Source of the DNA: Gemmatimonadales bacterium
GTDB lineage: Bacteria; Gemmatimonadota; Gemmatimonadetes; Gemmatimonadales; GWC2-71-9
DNA: 45,192 bases
Reading direction: 5' to 3'
NCBI GenBank assembly: GCA_036395195.1
Contig: DASWDP010000009.1
Location: forward strand, 1-45,192
The position numbers were made by a program, and so were the translations under genes. A model generated the notes under the pieces. That model did no database searches, was not told the origin of the DNA, and was given only the letters and a program-made list of their open reading frames with translations. This document shows positions 1 to 45,192 of this stretch, piece after piece; positions within the stretch are counted from its first letter, which is position 1; the number at the start of each line of letters is the position of its first letter.

Positions 1-1001
1 CGAACTTCGCGCGCATCGAGAACGTCGAGGAGATCGCAGACGCGGTCACGCGCGGGAAGGCCGAGCTCAAGGGCATCGCGTGCGAGAAGCCCCTGGCCCG
101 CAACGTCGCCGAGGCGAAGCGGGTGACCGAGCTGGTGAAGCGGGCGGGGATCGCCCACGGCTACCTCGAGAACCAGGCGTTCGCGCCCGCGGTGACCCAG
201 GGGCGGCACATCATCTGGGCGCGCGGCGCGGCGCTCACCGGCCGTCCCTACCTCGCCCGCGCCGCCGAGGAGCACAGCGGCCCCCACATGCCGTGGTTCT
301 GGCGGGGGGAGCTCCAGGGCGGCGGCGTGTTGAACGACATGATGTGCCACTCCGCGCTTGTCGTGCGCCGCCTGCTCACCAAACCGGGCGCGCCCTCCGG
401 CACCGTCCGCCCGGCGCGGGTGACGGGGCACATCGCGAGCCTCAAGTGGACGCGGCCGGAATACGCGAAGCGCCTGCAGCAAATGATGGGCAAGGACGTG
501 GACTACGCGAAGACGCCCGCGGAAGACTTCGCGAGCGTGATGCTCGAGTTCACCACGGACGACGGCACCACCGCACTGGGAGAAGCCACCACGTCGTGGA
601 GCTTCGTCGGCCCCGGGCTCCGCCTTTCGGCCGAGCTGCTGGGCCCGGAATACTCGATGGCGTGGAACTCGCTCGAGAGCGGGTTGAAGCTGTTCTTCAG
701 CCGCGAGGTGAAGGGCAAGGCGGGCGAGGACCTGGTCGAGAAGCAGAACGCCGAGATCGGACAGATGCCGGTGGTCGCGGGCGAAGCGGCCGCCTACGGC
801 TACGAAGCGGAGGACCGTCACTTCGTGCGTGTGTTCCTGAAACACGAGGAGCCCGAGCTGACCTTCGACCACGGCGTCGAGGTCGTGCAGGTCCTGATGG
901 CGGCGTACATGAGCGCCGAGCAGGGGAAGACGCTGGACTTTCCCCCGGCGGGCCTCGAGACATTCGTGCCTTCCGTCGCCAAGGGGACCTGGAAACCATG
1001 A
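1..1001 (+). CDS. Gfo/Idh/MocA family oxidoreductase (5' partial, continues upstream of window)
   Basis: Frame 3 is open from the window edge. It reads NFARIENVEE...GIACEKPLARNV (EKP motif), followed by the family's C-terminal domain. The ORF-track Met at 123 is internal. Confidence 0.85.
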   Translation, partial: NFARIENVEEIADAVTRGKAELKGIACEKPLARNVAEAKRVTELVKRAGIAHGYLENQAFAPAVTQGRHIIWARGAALTGRPYLARAAEEHSGPHMPWFWRGELQGGGVLNDMMCHSALVVRRLLTKPGAPSGTVRPARVTGHIASLKWTRPEYAKRLQQMMGKDVDYAKTPAEDFASVMLEFTTDDGTTALGEATTSWSFVGPGLRLSAELLGPEYSMAWNSLESGLKLFFSREVKGKAGEDLVEKQNAEIGQMPVVAGEAAAYGYEAEDRHFVRVFLKHEEPELTFDHGVEVVQVLMAAYMSAEQGKTLDFPPAGLETFVPSVAKGTWKP

Positions 1002-1020
1002 GGCAATTCCACGAGCTGCG

Positions 1021-2352
1021 CTACACGCTCCAGCCCGATCGGTACGTGGGACGCAGGTACTCTTCCGGCACCTTGACGTTGGTGACCTGGCCCGTGTCCT
1101 GAGCGATCTCGAGCACCTTGCCGATGCGCACTGCGAGGTTCCCGAGCAGCACCATCTCGGTGAGCGGCCCCGCGTATTCGGCGAAGCTCGAGTTCGTCTG
1201 TCCTTGACCCTTGCACGCGGCGATCCATTCGGCGTACACGCCGGGCGAGCGCGGATACTTCTGCGCCGGCGGGTGCGCCGCGATGTCCGCCTGCTTCGCC
1301 GGGTCGAGGAGACGGGGGTCGTCGCCGTACGTGCCGGCGACGAGCTTTCCATCCGTGCCGATCCACAGCTGTCCCTGATTGTCGGGAGGCCATTGCAGGT
1401 CGTCCGGGACCTCGGGTGGGCGCGGGGGATAGAGGCCGCCGTCCCGCCACACGAGCTTGACTTCCGGGCGGGCGCCGCGCGCCGCGAACGAGTAGACGAG
1501 GCGCGAGCTCGCGGGCGCGGCCTCCTTGTAGAGCTTCGTCGATTCCGGCTCGATCCGGACCGGCCGCCCGAGGTCGAGCGTCCAGAACGCCGCGTCCATG
1601 AGGTGGCAGGCCATGTCGCCCAGGGCGCCGCAGCCGAAGTCCCACCAGCCGCGCCACTTGAACGGCGCATACGCCGGGTGATACGGCCGCGCCGGCGCCG
1701 GGCCGAGCCACAGGTCCCAGGTGAGCGTCGCGGGCGTGAAATATTCCTCGAGCGGCCGGTCTTGTCCCTGGGGCCAGATGGGCCGGTTGGTCCAGCAGTG
1801 CACCTCGCGCACCGCGCCGATGGCGCCGGCTTCCACCCACTCGCGGATCTGACGCGTGCCCTCGTTCGCGTGCCCCTGGTTCCCCATCTGGGTGGCGACC
1901 TTCGATTTCCTGGCTGCGTCGACCATGGCACGCACTTCGTCGATCGTGCGGGCGAGCGGCTTCTCGCAGTAGACGTGCTTGCCCGCCTTCATCGCCATGA
2001 TCGCGGCGGCGGCGTGGGTGTGGTCCGGGGTCGCGACGACGACGGCGTCGATGCGCTTCGCCTCGCGGTCGAGCAGCTCCCGAAAATCCTTGTAGCGTTT
2101 CGCCCGGGGGTACTTCGCGTACGTCTCGGCGGCGCCCACGTCGTCCACGTCGCACAGGGCGTAGATGTTCTCGGAAGCGACCCCCTTCACGTCCTCACGT
2201 CCCCGGCCGCCCACGCCGATGCAGGCGATGTTCAGCGTATCGCTCGGCGCGCGAAACCCGCGCCCGAGCACGTGGCGCGGCACGATGGTGAAGGCGACGG
2301 CCGCGCCGACGTCGCCCATGAAGTTGCGTCGCGAGATGCGCTTGCGGGCCAT
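1021..2352 (-). CDS. Gfo/Idh/MocA family oxidoreductase with twin-arginine (Tat) signal
   Basis: 443 aa. The N-terminus has SRRNFM, a Tat-type motif. It also has the IGVGGRG dinucleotide-binding loop and the CEKPLA motif. Confidence 0.9.
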   Translation of the reverse strand: MARKRISRRNFMGDVGAAVAFTIVPRHVLGRGFRAPSDTLNIACIGVGGRGREDVKGVASENIYALCDVDDVGAAETYAKYPRAKRYKDFRELLDREAKRIDAVVVATPDHTHAAAAIMAMKAGKHVYCEKPLARTIDEVRAMVDAARKSKVATQMGNQGHANEGTRQIREWVEAGAIGAVREVHCWTNRPIWPQGQDRPLEEYFTPATLTWDLWLGPAPARPYHPAYAPFKWRGWWDFGCGALGDMACHLMDAAFWTLDLGRPVRIEPESTKLYKEAAPASSRLVYSFAARGARPEVKLVWRDGGLYPPRPPEVPDDLQWPPDNQGQLWIGTDGKLVAGTYGDDPRLLDPAKQADIAAHPPAQKYPRSPGVYAEWIAACKGQGQTNSSFAEYAGPLTEMVLLGNLAVRIGKVLEIAQDTGQVTNVKVPEEYLRPTYRSGWSV

Positions 2353-2365
2353 GATGGGAGCCTCC

Positions 2366-3586
2366 TCAGTCGGCCGCCGCCGGCTGCGGTGCGCCAGCGG
2401 CTGCGGGCCGGAACAGCAGGGCGAACAACACGAGAATCACGAACGCCATGGTGGCGGGGTACAGCCAGATGTGCGGCCAGTCGTGCGTCACGGTCCCATC
2501 CGACGCCGCGCGGGCGAAGGCACCCACGATGCGGCCGGACACCCACGCGCCGATCGCGTAGCCGACGCCGTTCGTGACGACATTGATGAGACCCTGCGCG
2601 GCGGCGCGGATCCGTTCGCCGGCCCGCTCGTCGGTGTAGATCTGTCCCGCCACGAAGAAAAAGTCGTAGCACACGCCGTGCAGCAGGATGCCTGCGTACA
2701 GCAGCCACATCCCGGCGCCGACGTTGCCGTTGCCGAAGGCGAGATAGCGGAGGGTCCACGCCAGCATGCCCCCGAGCATGATCGTCTTGATGCCGTACCG
2801 CTTCAGGGCGAATGGCAGCAGCAGCATGAAGAAGATTTCCGACATCTGCCCGAACGTCTGGATGAAGGCCGGCTCCGGGGCGTGGATCTCGTTCAAGAAG
2901 AGATTCGTGAACGCGTAATAGAACTGGAGCGGAATGCACAGCAGGAACGAGCCCAGCACGAAGACGAGGAACGTCCGGTCCTTGAGCAGCTGGAGCGCGT
3001 CGAGCCCCATCGCGTTGCGGACGCTGAACGGCGTCCCGGCGGCCCTGGGTGGTGTATGCGGCAAGGCGAAGGAGTACAACCCGAGCACGAACGACGCGAT
3101 CGCGGCGACCCGCATCGGGACGGCCTGCGCGTCGGCACGCAGCACTTTGCCGACCAAGATTCCCGCGACGATCCACCCGATGGTGCCGAGCACGCGGATG
3201 AACGGGAAGTCGCGCGCCGGGTTCTCCACGTTGTGGAACGAAATCGAGTTGGAGAGCGACAGCGTCGGCATGTAGCAGAGGGCGTACAGAATGAGGACCG
3301 GGAAGAAGGTCCAGAACGTCGTGAGCGTGGACACGTACCAGAGGATGGCCCCGCCCACCAGATGCAGCGTCGCCAGCAGCTTCTCCGTGGCGAAGAAGCG
3401 ATCGGCGAAGACGCCCATGAAAAACGGCGAGACGATCGCCGCGATGGCCGTCGTCATATAGGCGGCGCCCACCTGAGGACCGCTGAAATGCAGCGTGCTC
3501 CCCAGGTAGGTGCCCATCGTGACGAACCATGCTCCCCAGACGAAGTACTGGAGGAACATCATCGCCGAGAGCTTGAGCTTGGTCAC
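2366..3586 (-). CDS. MFS nucleoside:H+ symporter family transporter (NupG/XapB-like)
   Basis: 406 aa polytopic membrane protein. The N-terminus [26 protein letters not shown] is typical of the Nuc_H_symport family. Confidence 0.8.
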
Positions 3587-4290
3587 GGCAGCACCCTGAT
3601 CTTGATGTTGCGGTAGGCGACGCGGTCACCGTGGTCCTGCAGGCCGATGTAGCCCTCGGCGTTGCGCCCGTAGCGCGGGTGGGGAGCGAACTTGCTCGCC
3701 TTCACTTTCGCCGCCCAGTCCGGGCTCCCGAGCTCGTACTCGACCACCTTCCCCCCGTTCAGCCAGTGCTCCACGTGATTCCCCCGCACGACGATCCGCG
3801 CCCGGTTCCATTTGCCGCCGGGCTTCACCACGCCCGCGGGGGCGGGATAGAGACCGTAATCGGAGCCGGCGGCGGTGAGGCGCGAGCGCCCGTCGGGGTG
3901 CCGGGCGTCGTCCAGGACCTGCATCTCCGGCGCGGTCCAGTAGATCGCGTCGTCGTCCTCGCTCGCCCGATAGAAGATCCCGCTGTTCCCTCCCGGGGCG
4001 ACGTTCCACTCGAGCGAGAGCTCGAAGTTCCGGAACTTGTCCCGCGTGACGATGTCACCGGCGGGCGCGACCCGCGTCAGCGCGCCGTCCACGACCTGCC
4101 ACCCCGACGGCAGCGAGTCCATCCTCCACCCGCGCCATCCGGCCGCGGTCTTGCCGTCGAACAGCAGCCGCCAGCCGGCGTCGCGCTCGGCGGGGGTCAG
4201 GGTGTTGAGGGACGCTTGGGCGTGCGCGGCGCCAGCCGGCGCGATCCCGAGGCACACGACGAGCAGGGTCACCGCCGTTGGGAGTCTCAC
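3583..4290 (-). CDS. Secreted DUF1080 (3-keto-disaccharide hydrolase-like) domain protein
   Basis: 235 aa with a signal peptide. DUF1080 hallmarks are present: [42 protein letters not shown]. There is a 4-nt overlap with the upstream transporter gene. Confidence 0.85.
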
Positions 4291-4389
4291 GTTGTCTCCG
4301 GGGAGTGTGGAACCGGGCTCAAGACTACGGCCCGCTCGAACGCAGCGGAAGTTGGGGCAACCACGGGGTGTGCCGCGACAGGGAGCCGC

Positions 4390-4848
4390 TCAGCCGGGAA
4401 TGCCGGCGCCCTCCTTCAGCCGCGTCTGCACGGCGCGGCGCGCCCGCTCGCTGCGTGTGATCACGAGGACGGCGTCGTCTCCCGCGATCGTACCGATGAT
4501 CTCCGACCACCCCGCCGCGTCGATCGCGAGCCCCAGCGCCTGCGCGCCCCCCGCGGGCGTCTTCACCACGAGCAGCGGGCCCACGCCGTCGAGGGACACG
4601 AGCATGGTGGGCAGCAGCTGCTCCAGGTGCGGGCGCATGGCGGTGCCGCCCTCGGGCGGGGGCGCGTAGTGCGAGCCGCCGTCGGGCGCCGCGACTTTCG
4701 CCAGGCCGAGCTCGCGGATGTCGCGCGACAGCGTCGCCTGGGTGACGTCGAAGCCTTCGGCCTTGAGCAGCTCGCGCAGCCGCTCCTGACTCGCGACGGT
4801 CTGCGAGCGCACGATCTTCAGGATGGCCGCGTGGCGCTGCGTTTTCAT
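4390..4848 (-). CDS. argR: Arginine repressor ArgR
   Basis: MKTQRHAAILKIV... forms the winged-helix N-domain, and the C-domain carries GTIAGDD. I moved the start to the ATG at 4848. The ORF-track start at 4908 lies inside the upstream gene and its repeat. Confidence 0.85.
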   Translation of the reverse strand: MKTQRHAAILKIVRSQTVASQERLRELLKAEGFDVTQATLSRDIRELGLAKVAAPDGGSHYAPPPEGGTAMRPHLEQLLPTMLVSLDGVGPLLVVKTPAGGAQALGLAIDAAGWSEIIGTIAGDDAVLVITRSERARRAVQTRLKEGAGIPG

Positions 4849-4859
4849 GGGGGCAGAAT

Positions 4860-6050
4860 CTAGCCGTGAACCACGCGTCCGGCGACGACGGTGAGGAGGG
4901 CGGTACAAGGCGGTAGAGGGCGGTAGAGGGCGGTAGAGGGAAACACCGCGAGGTCGGCCTCTTTCCCGACGTCGAGCGAACCGATCTCACTCTCCAGGCC
5001 GAGGGCCCGCGCGCCCTCGAGCGTGAGCATCCGCAGCGCCTCCTCACCTTCGAGCCCGGCCGCGGTCGCTTCGGGCCACAGGCCCACGTCTCCCGTGCTC
5101 ACCACCGAGTCGGTGCCCAAGCCGACGGGCAGTCCGGCCCGCCGGAAGGCGGAGAACGGGGCGGTGCCGTGCCCGTGGGCGCGGTTCGACCGCGGGCAGT
5201 GCGCCACCGCCACCCCCGAGTCCCGCAGAATCACCACGTCTCGCTCGTCCACTTGAACGCAGTGGATGCTCAGACAGTTGCCAGACGCCAAGACGCCAAG
5301 TTGCAAGAGATACTCGACGGGCGAGCAGTGGTGCGGCTCGACCGCGATGCCCCGCGCGCGCAAAGCATCGGCGAACGGGCCCCTGCCCTCCCGCACCAGC
5401 TCAGTCTCCTCGCGCGACTCGGCGAGGTGCATCGCGACCGGCAGCCGCGCGCTCCGCGCGAGCTCGTCCACGGCGCGGTACAACCGGTCGCTCACCGTGT
5501 AGGGCGCGTGCGGCGACACACCGAGCCGCAGCCGCGTCGAGGCGAGGCCGCCGAGCCGCCCGAGCGCCTGCTCCAGCTCGGCGAGGCTGGTCCGCGCCTC
5601 TTCGGGATCGGGGCCGAACACCTCCTGGTACACAATGCCCCGGCCCCCCAACGCGTGCAGCGCTTCCATCACGGCGCCAGTCGAGCCCGTGTCCGCGACG
5701 CAGGTGACCCCCGCGGCCCACGCGTCCCGCACCCCCGTCTCCGCCGCACGGCGGAACTCGTCGGGCGTGGTGGCGTCCTTGAGCGCGCGGATCGTGCGGA
5801 TCCAGCGGGCGAACTCGCGCTCGGCGTTCTTCCCGGCGAGATGCGTGAGCTCGAGATGCGTGTGGGTATTCACCAGGCCGGGGACGAGGACCGCGTCGCG
5901 AAACTCGAGCGCCTGGATCCCCGGGGGAGTGGGGACGTGGGGATGCGGGCCGACGGCCGCGATCTTGCCGCGGTCGTCAACGAGAACGGCGCCGTCCTCG
6001 ATGGGCGGCGCCGTGACGGGGTGCACTGAGCCAGCACGGATGCGCAGCAT
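4860..6050 (-). CDS. Amidohydrolase family protein (chlorohydrolase/deaminase-like)
   Basis: The NTHTHLELTH metal-binding HxH motif is present, and the C-terminus has GSLDVGKEADLAVF. The start is set at the ATG at 6050 (MLRIRAGSV...). The ORF-track extension to 6104 only reads through the heptamer repeat. Confidence 0.8.
   Translation of the reverse strand: MLRIRAGSVHPVTAPPIEDGAVLVDDRGKIAAVGPHPHVPTPPGIQALEFRDAVLVPGLVNTHTHLELTHLAGKNAEREFARWIRTIRALKDATTPDEFRRAAETGVRDAWAAGVTCVADTGSTGAVMEALHALGGRGIVYQEVFGPDPEEARTSLAELEQALGRLGGLASTRLRLGVSPHAPYTVSDRLYRAVDELARSARLPVAMHLAESREETELVREGRGPFADALRARGIAVEPHHCSPVEYLLQLGVLASGNCLSIHCVQVDERDVVILRDSGVAVAHCPRSNRAHGHGTAPFSAFRRAGLPVGLGTDSVVSTGDVGLWPEATAAGLEGEEALRMLTLEGARALGLESEIGSLDVGKEADLAVFPSTALYRPLPPCTALLTVVAGRVVHG
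4891..4940. repeat. Direct tandem 10-mer repeat (CGGTAGAGGG x3, a variant CGGTACAAGG, and a partial GTGAGGAGGG) inside the amidohydrolase 3' end
   Basis: Read directly from the sequence: 4901-4940 is four consecutive 10-mers and 4891-4900 is a degenerate fifth. On the minus strand this encodes PSTALYRPLPPCTALL. Confidence 0.9.
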
Positions 6051-6052
6051 TA

Positions 6053-6136
6053 GGGGTTCGGGGTTCGGGGCTCGGGGCTCGGGGCTCGGGGCTGCCGGTC
6101 GCACTCCCGAGCCCCGAACCCCGAGCCCCGAGTCCC
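6053..6136. repeat. Heptamer-repeat palindrome, GGGGYTC type (six units, 11-nt gap between arrays, 4.4 inverted units)
   Basis: GGGGTTC x2, GGGGCTC x3 and GGGGCTG occupy 6053-6094. GAGCCCC-type units occupy 6106-6136. Manual pairing of 6060-6090 with 6106-6136 gives 31 positions with 1 mismatch and 2 G:T, and a 15-nt loop (6091-6105). Confidence 0.92.
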
Positions 6137-8301
6137 TAGGGTGACACCCCGATGCCGAACGGCGCGTGCACCGGACACGACTGGCTCGGCTCGGTGCCCG
6201 GATAGAACCAGTCCCAGTGCCGCACCTCCTGCGGACAGAACGGCGTCGCGAGGTAACCGTTCGACCAGTCGACCTCTCGGGTGATCAGCGAGTCGGGCCG
6301 AGGCCAGTCGGGCGGCGCGGGACGCCGGTCGTACACGTCGCGCATGAACGCGGTCCAGGCCGGCGCGACGATGCGGCCGCCGCCGGCGTTGTGCTCGAGG
6401 ATACGCTGCTGCAGATCGTATCCCACCCACATCCCGGCCACGAGCTCGGACGTATAGCCGATGAACCAGGCGTCGGTGTAGTCGTCGGTGGTGCCGGTCT
6501 TGCCCGCGGCCGGGAGCGTGAAGCCCGCCTTCCAGACGGCGCTGAAGGCGGTGCCGCGGCGGATCACGTCCTTCATCATATCCACCATGAGCCACTCGTG
6601 CTCGGGATCCATCACCGGCTCGCGCCGGATGGCGGGCTGCCACAGGATGTTCCCCTGCCGGTCCTCCACCCGCAGGAGGCCGATCGGCTCGGCGCGAGTG
6701 CCGAGGGTCGCGAACGCGGTGTACGCGGCGATCATCTCCATCGGGCGCACGCCCTTCGCGCCGATGTGGATCGACGGGTACGGCGGCAGCGGTGTGGTGA
6801 TGCCATAGCGCCGGGCTTCGCCGATCACCGTCTGCTCGCCCAGCGACATGCCGAGCTTGATCGTCGCGAGGTTGCGCGAGAGGTACAGGCCCTCGCGCAT
6901 CGGGATCAGACCGAGGGTCGTGTCGTCGTCGTCCTTCGGCTGCCACAGCGTGGAGTCGAGCTGGATCACCGGCGGGTTCAGGGGCGAGTCGTCGAGGATC
7001 TCGGTCACCGGGTGGCCCGCCCGGATCGCCGCGGAGTACACGAACGGCTTGAAGGTCGAGCCCGGCTGGCGGATCGCCTGCGTGGCGCGGTTGTACTTCG
7101 AGTCGTCGAAGTCGCGCCCGCCGATCATCGCGCGGATGTAGCCGGTGTTCGCCTCGAGGGCCACCAAGGCGCCCTGGAGGTACGGGGTGAACGGCCCGTG
7201 GTCCTCCGCCGACGCCTTGGACGACTCGATGTACTCGCGGTAGGTCGTGCGTCCCGGGAACTTGCCGTTGGAGTACACACCCGCCTCGATGGCGTCGAGC
7301 TGCGACTGCAGCGCGCGCTCCGCCGCCTGCTGCATGTCGAGGTCCAGGGTGGTGTAGATCCGCAGGCCGCCCTCGTACAGGTCGCGCCCGAAGCGCGCGT
7401 CGAGCTGCACGCGCAGCCATTCCACGAAGTAGGGCGCCACGTCGCCGTAGCTCGTGCGGTTGGCGGTGAGCACGAGCGGGTACGCCTTCCACAGCTCGGC
7501 TTCTTCCGGGGTCAGGTAGCCCTGGTCGCGCATCAGCCCCAGCACCACGTTGCGCCGCTGCACGGCGCGCTCGGGGTGAGTGCGCGGGTTGTAGAACGCC
7601 GGCAGCTTGGGCAGCGCCGCGAGCGTCGCCGCCTCGGCGACGTTGAGCTGCCGGGCCGACTTGCCGAAGTAGATCTGCGCCGCCGCGTCCACGCCGTACG
7701 CCCCGGCGCCGAGGTTGATCTGGTTGAGATAGAGCTGGAGGATCGTGTCCTTCGGGAAGTTGCTCTCGATCTCGACCGCCACGCGCGCTTCCTTGAGCTT
7801 GCGCGCCAGCGTCTTCTCGCGCCTGATCTCCTCCGGGAAGATGTTGCGCGCCAGCTGCATCGTGATGGTCGAGAACCCCTGCGCGAAGCTCAACGTCAAC
7901 AGGTTGTTCTTGATCGCGCCGATGATGCGCCAGTAGTCGATCCCGTGGTGCTTGTAGAAGCGCTTGTCCTCGGTGGCGATGAACGCCTGGCGCACCGGCT
8001 CGGGGATCTCGGAGAGCGGCAGCACGGTGCGCCGCTCGGCGCCGAGCTCGCTGATCAGCCGGCCGTCGGCCGCGTACACCTTGGAGGTTTGGACCTGGTG
8101 GTTCGGGTTCGCGACCAGGCGCGAGATGCTGGGGCAGTGTTCGCCCGCGCACACGCGGGTCCACGACCCGTAGGCGAGGCCGAGCAGGTAGGCCCCGAGC
8201 AGCAACGCCGCCGCGATCAGGCGGCCGCGGATTTTCGGATCCCGCCACCAGGAGAGGGGACGCGAGCCGGGGAGGGAGACCGGCGCCGGAATGGACACCA
8301 T
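6136..8301 (-). CDS. mrcA: Penicillin-binding protein 1A (bifunctional glycosyltransferase/transpeptidase)
   Basis: 721 aa with an N-terminal TM anchor. GT51 motifs are EDKRFYKHHGID and RKLKE. Transpeptidase motifs are STFKP (SxxK) and KTGTT. Confidence 0.92.
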   Translation of the reverse strand: MVSIPAPVSLPGSRPLSWWRDPKIRGRLIAAALLLGAYLLGLAYGSWTRVCAGEHCPSISRLVANPNHQVQTSKVYAADGRLISELGAERRTVLPLSEIPEPVRQAFIATEDKRFYKHHGIDYWRIIGAIKNNLLTLSFAQGFSTITMQLARNIFPEEIRREKTLARKLKEARVAVEIESNFPKDTILQLYLNQINLGAGAYGVDAAAQIYFGKSARQLNVAEAATLAALPKLPAFYNPRTHPERAVQRRNVVLGLMRDQGYLTPEEAELWKAYPLVLTANRTSYGDVAPYFVEWLRVQLDARFGRDLYEGGLRIYTTLDLDMQQAAERALQSQLDAIEAGVYSNGKFPGRTTYREYIESSKASAEDHGPFTPYLQGALVALEANTGYIRAMIGGRDFDDSKYNRATQAIRQPGSTFKPFVYSAAIRAGHPVTEILDDSPLNPPVIQLDSTLWQPKDDDDTTLGLIPMREGLYLSRNLATIKLGMSLGEQTVIGEARRYGITTPLPPYPSIHIGAKGVRPMEMIAAYTAFATLGTRAEPIGLLRVEDRQGNILWQPAIRREPVMDPEHEWLMVDMMKDVIRRGTAFSAVWKAGFTLPAAGKTGTTDDYTDAWFIGYTSELVAGMWVGYDLQQRILEHNAGGGRIVAPAWTAFMRDVYDRRPAPPDWPRPDSLITREVDWSNGYLATPFCPQEVRHWDWFYPGTEPSQSCPVHAPFGIGVSP

Positions 8302-8333
8302 GCGCGTTACAACCTAGTCGGGCGCCCCGGCGC

Positions 8334-8362
8334 TTGCCAGCGGTTGGAGCTTCTCGTACGAT
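8334..8362 (+). promoter_or_regulatory. Candidate sigma70-type promoter for tyrS (TTGCCA-17 nt-TACGAT), implying a very short or absent leader
   Basis: The hexamers lie at 8334-8339 and 8357-8362, and the tyrS ATG is at 8371. This rests on pattern match alone in a 69-nt divergent spacer. Confidence 0.3.
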
Positions 8363-8370
8363 TCCGCGCC

Positions 8371-9633
8371 ATGCCGGACCTCCTCGCCGAGCTCGAGTGG
8401 CGCGGCTTCGTGCACCACGCCACACAGCAGATCCAGCGCCACCTCACCGAGGCGCCGCGGACGGTCTACTGCGGCTTCGACCCGACGGCGCCCAGCTTCC
8501 AGGTCGGCAACTTGATGCCGCTCACGCTCCTGCGGCACTTCCAGCTGCACGGGCACAAACCCATCGTCCTCATGGGTGGCGGCACCGGGCTGATCGGCGA
8601 CCCGAGCGGCAAGCAGAGCGAGCGGCCTCTCCTCTCGAAGGACCAGATCAGGGACAACATCCACCGCCAGCGGGACCAGATGGGTCGGCTGTTCGACTTC
8701 GACGCGAAAAACAAGCGCGCCCTCGTCCTCAACAACGCCGACTGGCTGGTCGATCAACGCCTGGTGGACTTCCTCCGCGACGTCGGCAAGCACTTCACGG
8801 TGAACGTGATGCTGCAGAAGGAATCCGTGAAGGCACGACTCGACGCAGGCATCTCCTACACCGAATTCAGTTACATGTTGCTCCAGGCGTACGATTTTCT
8901 GCACCTGTTCCGCAAAGAGGGCTGCACGGTTCAGGTCGGCGGCAGCGATCAATGGGGGAACATCACTGCGGGCATCGACCTGATCCGTCGGGTGGAAGGC
9001 GGCGAGGCGCACGGGCTCGTCGCGCCACTCTTCACCACCGCCTCCGGGGGGAAGTTCGGCAAGACGGAGGGTGGCGCGGTCTGGCTCGATCCGGCCCTCA
9101 CGTCGCCCTACAAGTTCTACCAGTTCTGGCTCAATAGCGACGACCGGGACGTGGAGCGCTACCTCAAGTTCTTCACCTTCTTCTCGCGGGATGAGATCCG
9201 GGACCTCATGGCGAAACTCAAGGCCAACCCGGCGGCGCGCGACGCCCAGCGCGCCCTCGCGCGCGACGTGACCGAGCGGGTGCACGGCGCCGAGGCCACG
9301 GCGAAGGTGACGCGCGCCTCCCAGGTGCTGTTTGGCAGTTTCGACCCGCACCGTGCCGAGGACGCGATTTTCGACATCTTGGCTCAGGAAGTCCCGACCG
9401 CCACCATGGCTGCGCGTGACAGCCTCACGCTCGTCGACGCGGTCGTCCAGTCCGGGCTCGCGAAATCGAAGAGCGAGGCGCGGCGCGCCATCGAGCAGGG
9501 CGGGATCTACCTGAACCAGCAGCGCGAAAAGGACGTGGAGCGCCGCATTGCGCCGGGCGACTGGCTCGCCGGCGGCAACCTGCTGTTGCGCAAGGGCAAG
9601 AAGGACTACGCCCTCCTCCGCGCCGGAGGCTGA
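8371..9633 (+). CDS. tyrS: Tyrosine--tRNA ligase
   Basis: MPDLLAELEWRGFVHH..., GGGTGLIGDPSGK, KFGKT (KMSKS-type), and a C-terminal S4-like domain. The ATG at 8371 is in frame within the artefactually long ORF 6166..9633. Confidence 0.95.
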   Translation: MPDLLAELEWRGFVHHATQQIQRHLTEAPRTVYCGFDPTAPSFQVGNLMPLTLLRHFQLHGHKPIVLMGGGTGLIGDPSGKQSERPLLSKDQIRDNIHRQRDQMGRLFDFDAKNKRALVLNNADWLVDQRLVDFLRDVGKHFTVNVMLQKESVKARLDAGISYTEFSYMLLQAYDFLHLFRKEGCTVQVGGSDQWGNITAGIDLIRRVEGGEAHGLVAPLFTTASGGKFGKTEGGAVWLDPALTSPYKFYQFWLNSDDRDVERYLKFFTFFSRDEIRDLMAKLKANPAARDAQRALARDVTERVHGAEATAKVTRASQVLFGSFDPHRAEDAIFDILAQEVPTATMAARDSLTLVDAVVQSGLAKSKSEARRAIEQGGIYLNQQREKDVERRIAPGDWLAGGNLLLRKGKKDYALLRAGG

Positions 9634-9635
9634 GC

Positions 9636-10289
9636 ATGTTCATCGGCCACTACGCCGTCGCGCTCGCCGCCAAACGCGCCGCCCCCCGGACCTCGCTCGG
9701 CACCCTGTTCGCCGCGGCGTCGCTCGCCGACCTGCTGTGGCCCGCGTTCGTCCTGGCGGGGTGGGAGCAGGTGCGCATCACCGGCGGCGCCAATCCGCTC
9801 CTCGCGCTCACGTTCGACGCGTATCCGATCTCGCACAGCCTGCTCACCCTGCTCGCGTGGGGGGTGCTGTTCGCCCTGCTATACCGCGCGCGCACCGGCT
9901 ACGCCCGCGGCGCGGTCGCCGTCGGCCTCCTCGTGGTCAGCCACTGGGTGCTCGACTTCTTCACGCATCTCCCCGACATGCCGCTGTACCCGGGCGGGCC
10001 GCGGCTGGGCCTCGGGCTCTGGAGTTCGGTGCCGGGAACCGTCCTCGTCGAAGCGCTGATGTACGGCGCCGGCCTCTGGATCTACGCGGCCTCCACCCGT
10101 GCGCGCGACCGGGTGGGCCGCTACGGCTTCTGGGCGCTCGTCGCGGTGATCACCCTGTCGTACGTCGCGTCGCTCTTCAGCCCGCCTCCGCCGACGGTGA
10201 CGGCGTTGGGGATCGGCGGCATCGTGTTCGGCTGGCTGTTCGTGGGGTGGGCGGCGTGGGCGGATAAACACCGAGACGGCGTTACATAA
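9636..10289 (+). CDS. Integral membrane protein, possibly YdjM/DUF457-like metal-dependent hydrolase
   Basis: 217 aa with about six hydrophobic helices. His/Asp residues sit at helix ends (MFIGHY, ISHSLL, SHWVLDFFTH). It starts 2 nt after the tyrS stop. The family assignment is tentative. Confidence 0.65.
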   Translation: MFIGHYAVALAAKRAAPRTSLGTLFAAASLADLLWPAFVLAGWEQVRITGGANPLLALTFDAYPISHSLLTLLAWGVLFALLYRARTGYARGAVAVGLLVVSHWVLDFFTHLPDMPLYPGGPRLGLGLWSSVPGTVLVEALMYGAGLWIYAASTRARDRVGRYGFWALVAVITLSYVASLFSPPPPTVTALGIGGIVFGWLFVGWAAWADKHRDGVT

Positions 10290-10352
10290 ACAACGTTGCA
10301 CGTCAGACGTTGCACGCGAGACGTGGGACGTGCAACGTGTAACGTGTAACGC
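10280..10352. repeat. Heptamer-repeat palindrome, ACGTnnn type, in a convergent intergenic spacer
   Basis: Eight in-phase heptamers run from 10293 to 10348: ACGTTGC ACGTCAG ACGTTGC ACGCGAG ACGTGGG ACGTGCA ACGTGTA ACGTGTA. The stem 10294-10316 / 10329-10351 is 23 bp with 2 mismatches and 1 G:T, and the loop is 12 nt. Confidence 0.88.
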
Positions 10353-10357
10353 CTTCT

Positions 10358-11545
10358 TTATTCCAGTTGATCTAAGACGTCCAGCACCCGTTCCATCTCC
10401 TCGACGGTGTTGTAGCAGTGCGGGGCCAGGCGGATCGCACCCTCGCGCAGCGAGCACACGACGTGGGCGCGCTTGAGCGCGTGGTAGGCCTCGGCGGGGT
10501 GCTCCGGCGCGAGACAGATGATCGCCGAACGGTGCGCCTCGTCGCGCGGTGACACGACGCGGACGCCGTTCTCGTCCGCCCACTTGAGCACCGGCTCGTG
10601 CAGCGTGCGGGCGTACTGCGCGATGTCGCCGATCCCCAGCTGGGCCAGCATCCCCACCGACGCCGTCATGCCGTAGAAGTCCTGGAAGGGGAGCGTGACC
10701 ATCTCGAAGCGGCGGGCGTCGGCGCGGAAGGTGGGGTTGTACTCGGTGAGGCGGGAAAAATCGTCGGTCCCCTCGAACGCCATCCACCCGGTGACCGCGG
10801 GCTCGAGCGCCGCGATCAGCTCGCGGCGCACGTACACGAACCCGGAGCCCCAGGGCGAGAGCAGCCACTTCTGCCCGCCGCACGCCAGGATGTCCACCGG
10901 CGTGTCGCGCAGGTCGAGCACCGAGTTCCCCACGCCCTGAATCCCGTCCACCACGAGGAACGTGCCGTTGGCGCGGCAGGCGACGCCGAGCCGGCCCAGG
11001 TCCGCGCGGTAGCCGTTCGAGAACTGGACGAACGACACGGCGAGGACGCGCACGCGCGGGTCGTGCAGGCGCTCGACCAGGTAGTCCTCGTCGGGCCAGC
11101 CCTCGGGCCCGCAGGGGGCGAGCTCGACCTCGACACCCTCGTTCTTGAGGAGCAGCCACGGGTACACGTTCGCCGGGAACTCGCGGTCCGACACGAGCAC
11201 CACGTCTCCCGCCTGCAGCGGCAGCGCCCGCGCCGCGAGGTTCAAGCCGTGGCTCGTGTTCGTGGCGAGGGCGATCTCCGCCGGCTCGGCGTTCACGAAT
11301 CGGGCGACCGCCGCGCGCGCGTCCCCCAGACCCGCCTGCAGCTCGCGGTCGGGCAGGAGGTGCGGCGCGGTGCGCTTGGCGGTGAACTCGTCGAGGGCGC
11401 GGCGGGTACGCTCGGGGATAGGGCCGATCGAGGCGTTGTTCAGGTACACCGTGTCCGCGGTCCAGGGGAACTCGGCGGCGCGGAGCGCGCGGAACTGGTC
11501 GCGCAGCGCCCTCAGGCGCGTCGGGTGGTAGGCGATGTCGGTCAT
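10358..11545 (-). CDS. Aminotransferase class V-fold PLP-dependent enzyme (cysteine desulfurase/epimerase-like)
   Basis: 395 aa from MTDIAYHP. Motifs are LNNASIGP, TNTSHGLN and a PLP-lysine context GGQKWLLSPWGSGF. The start ATG overlaps the stop of the upstream permease (ATGA). Confidence 0.85.
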   Translation of the reverse strand: MTDIAYHPTRLRALRDQFRALRAAEFPWTADTVYLNNASIGPIPERTRRALDEFTAKRTAPHLLPDRELQAGLGDARAAVARFVNAEPAEIALATNTSHGLNLAARALPLQAGDVVLVSDREFPANVYPWLLLKNEGVEVELAPCGPEGWPDEDYLVERLHDPRVRVLAVSFVQFSNGYRADLGRLGVACRANGTFLVVDGIQGVGNSVLDLRDTPVDILACGGQKWLLSPWGSGFVYVRRELIAALEPAVTGWMAFEGTDDFSRLTEYNPTFRADARRFEMVTLPFQDFYGMTASVGMLAQLGIGDIAQYARTLHEPVLKWADENGVRVVSPRDEAHRSAIICLAPEHPAEAYHALKRAHVVCSLREGAIRLAPHCYNTVEEMERVLDVLDQLE

Positions 11546-12357
11546 GCTCGGACGTCCAGCGCGTCGCGCAACCCGTCGCCCACGAGGTTCACCCCCAGCA
11601 CTGTCAGACCGATCCCGAGCCCCGGGAACAGCGACACCCAGGGGGCGACCCGCAGCAGGTCGCGACCCTCCGCGACCATCGCGCCCCACGAGGGAGTGGG
11701 AGGCTGGGCGCCGAGCCCCACGAAGGACAGCGCCGCCTCGGCCATGATCGCTCCGCCGACGCCGAGCGTGGCCGCCACGATCACCGGGCCGAGCACGTTC
11801 GGCAGCACGTGCCGGGTCACGAGGCGCGCGTCCGGCGCGCCGAGCGCCCGCGCCGCCTGCACGTAATCGAGCTGCCGCACCACCAGCACCTGGCCGCGCA
11901 CGAGCCGAGCCATCCCCGCCCAGCCCACGAGCCCGATCACCACGCAGACGACCGGCAGGGAGGGCCGCACGGCGGCCGCGATCGCGATCAGGAGGAGCAG
12001 CGAGGGAAAGGCGAGCGTCACGTCCGCGACGCGCATCACGAGCGTATCGACCCAGCGGCCGTAATAGCCGGCGGCGAGCCCGAGGGCGAGCCCCACGCCG
12101 AGGGCGATCACCTGGCTCGCGAGCCCGACGGCGAGCGACAGCCGGGCACCGAACAGGACGCGGCTCAACACGTCCCGCCCCTGCGCGTCGGTGCCGAACC
12201 AGTACGCCGCCGACGGCCCTCGCAGGGCGGCGGAGAGGTTCCCGTGGTAGGGGTCTCCCGGCGCCAGCCACGGCGCGGCGAGCGCGACGAGGACGAGCGT
12301 CGCCACAACGGCGAGCCCGGTGATGGTCCAGCGACTTCGGAGGACGCGATGACGCAT
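11542..12357 (-). CDS. ABC transporter permease, DppC/OppC family
   Basis: BPD_transp_1-type core is present (LAFPSLLLLIAI, ARALGA...RHVLPNV). The N-terminus ends in LAAPWLAPGDP. The start is either the ATG at 12357 or an upstream GTG at 12381. Confidence 0.8.
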   Translation of the reverse strand: MRHRVLRSRWTITGLAVVATLVLVALAAPWLAPGDPYHGNLSAALRGPSAAYWFGTDAQGRDVLSRVLFGARLSLAVGLASQVIALGVGLALGLAAGYYGRWVDTLVMRVADVTLAFPSLLLLIAIAAAVRPSLPVVCVVIGLVGWAGMARLVRGQVLVVRQLDYVQAARALGAPDARLVTRHVLPNVLGPVIVAATLGVGGAIMAEAALSFVGLGAQPPTPSWGAMVAEGRDLLRVAPWVSLFPGLGIGLTVLGVNLVGDGLRDALDVRA

Positions 12358-12427
12358 GAGTAGCGCGAGGCTGGGGGCCACGACTACGTTACTCGGAGGC
12401 TCACCTTCCGGGCAAGCGGCGGATCAC

Positions 12428-13513
12428 GTGAACAATCAAACCCGGTTCACCCTCGTGCTGGGCGGCGGCGGCATGAAAGGCGTCGCGCACGTGGGCGTGC
12501 TGCAAGCGCTCACCGAGCGCGGGCTCGTGCCGGCGCAGATCGTCGGCTCGAGCGTGGGCGCGCTGGTGGGCGCCGGGTGGTCGGCCGGGAAGAGCATCGC
12601 CGAGCTGCGCGAGGTGGCGATCGGGCTGCGGCGCAAGGACGTGTTCGCCGTCGCGCACGCGGACATGGCGTTCAAACGAATGCGCTCCCCCGCCCTGTTC
12701 CGCCGCGAGCCGCTCGACCTCCTGATCCAGCGCCTGGTGGGCGACGTCACGTTTCAGGAGCTGCGGCACCCGCTGATCGTGAACACCGTGGACATCAACT
12801 CCGGGATGCAGATGTTCTGGGGGCTCGACGGGCTCGACGAGGTCCCGGTGCGGGACGCCGTGTTCGCATCGTGCGCGCTGCCGGGTTACCTGCCGCCGCG
12901 CGAGATCCGCGGGCGGTTCTACGTGGACGGCGCCACGGTGGATAACCTGCCGGTGGGCACGGCGCGCATTCTCGGCGCGGACCTGATCCTCGCCGTGGAC
13001 GTGTCCGCGTCGAACGCGTTCCGCGCCGACACGCAGGAGGAAGGCTTCGCCGCCGTGTTCGCGCGCGCGACGGAGATCGCAATGCAGTCGCTGCTGGAGC
13101 AGCGACTGCGCGACTGGACGACCCCGCCGATCTATTACGTCCACCCGCGCGTCGAGCACATCTCCGCGTTCTCGTTCGACCACCTGCGCGAGCTGGTGGA
13201 GGAAGGCTATCGCTCCACGGTCGCCGCGCTCGAACGGCCGGCCGAATGGCCCGGCCCGGGGGATGCGGGGATGTACCCGCGCCGCGCCGTCACCGTGCGC
13301 GTCCAGCGCGAGCGCTGCATCGGCTGCGGCGCGTGCCTCGTACAGGCGCCGCCGGGGATGTTCGTGCTCGACGCCCAGGGGAAGGCGGTGGTGACGCGTC
13401 CCGACCAGGAGTGGTCGCCGATCGACGGCGAGTTCATCCGCCACTGCCCGACGTACGCGATCAGCGCGCGACCGGCGGCCTCTGCCGCCGAAACTCGGCG
13501 TCAATCCGGATGA
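12428..13513 (+). CDS. Patatin-like phospholipase fused to a C-terminal single-cluster ferredoxin domain
   Basis: Patatin motifs are GGGGMKG (oxyanion), GSSVG (GxSxG nucleophile) and DGATVDN (catalytic Asp). The C-terminal ~70 aa carry CIGCGAC...HCP. The start is probably the GTG at 12428. The 5' extension to the ATG at 12356 has poor GC3. Confidence 0.8.
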   Translation: MNNQTRFTLVLGGGGMKGVAHVGVLQALTERGLVPAQIVGSSVGALVGAGWSAGKSIAELREVAIGLRRKDVFAVAHADMAFKRMRSPALFRREPLDLLIQRLVGDVTFQELRHPLIVNTVDINSGMQMFWGLDGLDEVPVRDAVFASCALPGYLPPREIRGRFYVDGATVDNLPVGTARILGADLILAVDVSASNAFRADTQEEGFAAVFARATEIAMQSLLEQRLRDWTTPPIYYVHPRVEHISAFSFDHLRELVEEGYRSTVAALERPAEWPGPGDAGMYPRRAVTVRVQRERCIGCGACLVQAPPGMFVLDAQGKAVVTRPDQEWSPIDGEFIRHCPTYAISARPAASAAETRRQSG

Positions 13514-14657
13514 GGTCCCGCGCCACCCGGTCCCAGTTGTAGTAGGTCTCGACCCTGCGGCGGCCGGCCGCGCCCATTTGGCGACGCAGGCCGTCGTCCC
13601 CGAGCAGCCGCTTCACGCCCGCGGCGACGGCCTCGGGATCCTCGGAGTTCACGAGGATCCCCGATTCCCCGTCGCGCACGGCCTCCGGTACGCCACCCGT
13701 GCGCCCGCCAACGATCGCAAGTCCGCAGGCCGACGCTTCGATGAACGCGAGCGGGAAGCCCTCGTTCAGATCGTGTACCCGCCGCGACGCTCCCACATAC
13801 AGCGTGGCCGCATTGTAAAGACCCGGCAGGTCGTCGTTCGCCACCGGGCCGAGGAATCGGACTGCGTCGGCCACGCCCAACCGGGCGGCCAGCTGCTCGA
13901 ACTCCGCGCGGTACGGCCCGGCGCCGGCGACTGCGTAGCGCGTGCCCGGGAAGGCCGCCCGCACCGCGGGGAGGGCCTTGATGACGGTGTCGATTCCTTT
14001 GACCCGCTGGATGCGGGCAGCGGTGAGCAGCCATGGTCCGCCATCGAGGCCGAACTTCGTCCGCACGCCTTGCGGATCGACCCCGGGGCGGAAATGCTTC
14101 GGATCCGCACCTAGCTGGACCACTCGCACTGTCTGCGCGAGCCGCAGCGCGCCGTGCTCCTCGAGGACGCTGCGGGCCAGGTCCGCCGTCCAGTGACTCA
14201 CCGCCACCACGACCGAGGCCGGATCCAACAGGAGGCGCGCCATGCGGCGCTTGAACCGCGAGCGGCGGCTCTTCTCCTGCAAGAGAAGGAGTTCCGTACT
14301 GTTGTGCACGACGATGCCGTAGGGGAGTCCGTAGCGGGCGGACAGCCATCGTGCGGGATAGGCCGCCGGTTTCAGCTCACCGCACCAGGCGAATCCCGGA
14401 CGCAAGCGACGAGCGAGGCTGCTCGCACGCCACGTCCAGGCCGCCAGCCCGTTGATCGTCCGAAGGCGCCGCGCCGGCACGCCGACCCGGTCGACGGTCT
14501 GCGGGATCGCCCGGTCGACGGCTTCGCTGCCAGGATACGTGCCGGTGGAAACGACGAGTGCTCCGGGAGGAAAGTGCCGGGTCAGCTCTCCCATCATGCG
14601 GGCGATGCCGCCCTCGTGGGGCGGGAAGTTGTACGCGAGGAGAAGCGTGGTGCTCAA
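13461..14657 (-). CDS. Glycosyltransferase family 4 (paralog 1 of a tandem pair)
   Basis: 398 aa from a TTG at 14657, overlapping the upstream stop (TTGA). The C-terminal GT1/GT4 signature is EGFPLAFIEASACGLAIVG...GESG. It is closely similar to the next gene. Confidence 0.85.
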   Translation of the reverse strand: MSTTLLLAYNFPPHEGGIARMMGELTRHFPPGALVVSTGTYPGSEAVDRAIPQTVDRVGVPARRLRTINGLAAWTWRASSLARRLRPGFAWCGELKPAAYPARWLSARYGLPYGIVVHNSTELLLLQEKSRRSRFKRRMARLLLDPASVVVAVSHWTADLARSVLEEHGALRLAQTVRVVQLGADPKHFRPGVDPQGVRTKFGLDGGPWLLTAARIQRVKGIDTVIKALPAVRAAFPGTRYAVAGAGPYRAEFEQLAARLGVADAVRFLGPVANDDLPGLYNAATLYVGASRRVHDLNEGFPLAFIEASACGLAIVGGRTGGVPEAVRDGESGILVNSEDPEAVAAGVKRLLGDDGLRRQMGAAGRRRVETYYNWDRVARDLIRIDAEFRRQRPPVAR

Positions 14658-15850
14658 GCGGGGAACTGCCCCACCACTTCCGCTTCGATCGCACGGAGGT
14701 CGCGGACGACGCGGTCCCAGTTGTAGTACGTCTCGACCGCCCGTCGTCCAGCCGCGCCGATGCGCCGGGCGAGCCCGCCGTCGGCGAGGAGGCGCGAGAC
14801 CGCGTCCCCGAGCGCCGCCGGATCCTCGGGCGGCACCAGGAAGCCCGTCTCGCCGTCGCGCACGGCGTCCGGAATCCCGCCGGAGTTGCCGCCCACGACC
14901 GGCAGCCCGCACGCCGACGCCTCGACGAGCGAGATCCCGAATCCCTCGACGCCGACCCGCTCGGCGCGGCGTGACGCCCCCACGTACACCGAGGCGAGGT
15001 TGTACAACGCGGGCAGGTCCCGGTCGTCGATCGCGCCGAGGAACGTCACCCGGTCCGCCACGCCGACATGGCGCGCCAGCTCCTCCAGCTGCTCGCGCGC
15101 CCCCCCCGGGCCGCTGCCGGCCACGACGTAGCGCACGTCAGGCGCCCGCTCGAGGATGGCGGGGAGCGCCTGCAACACCGTGTCCATGCCCTTGTGCGGC
15201 GTGAGCCGCGCCACGGTGAGCAGCCAGCGGACGCCGCCGTCCGGTAGGCCGAAGCGCTGGCGCAGCTCCGCCGGATCCACGCCGGGCCTGAAGCGATCGG
15301 GATCGGTGCCGAGGTGCACCACGCGCAGCCGCTGGCCGTGGCCGTCGAGCCCCAGCTCGCCGAGGACGCTGAGGGCGAGGTCGCGGGTCCAGGCGCTGTT
15401 CGCCATGAGCACCGCGGCACCGCCCAGGATCGCGCGCGCGGAGCGCCGCTTGAAGCGGGACTGGCGGGACTTGTGCTGCTCGGTCAGCAGGTCGCCCCCG
15501 TGAAAGTAGATCCCGTAGGGCACGCGGCAGCGCTCCAGCACCCAGCGCGCGGGGTAGCCGGCAGGCTTGACGTTGCCGCAGTGCACGAAGCGCACGTGGT
15601 GGCGGCGCGCGAGCGCCGCCGCCCGCCGCGACCAGAGCAGCAGCCCCGGCAGGGTCTTCGTGAGCCGGCGGCTCACCGGCAGGCGGTCCACGACGCCGTC
15701 GAGGTGGGCGTCGAAGTCCGCCGCATCGCGATCCTGGGGCGTCGAAACGATCAGCTCGCCGGGCGCGTAGCGCTTCGCCATCTCGCCGTGCAGGCGGGCG
15801 ATACCCCCGCCCATCGGGGGAAAGTCCTGCGCGAGCAGCAGCGTCGTCAT
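14654..15850 (-). CDS. Glycosyltransferase family 4 (paralog 2 of a tandem pair)
   Basis: 398 aa from MTTLLLAQDFPP. The GT4 signature is EGFGISLVEASACGLPVVG...GETG. There is an ATGA overlap with the upstream GT2 gene. Confidence 0.88.
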   Translation of the reverse strand: MTTLLLAQDFPPMGGGIARLHGEMAKRYAPGELIVSTPQDRDAADFDAHLDGVVDRLPVSRRLTKTLPGLLLWSRRAAALARRHHVRFVHCGNVKPAGYPARWVLERCRVPYGIYFHGGDLLTEQHKSRQSRFKRRSARAILGGAAVLMANSAWTRDLALSVLGELGLDGHGQRLRVVHLGTDPDRFRPGVDPAELRQRFGLPDGGVRWLLTVARLTPHKGMDTVLQALPAILERAPDVRYVVAGSGPGGAREQLEELARHVGVADRVTFLGAIDDRDLPALYNLASVYVGASRRAERVGVEGFGISLVEASACGLPVVGGNSGGIPDAVRDGETGFLVPPEDPAALGDAVSRLLADGGLARRIGAAGRRAVETYYNWDRVVRDLRAIEAEVVGQFPA

Positions 15851-16596
15851 CGCGAGCGCTCCCAAAGGCGGGCGTACTTCAGGAACACACTCACGGCGGC
15901 GAGCCCGCACAACACGACACCGTGCCATCCGTCGAGAATGCCGAGCTGCAGGAAATACATGCGGACGAAACGCACGGGCGGGCGGAGCAGGAGATCCGTG
16001 ACGCGCGGCCGGCGCCCGCGGCCCGCGAGCTCCTCCGCCGCGAACCCCGTGGAGCGATCGAGCTTCTGCAGGTAGTGCTTGAGATCGCGATAGGGCACGT
16101 GCTCGAGCGGAGCGCGGAGGCGGCCCACGTCCGCCACCGGCTCGAGCGACCCGTGCACCTTGCGCTCGCCGAAGCGGCGGTTGCGCCGGAACAGCCGCAC
16201 CACCCAATCGTTTCCCCACCCCCCGTGCCGGACCAGCCTGCCGAGGAACACGTTGCTGCGGCGCACCTCGTAGGCCTCGTGCGCCGGCGCCGCGACCGTC
16301 GCCGCGAGCTCCCGCGCGAGCGCCGGCCCGACCCGCTCGTCGGCGTCGAGAGTGAACACCCACTCGTGCGCAGCCGCGGCGATCCCCGCGTTGCGCTGCG
16401 CGGTCCCGGGGCCGGGGTGGCCCAATACCCGCGCGCCCGCCTGCCGGGCGAGCTCGGCGGTGCCGTCGGTCGAGGCGTTGTCCACCACGATCACCTCGCC
16501 GGCGGAGGTCAGCCCCCGCACGCACTCACCGATGTTCGCTGCTTCGTTCCGCGTGGGGATGACGAAGGTAAGGGGAGCGGGGGGGGGCGCGGTCAT
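15847..16596 (-). CDS. Glycosyltransferase family 2 (LPS-core KdtX/WaaE-like)
   Basis: 249 aa. Motifs are FVIPTRNEA, VVDNASTDGT and DADE (DxD). Confidence 0.85.
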   Translation of the reverse strand: MTAPPPAPLTFVIPTRNEAANIGECVRGLTSAGEVIVVDNASTDGTAELARQAGARVLGHPGPGTAQRNAGIAAAAHEWVFTLDADERVGPALARELAATVAAPAHEAYEVRRSNVFLGRLVRHGGWGNDWVVRLFRRNRRFGERKVHGSLEPVADVGRLRAPLEHVPYRDLKHYLQKLDRSTGFAAEELAGRGRRPRVTDLLLRPPVRFVRMYFLQLGILDGWHGVVLCGLAAVSVFLKYARLWERSR

Positions 16597-16611
16597 GACC
16601 TTCGCTGAATG

Positions 16612-17733
16612 CTAACCAGACGCATCGCCGGCGAGCAATCGCCGCCGCGCGAGCGCTTCGCGATACACCGCCTCGGTGCGCTCGGCGGTGCGCTCCAACG
16701 TGAAGTCGCGCCGCACCAGCTCCCGCCCCGCGCGCGCCACCCGGCGGGAGAAATCGCCGTCGCCGAGCACCCGCTCGAGGGCCCGCGCCCAACCCGCCGG
16801 GTCGAGCGGCGGGACGAGCACGCCGGTCTCGCCCGACCTGACGAGATCGGGGTTGCCGCCGGAGTCCGACGCGACCACCGGCAGCCCCAGCGCCATCGCC
16901 TCGAGCAGCGCCTGCGACAACCCTTCGATGCGCGACGGCAGGGCCGCCGCGGCCGCGAGATGATAGAACGCGAGCGGGCGCTCGGTGCGCGGCACGAACG
17001 CCACCGCGTGGCGTTCGGGCGCCGCGCGGGCGAGCGCGCGCAGGCGCTCGTCCGGCTCGATGCCCACGAAGGCGAGGACGACGGGCGGTCGGACCAGCGG
17101 CAGGGCCTGCAGTAGGACGTGCTGATCCTTGCGCCGCGAGACGACGGCGACGACGGGCCGGCCCCGCGTGTCGCCCCCCCCGACGGCCGCGCGGGCGGCG
17201 GCGAGCTCCCGCTCGGGCACGGGTGCGTCCACGCGCTCGAGCGCGATCCCGTTGGGCACGACGCGCAGTCGGCCCCCCGGGTGCAGGCGCCGCCGCAGGG
17301 CCCGCGCCACCGCCGCGCTCACCGCGATGGTGCGGTCCGCCGTCAGCCCCACCGGCACGAGCTCGAGGGGAGACGTGAGCGGCATCGTGCGGCGCGTGAC
17401 CACGAAGGCCTGCGGCAGGCGCCCGCGCCACCGCAACCACGTCAGCGCGCGGCGGTCGCGGGTGGCGTGCGCGTTGACCACGTCCACGCGCTCCCGCGCG
17501 ATCAGCTCCCCGAGTGCGCCCGCCAGAACGTCCAGCCGGGCGAAGGCGAGCGGCACGACCGACAGCCCCGCCTCGCGCGCGAGCCGCGCCAGCAGCACGT
17601 CCGCGCGACACCCCACGAGCAGGCGATGTCCGCGACGGGCGAGCCGCTCGCTCAAGCCGAAGATGGACTGCGTCGACCCCGCGGGGCCGCCCTGGTGCGT
17701 GAGCTGCAGGATGGTGAGGGGCCGCTCGCTCAT
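16612..17733 (-). CDS. Glycosyltransferase family 4
   Basis: 373 aa. The signature EGLSQALLEAMALGLPVVASDSGGNPDLV..GETG is present. Confidence 0.85.
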   Translation of the reverse strand: MSERPLTILQLTHQGGPAGSTQSIFGLSERLARRGHRLLVGCRADVLLARLAREAGLSVVPLAFARLDVLAGALGELIARERVDVVNAHATRDRRALTWLRWRGRLPQAFVVTRRTMPLTSPLELVPVGLTADRTIAVSAAVARALRRRLHPGGRLRVVPNGIALERVDAPVPERELAAARAAVGGGDTRGRPVVAVVSRRKDQHVLLQALPLVRPPVVLAFVGIEPDERLRALARAAPERHAVAFVPRTERPLAFYHLAAAAALPSRIEGLSQALLEAMALGLPVVASDSGGNPDLVRSGETGVLVPPLDPAGWARALERVLGDGDFSRRVARAGRELVRRDFTLERTAERTEAVYREALARRRLLAGDASG

Positions 17734-17742
17734 CGCGCGGAG

Positions 17743-18495
17743 CTAGAGCTTTTTCGCAACCACGAGCAGCTGCTCGCTCGCCAGCATCGCCGGGTGCACC
17801 ATCCAGCGGAACAGGTCGTCCTCGCCTTCCCGCCGCGGCCCGGGAGCCACGTGCCGCTTCGTCGCCAGCCGCGTGAACAGCCAGAACAGGGGGTACAGCA
17901 GCAGGAGCCACGCGTGCAGCGGCTTGAATCGAGTGAACCGCAACTGTTGCACGCGCAGGCCCGACTGGAACAGGAGCGTGTGCAGCAGCGGAAAGTCCAC
18001 CGGGTTAATGTGGTAGGCGTACAGCTGCTCGGGCCGCAGGTCCCAGCCGACGCGCCGCCGAATGAGCTTGTGCGTGCCGGTGAAGAAAAAGTGGAGTCGG
18101 GAGTGCAACCGCGCGACGTTCGGCGAGCTGAGGACCAGGTGGCCGCCCGGCCGCAGGATCCGGCCGGCCTCGTGCACCACCGGGATGTACGTGAACAGGT
18201 GCTCCGCCACCTCGCTCAGCACCACGACGTCAAACGCGTCGGCGTCGTAGGGCAACGGCTGCAGGAGATCGACGCCCTGATCGATAACGAGACCCTCGAG
18301 CAGCCGCTGCGGCGCGTCGCGCAGCTTGTAATCGTCGCTCCGGAAATGCGTGCCCCGCACGTCGCCACCATCACGTGCCAGCTCGCGGATGATCTCTCCC
18401 CTCCCGCAGCTCAAGTCGAGGACGCGCAGGGACGGATAACCGGGGAGCGCGCGAATGGCCGCGACGATGGCGCGCGCGACGAAGGCCTGAGGCAT
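17743..18495 (-). CDS. Class I SAM-dependent methyltransferase
   Basis: 250 aa. SAM motif I is VLDLSCGRGE, and the post-I/II motifs are DVVVLSEVAEHL and LRPGGHLVLSSPN. Confidence 0.8.
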   Translation of the reverse strand: MPQAFVARAIVAAIRALPGYPSLRVLDLSCGRGEIIRELARDGGDVRGTHFRSDDYKLRDAPQRLLEGLVIDQGVDLLQPLPYDADAFDVVVLSEVAEHLFTYIPVVHEAGRILRPGGHLVLSSPNVARLHSRLHFFFTGTHKLIRRRVGWDLRPEQLYAYHINPVDFPLLHTLLFQSGLRVQQLRFTRFKPLHAWLLLLYPLFWLFTRLATKRHVAPGPRREGEDDLFRWMVHPAMLASEQLLVVAKKL

Positions 18496-18526
18496 GGGGT
18501 CACAACTTAGTTATACTATCTCGCCC
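18496..18526. promoter_or_regulatory. AT-rich divergent promoter region between the methyltransferase operon (-) and the GT pair (+)
   Basis: ACAACTTAGTTATACTATCTC is the only AT-rich patch in the cluster. TATACT (18512-17) ends 9 nt before the ATG at 18527. On the other strand, TATAAC lies 14 nt before the start codon whose first base is 18495. Confidence 0.35.
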
Positions 18527-19444
18527 ATGCACGTCGTCGTCGCCTCCCACCAGCAACTGCCGGCGAAGGGCTACGGCGGCCCGCAGCGCGTGGTGGTCGC
18601 ACTGGTGCGCGGCCTCGCGGCACTCGGCCACCGCGTCACGCTGCTCGCGCCCCCCGGCACGCGCGTCCCGGAAGCGAAGCTGGTCGAGGTCCCGCCGCGC
18701 AAGTTCGGCGACCCGGCGACGCTCGCGCCTTACATCCCGCGCGACGGCGACATCCTGCACGCGCACTTCCCGCTGAAGCGCGGGCCCGGCCAGATCCCGT
18801 TCGTGCAGACCATCCACCGCAACTTGAAGCCCGGCAGCCCGCTCGACCCCAACACGATCTTCCTCTCCCGCGACCATGCGCGCCGCCACGGGAGCGAAAC
18901 GTTCGTCTACAACGGGCTCGACCCGGCGCAGTATTTCTTCCGCCGCTTCCCCAAGCGGCACGAGCAGTACGATCTGTTCCTCGGCAAGCTGCACAGCGCC
19001 AAGGGCTACCACTGGGCGGTCGAGGCGGCGAAGCGCACGGGGCACCCCTTGATCGTGGCGGGCGGCTGGCGGCCGAGCTTCACGGGGTCGATCCAGTACG
19101 TGGGCGAGGTGGACGGCGGCGCGAAGGCGGCGCTGCTCGCCCGCGCCCGCTGCCTGTGGAACCCCGCCGAGTGGGACGAGCCGTTCGGCCTCGTCACCGT
19201 CGAGGCGTTGCTCTCGGGCACGCCGGTGCTGGGCACGCGCCGCGGCGCGCTGCCGGAGCTGATCGCGCCCGAGGTGGGCGCGCTGTGCGACACGATGGAG
19301 GAGATGATCGCGGCGGCCGACACGATCCACACGCGGAGCCCCCAGGCCTGCCGCGCGCACGCCGAGCGCCGGTTCACGCATCTGACGATGGCCGAGGGTT
19401 ACGTGCAGGTCTATCGCCGGGTGCTGCAGGCCGGCGCCACCTGA
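18527..19444 (+). CDS. Glycosyltransferase (GT4-like), tandem paralog A
   Basis: It starts at MHVVVASHQQLPAKGYGG. The C-terminus has EPFGLVTVEALLSGTPVLGTRRGALPE. The internal ATG at 18527 is preferred over the ORF-track start at 18494. Confidence 0.8.
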   Translation: MHVVVASHQQLPAKGYGGPQRVVVALVRGLAALGHRVTLLAPPGTRVPEAKLVEVPPRKFGDPATLAPYIPRDGDILHAHFPLKRGPGQIPFVQTIHRNLKPGSPLDPNTIFLSRDHARRHGSETFVYNGLDPAQYFFRRFPKRHEQYDLFLGKLHSAKGYHWAVEAAKRTGHPLIVAGGWRPSFTGSIQYVGEVDGGAKAALLARARCLWNPAEWDEPFGLVTVEALLSGTPVLGTRRGALPELIAPEVGALCDTMEEMIAAADTIHTRSPQACRAHAERRFTHLTMAEGYVQVYRRVLQAGAT

Positions 19445-20427
19445 TGCCGCTGCACGTGGCGCTCGTCTCGCACCACCGGTTGCCGGTGCAGGGGTACGGC
19501 GGGACGGAGCGCGTGGTCGTGGCGCTCGCGCGGGGGCTTGACGCGCTCGGCCACCGCGTGACGCTGCTCGCCGCGCCCGGCACGCGGGTCGCCGAGGCAG
19601 CGGTCGTCGAGGCGCCGCCGGCCCGCATCCTGGATCCCACCGTCGACCTCGCCACGCTCCTCCCGTCGGACGCGGACGTCGTCCATGCCTTCTTCGCCGT
19701 GCGCCGTACACCCTCCCGCCCGTTCGTCCGGACGCTCGAAGGGAATCTCCGGGCGGGCGTCGCCGCGTCTCCCGACACCATCTTCGTTTCCCGCAACCAT
19801 GCCCACCGCTACGGGAGTGAGGTCTTCGTCTACAACGGCCTCGATCCGGGAGACTATCTGTTTCGATCCGAGAAGGACCAGTACGACCTGTTCCTCGGCC
19901 GGCTGCACAGCGTGAAGGGCTACCGGTGGGCGATCGAAGGCGCGAAGCGGAGCGGCCGGCGGTTGCTGATCGCCGGGGGCTGGCGCCCGAGCTTGCGCCG
20001 CAGGATCCGCTACGTCGGCACGGTCGACGGCCGCAAGAAGGCGGAGCTTCTGGCGGGCGCCCGCTGTCTCTGGATGCCAGCGCTGTGGGACGAGCCGTTC
20101 GGCCTGACGACGATCGAGGCTTTGTTCTCCGGAACGCCCGTCCTGGGCACGCGCCGGGGCGCGCTGCCCGAGGTGATCAGCGCCGAGGTGGGCGCGCTCT
20201 GCGACTCGCTGGACGAGATGGTCGCCGCGGCGGAGACGATCCACACCCGGAGTCCCGAGGCCTGCCGCGCCCACGCCGAGCGCTACTTCACCCACCTCGT
20301 GATGGCGGAGGAGTACGTGCGGATGTACCGGTCCCTGCTCGAGACCGGGCGGCTGCCGCCCGGCCGGCCCACGCCGTTCGCGCCCCCCCCGCCCCCCCCG
20401 CCCCCTCCTAGCGCAGCGCCACGGTGA
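19444..20427 (+). CDS. Glycosyltransferase (GT4-like), tandem paralog B, with a poly-proline tail
   Basis: It starts at MPLHVALVSHHRLPVQGYGG. The start ATG overlaps the stop of paralog A (TGATG). EPFGLTTIEALFSGTPVLGTRRGALPE is present. The C-terminus has nine consecutive prolines encoded by C8-G-C8-G-C5. Confidence 0.85.
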   Translation: MPLHVALVSHHRLPVQGYGGTERVVVALARGLDALGHRVTLLAAPGTRVAEAAVVEAPPARILDPTVDLATLLPSDADVVHAFFAVRRTPSRPFVRTLEGNLRAGVAASPDTIFVSRNHAHRYGSEVFVYNGLDPGDYLFRSEKDQYDLFLGRLHSVKGYRWAIEGAKRSGRRLLIAGGWRPSLRRRIRYVGTVDGRKKAELLAGARCLWMPALWDEPFGLTTIEALFSGTPVLGTRRGALPEVISAEVGALCDSLDEMVAAAETIHTRSPEACRAHAERYFTHLVMAEEYVRMYRSLLETGRLPPGRPTPFAPPPPPPPPPSAAPR

Positions 20428-21364
20428 GGAGCTCCGCCAGCCGGTGGATCCAGGTGTGCTCGCGCAGCGCCCGCTCGCGCGCCGCATCGCCGAGCGCGCG
20501 GCGCGCCACCGCATCGGCGAGCAGCGTGCGGGCGGCCTCGCGCAGCTCGGCGACGCTGCGGTAGAGCACGATCTCGCGCCCCGGGGTGAAGTGGCGCGCG
20601 ATGTCGCCCTTCGCGTCCGAGAGCTGCGGCGTGCCGATGGCGGCGAGCTCGAAGACGCGCATGTTGGCGCCCGTACCGTAGCGCGCCGGATCGCCCGTCT
20701 GGCCGAAGTGCTGGTGCACGTTCAGGCCCACCGTCGCGCTCGAGAGCGCACGCACGAAGTCGTCCCCGTACACCGGCCCGCGCGGCCACCCCGGGCCCCG
20801 CACCACGAGCCCGAGGTCCGCGAGCGCGCCGAGCACGCGCTCGCGCGCCGGGTCGCGCGACCCCACGAACGCGAGCGGGGCGCGCCAGCGCGCGCCGCCG
20901 TCCAGCGGCCGGTGGTAGGCCGGGTCGCACCCGAACGCGAGGTAGTAGGCGCGCGCCCCGGCGCCGCGGTGCGCCTCGAGGCTCGAGCTGTCGTGGGTGA
21001 AGAACCAGTCGTACGCCGGGGCGAGCCGGATCGAGTGCTCCAGGTTGTGGGGGGCGTCCGGGAACCAGTTGGCCCAGCGGGCGCCGCCGCGCGAGCGCAG
21101 GCGGGCGACCGCCGCGGGCTCGAGCCTCGACCCTTTGAAGACGAGCACCAGGTCCGTGGGCCCGCGCCGGAGCAGCCGGTCGAGCCGGTCCACGAGCGGG
21201 CGGCGCAAGATCGCGTTCAGCCCGCGCCGTCGCTCCTCGCAGCAGCGCACCTCGCACCCCAGCGCCTCGAGCCCCGCGGCGAGCGCCAACCCGCTCCGGT
21301 GGTAGCGGGCGTTGAACGCCGCGACGAGCACCACCCGCAGCCCGGCGAACGGCCGCGCGGTCAT
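20408..21364 (-). CDS. CgeB-family / DUF3880-type glycosyltransferase-like protein
   Basis: 318 aa from MTARPFAG, with an ATGA overlap with the upstream gene. The C-terminal region NMRVFELAAIGTPQLSD...REHTWIHR is typical of Glyco_trans_1_2/CgeB proteins. Confidence 0.75.
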   Translation of the reverse strand: MTARPFAGLRVVLVAAFNARYHRSGLALAAGLEALGCEVRCCEERRRGLNAILRRPLVDRLDRLLRRGPTDLVLVFKGSRLEPAAVARLRSRGGARWANWFPDAPHNLEHSIRLAPAYDWFFTHDSSSLEAHRGAGARAYYLAFGCDPAYHRPLDGGARWRAPLAFVGSRDPARERVLGALADLGLVVRGPGWPRGPVYGDDFVRALSSATVGLNVHQHFGQTGDPARYGTGANMRVFELAAIGTPQLSDAKGDIARHFTPGREIVLYRSVAELREAARTLLADAVARRALGDAARERALREHTWIHRLAELLTVALR

Positions 21365-22224
21365 ACCTCCACGTAGTTCCGGAACTCGAAGAGGCGCGCG
21401 CCCGTCAGCTGCTCGATCCAGTCGGAGAGATAGTACCGGAGGTAACTCAGCCGGAAGTGACGCGACCCCGCTACGGGGATGCTGTCCTGCGCCCGCGCCG
21501 CGATCCACTCCCGCGCCACGGCGGGATGCGTCCCGGTGAACCGGCGCAAGAGCGGCGTCCAGCCCAGCGAGCCGCGGGCCTGCTCCGCCGCCGATCGCTC
21601 GGCGCTCCACGGGTAGATCCTCTTCGAGATCTCGTGCTTCTCGTGGATCGCCCGCGCGGAGCGGGCCCAGCCGTAGTGGAACATCTCGGCGTCCGTGAGC
21701 CGCGCGCGGATCTTCCGGTGCGCGGGGCCCACGCGGAACCCCTGGGCACCCTGGTACGGCCGGACATCCCCGCCGAGCCGGACGCAGCGCACCTCGCGGC
21801 GGTACCAGTGCCGGTTCGTCGCGATCGTGTCGAACCCGCCGTAAAAGTGGTAGTACCGCACGAGCAGCCCCTCCACCCGCTCATCCCGGTCCCACTCGGC
21901 CACCTGCTCCTTGAGGATGCGCGCGCCCCGCTCGTGGAGCACCTCGTCCGCCTGGATGTAGACGCCCCACGAACCCCGGCAGGCATCCATCGCGCGCCGC
22001 GTTTCGGTCGACAGCATGAGATTCTTCTTCGTGAAGTCCCATTCCGTGTCAAGGATCCGGACGCGCGGGTCGCCGATCGAGGTGACCAGGTCGCGCGTAC
22101 CGTCCTCCGACTTCCCCACGTTCACGACGACCTCGTCGCAGATGCCGAGGATCGAACGGATCGCGGGGACGATCGGGAAATCCAGCTTGACGGCGTTCCG
22201 GACGATGGTGAAGCCGGAGAGCAT
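21361..22224 (-). CDS. Glycosyltransferase family 2-like protein
   Basis: 287 aa. The N-terminus FTIVRNAVKLDFPIVPAIRSILGICDEVVVNVGKSEDGT is typical of a GT-A fold subfamily found in LPS and glycan clusters. Confidence 0.7.
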   Translation of the reverse strand: MLSGFTIVRNAVKLDFPIVPAIRSILGICDEVVVNVGKSEDGTRDLVTSIGDPRVRILDTEWDFTKKNLMLSTETRRAMDACRGSWGVYIQADEVLHERGARILKEQVAEWDRDERVEGLLVRYYHFYGGFDTIATNRHWYRREVRCVRLGGDVRPYQGAQGFRVGPAHRKIRARLTDAEMFHYGWARSARAIHEKHEISKRIYPWSAERSAAEQARGSLGWTPLLRRFTGTHPAVAREWIAARAQDSIPVAGSRHFRLSYLRYYLSDWIEQLTGARLFEFRNYVEV

Positions 22225-22225
22225 G

Positions 22226-24028
22226 TCAGCTCCGAAATTGCATATCGTAGAGGCGGCGGTACAATCCCCCCGCCGCGAACAGCGCGTCGTGCGTGCCGCG
22301 CTCGACGATCCGCCCGTCGGCGAGCACCACGATGAGGTTCGCGTCTCGCACGGTGGCGAGCCGATGCGCGATGACCAACACGGTGCGGTGCGCCATCAAC
22401 CGGTCGATCGCCTCCTGGACGAGGCGCTCGGACTCCATGTCCAGGGCGCTCGTCGCTTCGTCGAGGATCAGAATCGGCGGATCGCGCAGCAGCGCGCGCG
22501 CGATCGCGATGCGCTGGCGCTCGCCGCCGGAAAGCCTCATACCGCGCTCGCCCAGCAGCGTCCGGTAGCCGTCCGGGAGTTGCGAGACGAACTCATGCGC
22601 GTTCGCCGCCCGCGCGGCCACCTGCACCTGCTCGAGCGTGAAGTCCCGCCGGCCGTAGGCGATGTTCGCGAACACCGTGTCGTTGAGCAGGACGGTCTCC
22701 TGCGACACGATCCCCATCAACCCCCGCAGGCTCGTGCGGGTGAACCGCGCGATCGGCACGCCGTCGAGCAGGATGGCGCCGCCCGTCGGCTCGTAGAAGC
22801 GCGGCAGCAGGTCCACGAGCGTCGTCTTCCCGGCCCCCGATGGGCCCACGACCGCCACGACGTGCCCGCGGCGGATCTCGAGGTCGATCCCCGCGAGCAC
22901 GGGCGCCTCGCCGTTGTAGGAGAACGACACCCCGCGGTACTCGATCCTCTGCTCGAATCGCGCGGGCTCCTCGCCCGGCCGGTTCCCCTCGTCGGCGGCG
23001 AGGTCGAGCACCTCGAACACGCGGTCCGCCGCGGCCAGCGCGCCGGCCATCGTGGCGGGGTAGTTGGCGACGGCCTTGACCGGCGACATGAGCCGCAGCG
23101 CCACCGCGATGAACGCGATGAAGACCTCGGGCCGGAGCGTCGCGGCCTCACCCAGCGCCAGCCGCGTGCCGACCGAAAAGATCAGGACGATCACGATCCC
23201 GGCGAACACCTCGCTCAGCGGGCTCGTGAGCGAGGAATAGCGCTGCGCGCGCATGACGCCCCGGCGGTAGCGGTCAGCCAGCACCCGGAATCGCTCCGCC
23301 TCGAAGGCTTCGGCCACGTACGCCCGAACCAGTTTGATCGAGCCGACCAGCTCGCTCACCAGACTGGTGAGCTCGCCGCGCTGGTCTGCCTGCTCCCGCG
23401 AACGCCGCCGGACCTTCGCGACCACCGGCCGGACGATGACCACGAGCAGGGGCGCGCACACGAGCGCGATCAGCGTCAACCGCCACGACAGGCCGACGAG
23501 GATCGCGACGTAGACCAGGATGAGGCTCACGTTCTGCAGCAGCGAGGCGAGGGAGGCGGTGACCGCCGTCTTCACCTGGTCGGTGTCGTTGATGACCCGG
23601 GCGAGCAGCTGCCCGCCGCGGGTGCGCTGGAAGAAGCCCAGGGGCAGGGTCTGCAGGTGCCCGAACAAGCGGACCCGCAGGTCGCGCACGACCCCCTCCT
23701 GGATCGCCACCATCGAGACCGCGCTGGCGTAGGTGAGCGCGTTCTTGAGCACCAGCGTGCCGACGAGCACCAGGACCACGTTGCGCAGCGCCGCCTGCGG
23801 CGACCCCGTCGCGAACAGCGGGCCGGCCACCGCCGCGAGGACGCGCTCCACCGTCGACCCACCCGCCGCCGGCAGGGCTTGCTGGCCGAACAGCGCCCGC
23901 AGGAACGGGATCAACAGCACGAACGTGGCGCCGTCCATGACCGAAGCCACGATCGTGGCGGCGATGTTGGCGGCGAACAGCAGCGTGTAGGGACGCAGCA
24001 GCAGGAACAGGCGACCGCTGCGGCCCAT
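22226..24028 (-). CDS. msbA: ABC transporter permease/ATPase, lipid A exporter MsbA-like
   Basis: 600 aa with a six-TM domain plus an NBD. Motifs are GPSGAGKTT (Walker A), LSGGERQR (signature) and ILILDEATSALD (Walker B). It lies within an LPS-core cluster. Confidence 0.85.
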   Translation of the reverse strand: MGRSGRLFLLLRPYTLLFAANIAATIVASVMDGATFVLLIPFLRALFGQQALPAAGGSTVERVLAAVAGPLFATGSPQAALRNVVLVLVGTLVLKNALTYASAVSMVAIQEGVVRDLRVRLFGHLQTLPLGFFQRTRGGQLLARVINDTDQVKTAVTASLASLLQNVSLILVYVAILVGLSWRLTLIALVCAPLLVVIVRPVVAKVRRRSREQADQRGELTSLVSELVGSIKLVRAYVAEAFEAERFRVLADRYRRGVMRAQRYSSLTSPLSEVFAGIVIVLIFSVGTRLALGEAATLRPEVFIAFIAVALRLMSPVKAVANYPATMAGALAAADRVFEVLDLAADEGNRPGEEPARFEQRIEYRGVSFSYNGEAPVLAGIDLEIRRGHVVAVVGPSGAGKTTLVDLLPRFYEPTGGAILLDGVPIARFTRTSLRGLMGIVSQETVLLNDTVFANIAYGRRDFTLEQVQVAARAANAHEFVSQLPDGYRTLLGERGMRLSGGERQRIAIARALLRDPPILILDEATSALDMESERLVQEAIDRLMAHRTVLVIAHRLATVRDANLIVVLADGRIVERGTHDALFAAGGLYRRLYDMQFRS

Positions 24029-25618
24029 TCAGCGGACTCCCCCGCTGCGCGCGCCGCGCCCGCGCGGCGTGAGCAGCGCGACGGGCAGGATCATCTCCTC
24101 GGGCGTCACGCCGCCGTGCAGGAACGAGCCGCGGTAGCGCGCCTGGTACTCACGCAGCTTGGTGGGATACACGAAGAACCGGTCCGAGGTGGCGAGCAGC
24201 AACCGCACCCCGAGCCCCATCCCCGGCAGGCCGAAGGACTTCAGGTCCTCTACGAGGATCGCCGCCTCCGGGTCCTCGCTGCGGAGATCCTCGCCGAACT
24301 TGTAGCGCAGGTTCGCCGTCGCGTCGCGCTTGGCGTACACCGTCGCCGGCGTCTCGCAGTGAATGGAGCCGTGGTCGGTGGTGAGGAGGACCGACACGCC
24401 GCGCCGCTCCGCCTCCTGCAGCGCCGCCAGCACCGGCGAGCGCTCGAACCAGGTGCGGGTGAGGCTCCGCAACGCCGCCTCGTCGCGCGCCACCTCGTAC
24501 AGGATCGCGCTCTCCGAGCGCCCGTGGGTCAGCTGATCGACGAAGTTGAACACCAGCGCGGTCACGCCGTCCTGCGCGAGGTGCGCGGGGAGGCGGCGCA
24601 GCAGCTCGCCCTCGCCCGAGCCGAACAGCTTCTCGTAGCGCACCGCGACGGGCCGGCCCACCACCTCCCGCAGCTGCTCCGCCAGGAGCTCGCCTTCGTG
24701 CGCGTTGAGGCTCTCCTCGTCCGACGGCTGGCCCCACCAGTCGGGATGGCGCGCGGCGATCTCCATCGGGAACATCCCGGAGAAGATCGCGTTGCGGGCG
24801 AACGGCGTGGCGGTGGGGACGATGCTGTAGTAGTGGGACTCCTCCACCTCGAACAGCGGCGTCACGAGCTCGCGCAGCACCTCCCACTGGTCGAGCCGCA
24901 GGCAGTCGATCACCACGAACAGCGCCCGCCCCGCCGACTGCAGCACCGGCACCAGGAACTCCGCGCCCACGTCCACCGAGAGGGGCGGCCGGTCCCCCTC
25001 GGGGCTGGCGAGCCAGCGCGGGTACTGGCGCGCGACGTACTCGGCGAAGTCCTTGCGGAGGCTGCGCTGCACGCTGCGCAGCGCCTCCGAGAGCCCCGGC
25101 TCGTTGGACGCGGCGAGCCGCACCTCCCAGCGCGCCAGCTCCACCACCAGCTCGATCCACTCGCGCCAGGCGAGCGCCGACCCGCGCCGGCCCTCGAGCT
25201 CGCGGAACCGGCTCACGAAGTCGCGCGCGAGGCGCTGCTGGCGGATGCGGTCGCCCTCGAGCAGCCGTGTGACCACCGAAAGGACCTGGCGGGGGTGCAC
25301 CGGCTTCACCAGGTAGTCGTCCACCTCGATGCCGATGGCATCCCGCAGCGTCCCCTCGTCCTCGCTCTGGGTGACCATGACGACCGGCATCGCGGGATCG
25401 ATCAGGCGGATCTCGCCGATCAGCTCGAGGCCGCGTCGCCCGGGCATTTGCTCGTCGAGCAGGACGACGCTGTAGGGCTGGCGACGCAGCAGCGCGAGCG
25501 CGTCGTCCCCGTGGACCGCCGAGGCCACCGTGAACCCCTGGGCCTCGAGGAAGCGGCGATGGGCGGCGAGCCCCTCGACCTCGTCGTCCACCCAGAGGAT
25601 GCTCTTCGGGCGCGGCAT
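24029..25618 (-). CDS. PorX-like bifunctional response regulator / alkaline-phosphatase-superfamily (PglZ domain) protein
   Basis: 529 aa from MPRPKSILWVDDE. The receiver has its acidic pocket, a phospho-acceptor in LLDEQMP, and LVKP. The C-terminal PglZ-type domain has FVVIDCLRLDQW and TTDHGS. Its stop directly abuts the msbA start. Confidence 0.8.
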   Translation of the reverse strand: MPRPKSILWVDDEVEGLAAHRRFLEAQGFTVASAVHGDDALALLRRQPYSVVLLDEQMPGRRGLELIGEIRLIDPAMPVVMVTQSEDEGTLRDAIGIEVDDYLVKPVHPRQVLSVVTRLLEGDRIRQQRLARDFVSRFRELEGRRGSALAWREWIELVVELARWEVRLAASNEPGLSEALRSVQRSLRKDFAEYVARQYPRWLASPEGDRPPLSVDVGAEFLVPVLQSAGRALFVVIDCLRLDQWEVLRELVTPLFEVEESHYYSIVPTATPFARNAIFSGMFPMEIAARHPDWWGQPSDEESLNAHEGELLAEQLREVVGRPVAVRYEKLFGSGEGELLRRLPAHLAQDGVTALVFNFVDQLTHGRSESAILYEVARDEAALRSLTRTWFERSPVLAALQEAERRGVSVLLTTDHGSIHCETPATVYAKRDATANLRYKFGEDLRSEDPEAAILVEDLKSFGLPGMGLGVRLLLATSDRFFVYPTKLREYQARYRGSFLHGGVTPEEMILPVALLTPRGRGARSGGVR

Positions 25619-25675
25619 AGGGCGAAAGCTAATGACGACTGGCGAACCCGGGCAACGCGACGGTAACTTCGCCGC

Positions 25676-26671
25676 GTGTTGTGCGTCCTGCTGGTGCGCT
25701 TCAGCTCCATCGGCGACATCCTGCTCACCACGCCGCTCGTGCGCGCGCTCGCGCGCCGCCACCCCGAGGCGAAGCTCGTCTACGTGACGAAGCGCGCGAT
25801 GGCGCCGCTGGTCGCTGACAATCCGCACCTGAGCGCCGTCGTGACGCTCGACCCCGACGAGCCGCTGCTCCACCTCGCCCGCCGGCTGCGCGCCCTGGGA
25901 CCGACCCACGGGCTCGACCTGCATGGCAGCGTCCGGAGCGCGGCGCTGCGGCTGCTCGTGCCCTGCCGCTGGTCGGGATACCGGAAGCGCAAGCTCGCCC
26001 GCACGCTGCTCATCTCCACCAAGCTCGACCTGTACGGCCGCCGGCTTCCTGTGGCGGAGCGCTACTTCGAGGCCGCGCGCCGGCTCGACGCGCGGCCCGA
26101 CGGGGGCCCCCCGGAGTTCGCCCTGGGCCGCGGCGCGACGGAGCGCGTGGCGCAGTGGCTCGGCGCGCGCGGCCTCGCGGACGCGCGGCTCGCGGCGCTC
26201 GCCCCCGGCGCCGCGCACGCGACGAAGCGCTGGCCCGTGGCGCACTGGAGCGCGCTCGCGGAGCACCTGCGCGCGGCGGGCTACCGCACCGTCGTCGTGG
26301 GCGGGCCCGAGGACCGCGGGCTCGCCCAGCAGCTCGTGACGGCCGGCGCCGCCGCGAGCGCCGCCGGCGAGTTCTCGCTCCAGGAAACGGGCGCGCTGCT
26401 CGCGCGCTCCCGGGTCGTCGTGTCGGGCGACACCGGCGTCATGCACATGGCCACGGGCGTCGGCGCGCCGGTAGTGGCGCTGTTCGGCCCCACCGTCGAG
26501 CAGTTCGGCTTCTTCCCGTACCGCGCCCGCGCCGTCGTGCTGCAGCGCGCCCTCGACTGCCGCCCCTGCTCGGCGACGGGGACCGCCACTTGCCCGCTGG
26601 GCCATCACCGCTGCCTGGCGGACGTCGCGCCCGCCGACGTCGCCGCCGCCGTGGAACGGCTGGTCGCGTGA
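25676..26671 (+). CDS. Glycosyltransferase family 9 (ADP-heptose:LPS heptosyltransferase)
   Basis: 331 aa. Motifs are LLVRFSSIGDILLTTPLVRAL, KRWP..HW and SGDTGVMHMA. Confidence 0.88.
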   Translation: MLCVLLVRFSSIGDILLTTPLVRALARRHPEAKLVYVTKRAMAPLVADNPHLSAVVTLDPDEPLLHLARRLRALGPTHGLDLHGSVRSAALRLLVPCRWSGYRKRKLARTLLISTKLDLYGRRLPVAERYFEAARRLDARPDGGPPEFALGRGATERVAQWLGARGLADARLAALAPGAAHATKRWPVAHWSALAEHLRAAGYRTVVVGGPEDRGLAQQLVTAGAAASAAGEFSLQETGALLARSRVVVSGDTGVMHMATGVGAPVVALFGPTVEQFGFFPYRARAVVLQRALDCRPCSATGTATCPLGHHRCLADVAPADVAAAVERLVA

Positions 26672-27060
26672 CCCGGGTGGGGGCGGGGGGGGCCACCACG
26701 CCCGCCGAGGAGCGGCTCATCGCGCTCGCCGCCGAGGCAGCCCGGGGGCCCGTACGCGACGGGCTGTTCGCCCTGTGGCTCGTGGTGCGCGTCGCGGAGG
26801 CGCTGCTCCCGCCGCGGCCGGTATCGGGCAAGAATCACCGCCGCCGCCTCCAGGCGCTGGAGGCGCGGCTCGCGAGCCTCGCGCTCCCCGCCCCCCTCAA
26901 GCGCGCCGTCGCCGCGGCGCGGCAGCACCTCGAGGCCGGGACGCCCGCTGCGGCCGCCCTGGTGCTCTCCCAGCTCGTGGCTCCGGCCCGGGACGTGCTC
27001 GGCCCCGAGGCGGGGGACGCCGTGGTCGTTGCCGCCCGCTCCGCCCGCATACATCTATAA
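26668..27060 (+). CDS. Hypothetical protein (Ala/Leu/Arg-rich, helical)
   Basis: 130 aa. The GTG start overlaps the GT9 stop (GTGA). GC3 is high throughout. I recognise no family motif. Confidence 0.5.
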   Translation: MTRVGAGGATTPAEERLIALAAEAARGPVRDGLFALWLVVRVAEALLPPRPVSGKNHRRRLQALEARLASLALPAPLKRAVAAARQHLEAGTPAAAALVLSQLVAPARDVLGPEAGDAVVVAARSARIHL

Positions 27061-27085
27061 GGCGAGACGCCCAGGAGCAGCTTTC

Positions 27086-27964
27086 ATGACGAGCCGTCGC
27101 TTCCCCAAGCGCCCCTCCCCTTCGCCGGAATCGCTCGTCGAACGGGTGGATCAGCAGCGCCCGGGGGACGTCCCCGGGGACACGGTCCCCACCGGCTTCC
27201 CCTCCATCGACCGGCTCCTGGGCGGCGGCCTGCGCCGGCGCGACCTGATCGTGCTCGGCGGGGACGTCGGCGCGGGGAAGTCGGCGCTCGCGCTCGGCGT
27301 GGCGCTGCGCGTCGCGCAGCACAACGTGGGCGTGGCGTTCTTCTCGGGGGAGATGGACGAAGAGCGCCTGATGGAGCGCGCGCTCGCGATCGAGGGCCGC
27401 GTGGCCATCGACGAGCTCCGCGGCGCCAAGCTCAACGAGCAGACGCGCGCGGGGATCGGCGGCGCGGCGGTCCGGCTCCGGGGGCTGCCGCTCACCATCC
27501 TGTCGCTCGCCGCGCCGGACTGGGAAACGGCGGCGGGACGGCTCGACCCGCTGCGCCAGCTCGGGCTCGTCGTGGTGGACTACCTGCAGCTCGTTCCCTC
27601 GCCGGCGGGCGTGGCGCGCTCGACGCAGGACGAGGACCTGGCGCTCGCGTTGCAGCGGCTCAAGGCGCTCGCGCTCGAGCGGCAGGTGGCGCTGCTCGTC
27701 GTGTCGCAGCTGCCCAAGTTCGACGCCAAGCGCCCCAATCCCCGACCCAGCCTCGACGACTTCGGCCACCTGGGCGCGATCAAACAGCACGCCGACGTGA
27801 CGCTCGGGATCTACCGCGAGGAGATGTACAACCCCGGGTACGGGGTGGAGGGCGCGACCGAACTGATCGTGCTGAAGAACCGCAACGGGCCGACGGGGTT
27901 CGTCGACCTGTACTTCTACCGCCGCTGGATGCGCTTCGAGGACATGCTCGACCCGGACCGCTGA
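27086..27964 (+). CDS. DnaB-helicase C-terminal (RecA-fold ATPase) domain protein lacking the DnaB N-terminal domain
   Basis: 292 aa with AGGAG 8 nt upstream of the ATG. It aligns with the DnaB C-domain: TGFPSIDRLLGGGL, Walker A GDVGAGKS, Walker B VVVDYLQLV, VVSQL, and KNRNGPTG. Confidence 0.8.
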   Translation: MTSRRFPKRPSPSPESLVERVDQQRPGDVPGDTVPTGFPSIDRLLGGGLRRRDLIVLGGDVGAGKSALALGVALRVAQHNVGVAFFSGEMDEERLMERALAIEGRVAIDELRGAKLNEQTRAGIGGAAVRLRGLPLTILSLAAPDWETAAGRLDPLRQLGLVVVDYLQLVPSPAGVARSTQDEDLALALQRLKALALERQVALLVVSQLPKFDAKRPNPRPSLDDFGHLGAIKQHADVTLGIYREEMYNPGYGVEGATELIVLKNRNGPTGFVDLYFYRRWMRFEDMLDPDR

Positions 27965-28368
27965 GCGGCGGTCGAGTCGAGGCCGGGGATGGTGCCGACG
28001 AGAGTGTAGGTCGTCCCCGCCCCGCCAACGTTGGGCTTGAGGGTGATCCAGAGCGACCGCTTGGCGCTGTCGGCGTAGATGGAGATCGACCCGTCGCGCA
28101 GGACGCCGTCGGCCTGCAGCTCCCACCCGTTGAGGCGTAACTCCTGCCGATACCAGGTTGCGACGGCCTCCGCGGGGGCGGGGGTGGTGAACACGGCCTG
28201 CGCCGCCTCCTCACCCGCCGTTACGCTCACCACGGTCGAGTGCGGGTAGGCGAGGACCCCCTTCAACGCCTGGGCCGCCAGCTCGCGTTGCGCCGCGCCC
28301 TCGGCCGGACGCTCGCACGCCGCGACCACGGTCACCATTGTCAGGAGCGCGCCGAGGCGGAGTCTCAT
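27916..28368 (-). CDS. Hypothetical lipoprotein
   Basis: 150 aa with signal peptide and lipobox LLTMVTVVAAC. There is no recognisable domain. Its 3' end overlaps the convergent DnaB_C gene by 49 nt. Confidence 0.6.
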   Translation of the reverse strand: MRLRLGALLTMVTVVAACERPAEGAAQRELAAQALKGVLAYPHSTVVSVTAGEEAAQAVFTTPAPAEAVATWYRQELRLNGWELQADGVLRDGSISIYADSAKRSLWITLKPNVGGAGTTYTLVGTIPGLDSTAAQRSGSSMSSKRIQRR

Positions 28369-28430
28369 GGGGCCGTATCCTACCTGTGGCGCCGCGCTGA
28401 GGTCAAGTTGTAACTTGGGACCGATCCGAG

Positions 28431-29186
28431 GTGCCCATGGCCGGCCACAGTAAATGGAAGCAGATCAAGCGGAAGAAGGCCGTCACCGACGCGCGGCGCG
28501 GCGCGCTGTTCACCAAGCTGATCCGCGAGATCACGATCGCCGCCAAGCAGGGCGGCGGCGATCCCGCGGGCAACGCCCGGCTCCGCACCGCCATCGACGC
28601 CGCCAAGGCGGAGAACATGCCGCTCGACAACATCGAGCGCGCCATCAAGAAGGGGACGGGCGAGCTGGCGGGCGTGACGTACGAAGAAGTCACCTACGAG
28701 GCGTACGGGCCCGGCGGCGCGGCCCTCCTCATCGAAGCGACTACCGACAACCCGAACCGCACCGTCGCGGAGATTCGCCACGTCTTCCAGCGCCACGGCG
28801 GCAACCTCGGCGCCGCGAACTCCGTGGTGTGGATGTTCGACCGCAAGGCCCAGATCACCGTGGACGCGACCCGTGCCGACGAGGACACCGTCATGGAGGC
28901 GGCGCTCGATGCCGGAGCGGACGATATGGCGCGCGACGGCGACGTCTTTCTGATCACCGGACCCGCGGGCCAGCTGCATCAGATCACCGAGCGGCTGAAG
29001 GCCAAGAAGATCGCGGTCCAGACGGCCGAGATCGCCCTGATCCCCAAGAGCACGGTGAAGGTAGACGGGAAGGACGCGAAGCACCTGCTCGCCCTGATCG
29101 AAGCGCTGGAAGAGATGGACGACGTCGCGAAGGTATCCTCGAACTTCGACATCGACGCCGAGGCGTTGGCGGCGGCGACGGCATAG
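28431..29186 (+). CDS. yebC: YebC/PmpR family DNA-binding transcriptional regulator
   Basis: It reads MAGHSKWKQIKRKKAVTDARRGALFTKLIREI... A GAGG lies 5 nt upstream of the ATG at 28431. The alternative start is 28437 (MAGHSKW). Confidence 0.92.
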   Translation: MPMAGHSKWKQIKRKKAVTDARRGALFTKLIREITIAAKQGGGDPAGNARLRTAIDAAKAENMPLDNIERAIKKGTGELAGVTYEEVTYEAYGPGGAALLIEATTDNPNRTVAEIRHVFQRHGGNLGAANSVVWMFDRKAQITVDATRADEDTVMEAALDAGADDMARDGDVFLITGPAGQLHQITERLKAKKIAVQTAEIALIPKSTVKVDGKDAKHLLALIEALEEMDDVAKVSSNFDIDAEALAAATA

Positions 29187-29187
29187 C

Positions 29188-29670
29188 GTGAAGGTGCTGG
29201 GCGTCGACCCGGGCACGGCGGTCACCGGCTACGGCGTGATCGACACCGGGAACGGAGTGGGGACGCCCGGGATGGGCCGGTTGATCGAGTGCGGCGTCAT
29301 CCGGTTCGAGCGCGGCAGCGCCCTCCCCCGGCGCCTGCACGAGCTGCACGCGCACATCGCCGATCTCATCGCCCGCCACCATCCCTCCGCGCTCGCCCTG
29401 GAAAACGCCTTCTACCACAAGAACGCGCGCACGACGCTCGTGCTGGGCCACGCGCGCGGCGTAGTGCTGCTCGCGGCCCAGCAGGCGGGCCTCGAGATCG
29501 CGGAGTATCCCCCCGCCACCGTGAAGAAGACGGTGACCGGCGCGGGCGGCGCCCCCAAGGCCCAGGTCGGCGCCGTCGTGGCGCGGCTGCTCAAGCTCAC
29601 GCACGCGCCGACGCCGGCGGATGCCGCCGACGGCGTGGCCGTGGCGCTCACGTACATCCTCCGCACGTGA
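29188..29670 (+). CDS. ruvC: Crossover junction endodeoxyribonuclease RuvC
   Basis: 160 aa with a GTG start. It has VLGVDPGTAVTGYGVI and the catalytic acidic residues. Confidence 0.92.
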   Translation: MKVLGVDPGTAVTGYGVIDTGNGVGTPGMGRLIECGVIRFERGSALPRRLHELHAHIADLIARHHPSALALENAFYHKNARTTLVLGHARGVVLLAAQQAGLEIAEYPPATVKKTVTGAGGAPKAQVGAVVARLLKLTHAPTPADAADGVAVALTYILRT

Positions 29671-30275
29671 TCGCCCAGGTCTCGGGCCGCCTGACGGCGA
29701 AGCAGGGCGATCGCGTGATGGTCCAGACCGCGGGCGGCGTCGGCTACGAGATCGTCGTGCCGCTGGGCGTGATGGGGCGCCTCCCGCCGGTCGGCGAGGC
29801 GGTGAGCCTCGCCACCGAGCTCGTCGTGCGCGAGGACGGCTGGGCGCTCTACGGATTCACCGAGGAGGCGGAGCGGCGCTTGTTCCAGCGCCTGATCGGC
29901 GTGAGCGGCGTAGGCCCGAAGATCGCGATCGCGCTACTATCGGCGCTCGGCGCGGAACGCGGCGCGCGGGCGCTCAAGGAGCGCAACATCGGGCTGCTCG
30001 CTTCGGTGAGCGGCATCGGCAAGAAGACCGCCGAGCGGCTGGCGCTTGAACTGGCCGATAAGCTGGGCGAGTTTGAAGCTGCCGCCGGCGCCGCGACACC
30101 GGCCGACGGCGCCGCGGAAGCGGCGCTCCGGGCGCTGGAGCAGCTCGGGTACGGGACGGCGGAGGCGGACCGGGCGCTGCGCCAGGTGCTCGCGGCCGAC
30201 GGCGGGGAGAGTGGGAGAGGCGGAGACCCCGAGACCCTGGTCCGCCGGGCGCTGCAACTTCTCACCCACGGATGA
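29667..30275 (+). CDS. ruvA: Holliday junction branch migration complex subunit RuvA
   Basis: 202 aa from a GTG at 29667 (GTGA overlap with ruvC). It has VIAQVSGRL..., GVGYEI and HhH motifs GVSGVGPKIA / GIGKKTAERL. Confidence 0.9.
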   Translation: MIAQVSGRLTAKQGDRVMVQTAGGVGYEIVVPLGVMGRLPPVGEAVSLATELVVREDGWALYGFTEEAERRLFQRLIGVSGVGPKIAIALLSALGAERGARALKERNIGLLASVSGIGKKTAERLALELADKLGEFEAAAGAATPADGAAEAALRALEQLGYGTAEADRALRQVLAADGGESGRGGDPETLVRRALQLLTHG

Positions 30276-30514
30276 CGATGACGACCGCTGAGTGGATCTG
30301 CACCCGCTGCGGGTCGACCAACCGGATCCTCGTGCCGGACGGCGCGACGCGGGCGGCGGACGAGTGCCTCACCTGCCACACGCGGCACGCGCTCGAGGTC
30401 GATGCGCGGCCGGTGCGGTGGCGCGCCACTTCCCAGGCTAAAGCCTGGGCTCGGCACGGCACTGTCCTTAAGGACAGTGTTTCGCCGAGCCCACCCTTCA
30501 GGGTGGGGACGTGA
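30272..30514 (+). CDS. Small zinc-ribbon-like protein (CxxC-N18-CxxC); the 3' third reads through a triple-hairpin element
   Basis: 80 aa with ATGA overlap to ruvA and GTGA overlap to ruvB. The first ~50 codons have high GC3 and carry CTRC...CLTC. The last ~28 codons have poor GC3 and coincide with three stem-loops. Confidence 0.45.
30432..30507 (+). other. Three consecutive stem-loops (structured element) immediately 5' of the ruvB start
   Basis: CCCAGGC-TAAA-GCCTGGG lies at 30432-30449. GGCTCGGC (30448-55) pairs with GCCGAGCC (30484-91) and encloses the perfect 20-nt palindrome CACTGTCCTTAAGGACAGTG (30461-80). CCCACCC-TTCA-GGGTGGG lies at 30490-30507. Confidence 0.75.
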
Positions 30515-31548
30515 CGCGGGCCCGCACGCAGATCACCACCCCCGAAGCCCTGCCCGAAGAGCGCAGCGCCGACGCGGCGCTCCGCCCCTCCCGGCTCGAC
30601 GAGTTCGTCGGCCAGGCGAAGGTGAAAGAGTCGCTCCAGATCGCCATCGACGCGGCGAAGCAGCGCGGCGAGCCCCTCGACCACGCGCTGTTCTTCGGCC
30701 CCCCGGGCCTCGGCAAGACCACGCTCGCCCTGCTCATGGCGAAGGAGCTGGGCGTCGGCATCCGGACCACGTCCGGGCCCGTGCTCGAGCGCCCCGGCGA
30801 CCTGGTGGGCATGCTCACGTCGCTCAAGGCGGGCGACATCCTCTTCATCGACGAGGTGCACCGGCTCCGGCCCGCGCTCGAGGAGTTTCTCTACCCCGCG
30901 ATGGAGGAGTACCGGGTGGACGTGCGCATCGCCGAGGGCCCGCACGGCCAGACGATCCCGATGGCGCTCGAGCGCTTCACGTTGATCGGGGCGACCACGC
31001 GGTTCGGCCTCCTCACGCCGCCCATGCGCGCGCGCTTCGGGCTGGTCGAGCGGCTCTCTTACTACCCGCCCGACGACCTCGCGCAGATCCTGGCCCGCTC
31101 GGCCGGCATCCTCGACGTGCCGGCCGACGCGGCGGGGATCGCGGAGCTCGCGCGCCGCAGCCGGGGCACGCCGCGCGTCGCCAACCGGCTGCTCAAACGG
31201 GTGCGCGACTACGCTCAGGTCCGCGCCGGCGGCAAGATCACCGCCCAGGTGGCGGGCGAAGCGCTCAAGCGGCTCGACGTGGACGAATTCGGGCTCGACG
31301 ACATGGACGGGCGCATCCTGAAGACCATCATCGAGCAGTTCGACGGCGGCCCCGTGGGACTCGGCACCATCGCGGCGGCCGTGGGCGAAGACCCGGGGAC
31401 GCTCGAGGAGGTGTACGAGCCGTTCCTCATGCAGCAGGGCTTCCTCGCGCGCACCGCCCGCGGCCGCTGCGCCACGGGGTCCGCGTACCGGCATTTCGGG
31501 TTTACTCCCCCTAAGAGCGCTGAACAGCCGACGATGTTTGACAGCTAG
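30511..31548 (+). CDS. ruvB: Holliday junction DNA helicase RuvB
   Basis: 345 aa. It has [12 protein letters not shown], Walker [10 protein letters not shown] and FIDEVHRL. Confidence 0.95.
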
Positions 31549-31550
31549 CC

Positions 31551-31630
31551 AATTGCGGATCTCGGATTGCGGATTGCGGATTGAAGGCGCGACCGTCGAA
31601 TCCGCAATCCGAAATCCACAATCCGCAATT
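31551..31630. repeat. Heptamer-repeat palindrome, GATTGCG type, filling the ruvB-queA spacer
   Basis: The left arm is AATTGCG GATCTCG GATTGCG GATTGCG GATTGAA (31551-85). The right arm is AATCCGC AATCCGA AATCCAC AATCCGC AATT (31599-630). Pairing covers 32 positions with 4 mismatches, with a 16-nt loop. Confidence 0.92.
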
Positions 31631-31636
31631 CTCCGC

Positions 31637-32668
31637 GTGCGCTACCGAACCGCAGACTTCGACTACACCCTGCCAGCCGAGCTGATTGCTCAGGAACCGC
31701 TCCCCGACCGCGCGGCGAGCCGCCTGCTCGTCCTCGAGCGGGCGAACGGGCGCGTCCGCCACGCGCGCTTCCCGGACCTCCTCGAGCTGATCGCGCCGCA
31801 AGACGTACTCGTCCTCAACGTGTCGCGGGTAATCCCGGCGCGACTGCACGGGAGACGGGAGACGGGAGCCGCGGCGGAGATCCTGCTCGTCCGCGAGCTG
31901 CCCGACGGGAGCTGGCTCGCGATGGGGCGCCCCGGCGGGAAACTCAAGCCTGGACGGCGCGTGACCTTCGGCGACGACAGCGCGGTGGAGATCGTCGAGA
32001 TGCTGGGCGGCGGGCTGCGACGGGTGCGTTTCGTCGGGCCGCTCGATGCCCGGGCGACGCTCGCCACGTACGGCGCGGTCCCGCTGCCCCCGTATATCCG
32101 CCGCGCCCCCCGACCCGAGGACCGCGAGCGCTACCAGACGGTGTACGCCGCGCACGACGGCAGCGTCGCCGCGCCGACGGCGGGGCTGCATTTCACCCCC
32201 GAGCTGCTCGCCCGGCTCCGCGCGACGGGCGCGGCGACGGCCGAGCTCGATCTCCACGTCGGCCCGGGCACCTTCAAGCCCGTGGAAACGGACGACCTGG
32301 CGCACCACACGATGCACGCCGAAGCGTACGCGGTGGGCGAGGACGCGGCGGCACTCATTAACGCGAGACGGGAAGCGGGAGGCCGCGTCTGGGCGGTGGG
32401 GACCACGGTGGTGCGGACGCTCGAGACGTGCGCCGACGAGCGCGGCCGGATCCGCGCGGGCGCCGGGGAGACGCGGGCGTTCATTTATCCGCCGTACCCG
32501 TTCCGCGCCCTCGACCGCCTGCTCACCAATTTTCACCTGCCGCGCTCGACGCTGCTAATGTTGGTGTGCGCCTTCGGGGGATATGAGCACGTGATGGGGG
32601 CGTATCGGGAGGCGATTGCGGACGGATACCGGTTCTATTCGTATGGCGATGCGATGGCGATCATCTGA
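31637..32668 (+). CDS. queA: S-adenosylmethionine:tRNA ribosyltransferase-isomerase QueA
   Basis: From the GTG at 31637 it reads (M)RYRTADFDYTLPAELIAQEP, which aligns with the QueA N-terminus of E. coli (MRVTDFSFELPESLIA). The ORF-track TTG at 31538 only reads through the upstream repeat. Confidence 0.9.
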   Translation: MRYRTADFDYTLPAELIAQEPLPDRAASRLLVLERANGRVRHARFPDLLELIAPQDVLVLNVSRVIPARLHGRRETGAAAEILLVRELPDGSWLAMGRPGGKLKPGRRVTFGDDSAVEIVEMLGGGLRRVRFVGPLDARATLATYGAVPLPPYIRRAPRPEDRERYQTVYAAHDGSVAAPTAGLHFTPELLARLRATGAATAELDLHVGPGTFKPVETDDLAHHTMHAEAYAVGEDAAALINARREAGGRVWAVGTTVVRTLETCADERGRIRAGAGETRAFIYPPYPFRALDRLLTNFHLPRSTLLMLVCAFGGYEHVMGAYREAIADGYRFYSYGDAMAII

Positions 32669-32745
32669 TTTCGGATTGCGGATTGTGGATTGCGGATTGG
32701 CAGGTCGACCTTCGAATCCGCAATCCGAAATCCGCAATCCGCAAT
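32667..32745. repeat. Heptamer-repeat palindrome, GATTGCG type, filling the queA-tgt spacer
   Basis: The left arm is GATTTCG GATTGCG GATTGTG GATTGCG GATTGGC (32667-701). The right arm is AATCCGC AATCCGA AATCCGC AATCCGC AAT (32715-45). Unit and spacer core (GACC.TCGAATCC) match those of 31551-31630. Confidence 0.92.
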
Positions 32746-32752
32746 AGCGCCC

Positions 32753-33934
32753 GTGTTCGAGTTCACCATCGAAGCGACGTCCGGCGCGGCCCGCACCGGC
32801 ACCCTCACTCTGCCCCACGGCACCGTCGAGACGCCGGTGTTCATGCCGGTGGGCACGCAGGGGACCGTGCGCGCGCTCTCGCCCGGCGACCTGCGCGCGG
32901 CGGGCGCGGAGCTGGTGCTCGCGAACACCTACCACCTGCACGTGCGCCCGGGCGAGCAGGTGGTCGAGAAGCTCGGGCGGCTGCACCGGTTCATGGGCTG
33001 GGACCGCCCCCTGCTCACCGATTCGGGCGGCTTCCAGGTGTTCTCGCTCGCGGGGTTGCGGCGGGTGGACGAGGACGGCGTCGAGTTCCAGAGCCATGTG
33101 GACGGGAGCCGCCGCACGCTCACGCCGGAGCGGGCCACGGAGATCCAGTGGACCCTGGGCGCCGACATCGCGATGGCGTTCGATCACGTGGCGCCGGGGG
33201 GCGCGGATGAAGGCACCGCACGCGACGCCCTGGAGCGGACGCTGCGGTGGCTGGAGCGGTGCGCCAAGAGGCATCGGGGGCTGATGGAAGGTCGGAAGGT
33301 TGGAACGTTGGAAGGCGGTTCCGTCCAACCTTCCAACCTTCCAACCTTCCCCCAGACTCTCTGGCCCATCCTGCAAGGCGGCACCCATCTCCAGCTTCGG
33401 ACCGAGGGTCTCCGCCGCATCCTCGAGCTCGGCTCCTGGACCGGCCTCGCCATCGGCGGGCTCTCCGTCGGCGAGCCCAAGCCGGTGATGTATGAGATGC
33501 TCGAGCGGCTGGAGCCCGGGCTTCCCGCGCCGCTGCCGCGTTATCTTATGGGTGTCGGGTTCCCCGAGGACCTGGTGGCGGCGGTGGAGCGCGGGGTGGA
33601 CCTGTTCGACTGCGTTGCGCCGACGCGCAACGGGCGCAACGGCTCCGCGTTCACGCCCGACGGCCCGGTGAACATCCGCAACGCCGAGCATCGTGAGGAC
33701 GCCCGGCCGCTCGACGAGGCCTGCGACTGCGAGACGTGCACCACGTTCTCGCGCGGCTATCTCCGCCACCTGTTCATGGCAGAGGAGCTGCTGGGACTCC
33801 GGCTCCTGTCGTTGCACAACGTCCGCTACCTGATCCGGCTCGCCGCAGCCATGCGGGCCGCGATCCGGCGGAACGCCTTCGGCGCATGGGCCGAGGAGTG
33901 GCGCCGCCGCTACCTGCAACCGAGATCCGCATGA
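32753..33934 (+). CDS. tgt: tRNA-guanine transglycosylase Tgt (with an in-frame repeat-encoded insertion)
   Basis: From the GTG at 32753 it reads (M)FEFTIEATSGAARTGTL..TPVFMPVGT. It has GGLSVGE, YLMGVG and the zinc motif CDCETC...H. The ORF-track start at 32690 lies in the upstream repeat. Confidence 0.9.
   Translation: MFEFTIEATSGAARTGTLTLPHGTVETPVFMPVGTQGTVRALSPGDLRAAGAELVLANTYHLHVRPGEQVVEKLGRLHRFMGWDRPLLTDSGGFQVFSLAGLRRVDEDGVEFQSHVDGSRRTLTPERATEIQWTLGADIAMAFDHVAPGGADEGTARDALERTLRWLERCAKRHRGLMEGRKVGTLEGGSVQPSNLPTFPQTLWPILQGGTHLQLRTEGLRRILELGSWTGLAIGGLSVGEPKPVMYEMLERLEPGLPAPLPRYLMGVGFPEDLVAAVERGVDLFDCVAPTRNGRNGSAFTPDGPVNIRNAEHREDARPLDEACDCETCTTFSRGYLRHLFMAEELLGLRLLSLHNVRYLIRLAAAMRAAIRRNAFGAWAEEWRRRYLQPRSA
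33286..33350. repeat. Octamer-repeat palindrome (GGAAGGTY / CCAACCTT) lying in frame inside tgt
   Basis: GGAAGGTC GGAAGGTT GGAACGTT GGAAGGCG occupy 33286-317. CCAACCTT x3 plus CC occupy 33325-350. The loop is about 9 nt. It translates as EGRKVGTLEGGSVQPSNLPTFP. Confidence 0.9.
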
Positions 33935-34266
33935 CCGCGCACGGACTGTACGCCTTGTGGTTCGCCCCGTCGGGCCAGAACGCCGGGGGCGGGCTCGCCG
34001 TTTTCATGATCCAGATCGCGGCCCTGATCGCGATCTTCTACTTCATGCTGATCCGCCCGCAGCGCCGGCAGCAAGAGCGGCACCGCCAGCTGCTGGCCTC
34101 GCTGCAGCGCGGGGATCGCGTCGTGACCTCGGGCGGGATCGTCGGCGAGGTGGTCCACCTCAAGGACGACGAGGTCACCGTGAAGAGCGGCGAGTCGCGC
34201 TTCGTCGTGCTGCGCGCGAACATCGCGAACATCCTCAACCGCTCGGTCGAAGCCAAGCCGCAGTGA
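33931..34266 (+). CDS. yajC: Preprotein translocase subunit YajC
   Basis: 111 aa with an ATGA overlap with tgt. It has one TM segment and the motifs LIRPQRRQ and GDRVVTSGGIVGEV. Confidence 0.88.
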   Translation: MTAHGLYALWFAPSGQNAGGGLAVFMIQIAALIAIFYFMLIRPQRRQQERHRQLLASLQRGDRVVTSGGIVGEVVHLKDDEVTVKSGESRFVVLRANIANILNRSVEAKPQ

Positions 34267-34811
34267 CGATCCGGAAGCTCCACCTGCTCGGCTCCCCCGT
34301 GCTGCGGCAGCGCGCGACCCCCGTCGGCGCCGTGGACGACGCCGTGCGGCAGCTGGTGGACGACCTGTTCGAGACGATGCGGGCGGCGAAAGGGGTGGGG
34401 CTCGCGGCGAATCAGGTCGGCGTGGCACGCCGCGTGGCCGTGGTCGACGTCGGCGAGGACGACCCGCCGCCGCTCGTGCTCATCAATCCCCGCATCGTCC
34501 ACGCGAGCGACGTCACCGAGACCGCCGAGGAAGGCTGCCTCTCGATCCCCGACATCTACGGGGAGGTCGAGCGGCCGCTCGCCGTGACGGTGGAGGCGCT
34601 CGACCGCGACGGCCGGCCGTACCGCGTCGAGGTCGCGGGGTTCAAGGCCCGCGCCGTGCAGCACGAGATCGACCACCTCGACGGCGTGCTGTTCCTCGAC
34701 CACCTGAGCGCGGTGAAGCGGGGGCTGCTGGTGGCGAAGTGGAAGAAGTCCCGCAAGGGGAAGTCCGGCTACGTCAAAGAGGTCACGCCGGAGCCGGCGG
34801 GCGAGCTGTAG
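34263..34811 (+). CDS. def: Peptide deformylase
   Basis: 182 aa from a GTG at 34263 (GTGA overlap). It has the three deformylase motifs GVGLAANQ, EGCLS and HEIDH. Confidence 0.92.
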   Translation: MTIRKLHLLGSPVLRQRATPVGAVDDAVRQLVDDLFETMRAAKGVGLAANQVGVARRVAVVDVGEDDPPPLVLINPRIVHASDVTETAEEGCLSIPDIYGEVERPLAVTVEALDRDGRPYRVEVAGFKARAVQHEIDHLDGVLFLDHLSAVKRGLLVAKWKKSRKGKSGYVKEVTPEPAGEL

Positions 34812-35735
34812 GTGCGCGTCGTCTTCTTCGGCACGCCCGGGTTCGCGGTCCCGTCGCTCGAAGCCCTGCTCGGCGAAGGGTTCGACGTGCTCGCCGCCGT
34901 CACCCAGCCCGACAAGCCGCAGGGCCGCTCCCGCTCCACCGCCGTCCCGCCGCCCGTCAAGGTGGCCGCCGCGGCGGAGGACGTGCCGGTGCTCCAGCCC
35001 GCCAGCCCGAATGACCCGCGGTTCCTCGAGCAGCTGCGCGCCCTCGCGCCCGACGTCGGCGTCGTGGTGGCGTACGGCCATATCCTCAAGCCCGAGCTGC
35101 TCGCGATCCCGCGGCGGGGCATGATCAACGTGCACCCCTCGCTCCTCCCCGATTTGCGCGGCGCCGCCCCGATCGAGTGGGCGATCATCAACGGTCTCGA
35201 GAAGACGGGCGTCACCATCATGCAGATGGACGCCGGCATGGACACGGGTCCGATCCTGCACCAACTGCCCCACCACATCGACCCGGAGGTCACGGCGGGC
35301 GAGCTGTCGGAGCATCTCGCCGAGATGGGCGCCCAGGCGCTGGTCGAGGCCCTGGCGCTGCTCGAGCAGGACGGGCTGAAGGCGCGGCCCCAGGACTCGA
35401 GCCGCGCCACGTACGCCCCCAAGCTCACGCGCGAGACCGCGCGGATTCGCTGGACCGATCCGGCCGACAAGATCGCGCGCGCGATCCGCGGGCTCGACCC
35501 GAAGCCGGGGGCGTGGACCGAGCTGGACGGCCGCGAGGTGAAGCTGTTCGACCCGCGCGTGGTGGAGGCCGACGGAGCACCGGGCGACATACGGACGACG
35601 GACAAAGAACTACGGATCACGACGGGGCGCGGAGCGGTGGCGGTGGACGAAGTCCAGCCCGCCGGAAAGTCGCGCATACCCGCCGCGGACTGGATCCGCG
35701 GACGCGGGGTGCGGGAGGGTCAGCGGTTCACGTGA
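34812..35735 (+). CDS. fmt: Methionyl-tRNA formyltransferase
   Basis: 307 aa, with its GTG directly after the def stop. Motifs are VVFFGTPGFAVPSL, NVHPSLLP and MQMD.GMDTGPI. Confidence 0.93.
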   Translation: MRVVFFGTPGFAVPSLEALLGEGFDVLAAVTQPDKPQGRSRSTAVPPPVKVAAAAEDVPVLQPASPNDPRFLEQLRALAPDVGVVVAYGHILKPELLAIPRRGMINVHPSLLPDLRGAAPIEWAIINGLEKTGVTIMQMDAGMDTGPILHQLPHHIDPEVTAGELSEHLAEMGAQALVEALALLEQDGLKARPQDSSRATYAPKLTRETARIRWTDPADKIARAIRGLDPKPGAWTELDGREVKLFDPRVVEADGAPGDIRTTDKELRITTGRGAVAVDEVQPAGKSRIPAADWIRGRGVREGQRFT

Positions 35736-36352
35736 GGCTACCGCTGCCGCGCCTGCACGCGATCACCGACGAGCGGATCGCCCGGCGGGCGGACCTGGAC
35801 GACGTCGCCCGCGAGCTCGCGGCGGGCGGCGGAGCCGAGATCGCCGTCCACGCGCGCGGCCGGTCGCTCACCGGTCTGGAGCACTACGAACTCGCTACCC
35901 GTCTATCCGCCTATCCGCCTACCCGTCTATTTGTCAACGACCGCCTGGACGTCGCCCTCGCCGCGGGCGCCGCGGGCGTGCAGCTCACCCACACGAGCCT
36001 CGATCCGGCCGACGCGCGGCGCCTCGACACGAACTGGTGGATCGGCATGTCGGTCCACGGGCTGCGCGAGGCGACGGCCGCACGAGACGCGGGCGCCGAC
36101 TATCTTTTGGTAGGCCCCATGTATCCCACCGCCACACACCCGCAGGGCGAGCCGCTGGGCGTGGCGGGGGGGGGGCTCGCGGCGATCGTCCGCCTGGGGC
36201 TCCCGGTGATCGCCATCGGGGGGGTGACGCCCGAGCGGGTGCCGGAGCTCAGGGCCGCCGGTGCGTACGGCGTGGCCGCCATCCGCGCCCTGTGGGACGC
36301 GGGCGACCCCGGTGCCGCCGCGCGGCGGATGGTGGGGGAGCTGGAGACATGA
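35732..36352 (+). CDS. thiE: Thiamine-phosphate synthase ThiE
   Basis: 206 aa from a GTG at 35732 (GTGA overlap with fmt). Motifs are LHAITD, LFVNDRLDVA, YLLVGPMYPT and IAIGGV. Confidence 0.88.
   Translation: MRLPLPRLHAITDERIARRADLDDVARELAAGGGAEIAVHARGRSLTGLEHYELATRLSAYPPTRLFVNDRLDVALAAGAAGVQLTHTSLDPADARRLDTNWWIGMSVHGLREATAARDAGADYLLVGPMYPTATHPQGEPLGVAGGGLAAIVRLGLPVIAIGGVTPERVPELRAAGAYGVAAIRALWDAGDPGAAARRMVGELET
35896..35935. repeat. Direct tandem 8-mer repeat (TAYCCGYC x4 plus TATTTGTC) inside thiE
   Basis: The units are TACCCGTC TATCCGCC TATCCGCC TACCCGTC TATTTGTC. ACCCGTCTA recurs exactly 24 nt apart, giving TRL...TRL in the protein. Confidence 0.85.
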
Positions 36353-36561
36353 CCGAAACGATCGACATCGTCGTGAACGGGGAGCGGCGCGCGGTGGTGC
36401 GCGGCGCCACGCTGCTCGAGCTGCTGCGTTCGCTCGAGCTCGACCCGCGCGCCGTGGTCGTGGAGCACAACCGCGCGATCGTGCGCCGCCCGCAGCTGGG
36501 CGACGTGACCGTCGGCCCGGGCGACGCGATCGAGCTGGTGCATTTCGTCGGAGGGGGTTGA
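36349..36561 (+). CDS. thiS: Sulfur carrier protein ThiS
   Basis: 70 aa with an ATGA overlap with thiE. The ubiquitin-like protein ends in the diglycine ...HFVGGG. Confidence 0.88.
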   Translation: MTETIDIVVNGERRAVVRGATLLELLRSLELDPRAVVVEHNRAIVRRPQLGDVTVGPGDAIELVHFVGGG

Positions 36562-36564
36562 AGG

Positions 36565-37362
36565 ATGACGACGGCCGTTGAGACGGTCCGCGACACGCCG
36601 TTCACTGTCGGCGGGCGCACGTTCCAGTCGCGCCTCATGATCGGGACCGGGAAGTACCGCGACAACGACACGATGGTCCGCGCCATCGAGGCCTCCGGTG
36701 CCGACATCGTGACGGTGGCGGTGCGGCGCGTGGACCTGGACCGCCGCAAAGAGTCCGGGATCCTGTACCATCTCGATCCGAAGAGGTACTTCCTGCTCGC
36801 CAACACGGCGGGCTGCCACACCGCGGACGACGCCGTGCGCTACGCGCGTCTCGCGCGCGAGGCGGGGTTCAACGAGTTCATCAAGCTTGAGGTGATCGGC
36901 GACGAAGAGACGCTGCTCCCCGACGTCCAGGGGTTGCTCGCGGCGGCGCAGACGCTCGTGCGGGAAGGCTTCAGGGTGCTCGCCTACACGAACGAGGACC
37001 TCGTGACCGCGTTGCGTCTCGAAGACGCCGGCTGCGCGGCGGTGATGCCGCTCGCGTCGCCCATCGGCAGCGGGCTGGGGCTCCTCAACCCCTACAGCGT
37101 GCGGACGATCAAGCACCGCCTGAAGGTGCCCGTGGTGGTGGACGCTGGGGTGGGCACCGCGTCCGATGCGTGCCTCACGCTGGAGCAGGGCGTGGACGGC
37201 ATCCTGATGAACACGGCGGTCGCCGCCGCGCGGGACCCCGTGGCCATGGCGCACGCGATGCGGCTCGCGGTCGAGGCCGGACGGGCCGCCTATCTCGCCG
37301 GCCGGATGCCGCGGCGCGAGGTGGCCGTCCCCTCCTCGCCGCTCGAAGGGATGCTGGATTAA
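36565..37362 (+). CDS. thiG: Thiazole synthase ThiG
   Basis: 265 aa. Motifs are FQSRLMIGTGKY, IKLEVIGD and VVVDAGVGT. Confidence 0.93.
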   Translation: MTTAVETVRDTPFTVGGRTFQSRLMIGTGKYRDNDTMVRAIEASGADIVTVAVRRVDLDRRKESGILYHLDPKRYFLLANTAGCHTADDAVRYARLAREAGFNEFIKLEVIGDEETLLPDVQGLLAAAQTLVREGFRVLAYTNEDLVTALRLEDAGCAAVMPLASPIGSGLGLLNPYSVRTIKHRLKVPVVVDAGVGTASDACLTLEQGVDGILMNTAVAAARDPVAMAHAMRLAVEAGRAAYLAGRMPRREVAVPSSPLEGMLD

Positions 37363-37390
37363 GGACGCGACCGCCGCCCGGCGCGCGGCA

Positions 37391-38650
37391 TTGCAGATCC
37401 TCCACGCGGTGCGCGACGGCGCCACGTTCCAGGCGGCGCGCGACCGCGTCCTCGGCGACCTGGCCGAGCGCGACCGCCGGCTCGCCTACGAGCTCGCCGC
37501 CGGCGTGCTGCGCCGGCAGGCGGAGCTCGACCGGGCGCTCGCGCTCCGTACCACCGACCCCCGACTCCACGATGTCCTGCGCCTCGGCGCCTACCAGCTG
37601 CGCGCGCTCACACGCGTTCCGGCGTACGCCGCCGTGTCCACGAGCGTCGCGCTCGCGCGGGAGACAGAGGGAGAGTCCGCGGCGCGGTTCGTCAACCAGG
37701 CGCTGCGGAAGCTGCAGCGGGGCTCGGGGATCGGGGCTCGGGATTCGGGCACTACTCACCCCCGCTGGCTCCTCGAGCGATGGCGTCGCCAGTTCGGGCT
37801 CGAGGGAACCGAAGGGCTCATCGCGTGGAACGACAGGAAATCGCCGCTCACCCTGCAACCCGTTCGCTGGAGCGCAGCCGAGCTCGGGGCCCGGCTCCAA
37901 GAGGCGGGCTTCGGTGTAACAGAAGCGCCGTTTGGGGCGGGGTTGCGTGTGAACCCGAGCCCCGAGTCCCGAGTCCCGAGCCCCTCGCAGCTGCCGGGCT
38001 TCGAGGAGGGCGCCTTCATCGTCCAGGACCCCGCCCACGCACTGGTATGCCGGTACGCCGCGGTGCCGCCGGGAGCCCTCGTGTACGACGCCTGCGCCGC
38101 CCCGGGCGGTAAGGCGGTGATGCTCGAGCGGCTCGGGGCCCGCGTGGTGGCCGGGGACACGCGGCGCGAGCGGCTCGCCCGGCTGGTCGCGACGGCGCGC
38201 CGCGCGGGAGTGGCGATTCGTGTCGCCCTCACCGATCTTCTGTCGGCGCCATTCGCGGCGGGCGCCCTGGACGCCGTCCTCGTCGACGCCCCGTGCTCGG
38301 CGACCGGCACTATGGCGCGGCATCCGGATGCCCGTTGGCGCGTGACGGCGCGAACGATCGCGCGGGCCGCCGAGCGGCAGCGCGCGCTGATCACTGCGGC
38401 CGCGCGGCTCGTCACGCGCGGCGGTCACCTAATCTACGCGACCTGCTCGCTCGAGCCCGAGGAGAACGGCGACATCGTGAACGAGTTCCTGGCGCGCCAT
38501 CCCGAGTTCGCCCGCGACCCCGCCCCTCCCCCCGAGGCCCCCGGCGCGGTGCCCGCGGAGCTGCTGACGGCGGAGGGCGACTTCCAGGCGCTGCCGCAGC
38601 GCCACGGGACGGGCGGCGCCTACGCGGCCCGCCTCGTGCGGAGCCGGTGA
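37391..38650 (+). CDS. rsmB: 16S rRNA (cytosine967-C5)-methyltransferase RsmB/Sun
   Basis: It has a NusB-like N-domain, then FIVQD, DACAAPGGK, DAPCSATG and ATCSLEPEEN. The true start is uncertain: the TTG at 37391 truncates the first conserved helix (see finding). Confidence 0.85.
   Translation: MQILHAVRDGATFQAARDRVLGDLAERDRRLAYELAAGVLRRQAELDRALALRTTDPRLHDVLRLGAYQLRALTRVPAYAAVSTSVALARETEGESAARFVNQALRKLQRGSGIGARDSGTTHPRWLLERWRRQFGLEGTEGLIAWNDRKSPLTLQPVRWSAAELGARLQEAGFGVTEAPFGAGLRVNPSPESRVPSPSQLPGFEEGAFIVQDPAHALVCRYAAVPPGALVYDACAAPGGKAVMLERLGARVVAGDTRRERLARLVATARRAGVAIRVALTDLLSAPFAAGALDAVLVDAPCSATGTMARHPDARWRVTARTIARAAERQRALITAAARLVTRGGHLIYATCSLEPEENGDIVNEFLARHPEFARDPAPPPEAPGAVPAELLTAEGDFQALPQRHGTGGAYAARLVRSR
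37719..37750. repeat. Heptamer repeat arm, GGGGCTC type, in frame inside rsmB
   Basis: The arm reads GGGGCTC GGGGATC GGGGCTC GGGATTC GGGC and encodes RGSGIGARDSG. Confidence 0.85.
37951..37984. repeat. Inverted heptamer repeat arm, GAGYCCC type, in frame inside rsmB, 200 nt from its partner
   Basis: The arm reads GAACCC GAGCCCC GAGTCCC GAGTCCC GAGCCCC and encodes NPSPESRVPSPS. It is the reverse complement of the units at 37719-37750 and 6053-6094. Confidence 0.85.
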
Positions 38651-39420
38651 TGCGGATTCGCCGGCACTACGCACCGCTCGCCGCGTGGCAGATCCCAGGA
38701 CTAGGGGGTCCGCACGACGCGCGGCGCTGGGGCTTCGCGCTCGGAGGGGCGGTGCTCGCCGGTTACCTCACGGCGTACCTCCTGCTCTTCCCGGCGCCGA
38801 TCCTCCGCGGGCACCAGGTCGTCCCGCGCGTGCTCGGGCTGACGCTGCAGGAAGCGGCGGCGCAGATCCGGGAGGGGGGCCTCGAAGTCCAGGACGGGGG
38901 CTCGGAAGCGCATCCCACGGCGCCGCAGGGGACGATCATCTGGCAGGACCCGCCGCCCGGGGTGAGCGCCCCGGCAGGGCTCCGGGTGACCCTGGTGTCG
39001 AGCGAGGGCCCGCCCAAGATTCCGGTACCGGACGTGGCGGGCCTCGACGGGGACCTGGCGGGGCGGCTGATCGCGGCGGCGGGGCTGACGGTGTCACAGG
39101 TGGAATCGGTGCAGGCCGCCGCGCCGCGCGGCATCGCCATGGTGACGCGGCCGCCCGCGACGAGCGTGCTCGCGCCCGGGGCGCCCGTGACCGTGGTGGT
39201 GAGCCGGGGTGCGCCGACCATCCCGGTGCCCGATCTGCTCGGGATGTCGCAGGCGGACGCCCGCACCCGGCTCGAGCTCGACGGCCTGGAGCTCGGCACG
39301 GTGACGCGGCGGCGCACGTCCGACGCGAACCCGGGCACGGTGGTGGCGCAGCGTCCCGGCGCCGGGACGCTCGCGGCGCCCGGCACCGTCGTGGACATCG
39401 TCGTGGCCCGGAGCCCATGA
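38650..39420 (+). CDS. Membrane-anchored PASTA-domain protein (three PASTA repeats, no kinase or PBP domain)
   Basis: 256 aa with an N-terminal TM segment (ALGGAVLAGYLTAYLLLF). Three ~65-aa repeats follow, each beginning VP(R/D)(V/L).G and containing a G..V motif. The start ATG overlaps the rsmB stop. Confidence 0.8.
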   Translation: MRIRRHYAPLAAWQIPGLGGPHDARRWGFALGGAVLAGYLTAYLLLFPAPILRGHQVVPRVLGLTLQEAAAQIREGGLEVQDGGSEAHPTAPQGTIIWQDPPPGVSAPAGLRVTLVSSEGPPKIPVPDVAGLDGDLAGRLIAAAGLTVSQVESVQAAAPRGIAMVTRPPATSVLAPGAPVTVVVSRGAPTIPVPDLLGMSQADARTRLELDGLELGTVTRRRTSDANPGTVVAQRPGAGTLAAPGTVVDIVVARSP

Positions 39421-40097
39421 TCAAGAACGGGGAAGGCATCCGCATCGCGCCCAGCGTCCTGTCGGCGGACCTGACGAAGCTCGGCGAGCAAGTGCGCCAA
39501 GTGCTGGCGGCGGGCGCGGACTGGCTGCACGTGGACGTGATGGACGGCCGCTTTGTGCCGAACCTCACCTTCGGGGCCAACATGATCGAAGCGCTGCGCA
39601 CGCTCACGGACAAGCCGATCGACGTGCACCTGATGGTGGTCGAGCCGGAGCGCTACCTCGAGCCGTTCGCGGCCGCGGGAGCGTCGGTGTTCACGTTCCA
39701 CCCCGAAGCGACGCTGCACGTCCAACGGCAGCTCGCCGCCGCCCGCCAGCGCGGGATGCTGGCCGGCCTCGCGCTCAACCCGGGCTCGCCGCTCGCGCTC
39801 GCCGAGGAAGTGGTGGCGGACGTGGACCTGCTGCTGATCATGACGGTGAACCCCGGCTTCGGTGGGCAGACGTACCTGCCCGCCTCGGACGACAAGATCC
39901 GGCGGGCGCGGCAGCTCCTGGCGGCGCGCGGCTCGCGCGCGTTCCTGGAGGTGGACGGCGGCATCACGCCACAGACCATCGCCGCGGCGCACGCCGCCGG
40001 CGCGGACACCTTCGTCGCCGGCAACGCGGTGTTCGCGAGCGCTGACCCCGCCCGCGAGGTGCAGGAGCTGCGGCGCCGGTGTCTGGTGACGGTATGA
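39417..40097 (+). CDS. rpe: Ribulose-phosphate 3-epimerase
   Basis: 226 aa with an ATGA overlap. Motifs are IAPSVLSAD, HVDVMDG.FVPN, MTVNPGFGGQ and EVDGG. Confidence 0.93.
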   Translation: MIKNGEGIRIAPSVLSADLTKLGEQVRQVLAAGADWLHVDVMDGRFVPNLTFGANMIEALRTLTDKPIDVHLMVVEPERYLEPFAAAGASVFTFHPEATLHVQRQLAAARQRGMLAGLALNPGSPLALAEEVVADVDLLLIMTVNPGFGGQTYLPASDDKIRRARQLLAARGSRAFLEVDGGITPQTIAAAHAAGADTFVAGNAVFASADPAREVQELRRRCLVTV

Positions 40098-40636
40098 GCC
40101 AGCGGTGGTCGGTCGCGATCGGCATCGTGACGGCGCTCGTGTTCGGCGCGGCGCTGGCGATCAAGATCCGGCCGCAGATGGATCTCATCGGCGTCGGCTC
40201 GCGGGCCCCGGAGTTCCGGGCCACGGACGTGCGCACCGGCCGCCCCGTCGCCCGCGCCGACTACCGCGGCAAGGTGGTCCTGCTGAACGTGTGGGCGACG
40301 TGGTGCCAGCCGTGCCGCGTCGAAATGCCGTCGATGGAGCGCCTGCACCACCGCCTGGGTGGGACCGACTTCAAGGTGGTCGCGGTGAGCATCGACGAGC
40401 AGGGCGATTCGGTGGTCATGGCGTTCGCCACGGAGCTCGGGCTCTCCTTCGACGTCCTGCACGATCAGGCCGGAACCATCAAGCAGACCTACCAGGCTAC
40501 GGGGGTGCCCGAGAGCTGGGTGATCGACCGGGACGGCGTGATCGTCAAGAAGATCATCGGCCCGTCGGAGTGGGACGGCCCGGTGCACGAAACCCTTATC
40601 CGGCGGCTGCTGGCGGAGCGTTCCGGTGGCGAGTAG
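40094..40636 (+). CDS. TlpA/ResA-family thiol:disulfide oxidoreductase (membrane-anchored thioredoxin fold)
   Basis: About 180 aa with an ATGA overlap with rpe. It has an N-terminal TM segment and the active site WATWCQPC. Confidence 0.85.
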   Translation: MSQRWSVAIGIVTALVFGAALAIKIRPQMDLIGVGSRAPEFRATDVRTGRPVARADYRGKVVLLNVWATWCQPCRVEMPSMERLHHRLGGTDFKVVAVSIDEQGDSVVMAFATELGLSFDVLHDQAGTIKQTYQATGVPESWVIDRDGVIVKKIIGPSEWDGPVHETLIRRLLAERSGGE

Positions 40637-41555
40637 CATCGGGCAGCTGGTCGTGCGCAACTGGCCGATCAAGCTCGCGGCCCTGTTCTTCGCGGTCATG
40701 CTGTACGTGGCGGTCGCGGCGCAACAGCCGCTGACACAGACCTTCCCCATGCGGCTGGCCATCGCGATCCCGCCCGGCCGGAGCGTCAAGCAGCAGCCGG
40801 CGGGAGTGACCGTCGTGGTCACCGGCAAGGGGACTGAGATCCTGAAGCTCCGCTCCTTTCCGCGCGTGATCCGCAAGGTCGTCCCGGACACCTTCTCCGC
40901 GTCGGTGTGGCACCTGCACCTGCAGCCATCCGACGTGGACGTGCCGAAGGGAACGGACGTGTTGGTCGCGGACATCGTCCCACGCGACATCGACGTCGTC
41001 ATGGACACGGCGGCCCGGAAGGACGTGAAGATCGTTCCCCTGGTGAAGGTCGAGGCCGAGTCCGGGTACGTGCTGCGGGGCATCTCGATCGTGCCGAGCG
41101 TGGCGCACCTGGTGGGGCCGGAAAAGAGCCTCGCGCGCATCGAGTCGGTCACGACGCTGCCGGCGGTCGTGTCGAGCGTCAACGGCCCGTTCTTCCGCAC
41201 CGTGCCGATCGACACGACTCCGCTCGGCCTCGTGCGCATCGCGCCGAAGGAGGTCCGGGTGGCCGGCGAGGTTGCGGCCATCATCGAGCGCTCGATCCCG
41301 GGCGTTCCGATCACGACCGCGGCCTCGGGCTTCACGGGCTTCCTGCTGTCGCCGGAGCGCGTGGTGGTGTCGGTGCGCGGGCCCGAGTCGAAGGTCAACG
41401 CCCTCACCAGGGACAGCCTGCGCGTCGTCGCCCACCTCGTCGGGAAGGCGGGGTCGGGGGGCTACGCGCGGCTCACCGTCACCGCGCCGCCGGGGATCGT
41501 CGCGCGCGTGGTGCCCGACTCCGTCGCGTTGAAGCGCAAGACCGGCCGTGGCTGA
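40626..41555 (+). CDS. YbbR-domain-containing protein (CdaR-like)
   Basis: 309 aa from a GTG start. The N-terminal anchor is NWPIKLAALFFAVMLYVAV, followed by repeated beta-rich YbbR-type modules. Confidence 0.65.
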   Translation: MASSIGQLVVRNWPIKLAALFFAVMLYVAVAAQQPLTQTFPMRLAIAIPPGRSVKQQPAGVTVVVTGKGTEILKLRSFPRVIRKVVPDTFSASVWHLHLQPSDVDVPKGTDVLVADIVPRDIDVVMDTAARKDVKIVPLVKVEAESGYVLRGISIVPSVAHLVGPEKSLARIESVTTLPAVVSSVNGPFFRTVPIDTTPLGLVRIAPKEVRVAGEVAAIIERSIPGVPITTAASGFTGFLLSPERVVVSVRGPESKVNALTRDSLRVVAHLVGKAGSGGYARLTVTAPPGIVARVVPDSVALKRKTGRG

Positions 41556-42618
41556 GGTCGTGCTGGGGATCGAGACGTCGTGCGACGAGACGTCCGCCGC
41601 CGTGCTCGTCGGCGAGCGCGCGCGCCCCGAGCTCGCGGGCCTCGTGATCCTGTCGCAGGACGTGCACCGGGTGTTCGGCGGCGTGGTGCCGGAGCTCGCG
41701 AGCCGCGCGCACCTCACCGCGCTGCCCGCGGTGGTGGACCGTGCGCTCGCCGAGGCGGGGCTCTCCTGGAGCGCGGTGGACGCGGTCGCCGTCACCCAGG
41801 GGCCCGGGCTCGTGGGCGCCCTGCTCGTCGGCGTCGTGTACGCGAAGGCGCTCGCCTACGCGGGCGGCCGGGAGCTGATCGGCGTGCACCACATGGAGGG
41901 ACACCTGTTCGCCCCGGCCGTCGAGGATCCCGAGCTCGCGCCCCCGTTCGTCGCGCTGCTCGTGTCGGGCGGGCACACGCTGCTGCTCGACGTCCCCGCC
42001 TGGGGCCGCTACCGGCTCCTGGGTCAGACGCGCGACGACGCCGCCGGCGAAGCGTTCGACAAGGTGGCGACGCTGCTCGGGCTCGGGTATCCCGGCGGGC
42101 CCGCGATCGAGCGCCTTGCCCGGGAGGGCGATCCGGCGCGCTTCAGCTTCCCGCGCCCGATGCGCGACGAGGGATTCGAGTTCTCGTTCTCCGGGCTCAA
42201 GACCGCGGTGCTGCGCGCCGTCCGCGCCAGCGACGATCTCGAGCGCGACCGGCCTCATCTCGCCCGCGCGTTCCAGGATGCCGTCCTCGACGTGCTCGTG
42301 ACCAAGCTGGAGCGCGCCGTGCGCGCCACCGGCTATCGCACCGCCGTGCTCGGCGGCGGCGTGGCGTGCAGCCGCACGCTCGCCGCCCTCGCCGCCGAGC
42401 GGCTGGCGGGGAAGGGGGGGGCGCTGGCGCGCGTCGCCGTCGCGAGCCCGCGGCTCAACGCCGACAACGCCGCGATGATCGCACGCGCCGGCTGGTACCG
42501 CCTCGGCCTCGGCGAACGGAGCGACTGGACGCTCGACGCGCGGGCCGACCTTCCGCTCCCAGGCCTCGAGCCACTGGTCATTCCGCAATCCGCAATCCAC
42601 AATCCGAAATCCCAATGA
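41548..42618 (+). CDS. tsaD: tRNA N6-adenosine threonylcarbamoyltransferase TsaD
   Basis: 356 aa. Motifs are VLGIETSCDETS, VTQGPGLVGALLVG, HHMEGH and GGGVACS. The last ~13 codons are encoded by a heptamer repeat. Confidence 0.92.
   Translation: MAEVVLGIETSCDETSAAVLVGERARPELAGLVILSQDVHRVFGGVVPELASRAHLTALPAVVDRALAEAGLSWSAVDAVAVTQGPGLVGALLVGVVYAKALAYAGGRELIGVHHMEGHLFAPAVEDPELAPPFVALLVSGGHTLLLDVPAWGRYRLLGQTRDDAAGEAFDKVATLLGLGYPGGPAIERLAREGDPARFSFPRPMRDEGFEFSFSGLKTAVLRAVRASDDLERDRPHLARAFQDAVLDVLVTKLERAVRATGYRTAVLGGGVACSRTLAALAAERLAGKGGALARVAVASPRLNADNAAMIARAGWYRLGLGERSDWTLDARADLPLPGLEPLVIPQSAIHNPKSQ
42580..42614. repeat. Half element (one arm only) of the AATCCGC heptamer type at the tsaD/lgt junction
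   Basis: The arm reads ATTCCGC AATCCGC AATCCAC AATCCGA AATCCCA and ends at the lgt ATG (42615). I see no GATTGCG-type partner arm nearby. Confidence 0.85.
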
Positions 42619-43451
42619 CCATCTATCCCCTCGTCTTCCAGCTCGGCCCCCTGACCATCACCGGCTACGGCCTGATGATGATGGTGGCGTTCCTCATGGC
42701 GGGGTGGGCGATCCAGATGGATCTGCGCCGCCGCGGCATGAACGAGGACTACGCCGCCGACGTCGTGTTCGCCGCCGTGATCGGCGGCATCGTCGGCGCC
42801 AAGGTGTGGTACGTGCTGCTCACCGGGGAATGGGACACGCTGTTCCGGCGCGGCGGGTTCGTCTGGTACGGGGGTTTCCTCGGCGGCGTCGCGGGCGTGC
42901 TGCTCAACGGCTGGCGCAAGCGCGTCCCGCCGCGCTGGACGATGGAGCTCACCGCCGCCCCCCTCGCCCTCGGGTACGCGCTGGGGCGCGTCGGCTGCTT
43001 CCTCGTGAACGACGACTACGGGATACCGTCCAGTCTCCCGTGGGCGATGACGTTCCCCGAGGGACTGCCCCCCACCACCGTTGCGAACCTCGAGCTGATG
43101 CACGTGCCGTTCCCGCCGAACGCGAATCCGGCGGAGGTCGTCGCCGTGCATCCCACGCAGCTCTACGAGACGGCCTTGATGATGCTGGCGTTCTGGTGGC
43201 TGTGGCGGCTGCGGGAGCATCGGCACGGCACCGGGTGGCTGTTCGGCGTGTACCTCGTGCTCGCCGGCGCGGAGCGGTTCCTCGTCGAGTTCGTGCGGGC
43301 GAAGGACGACCGGCTGTTCGGCCCCATCAGCCTGGCGCAGGTGACGAGCGTGCTGCTCGTGCTCGTCGGACTCTACGTCATGCAGCGGCTGCGCGCGCCC
43401 GCGGCCGCCGCCGAGTCCGTGCCGCCCGCCCTCAAGCCCCAACCCGCCTGA
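42615..43451 (+). CDS. lgt: Prolipoprotein diacylglyceryl transferase
   Basis: 278 aa from the ATG at 42615 (ATGA overlap with tsaD). Motifs are YGLMMMVAF, GRVGCFLVNDDYG and HPTQLYE. Confidence 0.9.
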   Translation: MTIYPLVFQLGPLTITGYGLMMMVAFLMAGWAIQMDLRRRGMNEDYAADVVFAAVIGGIVGAKVWYVLLTGEWDTLFRRGGFVWYGGFLGGVAGVLLNGWRKRVPPRWTMELTAAPLALGYALGRVGCFLVNDDYGIPSSLPWAMTFPEGLPPTTVANLELMHVPFPPNANPAEVVAVHPTQLYETALMMLAFWWLWRLREHRHGTGWLFGVYLVLAGAERFLVEFVRAKDDRLFGPISLAQVTSVLLVLVGLYVMQRLRAPAAAAESVPPALKPQPA

Positions 43452-43452
43452 G

Positions 43453-45081
43453 GTGCGCCGGGCGCCCGTCGCCATCGCCCTGGCGTTCTCGGTCAGCGCC
43501 TGCGGGGGAGGCGGCGCGCCCGACCTGATCCTCGTCGGCGGCCGGATCTTCACCGCCGACCCCACCCGCCCCTGGGTGCAGGCCCTCGCGATCCGGGGGG
43601 AGCGGATCGTCGCCGCCGGGCCGGGCGACTCGGTGCGCGCGCTGGCGGGCCCGCGCACCCGCGTCCGTGACCTGGGCGGCCGGACCGTGATCCCCGGCAT
43701 CAACGACGCGCACGCGCACGTCGCCCCCGTCACGCGCGGCATCGCCGTGCGGACGCCGCCCCAGGCCGGGCTGCGCGAGCTGATCGACTCGCTCGCCGCC
43801 GTGAGCCGCCGCTACTCGCGCGGCGCGTGGCTGCTCGCGAGCATCGGCGACCGCGTGCTCGACGACCCACGCGCCAACCGCTTTTTCCTCGACAGCGTCC
43901 TCCCGGACGACCCCACGGTGCTGGAGAGCTGGTCGGGCCACGAAGCGATTCTGAACAGCGCCGCGCTCGCCGCCCTCGGCCTCGGGCACGACACGCCCGA
44001 TCCGCTCGGCGGCCGTTTGGGACGCGCCCGAGGCTCGGGCAACCTCGACGGCCGCCTCTCCGAGTACGCCTGGTGGGCGGCGCGCCGCCGGCTGGCGAGC
44101 GCGCGCGCCGACTCCGCAAGTCGCGCCGATTTCCGGGCGTACGCCGCCACGGCGGCGCGCCTCGGGATCACCTCGCTCCAGGACATGAACAACGCCCTCA
44201 GCACGGCGCGCGCCGTCGCCCTCGTCCGCGCGGCCGACCTGCCGATCCGCTGGCGCCTGATCCGGTTTCCCATGACGCGCCCCGGGGCGCGCGACCTCGC
44301 CGACACCCGCGAGCGCCGCGGCCGGCCCGGCGCCGCGCTCGACGTCTCGGGCACGAAGTACATCCTCGACGGCACCCCGGTCGAGCGCGGGGCCCTGATG
44401 CGGCGGCCCTACGCCGACCGCCCCGGCTGGCGCGGCGAGCTGAACTTCCCGCCCGACACGGTGGGCGCGATCGTGGCGGAGGCGCTCGCCTCGCGGGACC
44501 AGCTGCTGGTCCACGCCGTGGGCGACAGCGCGGTGAGCCTGGTGCTCGTGACGCTGCGCCGGGCGGCGCCGGACTCGACCTGGCGCGCGCTGCGCCCGCG
44601 CATCGAGCACGCCGACTTCCTGTCCGCCGACCTCGTCCCACTCGCGCGGGAACTCGGGGCGGTGGTCGTTCAAAACCCGGTGCACTTCACCATCCCCGAT
44701 CTCCTGCGCCGGCGCTTCGGGCCGGCGCTCGCCGCGACGGCGCAGCCGTTGCACTCGCTCCTTTCGGCCGGAATTCCCGTCGCGCTCGGCTCGGACGGCC
44801 CCATGAACCCGTATCTGGGCATCATGCTCGCCGTCACGCACCCGACCAATCCTGCCGAGGCGCTCACGCGCGTGCAGGCGGTGACGGCATACACACGCGG
44901 CTCGGCCTACGCGGAGCGCGCCGAGCGCGACCTCGGCACACTCGGTCCGGGAATGCTCGCGGATCTCGCGGTGCTGTCGCAGGACGTCTTCAGCGTTCCC
45001 GTGGGTGATCTGCCGAGGACGGAAAGCGTGCTGACGCTGGTGGGGGGAAAGGCGGTGTGGGATGCGGGGGTGGTGAAGTAG
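43453..45081 (+). CDS. Amidohydrolase family (Amidohydro_3 / YtcJ-like) lipoprotein
   Basis: 542 aa with the lipobox AFSVSAC. It has the NDAHAHV metal site and the C-terminal GMLADLAVLSQDVF...GGKAVW typical of this family. Confidence 0.85.
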   Translation: MRRAPVAIALAFSVSACGGGGAPDLILVGGRIFTADPTRPWVQALAIRGERIVAAGPGDSVRALAGPRTRVRDLGGRTVIPGINDAHAHVAPVTRGIAVRTPPQAGLRELIDSLAAVSRRYSRGAWLLASIGDRVLDDPRANRFFLDSVLPDDPTVLESWSGHEAILNSAALAALGLGHDTPDPLGGRLGRARGSGNLDGRLSEYAWWAARRRLASARADSASRADFRAYAATAARLGITSLQDMNNALSTARAVALVRAADLPIRWRLIRFPMTRPGARDLADTRERRGRPGAALDVSGTKYILDGTPVERGALMRRPYADRPGWRGELNFPPDTVGAIVAEALASRDQLLVHAVGDSAVSLVLVTLRRAAPDSTWRALRPRIEHADFLSADLVPLARELGAVVVQNPVHFTIPDLLRRRFGPALAATAQPLHSLLSAGIPVALGSDGPMNPYLGIMLAVTHPTNPAEALTRVQAVTAYTRGSAYAERAERDLGTLGPGMLADLAVLSQDVFSVPVGDLPRTESVLTLVGGKAVWDAGVVK

Positions 45082-45151
45082 CGTCATCCGTCGTCCGTCG
45101 TCCGTTATCCGCAACTACGGATGACGGATTACGGATGACGGATTACGGAAA
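45082..45151. repeat. Heptamer-repeat palindrome, CGTCRTC / ACGGATK type, directly after the last gene of the array
   Basis: There are ten in-phase heptamers. The stem 45082-45111 / 45118-45147 covers 30 positions with 2 mismatches and 3 G:T, and the loop is the 6-nt CAACTA. Confidence 0.9.
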
Positions 45152-45192
45152 GGACGGCCGCCGGCGCTCCTGGGACGCGAGGATGCGGTTCC

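Follow-up and report, generated by a model that had tools for sequence, protein, structure and literature searches.

Inverted heptamer-array hairpins in a Gemmatimonadetes genome and their likeness to the flanks of PF05635 genes

Tandem arrays and hairpins across the window

The window, the whole 45,192-nt stretch of DNA that was analysed, belongs to a soil MAG of Gemmatimonadetes and has a GC content of 71%. It contains a 17-kb plus-strand operon (28431-45081) in which nearly all gene junctions measure -4 to +3 nt. The only gaps of more than 60 nt in this operon are those occupied by two elements, A and B, which fill the ruvB-queA and queA-tgt junctions (Table 1); the ruvB-queA-tgt synteny is kept across Gemmatimonadota. 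Element A is bracketed by the ruvB stop codon (31546-31548) and the GTG start of queA (31637). Element B shares nucleotides with the TGA stop codon of queA (32666-32668), and tgt begins with GTG at 32753.

Table 1. Repeat arrays, hairpins and host genes located in the window
Feature	Position	Strand	Description
GGGGYTC heptamer hairpin	6051..6138	.	Exactly fills the PBP1-amidohydrolase junction; z -7.1
10-mer direct array (GGCGGTAGAG on the plus strand)	4896..4940	-	C-terminal coding part of the amidohydrolase gene 4860-6050
ACGTGYA hairpin	10274..10357	.	Between convergent genes ending at 10289 and 10358; z -4.6
Host operon segment	30511..33934	+	ruvB 30511-31548, queA 31637-32668, tgt 32753-33934
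Element A	31551..31630	.	GATTGCG-family hairpin, 31-nt arm/16-nt loop/31-nt arm; fills the ruvB-queA junction; DNA fold -31.9 kcal/mol, z -6.6
(ACGGGAG)3 direct array	31848..31868	+	Within queA; absent from the preliminary description
Element B	32667..32745	.	GATTGCG-family hairpin; fills the queA-tgt junction; z -7.3
8-mer (GGAAGGTT) hairpin	33281..33355	+	In-frame insertion within tgt
(CTATCCGC)4.5 direct 8-mer array	35895..35930	+	Within thiE
rsmB arm 1, (CGGGGCT)n	37718..37750	+	Codes for the linker that joins the NusB-like and ferredoxin-like domains
rsmB arm 2, (CCCGAGC)n	37954..37984	+	Complementary to arm 1; linker before the methyltransferase domain
Single arm, GATTGCG family	42582..42616	.	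CCGCAAT units including CCACAAT and CCGAAAT variants; translated as the last tsaD codons
CGTCRTC/ACGGATK heptamer hairpin	45082..45149	.	Directly after the amidohydrolase stop 45079-45081; z -5.9

Arrays were located with Tandem Repeats Finder and arms with an inverted-repeat search. The period-7 arrays of element A comprise 4.6 copies (31552-31583) and 4.4 copies (31599-31629); its inverted arms (31551-31582/31599-31630) are 32 nt long and 88% complementary. The corresponding arrays of element B lie at 32667-32699 (4.7 copies) and 32715-32745 (4.4 copies), with inverted arms of 39 nt (32668-32706/32707-32745) that are 87% complementary. A preliminary description of this DNA had reported two ~80-nt elements sharing one plan, and both searches bore this out; all of the further sites that it named were also present. 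Neither A nor B was accepted as an intrinsic (Rho-independent) terminator, as there is no U-tract and the sequences that follow are TTCTCCGCGTG and AGCGCCCGTG.

A census of tandem arrays (unit period 6-12 nt, at least three copies) gave 18 in the window, compared with a mean of 0.46 and a maximum of 3 in 50 dinucleotide shuffles. For periods 7 and 8 alone the count was 14, against 0.16 in dinucleotide shuffles. The enrichment over shuffled controls, which the preliminary description had set as a test, was thus observed within the window. Six arrays form hairpins of 26-35 bp, with DNA folding z values of -7.1, -4.6, -6.6, -7.3, -6.1 and -5.9, and none of the shuffles (0/200) folded as well. The recurrence of one architecture (tandem 7- or 8-mers, a short loop, inverted 7- or 8-mers) with several units is supported in the window, and the architecture has no named Rfam family, with 0 matches to the window at the gathering score. 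At E<=1 the same search of the window returned only sub-threshold, generic long-hairpin matches to eukaryotic miRNA-precursor models. A literature search for the repeat sequence itself found no papers.

The statement that such elements occupy nearly every real intergenic gap held roughly, and for co-directional gaps only; no such array was found between the divergent genes (8302-8370) or in the 235 nt that precede ruvB. The arrays are not all intergenic either, since five of those listed are coding. The GGGGYTC hairpin reaches from the amidohydrolase start at 6050 to the stop codon of PBP1 on the minus strand (6136-6138). The ACGTGYA hairpin is weaker, its arms being 76% complementary, and is the only one with T-rich flanks, of which elements A and B have none; it could act as a bidirectional terminator. 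GGGGCTC arrays given previously as 37719-37984 are indeed present as the two rsmB arms, but these are ~200 nt apart and do not make a single hairpin. The rsmB arms co-vary between species (GGGGCTC, GGGAGCM, GGGATGC, GGGACGG), and arm 2 is a 21-24-nt insertion relative to outgroups. The hairpin within tgt adds ~20 residues where the alignment with Zymomonas TGT has a gap. At this same site 12 other species have 8-mer hairpins with differing units, and the insertion is stop-free and in frame in 13/13 carrier species. The direct array in queA is kept at the orthologous site while its unit drifts (ACGGGAA in relatives L001, L003, L004, L005 and L012). Arrays were likewise found at the orthologous site of the thiE 8-mer array in L001, L008, L014 and L015 and of the tsaD tail in L006, L007 and L013, the tsaD units being genome-specific.

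Sequence constraint and orthologous sites of the type pair

We use the name PF05635-associated GCGGAWT hairpin family for a grouping defined in this analysis. Elements A and B both belong to it, each having 4-5 units followed by the inverted complement, with the outer ends AATTGCGG...CCGCAATT. Seventeen copies, in which A and B align with copies from other contigs, could be aligned gap-free as a 31-nt arm, a 16-nt loop and a 31-nt arm. Paired cells make up 88.2% of this alignment, and two-sided changes occur in 15/31 pairs. Doubly changed cells number 64, compared with 30.5 in shuffles, and 0/500 shuffles reached 64. The mid-stem column pair 18/61 is unpaired in 16/17 copies, and the outer end AATTGCGG and the inner end GGATTGAAG are conserved among unrelated contigs. 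The preliminary description had proposed that the architecture is conserved while the unit sequence is not, and had set the elements apart from repeats with a conserved sequence. Neither proposal is supported for the type pair, which represents a dispersed family defined by its sequence, with a 31-16-31 layout and the mismatch in 16/17 copies; in being sequence-defined this family behaves like REP- or MITE-type families.

Within a subfamily, arm identity is 0.90-0.98, compared with 0.53-0.65 at four-fold sites and 0.44-0.75 in loops. Arms exceeded four-fold-site identity in 47/55 pairs, loops in 13/55, and the arms of the element B orthologue in L139 are 98% identical. The arm sequence is nearly constant, or else it switches unit across both arms in a concerted, compensated manner. 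There was no sense/antisense asymmetry, with 50 G.U pairs on the sense and 66 on the antisense strand, and the difference in folding energy between strands was not significant (p = 0.15, n = 35). Selection on a sense-strand RNA was rejected for lack of either asymmetry. Hairpins of either orientation exist, and so do copies with a flipped loop. Exact sharing of units between sites is enriched within a genome (10.8% versus 1.4%). Between the close relatives L004 and L005 the subfamily has been replaced at one and the same site (four-fold identity 0.83, arms 0.74). The arms of L153 and L184 have been homogenised independently of each other, and L041 has (TGAACGG)4, a unit that includes the queA stop codon.

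The comparison of orthologous spacers that had been suggested earlier revealed that presence and absence of the elements vary from species to species. At these junctions the stop and start codons of outgroups overlap as TAGTG or TGATG or are separated by a spacer of 1-18 nt, against 76-109 nt in the element-bearing species. The close relative L001 is without A, B and the tgt insertion, and losses or footprints were observed in L001, L009, L011 and L013. Metagenome copies lie -2 to +10 nt from a stop codon and 1-109 nt from the next start; of the co-directional cases, 8 have the hairpin closer to the stop and 1 has it closer to the start. No target-site duplication was consistent across copies, although TGA...TGA or TGA...TAG recurs inconsistently at queA-tgt, and the flanks of 41 hairpins showed no conserved tag or tetranucleotide. 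The elements sit only where the compact genome tolerates extra DNA, namely at formerly overlapping stop/start junctions and in protein loops or linkers, where they are translated in frame. They are inherited vertically at fixed sites over long periods and are occasionally lost with footprints.

GCGGAWT arrays and PF05635 genes

In many phyla PF05635 genes are characteristically flanked by GCGGAWT arms, an association missed in the preliminary description. PF05635 is the '23S rRNA intervening-sequence protein' (S23p), an Avd-like four-helix bundle. A homology search for the family gave at least 8000 matches, and among the matches listed the PF05635-carrying contigs were mostly shorter than 2 kb; the entry of a PDB relative, 2RLD, has five chains. 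At 12/12 loci picked by the protein alone, with GC of 0.37-0.63, (GCGGAWT)n...(AWTCCGC)n arrays bracket the gene. The density of forward units upstream of PF05635 genes is as high as 3.08 per 100 nt (background 0.25), and that of reverse units downstream as high as 3.70 per 100 nt (background 0.18). Five loci selected by their arrays (L115, L117, L120, L155 and L239, with L120 a high-GC cassette) have a PF05635 gene between the arrays (Pfam E = 3e-15 and 1e-13). The GCGGAWT heptamer family as a whole spans GC 0.37-0.72. The GGGGCTC, AAGGTTGG, CGTCRTC and ACGTGYA families share architecture and evolutionary behaviour with the type pair; the link to PF05635 was observed for the GCGGAWT arrays.

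A PF05635 gene is absent from the window and from 80 related loci, and loops of gene-less hairpins had no significant similarity to cassette interiors. The loop was also considered as a remnant of the PF05635 gene, and this was rejected when an apparent match to C-terminal 'TAR' codons failed a shuffle test. In viral contigs a single-protein search for the four-helix-bundle gene gave no match, and a profile search gave 5 loci. Among the matches listed from viral contigs, arrays of at least three units were formed by GCGGATT in 46/120 and by permuted units in 15/120, 2/45 and 18/120, which is suggestive only of a special standing of GCGGATT among heptamers. An association of GGGGCTC with PF05635 was discarded, as two viral loci have inverted arms around AT-rich non-coding DNA and no PF05635 gene.

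23S rRNA IVSs that carry S23p/PF05635 occur in Coxiella, Leptospira and Brucella. The window copies resemble these in an extended terminal stem that contains a mismatch (arms of 31 nt, against a 28-bp stem in Coxiella), in tandem heptamers of strain-variable copy number and in the association with PF05635. They differ in lying in mRNA (ruvB-queA, queA-tgt, tsaD tail) instead of helix 25 or 45 of 23S rRNA, and in having 16-nt loops, no PF05635 reading frame and arms that consist wholly of GCGGAWT heptamers; no rRNA was found within the window. The 28-bp terminal stem of the Coxiella IVS contains a mismatch and a bulge, its tandem heptamers vary in copy number, it contains a reading frame for S23p, and its stem is cut in the middle by RNase III (PMC4990558). 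The IVS is regarded as selfish and vertically inherited (PMC4990558), a further point of likeness to the window copies, and no mechanism of mobility is known for IVS or PF05635 elements.

Because GCGGAWT arms also bracket PF05635 genes, the window hairpins look like copies, devoid of the gene, of a selfish element that has not been catalogued. We lean towards the reading that A, B and the tsaD arm are gene-less copies of a dispersed palindromic family, and miniature relatives of an IVS-type selfish cassette. Their origin by internal deletion of a cassette would be suggested by arms and position only, and the opposite history, in which a PF05635 gene entered pre-existing hairpins, is equally possible. 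Maintenance and spread of the family may act on DNA, given the symmetry of the two strands, the occurrence of both orientations and the flipped loop. Both probably depend on a sequence-specific partner, and the candidate that suggests itself is the pentameric PF05635 protein. Copy number would be set, and each arm homogenised, by replication slippage; the direct-only arrays, the stop-containing unit of L041 and the separate homogenisation of arms in L153 and L184 suggest local slippage as an additional process. By the IVS precedent, the ~31-bp stem in a transcript would present an RNase III substrate and a barrier to 3' exonucleases and would uncouple the flanking cistrons; that element transcripts are RNase III substrates is probable.

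A wider proposal, which we consider rather unlikely, makes the arms recognition sites of a PF05635 ring, with about five 7-nt units for five subunits. Arms and gene together would be an unrecognised autonomous selfish class found across phyla, the gene-less miniatures would colonise operon junctions and protein loops, and the 23S IVSs would be the subset that landed in rRNA. The proposal also has the unit dialects GCGGATT, GCGGAAT and GCGGAAC co-evolving with the protein, and would in this way account for the concerted, compensated unit switches.

Known repeats and competing explanations

REP/REPIN elements are intergenic hairpins of 70-100 nt that form genome-specific populations with long vertical persistence, and their arms are conserved beyond neutral sites, presumably via the cognate protein. 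The REP unit is an imperfect palindrome with a 5' GTAG or CGTC tetranucleotide, and a RAYT (Y1) transposase is its cognate protein. The hairpins described here are alike in their size and intergenic position, genome-specific sequence populations, vertical persistence and conservation of arms beyond neutral sites; they differ in having tandem-heptamer arms, no GTAG/CGTC tag and the gene of a four-helix-bundle protein in place of RAYT, of which none was seen. Rickettsia palindromic elements (RPE) are sequence families of 100-150 bp with no tandem substructure that lie in frame in housekeeping genes and are translated as extra loops. They share with our elements the translated, in-frame palindromes within housekeeping genes, whereas the tgt site keeps an 8-nt period while the unit has diverged in 13 species.

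Paired inverted heptamer arrays had been thought undescribed and absent from high-GC genomes, a claim contradicted by the convergent GGGAATC pairs of Xanthomonas (PMC4692102) and the heptamers of the Coxiella IVS (PMC4990558). Xanthomonas genomes each have 70-75 convergent GGGAATC array pairs, mostly just past the upstream ORF (Rehm et al. 2015, PMC4692102). These arrays are mostly of ~4 units, 89-93% intergenic and capable of forming stem-loops, and sister species carry the pairs at different genes (PMC4692102). The likeness lies in the high-GC genome, in heptamer arrays placed as inverted pairs near ORF ends and in the change of host genes between sister species. The differences are that Xanthomonas has one G-rich unit per genome, read there as a G-quadruplex former, and that no in-frame coding insertions, orthologous-site comparison or PF05635 link are reported (PMC4692102). 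The GGGGCTC hairpin at 6051-6138 fits the Xanthomonas (GGGANTN)n in layout and at positions 1-3 and 6 but not at position 4, and the type-pair unit GCGGATT does not fit. STRR of cyanobacteria and TAACTGA of Beggiatoaceae are intergenic tandem heptamers beside gene ends, and both are essentially direct arrays, with one inverted case in 170 TAACTGA sets (PMC4679880, PMC4692102). Our elements differ from both in taxa, in units and in their inverted arms. Membership in the cyanobacterial STRR was contradicted by the Gemmatimonadota host, the different units and the inverted arms, and membership in the MITEs by palindromes without a flanking direct repeat.

The arrays might be a mutational by-product only, in which slippage amplifies 7-8-mers, intrastrand template switching (quasi-palindrome correction) makes the complementary arm, and the product is neutral and kept where selection permits. 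Heptamer SSRs are generally over-represented in bacteria (Mrazek 2007, as cited in PMC4692102 and PMC4679880), control heptamers too form arrays in viral contigs, and the direct-only arrays in coding DNA, the queA stop codon taken into the L041 unit, the separate arm homogenisation in L153 and L184 and the lack of both strand asymmetry and target-site duplication all agree with such an origin. We nevertheless consider it improbable as a full account. Neutrality is hard to square with conserved arms beside freely evolving loops, the arms being 90-98% identical at 35-47% neutral divergence. Also against it, the 31-16-31 layout is fixed with its mismatch at the same position in 16/17 copies, the ends AATTGCGG and GGATTGAAG are conserved in unrelated contigs, and one heptamer family over GC 0.37-0.72 is tied to a single gene family. 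To an equally low degree we credit host-selected RNA elements, in which intercistronic stem-loops would act in the termination or attenuation of transcription or would shield the upstream mRNA, REP-like as in E. coli, and the repeat substructure would be incidental. The stop-proximal position (8 versus 1 in co-directional contexts), the compensatory changes together with arm conservation, and the hairpin between convergent genes at 10274-10357 with its T-rich flanks would suit this explanation. It is opposed by the missing U-tract of A and B, by closest relatives that have no element at the same junction (L001 has neither A, B nor the tgt insertion), by homologous hairpins within the coding sequence of tgt and rsmB, and by the lack of G.U strand bias and the presence of both orientations relative to transcription.

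Still less probable, in our judgement, is movement by a RAYT (Y1) or DDE transposase whose gene lies in another part of the genome, which would make these REP/REPIN-type or classical MITE-type elements. A dispersed family whose presence differs between species, the same-site subfamily replacement between L004 and L005 (four-fold 0.83, arms 0.74) and the exact unit sharing within genomes (10.8% versus 1.4%) are consistent with such movement, but target-site duplication, GTAG/CGTC tag and flanking tetranucleotide are all missing, and a single arm lacks the palindromic form of a REP unit. Beside the arrays no gene for a transposase was observed, the ten annotated proteins adjoining elements in the 45-kb window include none, and the recurring neighbour is PF05635. 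Chi-site arrays, DNA uptake sequences, integron attC sites, telomerase-like templated synthesis and translational bypassing were dropped for lack of fit.

Paired inverted heptamers (Xanthomonas) and IVS heptamers (Coxiella) were known already, and the main new result is that GCGGAWT arrays bracket PF05635 genes. The origin and mobility of rRNA IVSs and the function of PF05635, open since about 1990, thereby gain a testable handle, since a conserved cis element accompanies the gene from phylum to phylum. Palindromic repeats can, moreover, persist in frame in essential genes (tgt, rsmB), where the period is kept and the unit drifts in both arms. Short-read assemblies are probably broken by such hairpins, and start codons are miscalled because gene callers run reading frames through the arrays.

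Tandem arrays and their positions

The arrays of the preliminary description were all recovered at approximately the reported coordinates by Tandem Repeats Finder and an inverted-repeat search. Our own detector found 18 arrays (period 6-12, three or more copies), against a mean of 0.46 (maximum 3) in 50 dinucleotide shuffles, and for periods 7 and 8 there were 14 against 0.16, an enrichment over shuffled sequence within the window. As single-stranded DNA, six hairpins gave z scores of -4.6 to -7.3, which 0 of 200 shuffles equalled. An Rfam search of the window returned zero matches at gathering score, in keeping with the view that the arrays belong to no named Rfam family; at E<=1 only sub-threshold eukaryotic miRNA-precursor models appeared, a generic 'long hairpin' resemblance.

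The window has a GC content of 71%, and its QueA is closest, at 80-83% identity, to those of Gemmatimonadetes MAGs recovered from grassland soil. A GC3-based gene map of the window indicated a very compact genome. Nearly all junctions in the 17-kb plus-strand operon (28431-45081) measure -4 to +3 nt, and the only gaps >60 nt are the two elements of the type pair, the GATTGCG-family hairpins A and B. Ordinary housekeeping genes flank the arrays (argR, amidohydrolases, PBP1, aminotransferase, tsaD, lgt, thiE, rsmB, ruvB, queA and tgt). The arrays had been placed in intergenic gaps, but five are coding.

Positions of the type pair, the coding arrays and other features of the window
Feature	Position	Location	Remark
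Type-pair hairpin A	31551-31630	ruvB-queA junction	
Type-pair hairpin B	32667-32745	queA-tgt junction	
8-mer hairpin	33281-33355	inside tgt, in frame	gapped region when aligned to Zymomonas TGT
Two GGGGCTC arms		within rsmB	linkers at both sides of ferredoxin-like domain
10-mer array		coding, amidohydrolase	
8-mer array		coding, thiE	
'Half arm'	42582	coding	
Three adjoining stem-loops	30428-30510	235-nt ruvA-ruvB gap	
Common queA-tgt frame	32666-32755	queA-tgt junction	84-nt element between the genes stop-free in that frame
C-rich tract (CGCCCCCCC x2.8)	20381-20405	coding	
G-rich tract (CGGGGGGGGG)	26674-26693	coding	

The type pair and its orthologous sites

The claim that the class is purely architectural and undescribed proved too strong, as the family to which the type pair belongs is defined by sequence. 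An alignment of 17 copies, drawn from both junctions, several species and unrelated metagenome contigs, needed no gaps and gave a single layout in which a 16-nt loop separates two arms of 31 nt. In this alignment 88.2% of cells are paired, both sides have changed at 15 of the 31 pairs, and doubly changed cells number 64; shuffles gave 30.5, and none of the 500 was as high. Covariation falls on the second and third position of each unit; a switch of subfamily (ATT, AAT, AAC or AGT) therefore hits all units of both arms simultaneously. Columns 18 and 61 are unpaired in 16 of the 17 copies, indicating a conserved mid-stem mismatch, which stays put through these switches. Identity within subfamilies is 0.90-0.98 for arms, 0.53-0.65 at four-fold sites and 0.44-0.75 for loops, so that arms are constrained or driven and loops are not. 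The closely related loci L004 and L005 have a four-fold identity of 0.83, yet carry different subfamilies at one site.

The ruvB-queA-tgt synteny is kept in 42 Gemmatimonadota loci. Outgroup junctions overlap or abut (TAGTG, TGATG) or have 1-18-nt spacers, and those of a subclade whose QueA identity is 68% or higher are filled by 76-109-nt heptamer hairpins starting at or on the stop codon. Comparison of orthologous spacers, as the preliminary description proposed, revealed that element presence differs between close relatives. L001 is without all three elements (both junctions and the tgt site), and one-unit or partial footprints were found in L001, L009, L011 and L013.

At the tgt site the hairpin is in frame and without stop codons in 13 species. 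It consists of 8-mers in every case, with varying units (GGAAGGTT, GGCGGCAC, GTCGGACN, GATGGAAC, CGACGCCA, GACGGCTG and others), and both arms shift jointly between species. In rsmB, where 240 nt separate the arms, they likewise vary in concert (GGGGCTC, GGGAGCM, GGGATGC, GGGACGG). Such period-conserving in-frame evolution inside tgt and rsmB appears to be new within the literature searched. Unit distance is smallest for the same site across genomes (mean 1.65, against 2.47 for different sites within one genome), and exact unit sharing is enriched within genomes (10.8% vs 1.4%). These results indicate that inheritance is mainly vertical per site, with some between-site exchange.

Association with PF05635 genes

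A metagenome scan for two GCGGATT units gave at least 120 loci (GC 0.37-0.72). Among the matches listed, 94 of 120 have at least three units, in 35 of 120 an inverted partner lies no more than 120 nt away, and the outer end AATTGCGG and inner end GGATTGAAG are common to many; high-GC copies abut the stop codon (-2 to +10 nt) and lie 1 to 109 nt from the next start codon. Permuted control heptamers also gave arrays in viral contigs among the matches listed, less often, so heptamer arrays as such are generic, as in the work of Mrazek where PMC4692102 and PMC4679880 cite it. An unrelated heptamer array (CAACAAC, TTCGTAA, CCCTTGT, GAACTTT, AATGACA, GTGGCTG or CGTCCAA) immediately follows the GCGGATT array at L087, L113, L144, L180 and L186-L188 among the matches listed; arrays of different units thus cluster.

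Paired arrays bracket a ~120-aa reading frame at L117 and L120, then at L115, L155 and L239. Pfam identifies it as PF05635, '23S rRNA-intervening sequence protein'. To remove bias, a profile of the bracketed proteins was searched against a protein collection (at least 8000 matches, where named 'four helix bundle protein'), and the DNA of 12 proteins was retrieved with position on long contigs as the sole criterion. All 12 loci (GC 0.37-0.63) have units of the GCGGAWT type upstream, with the complement closely 3' of the stop codon. Densities per 100 nt are 3.08 upstream and 3.70 downstream, compared with 0.25 and 0.18 in the rest of these loci. At L620, L699 and L702 the gene stands between two complete hairpins, like queA in the window. 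The gene is co-directional within housekeeping operons (for example cheR-[gene]-cheB, ligA-[gene]-pmbA, kaiB-[gene]-kinase), and in a viral sample this layout recurs, but with different units (GATTTTT/AAAAATC). The only PDB relative is 2RLD, with five chains in the entry. Our literature search found no paper on arrays flanking PF05635 genes as a general feature, and the cross-phyla association appears to be new within that literature.

The PF05635 gene is absent from the 45 kb window and related loci, the loops of gene-less hairpins hold no trace of it, and the other unit families showed no link to PF05635.

Chemotaxis operons (cheW/cheY/cheR/cheA ... cheB/cheR/cheW) host 4 of the 12 sampled genes (L611, L614, L617, L619), which may mark a favoured setting or result from the sampling. 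Called PF05635 proteins vary in length (138, 141 or 149 aa vs ~120; P0094 cluster, L120:1828-2361), with frames extending into the flanking arrays (translated ...IADCGLRI... or ...NPQSAIRNPQ...), so that starts and stops are systematically mis-annotated. In two viral contigs of ~50% GC without a PF05635 gene, inverted GGGGCTC arrays surround ~330 nt of AT-rich non-coding DNA (L670:8590-9025, L691:9885-10262).

Interpretation, related systems and other spacers

The elements are a conserved palindromic repeat family tied to PF05635, restricted to permissive sites and vertically inherited with occasional loss and subfamily replacement, and its arms are under constraint. The window copies are probably gene-less relatives of the PF05635 cassette. 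The hairpins would be maintained at the DNA level, requiring a sequence-specific partner for which the PF05635 protein is a candidate, while slippage would set copy number and homogenise the arms. By analogy with rRNA intervening sequences (IVSs), RNase III may cut the transcript stem, and this would part cistrons ancestrally coupled in translation.

Pure slippage with template switching explains part of these data and fails on others, and the same is true of stem-loops selected by the host as RNA. Sense/antisense asymmetry was absent (50 vs 66 G.U pairs, p = 0.15), and both orientations occur among the elements, flipped loops included. Mobility of the REP or MITE type also accounts for some of the evidence but not for all of it; around the elements, neither a target-site duplication nor a flanking tag was found.

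The Coxiella IVS combines an S23p (PF05635) reading frame with three tandem heptamers, strain-variable in number, and with a terminal stem of 28 bp that contains a mismatch and a bulge; RNase III cuts it mid-stem (PMC4990558). Compared with the closest known systems, the window elements want the rRNA location and reading frame of IVSs, differ, in the case of the type pair, in unit sequence from the Xanthomonas GGGAATC convergent arrays (PMC4692102), lack the GTAG tag of REP/REPIN and have no RAYT among the ten proteins annotated next to them, do not share the sequence family of Rickettsia palindromic elements, and depart from STRR in taxon and in not being direct-only. They behave most like an IVS/REPIN hybrid.

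The ruvA-ruvB stem-loops (DNA fold -29 kcal/mol, z -7.2) are without tandem units and form a structured spacer of another type. In no frame does the GATTGCG unit or its complement hold a stop codon. Because queA and tgt have a common frame without a stop, translation continuing past the queA TGA would yield a fusion protein, QueA-28 aa-Tgt. At L001:9991-10003, where element A is absent, GCAATCGCGG follows the ruvB stop and resembles one residual unit, and no canonical queA start codon is evident in frame nearby. Where relatives have the heptamer hairpin, the L004 queA-tgt spacer (8853-8955) contains a GC-rich hairpin of 98 nt that is unrelated to it and is not built of tandem units (-75 kcal/mol when folded as RNA); the spacer of its close relative L005 is 16 nt. 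Two lower-GC Gemmatimonadota loci, L028 and L030, have in common a conserved 207-nt structured insert in the ruvB-queA spacer (-74 and -83 kcal/mol) with a T-run at its end, before ATG; this insert is a further element of this junction, either mobile or regulatory. The C-rich and G-rich coding tracts could be slippage-prone homopolymer runs.

Follow-up and report, generated by a model that had tools for sequence, protein, structure and literature searches.

Rickettsia palindromic elements (RPEs) are palindromic repeats dispersed in Rickettsia genomes, often in frame in housekeeping genes, where the encoded peptide is tolerated by the protein fold, and they form families of about 100-150 bp, each with a full-length consensus and an encoded peptide that are both conserved (PMC10969869). 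Non-coding repeats such as the Coxiella QMITE, intragenic ERIC and the MITEs of Anabaena can also form in-frame fusions with host ORFs (PMC10969869). Tandem architectures are known from the heptameric repeats of Xanthomonas (GGGAATC) and Nostoc (GGGGAYT), including inverted pairs, for which about four units are preferred and which lie mostly between co-oriented genes and near stop codons (Rehm et al. 2015; PMC4692102); the cyanobacterial STRR heptamers are related repeats. Xanthomonas has 70-75 convergent inverted pairs that are potential stem-loops, with a repeat type conserved at orthologous sites and a variable length, and its one dominant G-rich unit, read as a G-quadruplex former, is under-represented in coding regions (PMC4692102). 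The REP/BIME/REPIN sequences of Proteobacteria are characterized as abundant short extragenic palindromes found within operons just past stop codons and having a lineage-specific consensus (PMC3733652, PMC3116915). REPs are 20-40 nt long, free of tandem units, headed by GTAG or CGTC, linked to RAYT transposases and extragenic by definition.

We analysed a stretch of 45,192 nt (45 kb) of DNA from a soil Gemmatimonadales bacterium, hereafter the window, the coordinates of which refer to the plus strand unless stated otherwise. The tgt gene (queuine/preQ1 tRNA-ribosyltransferase; 32753-33934) encodes 393 aa from a probable GTG start at 32753, and its product carries the PF01702 domain, has 100%-identical counterparts and aligns over residues 2-389 with the TGT structures of Zymomonas mobilis (E = 4e-115). 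Inside it lies an imperfect palindrome (33281-33355) with 35-nt arms (33281-33315 and 33321-33355) that are 86% complementary according to a repeat finder; its entire length is inverted repeat. In general form, four GGAAGGTN units are separated by a 9-nt spacer from three CCAACCTT units. The left arm holds the four octamers GGAAGGTC GGAAGGTT GGAACGTT GGAAGGCG (33286-33317; TRF period 8, 3.9 copies), the spacer is CGGTTCCGT (33316-33324, with a predicted apical loop at 33316-33320), and the right arm is a perfect array of CCAACCTT x3 plus CC (33325-33350; TRF period 8, 3.4 copies, 100% matches). The folding energy of the RNA (33271-33365) is -54.7 kcal/mol versus a mean of -33.0 for dinucleotide shuffles (z -6.41), none of the 200 shuffles folding as well. 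The palindrome proposed in the preliminary description was thus borne out by the repeat finder, TRF and the fold, and the 26-30 bp mRNA hairpin proposed there agrees with a predicted stem of roughly 30 bp. The 16-mer GGAAGGTTGGAAGGTT occurs six times with up to 3 mismatches, always within the element (0.03 occurrences expected), and no further copy of GGAAGGTT is present elsewhere in the 45-kb window.

The codons at 33287-33352 read EGRKVGTLEGGSVQPSNLPTFP with no stop, in agreement with the in-frame position first ascribed to the element. At the stem base the Leu codon CTG (33281-33283) pairs with the Gln codon CAG (33353-33355); both belong to the conserved flanks E/G-L ... Q-T-L-W-P, and CTG/TTG...CAG closing pairs recur in orthologous tgt hairpins. 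Other decoding or regulatory roles were considered for the stem. An intrinsic terminator was ruled out, the stem being followed by CCCCCAGACTCTCTGG with no T run, as was a -1 frameshift site, for which a canonical slippery heptamer is absent upstream. Translational bypass, or removal of an intervening sequence, was also rejected, since all 68 orthologous segments, which come in 21 different lengths, keep to a multiple of three and contain no stop, as decoding predicts. The kept frame suggests that the element is translated.

Measured from a conserved W to a conserved Q, the segment of Tgt that contains the element is 43 aa long, compared with 26 aa in Z. mobilis TGT (17 gap positions in the alignment), 27 aa in distant Gemmatimonadota (30 aa if measured from R-W to Q-G-G) and mostly 21-27 aa among 146 diverse Tgt representatives. 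These figures replace the initial estimate of a linker of 7-10 residues elsewhere against 24 here. The frame-keeping addition of about 15-17 codons that had been proposed holds, at about 16-19 lineage-specific codons in the orthologue alignments and the 146 representatives; net, the segment is 16 aa longer than its ancestral-type Gemmatimonadota counterpart and 17 aa longer than in Z. mobilis TGT. Alignment of orthologues, on which the preliminary description had staked its claim, revealed no homologous segment of such length outside the lineage. The word "insertion" is apt in the sense of an in-frame addition; in that of a discrete mobile unit it is not supported, as there is no target-site duplication and the copies have no common loop or length.

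The insert lies between a long helix and the strand bearing the Gln-203 equivalent (ILQGG), the gaps in the alignment to Z. mobilis TGT falling between the helix ...RWAKRSRDAFDSRKEQAENA and the strand ALFGIQQG. An AlphaFold2 model built from a 45-sequence alignment of close homologues, which has low confidence (mean pLDDT 49) and serves here for the order of secondary structure only, places a helix at 153-180, coil at 181-202 and a strand at 203-207. This topology would put the insert at the protein surface, in a helix-to-strand loop on the N-terminal, non-catalytic face of the TIM barrel where insertion is presumably tolerated, and unrelated insertions of up to 171 aa are found at the same loop site in other lineages among the 146 representatives. 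The tgt element is two inverted arrays of an 8-nt unit in an insertion-tolerant loop of Tgt.

The site is highly variable among Gemmatimonadales. Short segments (27-31 aa) are present in 31 of the 68 orthologues and none of these is hairpin-like, whereas 33 carry inserts of at least 36 aa, with a folding z of -3 or lower in 20 and of -2 or lower in 24. In the insert-bearing orthologues the best arm period is 8 nt in 58/66 half-segments, while the unit itself differs by lineage (GGAAGGTT, CGGACAGT/CGGACGGT, CGGATGGT, GGACGGAC, GGCACGTC, CACGACGC, GGAATGAT) with the hairpin retained. In a 90%-identical relative (L082) the arms have been homogenised separately (TTGGAAGG x3 versus CCGTCCAA x3), one-armed or collapsed remnants occur in L005, L006, L030, L059, L061, L074 and L081, and L081 has CTG-GCGGACGGTCAA-CAG where the window has its hairpin. 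Altogether, about half of the relatives, an 86%-identical one among them, lack the hairpin or have it in halved or decayed form. The encoded W-type peptide (..WKVG..PSNLPTFP) is well conserved in relatives with 77-90% Tgt identity, and from lineage to lineage the peptides are unrelated and the loop is often missing. On a neighbour-joining tree of Tgt with the insert masked, branching at 80-90% identity has too little resolution for gains and losses to be tallied.

Codon usage separates the inserts from their surroundings. GC3 is 0.60 in the window insert versus 0.92 in the flanking codons, and in 31/31 species it is lower in inserts (0.68) than in flanks (0.87; Wilcoxon p = 1e-6). The weaker the hairpin, the smaller the GC3 deficit (Spearman -0.43, p = 0.016), and the decayed inserts of L074 and L080 have normal GC3. 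Because of this GC3 signature and the 8-nt period, the sequence of the tgt element is set by nucleotide-level and not codon-level rules.

The preliminary description had known of nothing equivalent in this kind of genome; the element is not isolated, however, at least six further tandem-unit hairpins or arms being present in the same 45-kb window. A 78-nt hairpin with GATTGCG/AATCCGC heptamer arms (32668-32745) fills the queA-tgt spacer from the TGA stop codon of queA to a point 7 nt short of the tgt start, and its orthologous copies elsewhere use other units. An 80-nt ATTGCGG/AATCCGC hairpin (31551-31630) fills the ruvB-queA spacer, a GGGGCTC/CCCGAGC hairpin on the minus strand (6053-6136) separates the stop codon (6136-6138) of a minus-strand gene from the ATG of the gene that follows, and a CGTCGTC/ACGGATG hairpin (45082-45149) directly follows the stop codon of the ORF at 43345-45081. 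Within rsmB, two in-frame arms are separated by 204 nt of conserved coding sequence: arm 1, (CGGGGCT)x4, lies in the linker before the HPxWL motif (37718-37749), and arm 2, (CCCGAGC)x4, which is complementary to it, in the loop before LPGFxxG (37954-37984). They pair at 22/25 positions in the window and at 360/388 (93%) over 16 species, position-specific variants in one arm are mirrored in the other, and variant-by-variant complementarity was seen in 20/53 species versus 4/300 cross-species controls. A thiE-like gene contains a single in-frame octamer array, (CTATCCGC)x4.5 (35895-35930), with orthologous arrays in at least 17 loci and no complementary partner arm within the window, and a half element of the right-arm type only, (TCCGCAA)x5 (42582-42616), forms the C-terminal tail of the ORF at 41533-42618 and abuts the ATG of the next gene. 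The window contains no tRNAs.

On a larger scale, 1.27 Mb of Gemmatimonadales DNA contained 65 long inverted repeats, 40 of them with arms of a 7- or 8-nt period. Among the matches listed, GGAAGGTT hairpins lie in frame in radA, pheT, atpG and signal-peptide regions of other high-GC contigs (64-70% GC; the radA case was verified as Gemmatimonadales), and these copies have only the 8-nt unit in common, loop sequence, loop length and unit number being variable. No tgt was found among the 80 loci screened of at least 120 matches in the metagenome pattern scan, which is therefore uninformative on how common the tgt copy is. Coding status of the arrays was assigned by motif or Pfam, a GC3-based gene caller having mislabelled several as non-coding. 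In RadA, PheT, RsmB, Tgt and ThiE the coding members occupy linkers or loops, and the radA and thiE arrays replace existing linker residues with no length added. The heptamer spacer hairpins keep to 78 nt and conserve an internal mismatch while every copy has a different unit; the ruvB-queA and queA-tgt spacers share one unit variant in 8/9 genomes, and the queA-tgt spacer holds a different palindromic element in L015 and L032 and is empty in L081. Octamer units at tgt and at other sites of the same genome differ by a mean of 2.5 mismatches, versus 2.9 between genomes (n = 10); sharing is thus not above the control, so a genome-specific octamer family is not apparent. Four orthologous sites show turnover of sequence under conserved position and pairing. 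These comparisons indicate that the hairpin class is widespread in the Gemmatimonadales lineage, with position, arm period and self-complementarity conserved and sequence not. A partial coverage of the literature yielded no description of such elements in Gemmatimonadetes.

The RPEs, which had been named as the precedent, are matched in behaviour, as here too long hairpin-forming palindromes lie in frame in protein-coding genes (tgt, radA, pheT, atpG) without disrupting them. Membership of the RPE families does not hold, because the elements here are 65-95 nt long, are built of tandem 8-nt (or 7-nt) units with no full-length consensus and use a lineage-specific unit at the same site; no sequence relationship to RPEs was seen, and none is expected. 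The 78-nt spacer hairpins of the window resemble the Xanthomonas and Nostoc heptamers in their convergent arms of about four tandem units. Unlike those repeats, the tgt unit has 8 nt where the window's spacer hairpins have 7, the units here are many and mostly not G4-prone (ATTGCGG, GAACGCG and GGAAGGTT have no G3 tracts), and coding cases occur (tgt, rsmB, thiE, radA, pheT, atpG), with arms that can be 204 nt apart inside a gene. Abundant short spacer hairpins that lie within operons next to stop codons and have a lineage-specific consensus are shared with REP/REPIN sequences, but the tgt element is 65-75 nt long, intragenic and built of tandem units, it has no GTAG or CGTC head, and no transposase was seen at the loci. 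As with MITEs, a non-coding repeat is able to form an in-frame fusion with a host ORF, although the terminal inverted repeats, target-site duplications and parent insertion sequence of MITEs are not evident at the loci in hand.

We consider it somewhat more probable than not that the tgt element is, at the nucleic-acid level, a tandem-repeat palindrome that is translated and that a putative surface loop tolerates. The ribosome would read through the element, unwinding an mRNA stem of roughly 30 bp during translation, and tolerance would come from a length that is a multiple of three, a stop-free unit and the loop site; the octamer and its complement are stop-free in any frame (translations GRLEGWKV and NLPTFQPS). 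Persistence would be driven at the nucleic-acid level and not by protein function, with arrays turning over within each arm through slippage-type homogenisation and the complementarity of the arms being regained through one of two routes, intrastrand template switching (quasi-palindrome correction) or selection for pairing, while hairpins may repeatedly be truncated, collapse or decay into ordinary coding sequence. Quasi-palindrome correction, template-switch mutagenesis and slipped-strand mispairing are established mutational mechanisms in E. coli and would account for lasting complementarity between arms and for homogenisation and copy-number change in arrays. They are sources of point or short templated mutations and are not known to give rise to a conserved genome-wide class of 60-90-nt structures; the fixed 78-nt size and arms 204 nt apart are not readily explained by them. 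Simple slippage would not preserve that fixed size together with the conserved mismatch of the heptamer hairpins, and variant-by-variant pairing at 204 nt in rsmB is poorly explained by local template switching and favours selection on pairing.

Such selection is central to a different and more tentative reading, for which we see perhaps a minor share of the probability, namely that the hairpins, including that of tgt, are functional dsRNA elements in which pairing is kept by compensatory evolution and the protein insert is a by-product; they might serve as processing sites (for RNase III or otherwise), mRNA stabilisers, translational couplers at stop codons or pause sites at domain and loop boundaries. 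Conserved position and pairing despite sequence turnover at the four orthologous sites, the span of the intra-operon members from stop codon to next start and the placement of the coding members at linkers or loops all speak for it, as do the rsmB arms, the pairing of which at such a distance is plausible in RNA and not as a DNA cruciform, and ten W-type tgt hairpins in which 3/20 stem pairs show double compensatory changes. The tgt hairpin is nevertheless dispensable, because about half of the relatives do without an intact one, pairing selection alone does not explain the tandem-repeat make-up of the arms, and Rfam 15 at gathering thresholds gave zero family matches in the whole window. Stem mismatches are mostly of the transversion type, and sense-strand G-U-compatible versus A-C mismatches number 26 v 19 in tight hairpins and 8 v 6 in rsmB (pooled 34 v 25, p = 0.30), a comparison that has no power. 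It is conceivable, though we regard it as doubtful, that an undescribed genome-wide system exists in Gemmatimonadales, made up of self-complementary tandem-repeat elements kept paired through selection on RNA (or single-stranded DNA) structure, even in essential coding sequences and across 200 nt (rsmB). If true, the system would be a post-transcriptional structure code (processing, pausing, coupling) with operon spacers and the surface loops of proteins as its sites and the tgt hairpin as one instance.

Retention in tgt, through a chance fit to the frame, of a discrete MITE-, REP- or RPE-like element moved by a transposase is unlikely. The dispersal of the listed GGAAGGTT hairpins over unrelated genes and spacers, the uniform 78 nt of heptamer hairpins at different sites, the unit variant common to both operon spacers and the insertion-receiving appearance of the queA-tgt spacer favour such mobility, but comparison of tgt with L081 gives neither a target-site duplication nor a clean empty site, the copies have only the 8-nt unit in common, the radA and thiE arrays substitute residues at unchanged length, and no single insertion can yield two separate arms around conserved coding sequence as in rsmB. 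Octamer sharing within genomes that does not exceed the control and the lack of any transposase linked to the elements at the loci in hand also count against it. An adaptation of the protein itself, with the extra loop binding tRNA or a partner and the palindrome incidental, is very improbable. Close relatives do show fair conservation of the W-type peptide, and the insert lies only a few residues ahead of the strand with the substrate-binding Gln-203; against this, the loop peptides are unrelated across lineages and the loop is often absent, the GC3 and period data point to nucleotide-level rules, and the same GGAAGGTT unit encodes loops in unrelated proteins. Protein-level selection, RNA-level selection and array dynamics could each account for the conservation of the W-type peptide. 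Palindromes and short repeats are open to misassembly, yet an assembly or sequencing artefact can be dismissed almost entirely, as the identical insert peptide occurs in nine contigs of different lengths (NCBI, ENA, JGI), eight of them beyond the window with Tgt 98-100% identical, and homologous in-frame hairpins occupy the tgt site in dozens of other species.

A translated tandem-repeat palindrome in tgt would add to the Rickettsia RPEs a second, independent example of palindromic repeats translated within conserved housekeeping enzymes, and it would set the phenomenon in a free-living soil phylum and in a tandem 7/8-mer architecture. Elements of this kind inflate apparent protein divergence, produce spurious ORF starts and flag insertion-tolerant loops. 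The rsmB arms and the spacer hairpins that abut stop codons make testable a long-standing question about abundant bacterial palindromes, that of selfish DNA versus selected RNA structure, and the states of the tgt site, from perfect hairpin through separately homogenised arms and half remnant to codon-adapted loop, would offer a natural series for repeat DNA becoming protein.

The tgt gene of the window, in which G+C is 71.5% and the best-matching proteins carry the names Gemmatimonadetes or Gemmatimonadales, lies in the gene order ruvB-queA-tgt-yajC-def-fmt-thiE...rsmB and most likely runs from a GTG at 32753 to 33934; the start of the longer listed ORF (from 32690) falls within an upstream hairpin. 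Our analysis confirmed the 65-nt octamer palindrome reported in the preliminary description at 33286-33350: the left arm has four octamers (GGAAGGTC, GGAAGGTT, GGAACGTT and GGAAGGCG), the right arm has three copies of CCAACCTT plus CC, a 9-nt spacer separates them, and the frame is kept, giving the peptide EGRKVGTLEGGSVQPSNLPTFP. Direct reading of GGAAGGTT and its complement reveals no stop in any frame. Pairing reaches 33281-33355, so the stem is closed by the conserved-flank codons Leu CTG and Gln CAG, and the predicted RNA fold (-54.7 kcal/mol, z = -6.4) was equalled by none of 200 dinucleotide shuffles. Misassembly, raised earlier as a possible explanation, does not account for the insert, because it is encoded identically by eight further contigs from three repositories.

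Alignment of Tgt (queuine/preQ1 tRNA-ribosyltransferase) with its orthologues shows that the extra length is real, though the figures first proposed (a linker of 24 residues vs about 7-10 in E. coli and Zymomonas) become a W..Q distance of 43 aa in the window vs mostly 21-27 aa among 146 diverse Tgt representatives. The R-W...Q-G-G segment measures 46 aa, compared with 30 aa (..ELAxxxPERQTLWP) in more distant Gemmatimonadota, and alignment to Z. mobilis TGT structures (HMMER, E = 4e-115) requires 17 gap positions to join ...MRWAKRSRDAFDSRKEQAENA to the strand ALFGIQQG, at whose end lies the substrate-binding Gln-203. The insert sits in a helix-to-strand loop that, judged from topology, would lie on the side of the TIM barrel away from the catalytic C-terminal ends of the strands; an AlphaFold model of low confidence (pLDDT 49), read for order only, gives helix 153-180, coil 181-202 and strand 203-207. 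A few unrelated lineages carry insertions of their own at exactly this site (Tgt proteins P0379, P0303, P0344 and P0361), one being 171 aa, the longest, and resembling a DUF559/Vsr-type endonuclease domain, and another 61 aa with SPQTAN-like repeats.

We compared tgt with 10 kb flanks from 80 Gemmatimonadales/Gemmatimonadota species genomes and from six further close relatives (loci labelled L below). All 68 tgt segments with recognisable anchors were in frame and stop-free. None of the 31 short segments (27-31 aa) was hairpin-like; among the 33 inserts of at least 36 aa, z was -3 or lower in 20 and -2 or lower in 24, and 8 nt was the best arm period in 58 of 66 insert halves. Pairing is retained while the unit itself turns over between lineages: GGAAGGTT in the window, L004, L082 and L203-L206; CGGACAGT / CGGACGGT in L012 and L019; CGGATGGT in L021; GGACGGAC in L056 and L069 (-95 kcal/mol); GGCACGTC in L027; CACGACGC in L001, L002, L008, L009 and L013; and GGAATGAT in L020 and L063. 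In ten GGAAGGTT-type hairpins, double compensatory changes are present at 3 of the 20 consensus pairs. In L082 (Tgt 90% identical) three copies of TTGGAAGG make up the left arm and three of CCGTCCAA the right, so each arm can be homogenised separately. Remnants also exist: the GGGGCAGC hairpin has left one arm in L059 and the other in L061, a single arm is retained in L005, L006 and L030, and in L081 (86% identical) the site is reduced to CTG-GCGGACGGTCAA-CAG. The 120 closest Tgt proteins include the same insert families as well as half or empty forms, and the 27-aa 'ELADGRQTLWP' forms, three residues below ancestral-type length, look like collapsed hairpins.

Codon usage shows that the insert sequence is set by nucleotide-level rather than codon-level rules. 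GC3 was 0.68 in inserts vs 0.87 in the flanking 200 codons and lower in 31/31 species (p = 1e-6), the deficit grew with hairpin strength (Spearman -0.43, p = 0.016), and GC3 was normal in the two fully decayed inserts. This pattern counts against a protein-level origin and fits a life cycle in which an array-built hairpin decays into an ordinary coding loop. We infer that the tgt element is a nucleic-acid-level structure, tolerated in the protein rather than selected for it.

The preliminary description knew of nothing equivalent in such genomes; the tgt element belongs to a class, with further tandem-unit hairpins in the same window and its relatives. Hairpins with heptamer arms fill the ruvB-queA spacer (31551-31630, 78-80 nt), the queA-tgt spacer (32668-32745, 78 nt) and the spacer of two minus-strand genes (6053-6136), and a fourth (45082-45149) lies directly 3' of the stop of ORF 43345-45081. 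All four begin on the upstream stop codon (e.g. TGA-TTGCGG) or no more than 8 nt from it, and those followed by a visible gene stop a few nucleotides ahead of its start, with no Shine-Dalgarno-like sequence evident between hairpin and start. Arms are about 31 nt and loops about 16 nt, the total often being exactly 78 nt. The unit in the two operon spacers is GCGGATT, GCGGAAT or GCGGAAC by species, with the 78-nt size and internal imperfection retained despite unit change; both spacers share the same variant in 8/9 genomes, a count uncorrected for phylogeny. Of the 65 long inverted repeats present in 1.27 Mb of related DNA, 40 are built with arms of 7- or 8-nt period, and period 7 prevails among tandem arrays in general, with 162 arrays of three or more copies. 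Since the spacer hairpins lack stops, gene callers and ORF lists push the queA and tgt starts upstream into them, and spurious N-terminal extensions such as ..RISDCGLRIEGATVESAIRNPQSAI.. are seen in L204 (4802-5917) and in the window ORFs from 31538 and 32690. At 42582-42616, (TCCGCAA)x5 is a half element that makes up the C-terminal tail of ORF 41533-42618 and stops at the ATGA overlap with the gene that follows (MTIYPLVFQLGP..., lgt-like). In L205 (5652-6001) and L206 (1360-2258), the queA-tgt spacer has grown to 0.35-0.9 kb and contains one or two called opposite-strand ORFs that have no Pfam match on record, a further sign that this spacer accepts insertions.

Other repeats were also observed. 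A second dispersed palindromic family, not built of tandem units, occurs at 30432-30507 and in relatives (L203 ~3702, L204 ~3647, L015 ~7608 and ~9898, L032 ~9922, L037 ~5878); it comprises three adjacent small hairpins (CCCAGGCT..AGCCTGGG, ACTGTCCTTAAGGACAGT, CCCACCCT..AGGGTGGG) bracketed by CTCGGC/GCCGAG, and in L015 and L032 it replaces the heptamer hairpin in the queA-tgt spacer. An inverted repeat at 10274-10357 with 7/14-nt-periodic arms (ACGTTGCACG.. / ..CGTGCAACGTGTAACG) lies inside an 8.3-11.5 kb stretch without a gene by the GC3 filter, a 10-nt tandem array, (GAGGGCGGTA)x4.5, lies at a gene junction at 4896-4940, and homopolymer tracts (C9-11 and G9) occur at 20379-20405 and 26674-26693.

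Arrays also enter other proteins. In rsmB, (CGGGGCT)x4 at 37718-37749 and (CCCGAGC)x4 at 37954-37984 lie in frame in loop or linker regions, separated by 204 nt of conserved coding sequence. Arm pairs occur at orthologous sites in L003, L008, L010, L013, L014, L016, L019, L022, L031, L033, L037-L039 and L042; over 16 species the arms are 93% complementary (360/388), variant by variant, with a different unit in nearly every species, and an unbiased test reached the threshold score in 20/53 species vs 4/300 cross-species controls. Such arms point to a long-range helix, or to inverted-repeat conversion, across conserved coding sequence. In a thiE-like gene, which also encodes a TIM-barrel enzyme, a single octamer array, (CTATCCGC)x4.5 at 35895-35930, is read in frame as ..LSAYPPTR.. 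within a helix-to-strand segment; it recurs at the orthologous site in at least 17 species/loci, makes the protein no longer than ThiE structure 1xi3, and has no complementary partner that we could find in the window. A metagenome scan for (GGAAGGTN)2GGAAGG matched at least 120 loci, and none of the 80 screened was tgt. Among the matches listed, many on contigs of 64-70% GC are hairpins, and several lie in frame within conserved proteins: AtpG, LolA, a TolB-like signal peptide, RadA (in the linker past its zinc finger) and PheT (in the stretch joining the tRNA-binding domain to B3_4). The RadA contig is from Gemmatimonadales, and across 118 orthologues the linker is constant at 60-66 aa and reads ..GRKVGRLEGWK..PVQLSNLPT.. 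or ..GRTGGRADR..SPPVRLSA.., the peptide families of the Tgt inserts; here the arrays overwrite the linker, not lengthen it.

How complementarity survives unit change may be explained by slippage-type homogenisation of the arrays, after which pairing would be restored via template switching or via selection for pairing. A wobble test, powerless to separate these two, counted 34 G-U-type vs 25 A-C-type mismatches. The rsmB arms, and likewise the spacer hairpins with their fixed size, incline us towards an RNA helix under selection or towards a copying process of some kind; the hairpin's frequent loss from tgt hints that it is dispensable. A transposon-like origin of the tgt element is not supported, as target duplication is absent at tgt, the copies have no common termini, and sharing of octamer units among sites of one genome was not above control; the spacers, however, do take in different palindromic elements in different species.

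The Rickettsia palindromic elements (RPE; review PMC10969869), proposed earlier as the precedent, behave alike in being dispersed, palindromic and in frame within housekeeping genes; however, they have a conserved full-length consensus, and because the tgt element has none it stands outside that family. The closest architecture is that of the Xanthomonas and Nostoc heptamer repeats, which include 70-75 inverted pairs near stop codons but are made from a single unit prone to G-quadruplex formation and keep away from coding sequence (Rehm et al., 2015; PMC4692102). The literature searched, with partial coverage, held no description of such elements in Gemmatimonadetes, and there is a substantial chance that the tandem-unit class, taken in its entirety, represents a new phenomenon.

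Follow-up and report, generated by a model that had tools for sequence, protein, structure and literature searches.

Mutually complementary heptamer arrays form the matched ends of a replaceable domain cassette within rsmB of a Gemmatimonadales clade

G-rich heptamer repeats have so far been known in bacteria as intergenic oddities. What, then, are two such arrays, reverse complements of one another, doing in frame inside a gene for a 16S rRNA methyltransferase? The question is raised by rsmB in a stretch of 45,192 nucleotides from a Gemmatimonadales bacterium (assembly GCA_036395195.1, contig DASWDP010000009.1, positions 1 to 45,192), the whole of which was analysed and is called here the window.

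The open reading frame that holds both arms in frame in the ORF list (37391-38650, forward strand) encodes RsmB, with NusB (PF01029), RsmF/B ferredoxin-like (PF22458) and methyltransferase (PF01189) domains assigned by Pfam; the closest of the 7813 RsmB homologs found belong to Gemmatimonadota (Table 1). A repeat search recovered inverted arms of 31 nt each, 84% complementary and 204 nt apart, of which arm 1 consists of the units GGGGCTC, GGGGATC, GGGGCTC and GGGATTC followed by GGG, and arm 2 of CCC followed by GAGCCCC, GAGTCCC, GAGTCCC and GAGCCCC. Their translations in RsmB, ...LQRGSGIGARDSGTTHPRW... and ...RVNPSPESRVPSPSQLPGFEEG..., lie mid-protein, at aa 110-120 and 188-198 of 419. These results bear out the sequence-only reading of the locus, which had described inverted heptamer arms about 200 nt apart, both in frame and translated, and built on one unit with the intergenic palindrome listed in Table 1. 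That reading had further placed the arms, as insertions, at linkers. The arms do occupy two inter-domain linkers; they are not simple insertions, since they replace linkers that outgroup RsmB proteins also possess, though of different length and sequence. AlphaFold models aa 111-124 as coil at pLDDT below 50 and aa 189-197 as coil at pLDDT of about 70-79, showing the arm-encoded peptides, as modelled, to be passengers predicted to form disordered linkers between domains. A GGGCGCC 'array' considered upstream of rsmB (37368-37389) is ordinary GC-rich sequence with no repeat.

Table 1. Coordinates of the rsmB arms and associated features in the window
Feature	Position	Strand	Details
rsmB CDS, 16S rRNA m5C967 methyltransferase family	37391..38650	+	NusB aa 3-110, ferredoxin-like aa 123-184, methyltransferase aa 230-415
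Arm 1, G-rich GGGGCTC-type heptamer array, 4.4 units, sense strand	37719..37749	+	Encodes coil linker GSGIGARDSG, aa 111-120
Inter-arm segment, 204 nt, RsmF/B ferredoxin-like domain, cassette body	37750..37953	+	PF22458 aa 123-184
Arm 2, C-rich GAGCCCC-type array, 4.4 units, reverse complement of arm 1	37954..37984	+	Encodes coil linker PSPESRVPSP
Outer stem extension, 5' side, AGCTGC, pairs with 37987-37992	37710..37715	+	MFE structure
Outer stem extension, 3' side, GCAGCT, pairs with 37710-37715	37987..37992	+	MFE structure
Replaced block, largest extent between near-identical backbones	37661..38032	+	Nine pairwise comparisons and sliding windows
Short-loop palindrome, GGGGCTC/GGGGTTC unit	6053..6136	.	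Directly after stop codon (6136-6138, minus strand) of class A penicillin-binding protein gene

The arms are a property of a clade. Our comparison rests on 75 distinct rsmB orthologs of one Gemmatimonadales clade, 62-100% identical at the protein level and all drawn from metagenome or MAG contigs. About 72 of the 75 carry paired arrays at both linker positions, and three (L006, L008 and L112) carry none. Arrays are likewise absent from 15 outgroup rsmB genes, which have no period-7 runs and a helix score of 8.1, and in distant RsmB proteins, where the sequence-only reading had proposed looking for the arm peptides, none was found. At least nine heptamer unit types occur among the orthologs (for example GGGGCTC, GGGGAGC, GGGATGC, GGGAAAC, GGGTGTC and GGGTACC), and both arms carry one common unit in 70 of the 72; few hybrids combine mismatched arms (L130, L149 and the protein P0098). 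Copying of a genome-wide dominant unit was ruled out as the source of the arms, given that GGG-type arrays flanking rsmB in L007, L133 and L136 differ from the rsmB arms and that several unrelated heptamer units coexist within the 45-kb window. The other palindromes of the window sit directly after stop codons, and no long-range inverted heptamer pair besides that of rsmB was present in about 578 kb of clade loci.

We next consider what is held constant while the unit changes. The RNA minimum free energy (MFE) fold of positions 37700-38000 pairs arm 1 with arm 2 (-172.9 kcal/mol; z = -3.97 against dinucleotide shuffles); the choice that the sequence-only reading had left between local and arm-to-arm pairing thus falls to the latter, with no local preference. 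The flanks of many orthologs contribute extra GCGC/GCGC or CTG/CAG pairs, which may be partly a coincidence of Leu and Gln codons. The helix score of arm 1 with its own arm 2 averages 20.2 over the 75 orthologs (18.5 in the window), as compared with a mean of 9.2 and a maximum of 14 for the other 75-nt windows in the same gene and with 10.7 for the arm 2 of other orthologs. RNAalifold recovers the arm-arm helix from an unfitted MAFFT alignment, with 11 of 14 arm pairs compensatory. Arm cells are paired at 88% versus 73.9% in shuffles, none of 500 shuffles being as good; changes on both sides are found in 16 of 21 arm-arm base pairs, and slid controls are 38-56% paired. The compensatory changes characteristic of a long-range helix are therefore present, though many of them are co-inherited as cassette types. 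In some orthologs even the variant units follow one another in exactly mirrored order in the two arms (27/27 in L103, 24/24 in L142 and 26/26 in L107). We infer that neither the peptide nor the sequence of the unit is what is maintained, but base pairing between the arms when the nucleic acid is single-stranded. Rfam yielded no family match anywhere in the window.

G-quadruplex potential is less constant than complementarity. Of the 75 orthologs, 34 have a canonical motif, (G3+N1-7)x4, in arm 1 and 38 in arm 2, as against 10 such motifs in 84 kb of remaining gene sequence, and 67 of 75 arm 1 regions have 3-5 G3+ tracts. The strict four-tract motif is failed by the GGCTATT type and partly by GGTGTCA. 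The quadruplex was set aside as the conserved feature because about half of the arms fall short of the strict motif and G3 tracts are missing from two types.

The segment between the arms has a history of its own. Distance matrices of the parts of the rsmB backbone correlate with one another at r = 0.84-0.90, and with those of 800-900 nt on either side of the gene (thiG, in the window, on the upstream side) at r = 0.95-0.96, whereas the matrix of the inter-arm segment (190 nt) correlates with the rest of the gene at only r = 0.46. The tree of this segment clusters by heptamer type and the backbone tree does not. Pairs of orthologs that share a unit show an excess identity of 0.02-0.04 outside the arms and of 0.09-0.11 between them, with sharp edges. 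Arm 1, the ferredoxin-like segment and arm 2 thus behave as one linkage block, the history of which is discordant with the rest of rsmB and the flanking genes. Synonymous divergence is also deeper in the cassette (pS 0.61 versus 0.44-0.48 in the backbone). Positive selection on the ferredoxin-like domain was considered and found unconvincing, with pN/pS of 0.44 in the cassette versus 0.30.

Comparisons between close relatives reveal how this discordance arose. In nine pairs with backbones that are 97-99% identical, a block of about 300-370 bp is only 59-67% identical (33-41% divergent); its edges fall at 37661-37723 on the left and 38014-38032 on the right, abutting conserved motif-coding DNA (...NQALR and FIVQDP...). 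Six pairs of loci could be followed over 2.5-7.2 kb. They are 94-98% identical overall, cassette included, and about 98-99% identical in the sequence aligned outside the block, with a median 100-nt window of 0.98-1.00; identity drops below 85% in just 2-4 of the 100-nt windows, all of them over the cassette. Conversely, cassettes of the same type form islands of 83-95% identity in backbones that are about 23-25% diverged. The contig of the window is not chimeric, the depth of cassette and flank being equal in Logan contigs of four DNA runs (15.8 versus 15.4, etc.). We show, therefore, that a cassette of about 300-370 bp has the arms as its matched ends, complementary to each other, and that it exists in at least nine allelic types, each with its own unit on both arms. 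Whole cassettes have been replaced repeatedly by homologous recombination that ended in conserved DNA immediately beyond the arms, and the outcome is near-identical strains with different cassettes and divergent genomes with similar ones.

How might paired arms and repeated replacement be connected? The explanation that we judge best overall, and put forward tentatively, is that of a matched-end cassette in which pairing acts at the DNA level and which is replaced through repair from a donor. The inverted G-rich arrays would form a foldback, a hairpin or a G-quadruplex-prone structure, for instance in the lagging-strand template or in heteroduplex DNA. Such a foldback could make the spot prone to breakage or to bypass, and repair from a homologous donor would then swap the whole segment from arm to arm. 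As the unit drifts, the arrays could be kept complementary by correction of either arm on the template of its partner, combined with slippage inside each array. In sequence type the arms match the G-rich heptamer hairpins found directly behind stop codons elsewhere in the genome. If hairpins provoke breaks, armless alleles should slowly win; yet only 3 of 75 orthologs are armless, which suggests that the arms are kept for some reason. The arrays were also considered as a Chi-like recombination signal and as a DNA uptake sequence; both ideas were dropped because the unit varies between cassettes.

The foremost alternative, possible in our estimation but doubtful, is the long-range mRNA duplex of about 30 bp that the sequence-only reading had entertained. 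A stem of 30-40 bp would close the 204-nt loop and serve as an RNase III site or in the control of translation or stability, with recombinants that split the arms selected against. The pairing constraint on which this idea depends is upheld by the fold, by RNAalifold and by the strong covariation of the arms, and the rarity of hybrids with mismatched arms is what such selection would produce; similar arrays directly after stop codons are, moreover, naturally read as RNA hairpins acting as terminators or protectors of the 3' end (PMC4692102). It is the RNA nature of the duplex that fares less well. The signature specific to RNA, in which G·U is tolerated and A·C is not, does not appear among arm-arm mismatches, where 42 are of the G·U type and 57 of the A·C type, a count over sequences and not over independent events. 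Arms of different types would still form very stable RNA duplexes (-56.5 versus -74.5 kcal/mol), and selection for a stem hardly explains either the near-perfect matching or the strictness of the block. Within a coding sequence the stem would be opened by translating ribosomes, and an mRNA duplex does not account for replacement being confined to the cassette in near-identical backgrounds of 2.5-7 kb. Because there is no wobble bias and the match between the arms is much closer than stability by itself would demand, the sequence comparison leans towards pairing at the level of DNA rather than RNA.

Two further possibilities we regard as unlikely. In one, the arms are passive passengers, neutral microsatellites in floppy linkers, in which an old palindromic pair was inherited, slippage homogenises the arrays and the block has become too divergent to recombine. 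The disorder of the linkers and the survival of three orthologs without arrays fit this account, as does the deeper synonymous divergence of the cassette, which is expected for old non-recombining alleles; G-rich heptamer repeats are also common in the genome and the metagenome (arm depth 90-490 versus 15 elsewhere). Independent slippage, however, would not hold complementarity through at least nine unit changes, nor mirror the order of variant units; GGGAAAC arrays beside rsmB arms of the GGGGAGC type (L133, L136 and L007) do not convert them, and the replacement hotspot is left without a reason. The other possibility, equally unlikely, is that the self-complementary arms make the domain segment an enzyme-free mobile unit of a new kind, a 'foldback cassette'. 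A heterologous cassette in heteroduplex or single-stranded DNA would fold on its own arms and be extruded as a stem-loop, strand exchange between homologous rsmB genes would run past it, and the cassette would undergo conversion or pass intact from strain to strain and even from genus to genus. Better-matched arms would then spread better, which would itself preserve complementarity whatever the unit.

Intragenomic cassette switching similar to pilE/pilS or vlsE, in which silent copies stored elsewhere would be converted into rsmB with the G-rich arms as initiators, is very unlikely. Discrete types do recur on near-identical backbones as the only variable patch, with G-quadruplex-prone sequence at the cassette border. 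However, tblastn found no second copy of the segment in the 45-kb window, the depth of the segment equals that of its flanks at 90% likeness or above, and RsmB is a housekeeping enzyme of the cytoplasm; cassettes of one type resemble each other more closely across divergent genomes than the backbones around them do, pointing to transfer between genomes and not to inherited libraries. A simple-sequence contingency locus, in which differences in unit number among close strains would shift the frame and cause phase variation, finds no support either: there were no insertions or deletions in the four runs, and all retrieved orthologs are in frame, the retrieval having favoured intact genes. Joints that skip 204-218 nt in the runs looked at first like deletions and proved to be other short-loop GGGGCTC palindromes of the metagenome, with loop letters of their own.

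We consider it highly improbable that the arms are recombination sites that flip an intragenic segment of 266 bp and so switch off or recode rsmB. Inverted repeats of 31 bp flanking a short segment have the expected layout. Against this, all of the approximately 90 clade loci have one intact orientation (in a search that favoured intact genes), no strand-changing joints were found in the contigs of the four runs, inversion would introduce in-frame stops in 54 of 70 orthologs, the inverted segments of WIN, L001, L096 and L109 (262-283 nt) are not multiples of three, and the unit shows a free variation that a recombinase site would not. Finally, the other option raised by the sequence-only reading, that two half-elements inserted independently, is scarcely credible: single unpaired heptamer arrays do exist (42582-42616 and 31848-31868 in the window, and also in L133 and L007), but the position of the pair is conserved across the clade, its units change jointly and it is co-inherited with the segment that it encloses as one linkage block, which therefore contradicts two independent insertions.

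The finding of the cassette gives these repeats a wider relevance. A heptamer pair is conserved inside a housekeeping gene of the essential type, covaries like the strands of a helix through at least nine unit changes, and delimits the only DNA that differs between near-identical strains. The rsmB cassette is thus a natural and testable system for asking whether the complementarity of inverted microsatellites is kept by selection or by templated correction, and whether structure-prone repeats serve as borders of gene-conversion tracts in free-living bacteria; it also bears on why one domain of RsmB persists as many old alleles. In practical terms, phylogeny or strain typing based on rsmB would be misled by the cassette in this Gemmatimonadales clade.

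Several known systems share some of these features. Cyanobacterial STRR heptamers are a related class of repeats. The closest relatives of the arms are the G-rich GGGNATC-type heptameric simple sequence repeats of Xanthomonas and Nostoc (Rehm et al. 2015, PMC4692102). These consist of a 7-nt unit bearing a G3-4 tract and repeated in tandem, as a rule about four times; they often occur as two convergent (inverted) arrays near one another, are capable of forming stem-loops or G-quadruplexes and do form G-quadruplexes in vitro (PMC4692102). They lie mostly 0-50 bp after a stop codon, are under-represented in coding sequence, and have one dominant unit per genome (PMC4692102). The rsmB arms resemble them as tandem G-tract heptamers of 4.4 units each, and they are convergent too, with the G-rich array first on each strand, but their spacer is 204 nt of conserved coding sequence. 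Whereas that class is mostly non-coding and close to stops, the rsmB arms are mid-gene and in frame; several units occur here in one genome and among orthologs, as opposed to a single dominant one; and the arms are clade-conserved, covary and bound a recombining cassette, none of which is reported in PMC4692102. The intergenic palindromes of the window fit the description of the class and belong to this known kind of repeat; the intragenic cassette looks new. As far as we could find, there is no earlier description of domain-cassette exchange for such heptamer repeats.

Other identities were considered and rejected. REP/BIME elements are extragenic imperfect palindromes, have one conserved sequence per genome and are associated with a RAYT transposase, whereas the arms are intragenic and several unrelated units occur within 45 kb. 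A MITE or a transposon with terminal inverted repeats does not fit a single-copy segment that encodes a domain homologous in all RsmB, with no direct-repeat duplication outside the arms. An intragenic inverton is discounted on the joints, the single orientation and the stop codons described above.

Among systems of antigenic variation, Neisseria pilin variation requires a G4 structure, the Borrelia vlsE locus has 17-bp repeats, and a role for G4 DNA has reportedly been suggested at vls. As in pilE/pilS and vlsE, a central segment of the gene exists in discrete divergent versions, is replaced as a block and has a G-rich, structure-prone border. Those systems, in contrast, draw on silent donors of the same genome, vary pathogen surface antigens and are bordered by direct repeats or on one side only, while rsmB encodes a cytoplasmic rRNA methyltransferase of a soil bacterium, its inverted-repeat borders are specific to each cassette type, and the 45-kb window and the depth at 90% likeness or above give no sign of silent donors.

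In the hsdS genes of type I restriction systems, domain blocks are exchanged with conserved flanking repeats, common to all alleles, as the sites of crossover. The likeness lies in the exchange of a repeat-flanked block the size of a domain, resulting in mosaic genes in which the history of the block differs from that of the gene frame. The repeats of rsmB, however, vary by allele and lie inside the exchanged block, with the crossovers in conserved coding DNA outside them. The processes that we invoke for rsmB have precedents of a different kind. Quasi-palindrome correction, an intramolecular template switching, perfects imperfect inverted repeats, and Escherichia coli SbcCD cleaves hairpins at inverted repeats, turning these into places of breakage and recombination; the evidence for both comes from laboratory constructs with palindromes of short spacer. 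What sets rsmB apart is a conserved natural pair of arms, 204 nt apart, inside a gene.

Both rsmB arms are period-7 arrays (Tandem Repeats Finder), and a repeat search of the window, which has a G+C content of 71.5%, recovered them as 31-nt arms that are 84% complementary and 204 nt apart. RsmB, whose nearest relatives are in Gemmatimonadota, comprises a NusB domain (aa 3-110), an RsmF/B ferredoxin-like domain (aa 123-184), and a methyltransferase domain (aa 230-415). The reading frame and these limits place the arms in both inter-domain linkers, flanking exactly the ferredoxin-like domain, and the AlphaFold model has coil at aa 111-124 (pLDDT <50) and at aa 189-197. In the predicted RNA fold of 37700-38000, arm 1 pairs with arm 2 in a stem that continues outward past the arms (-172.9 kcal/mol, z -3.97). 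These results bear out the sequence-only reading, which had described inverted, in-frame GGGGCTC-type arms built from the same unit as a short-loop palindrome elsewhere in the window, and had suggested folding as a check.

Repeat features and adjoining genes (window positions unless a fetched ortholog locus, L001, L002, or L004, is named)
Feature	Position	Strand	Unit or remark
rsmB ORF	37391-38650	+	both arms in frame within
Arm 1	37719-37749	+	GGGGCTC GGGGATC GGGGCTC GGGATTC GGG
Arm 2	37954-37984	+	CCC GAGCCCC GAGTCCC GAGTCCC GAGCCCC
Palindrome	6053-6136		GGGGCTC; adjoins class A PBP gene
Class A PBP gene, stop	6136-6138	minus	
Palindrome	31551-31630		GGATTGC; adjoins ruvB
ruvB, stop	31548		
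Palindrome	32668-32745		GGATTGC; adjoins queA
queA, stop	32668		
Palindrome	33281-33355		8-nt unit, TGGAAGGT/TCCAACCT
Palindrome	45082-45149		GGATGAC; adjoins amidohydrolase gene
Amidohydrolase gene, stop	45081		
Imperfect palindrome	10274-10357		37-nt arms; 7-nt and 14-nt units containing ACGT (ACGTTGC, ACGTGTA); no G/C skew
Single array	42582-42616		TCCGCAA x5, in last codons of tsaD, reaching stop 42616-42618
Single array	35895-35930		8-nt unit, CTATCCGC x4.5
Single array	4896-4940		10-nt unit, GAGGGCGGTA x4.5, near 3' end of minus-strand ORF
Long C runs and G runs	20381-20405		CGCCCCCCC x2.8
Long C runs and G runs	26674-26693		CGGGGGGGGG
ruvB/queA palindromes, L002	126-224, 1280-1358		GGAATGC
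ruvB/queA palindrome, L001	266-360		GGAATGC
ruvB/queA palindrome, L004	234-312		GGATTGC

An ortholog alignment, also suggested by that reading, places the arm pair in a single clade. Of 160 loci fetched, all from metagenome or MAG contigs, about 90 fall within a single Gemmatimonadales clade with 62-100% protein identity, and these yield 75 distinct arm sequences. Heptamer arrays occupy both linkers in about 72 of the 75 and have been lost in three (L006, L008, and L112), and 15 more distant rsmB genes have different linkers, no period-7 runs, and arm complementarity at background (score 8.1). The unit, that is, the heptamer that defines an arm's type, varies among orthologs (GGGGCTC; GGGGAGC/GGGAGCA; GGGATGC; GGGAAAC; GGGAAGG; GGGAGGC/GAC/GCC; GGTGTCA; GGGTACC; GGCTATT), and it is identical on both arms in 70 of 72 genes, a match also visible in the linker peptides (for example, GSGLGARD with PSPEPRVPSP, AGCGMRD with THPASRIPPP, SGSGERG with APRSPLP). 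Arm 1 scores 20.2 for complementarity to its own arm 2, against 10.7 for the arm 2 of other orthologs and 9.2 elsewhere in the same gene. Given an unadjusted MAFFT alignment of 62 sequences, RNAalifold chose the arm-arm helix. For an arm-arm helix of 21 pairs, pairing holds in 88% of cells, compared with 73.9% in shuffles (0/500 reach 88%) and 38-56% in slid controls, and 16 pairs have changes on both sides, counted per sequence rather than per event. Several orthologs have their variant units in exact mirror order on the two arms (27/27, 26/26, and 24/24), and the G-rich array always comes first on the sense strand. One GGGATGC-type subclade (L093, L100, L104, L127, and L139) carries a 27-nt insertion (peptide DALKDSLTV) after the first unit of arm 1, the remainder of which still matches arm 2.

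Since sequences of one unit type do not cluster in the tree of the remaining RsmB protein, segments of the gene were compared separately. Distance matrices of the N-terminal part and two C-terminal parts correlate with one another at r 0.85-0.88 (0.84-0.90 for same-length windows), and rsmB backbone distances correlate at r 0.95-0.96 with those of the 800-900 nt on either side of the gene (thiG being the upstream side in the window). Without the arms themselves, the 190 nt that they enclose reach only r 0.41-0.49 with any backbone or flank part, and in a tree of this segment sequences of one unit type cluster together almost without exception. Scanned in 45-nt windows, pairs that share a unit exceed other pairs in identity by 0.09-0.11 between the arms and by 0.02-0.04 outside them, with a sharp drop at both arms. 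Synonymous divergence between types is 0.61 in the cassette (the arms and the segment between them) versus 0.44-0.48 in the backbone, and pN/pS is modestly higher there (0.44 versus 0.30).

Replacement of the cassette is directly visible in six pairs of loci (L117/L122, L099/L126, L082/L096, L101/L113, L097/L141, and L130/L133) whose overall identity over 2.5-7.2 kb, counting the cassette, is 94-98%. Median identity per 100-nt window is 0.98-1.00 in each pair, and the only windows below 85% are the two to four over the cassette (59-82%). Projected onto the window, the divergent block has its left edge at 37661-37723 and its right edge at 38014-38032. Both edges lie a little beyond the arms, at the start of conserved motif-coding DNA (…NQALR, FIVQDP…); end points in conserved flanks are as expected for homologous recombination. 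Conversely, same-type cassettes form islands of 83-95% identity within backbones that are 23-25% diverged (for example, L082 versus L088). Hybrids also occur: in L130 (versus L133), arm 2 is of another type than arm 1 and the enclosed segment, L149 (versus L002) is similar, and the protein P0098 likewise has mixed-type arms. L130 and L149 each have one recombination end point between segment and arm 2 and may represent true recombination or chimeric assembly. We do not take the overall pattern for an assembly artefact, because backbone/cassette combinations repeat in independent assemblies (e.g. L090/91/92/94 and L113/114/116/118) and, in four runs from the window's own population, cassette depth equals flank depth. 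In these samples, two rsmB 5' variants (window 37492-37603; depths ~10 and 5.6) join one downstream cassette-bearing contig (depth ~15.8), indicating that two co-occurring strains share one cassette.

These comparisons show the arms to be the matched termini of a ~300-370 bp block, inherited and exchanged as one piece, which contradicts the proposal that two half-elements inserted independently. Co-inheritance accounts for the presence of one type on many backbones; it leaves unexplained the complementarity of the arms within each of at least nine types, for which selection for pairing or copying between arms is needed.

At which level would the arms pair? Pairing as RNA in the rsmB transcript is a serious rival, and like arrays sit 3' of stop codons, a natural place for an RNA hairpin. 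However, when the helix register is fixed from Watson-Crick matches alone, the mismatches in it fall into 42 that would be G·U in the sense RNA, 57 that would be A·C there (and G·U in the antisense strand), and 79 of other kinds, with none of the G·U excess expected of a selected RNA helix. Moreover, computed RNA duplexes are still very stable between arms of different types (-56.5 versus -74.5 kcal/mol), so a selective demand for stem stability would by itself scarcely account for arms that match nearly perfectly. These two observations, together with the cassette being the sole replaced patch in otherwise clonal backgrounds, make us lean towards pairing that acts at the DNA level. A foldback or G-quadruplex-prone array pair might make the site break-prone or let strand exchange bypass heterology, either of which could lead to conversion of the whole arm-to-arm block, while templated correction and slippage would keep the two arms alike. 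Such processes have been described in E. coli with the use of constructs.

Other readings fared less well. A G-quadruplex is not a constant feature, as the strict motif occurs in only about half of the arms, though much more often than elsewhere in the gene. Copying of one genome-wide dominant unit to both arms is at odds with L007, L133, and L136, which carry GGG-type arrays of a different unit a few kb from rsmB. Silent donor copies of the cassette may lie elsewhere in the genome; the 45-kb window contains none, and the depth shows no excess. Frameshift phase variation is not indicated, as four runs lack indels and every ortholog is in frame, in a retrieval that favoured intact genes. A MITE or REP does not fit an enclosed segment that is a single-copy conserved domain, nor units that vary within one genome. 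Inversion of the segment is rejected: four runs contain no strand-changing joints, all clade loci share a single orientation, turning the segment round would introduce stops in 54/70 orthologs, and in the four orthologs inspected the length of the inverted form (262-283 nt) is not divisible by three.

Several further palindromes in the window have arms of tandem 7- or 8-nt units, and single arrays occur too. Four palindromes begin at most a few bases from a stop codon. In the one beside the amidohydrolase gene, the C-rich array precedes the G-rich one (CGTCATC... then ACGGATG...), whereas the G-rich array leads in all others, every rsmB pair among them. The palindromes 3' of ruvB and queA use one unit per genome, and their syntenic counterparts in L001 and L002 share another, so that queA is bracketed by same-unit palindromes and four arms at two neighbouring sites switch unit together between genomes, which hints at concerted change of nearby arrays as a general phenomenon. 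The tsaD array, C-rich and the complement of the GGATTGC unit, has no complementary partner within 1.2 kb. Hairpins and arrays of 8-nt and 10-nt repeats extend the phenomenon beyond heptamers.

The palindromes 3' of stop codons match the G-rich heptameric repeats of Xanthomonas and Nostoc, which prefer four units, lie within 50 bp downstream of stop codons, and form 70-75 convergent array pairs per genome with potential for stem-loops or G-quadruplexes (PMC4692102). GGGGCTC arrays are evidently frequent in the soil community sampled, since depth over the rsmB arms is 90-490 versus ~15 for the remaining rsmB in four soil metagenome runs. Our literature search found this repeat class, and did not find an intragenic, covarying, domain-bracketing pair or an rsmB cassette. 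The rsmB pair can be placed with a known kind of repeat, as a variant whose evolutionary behaviour is unusual.
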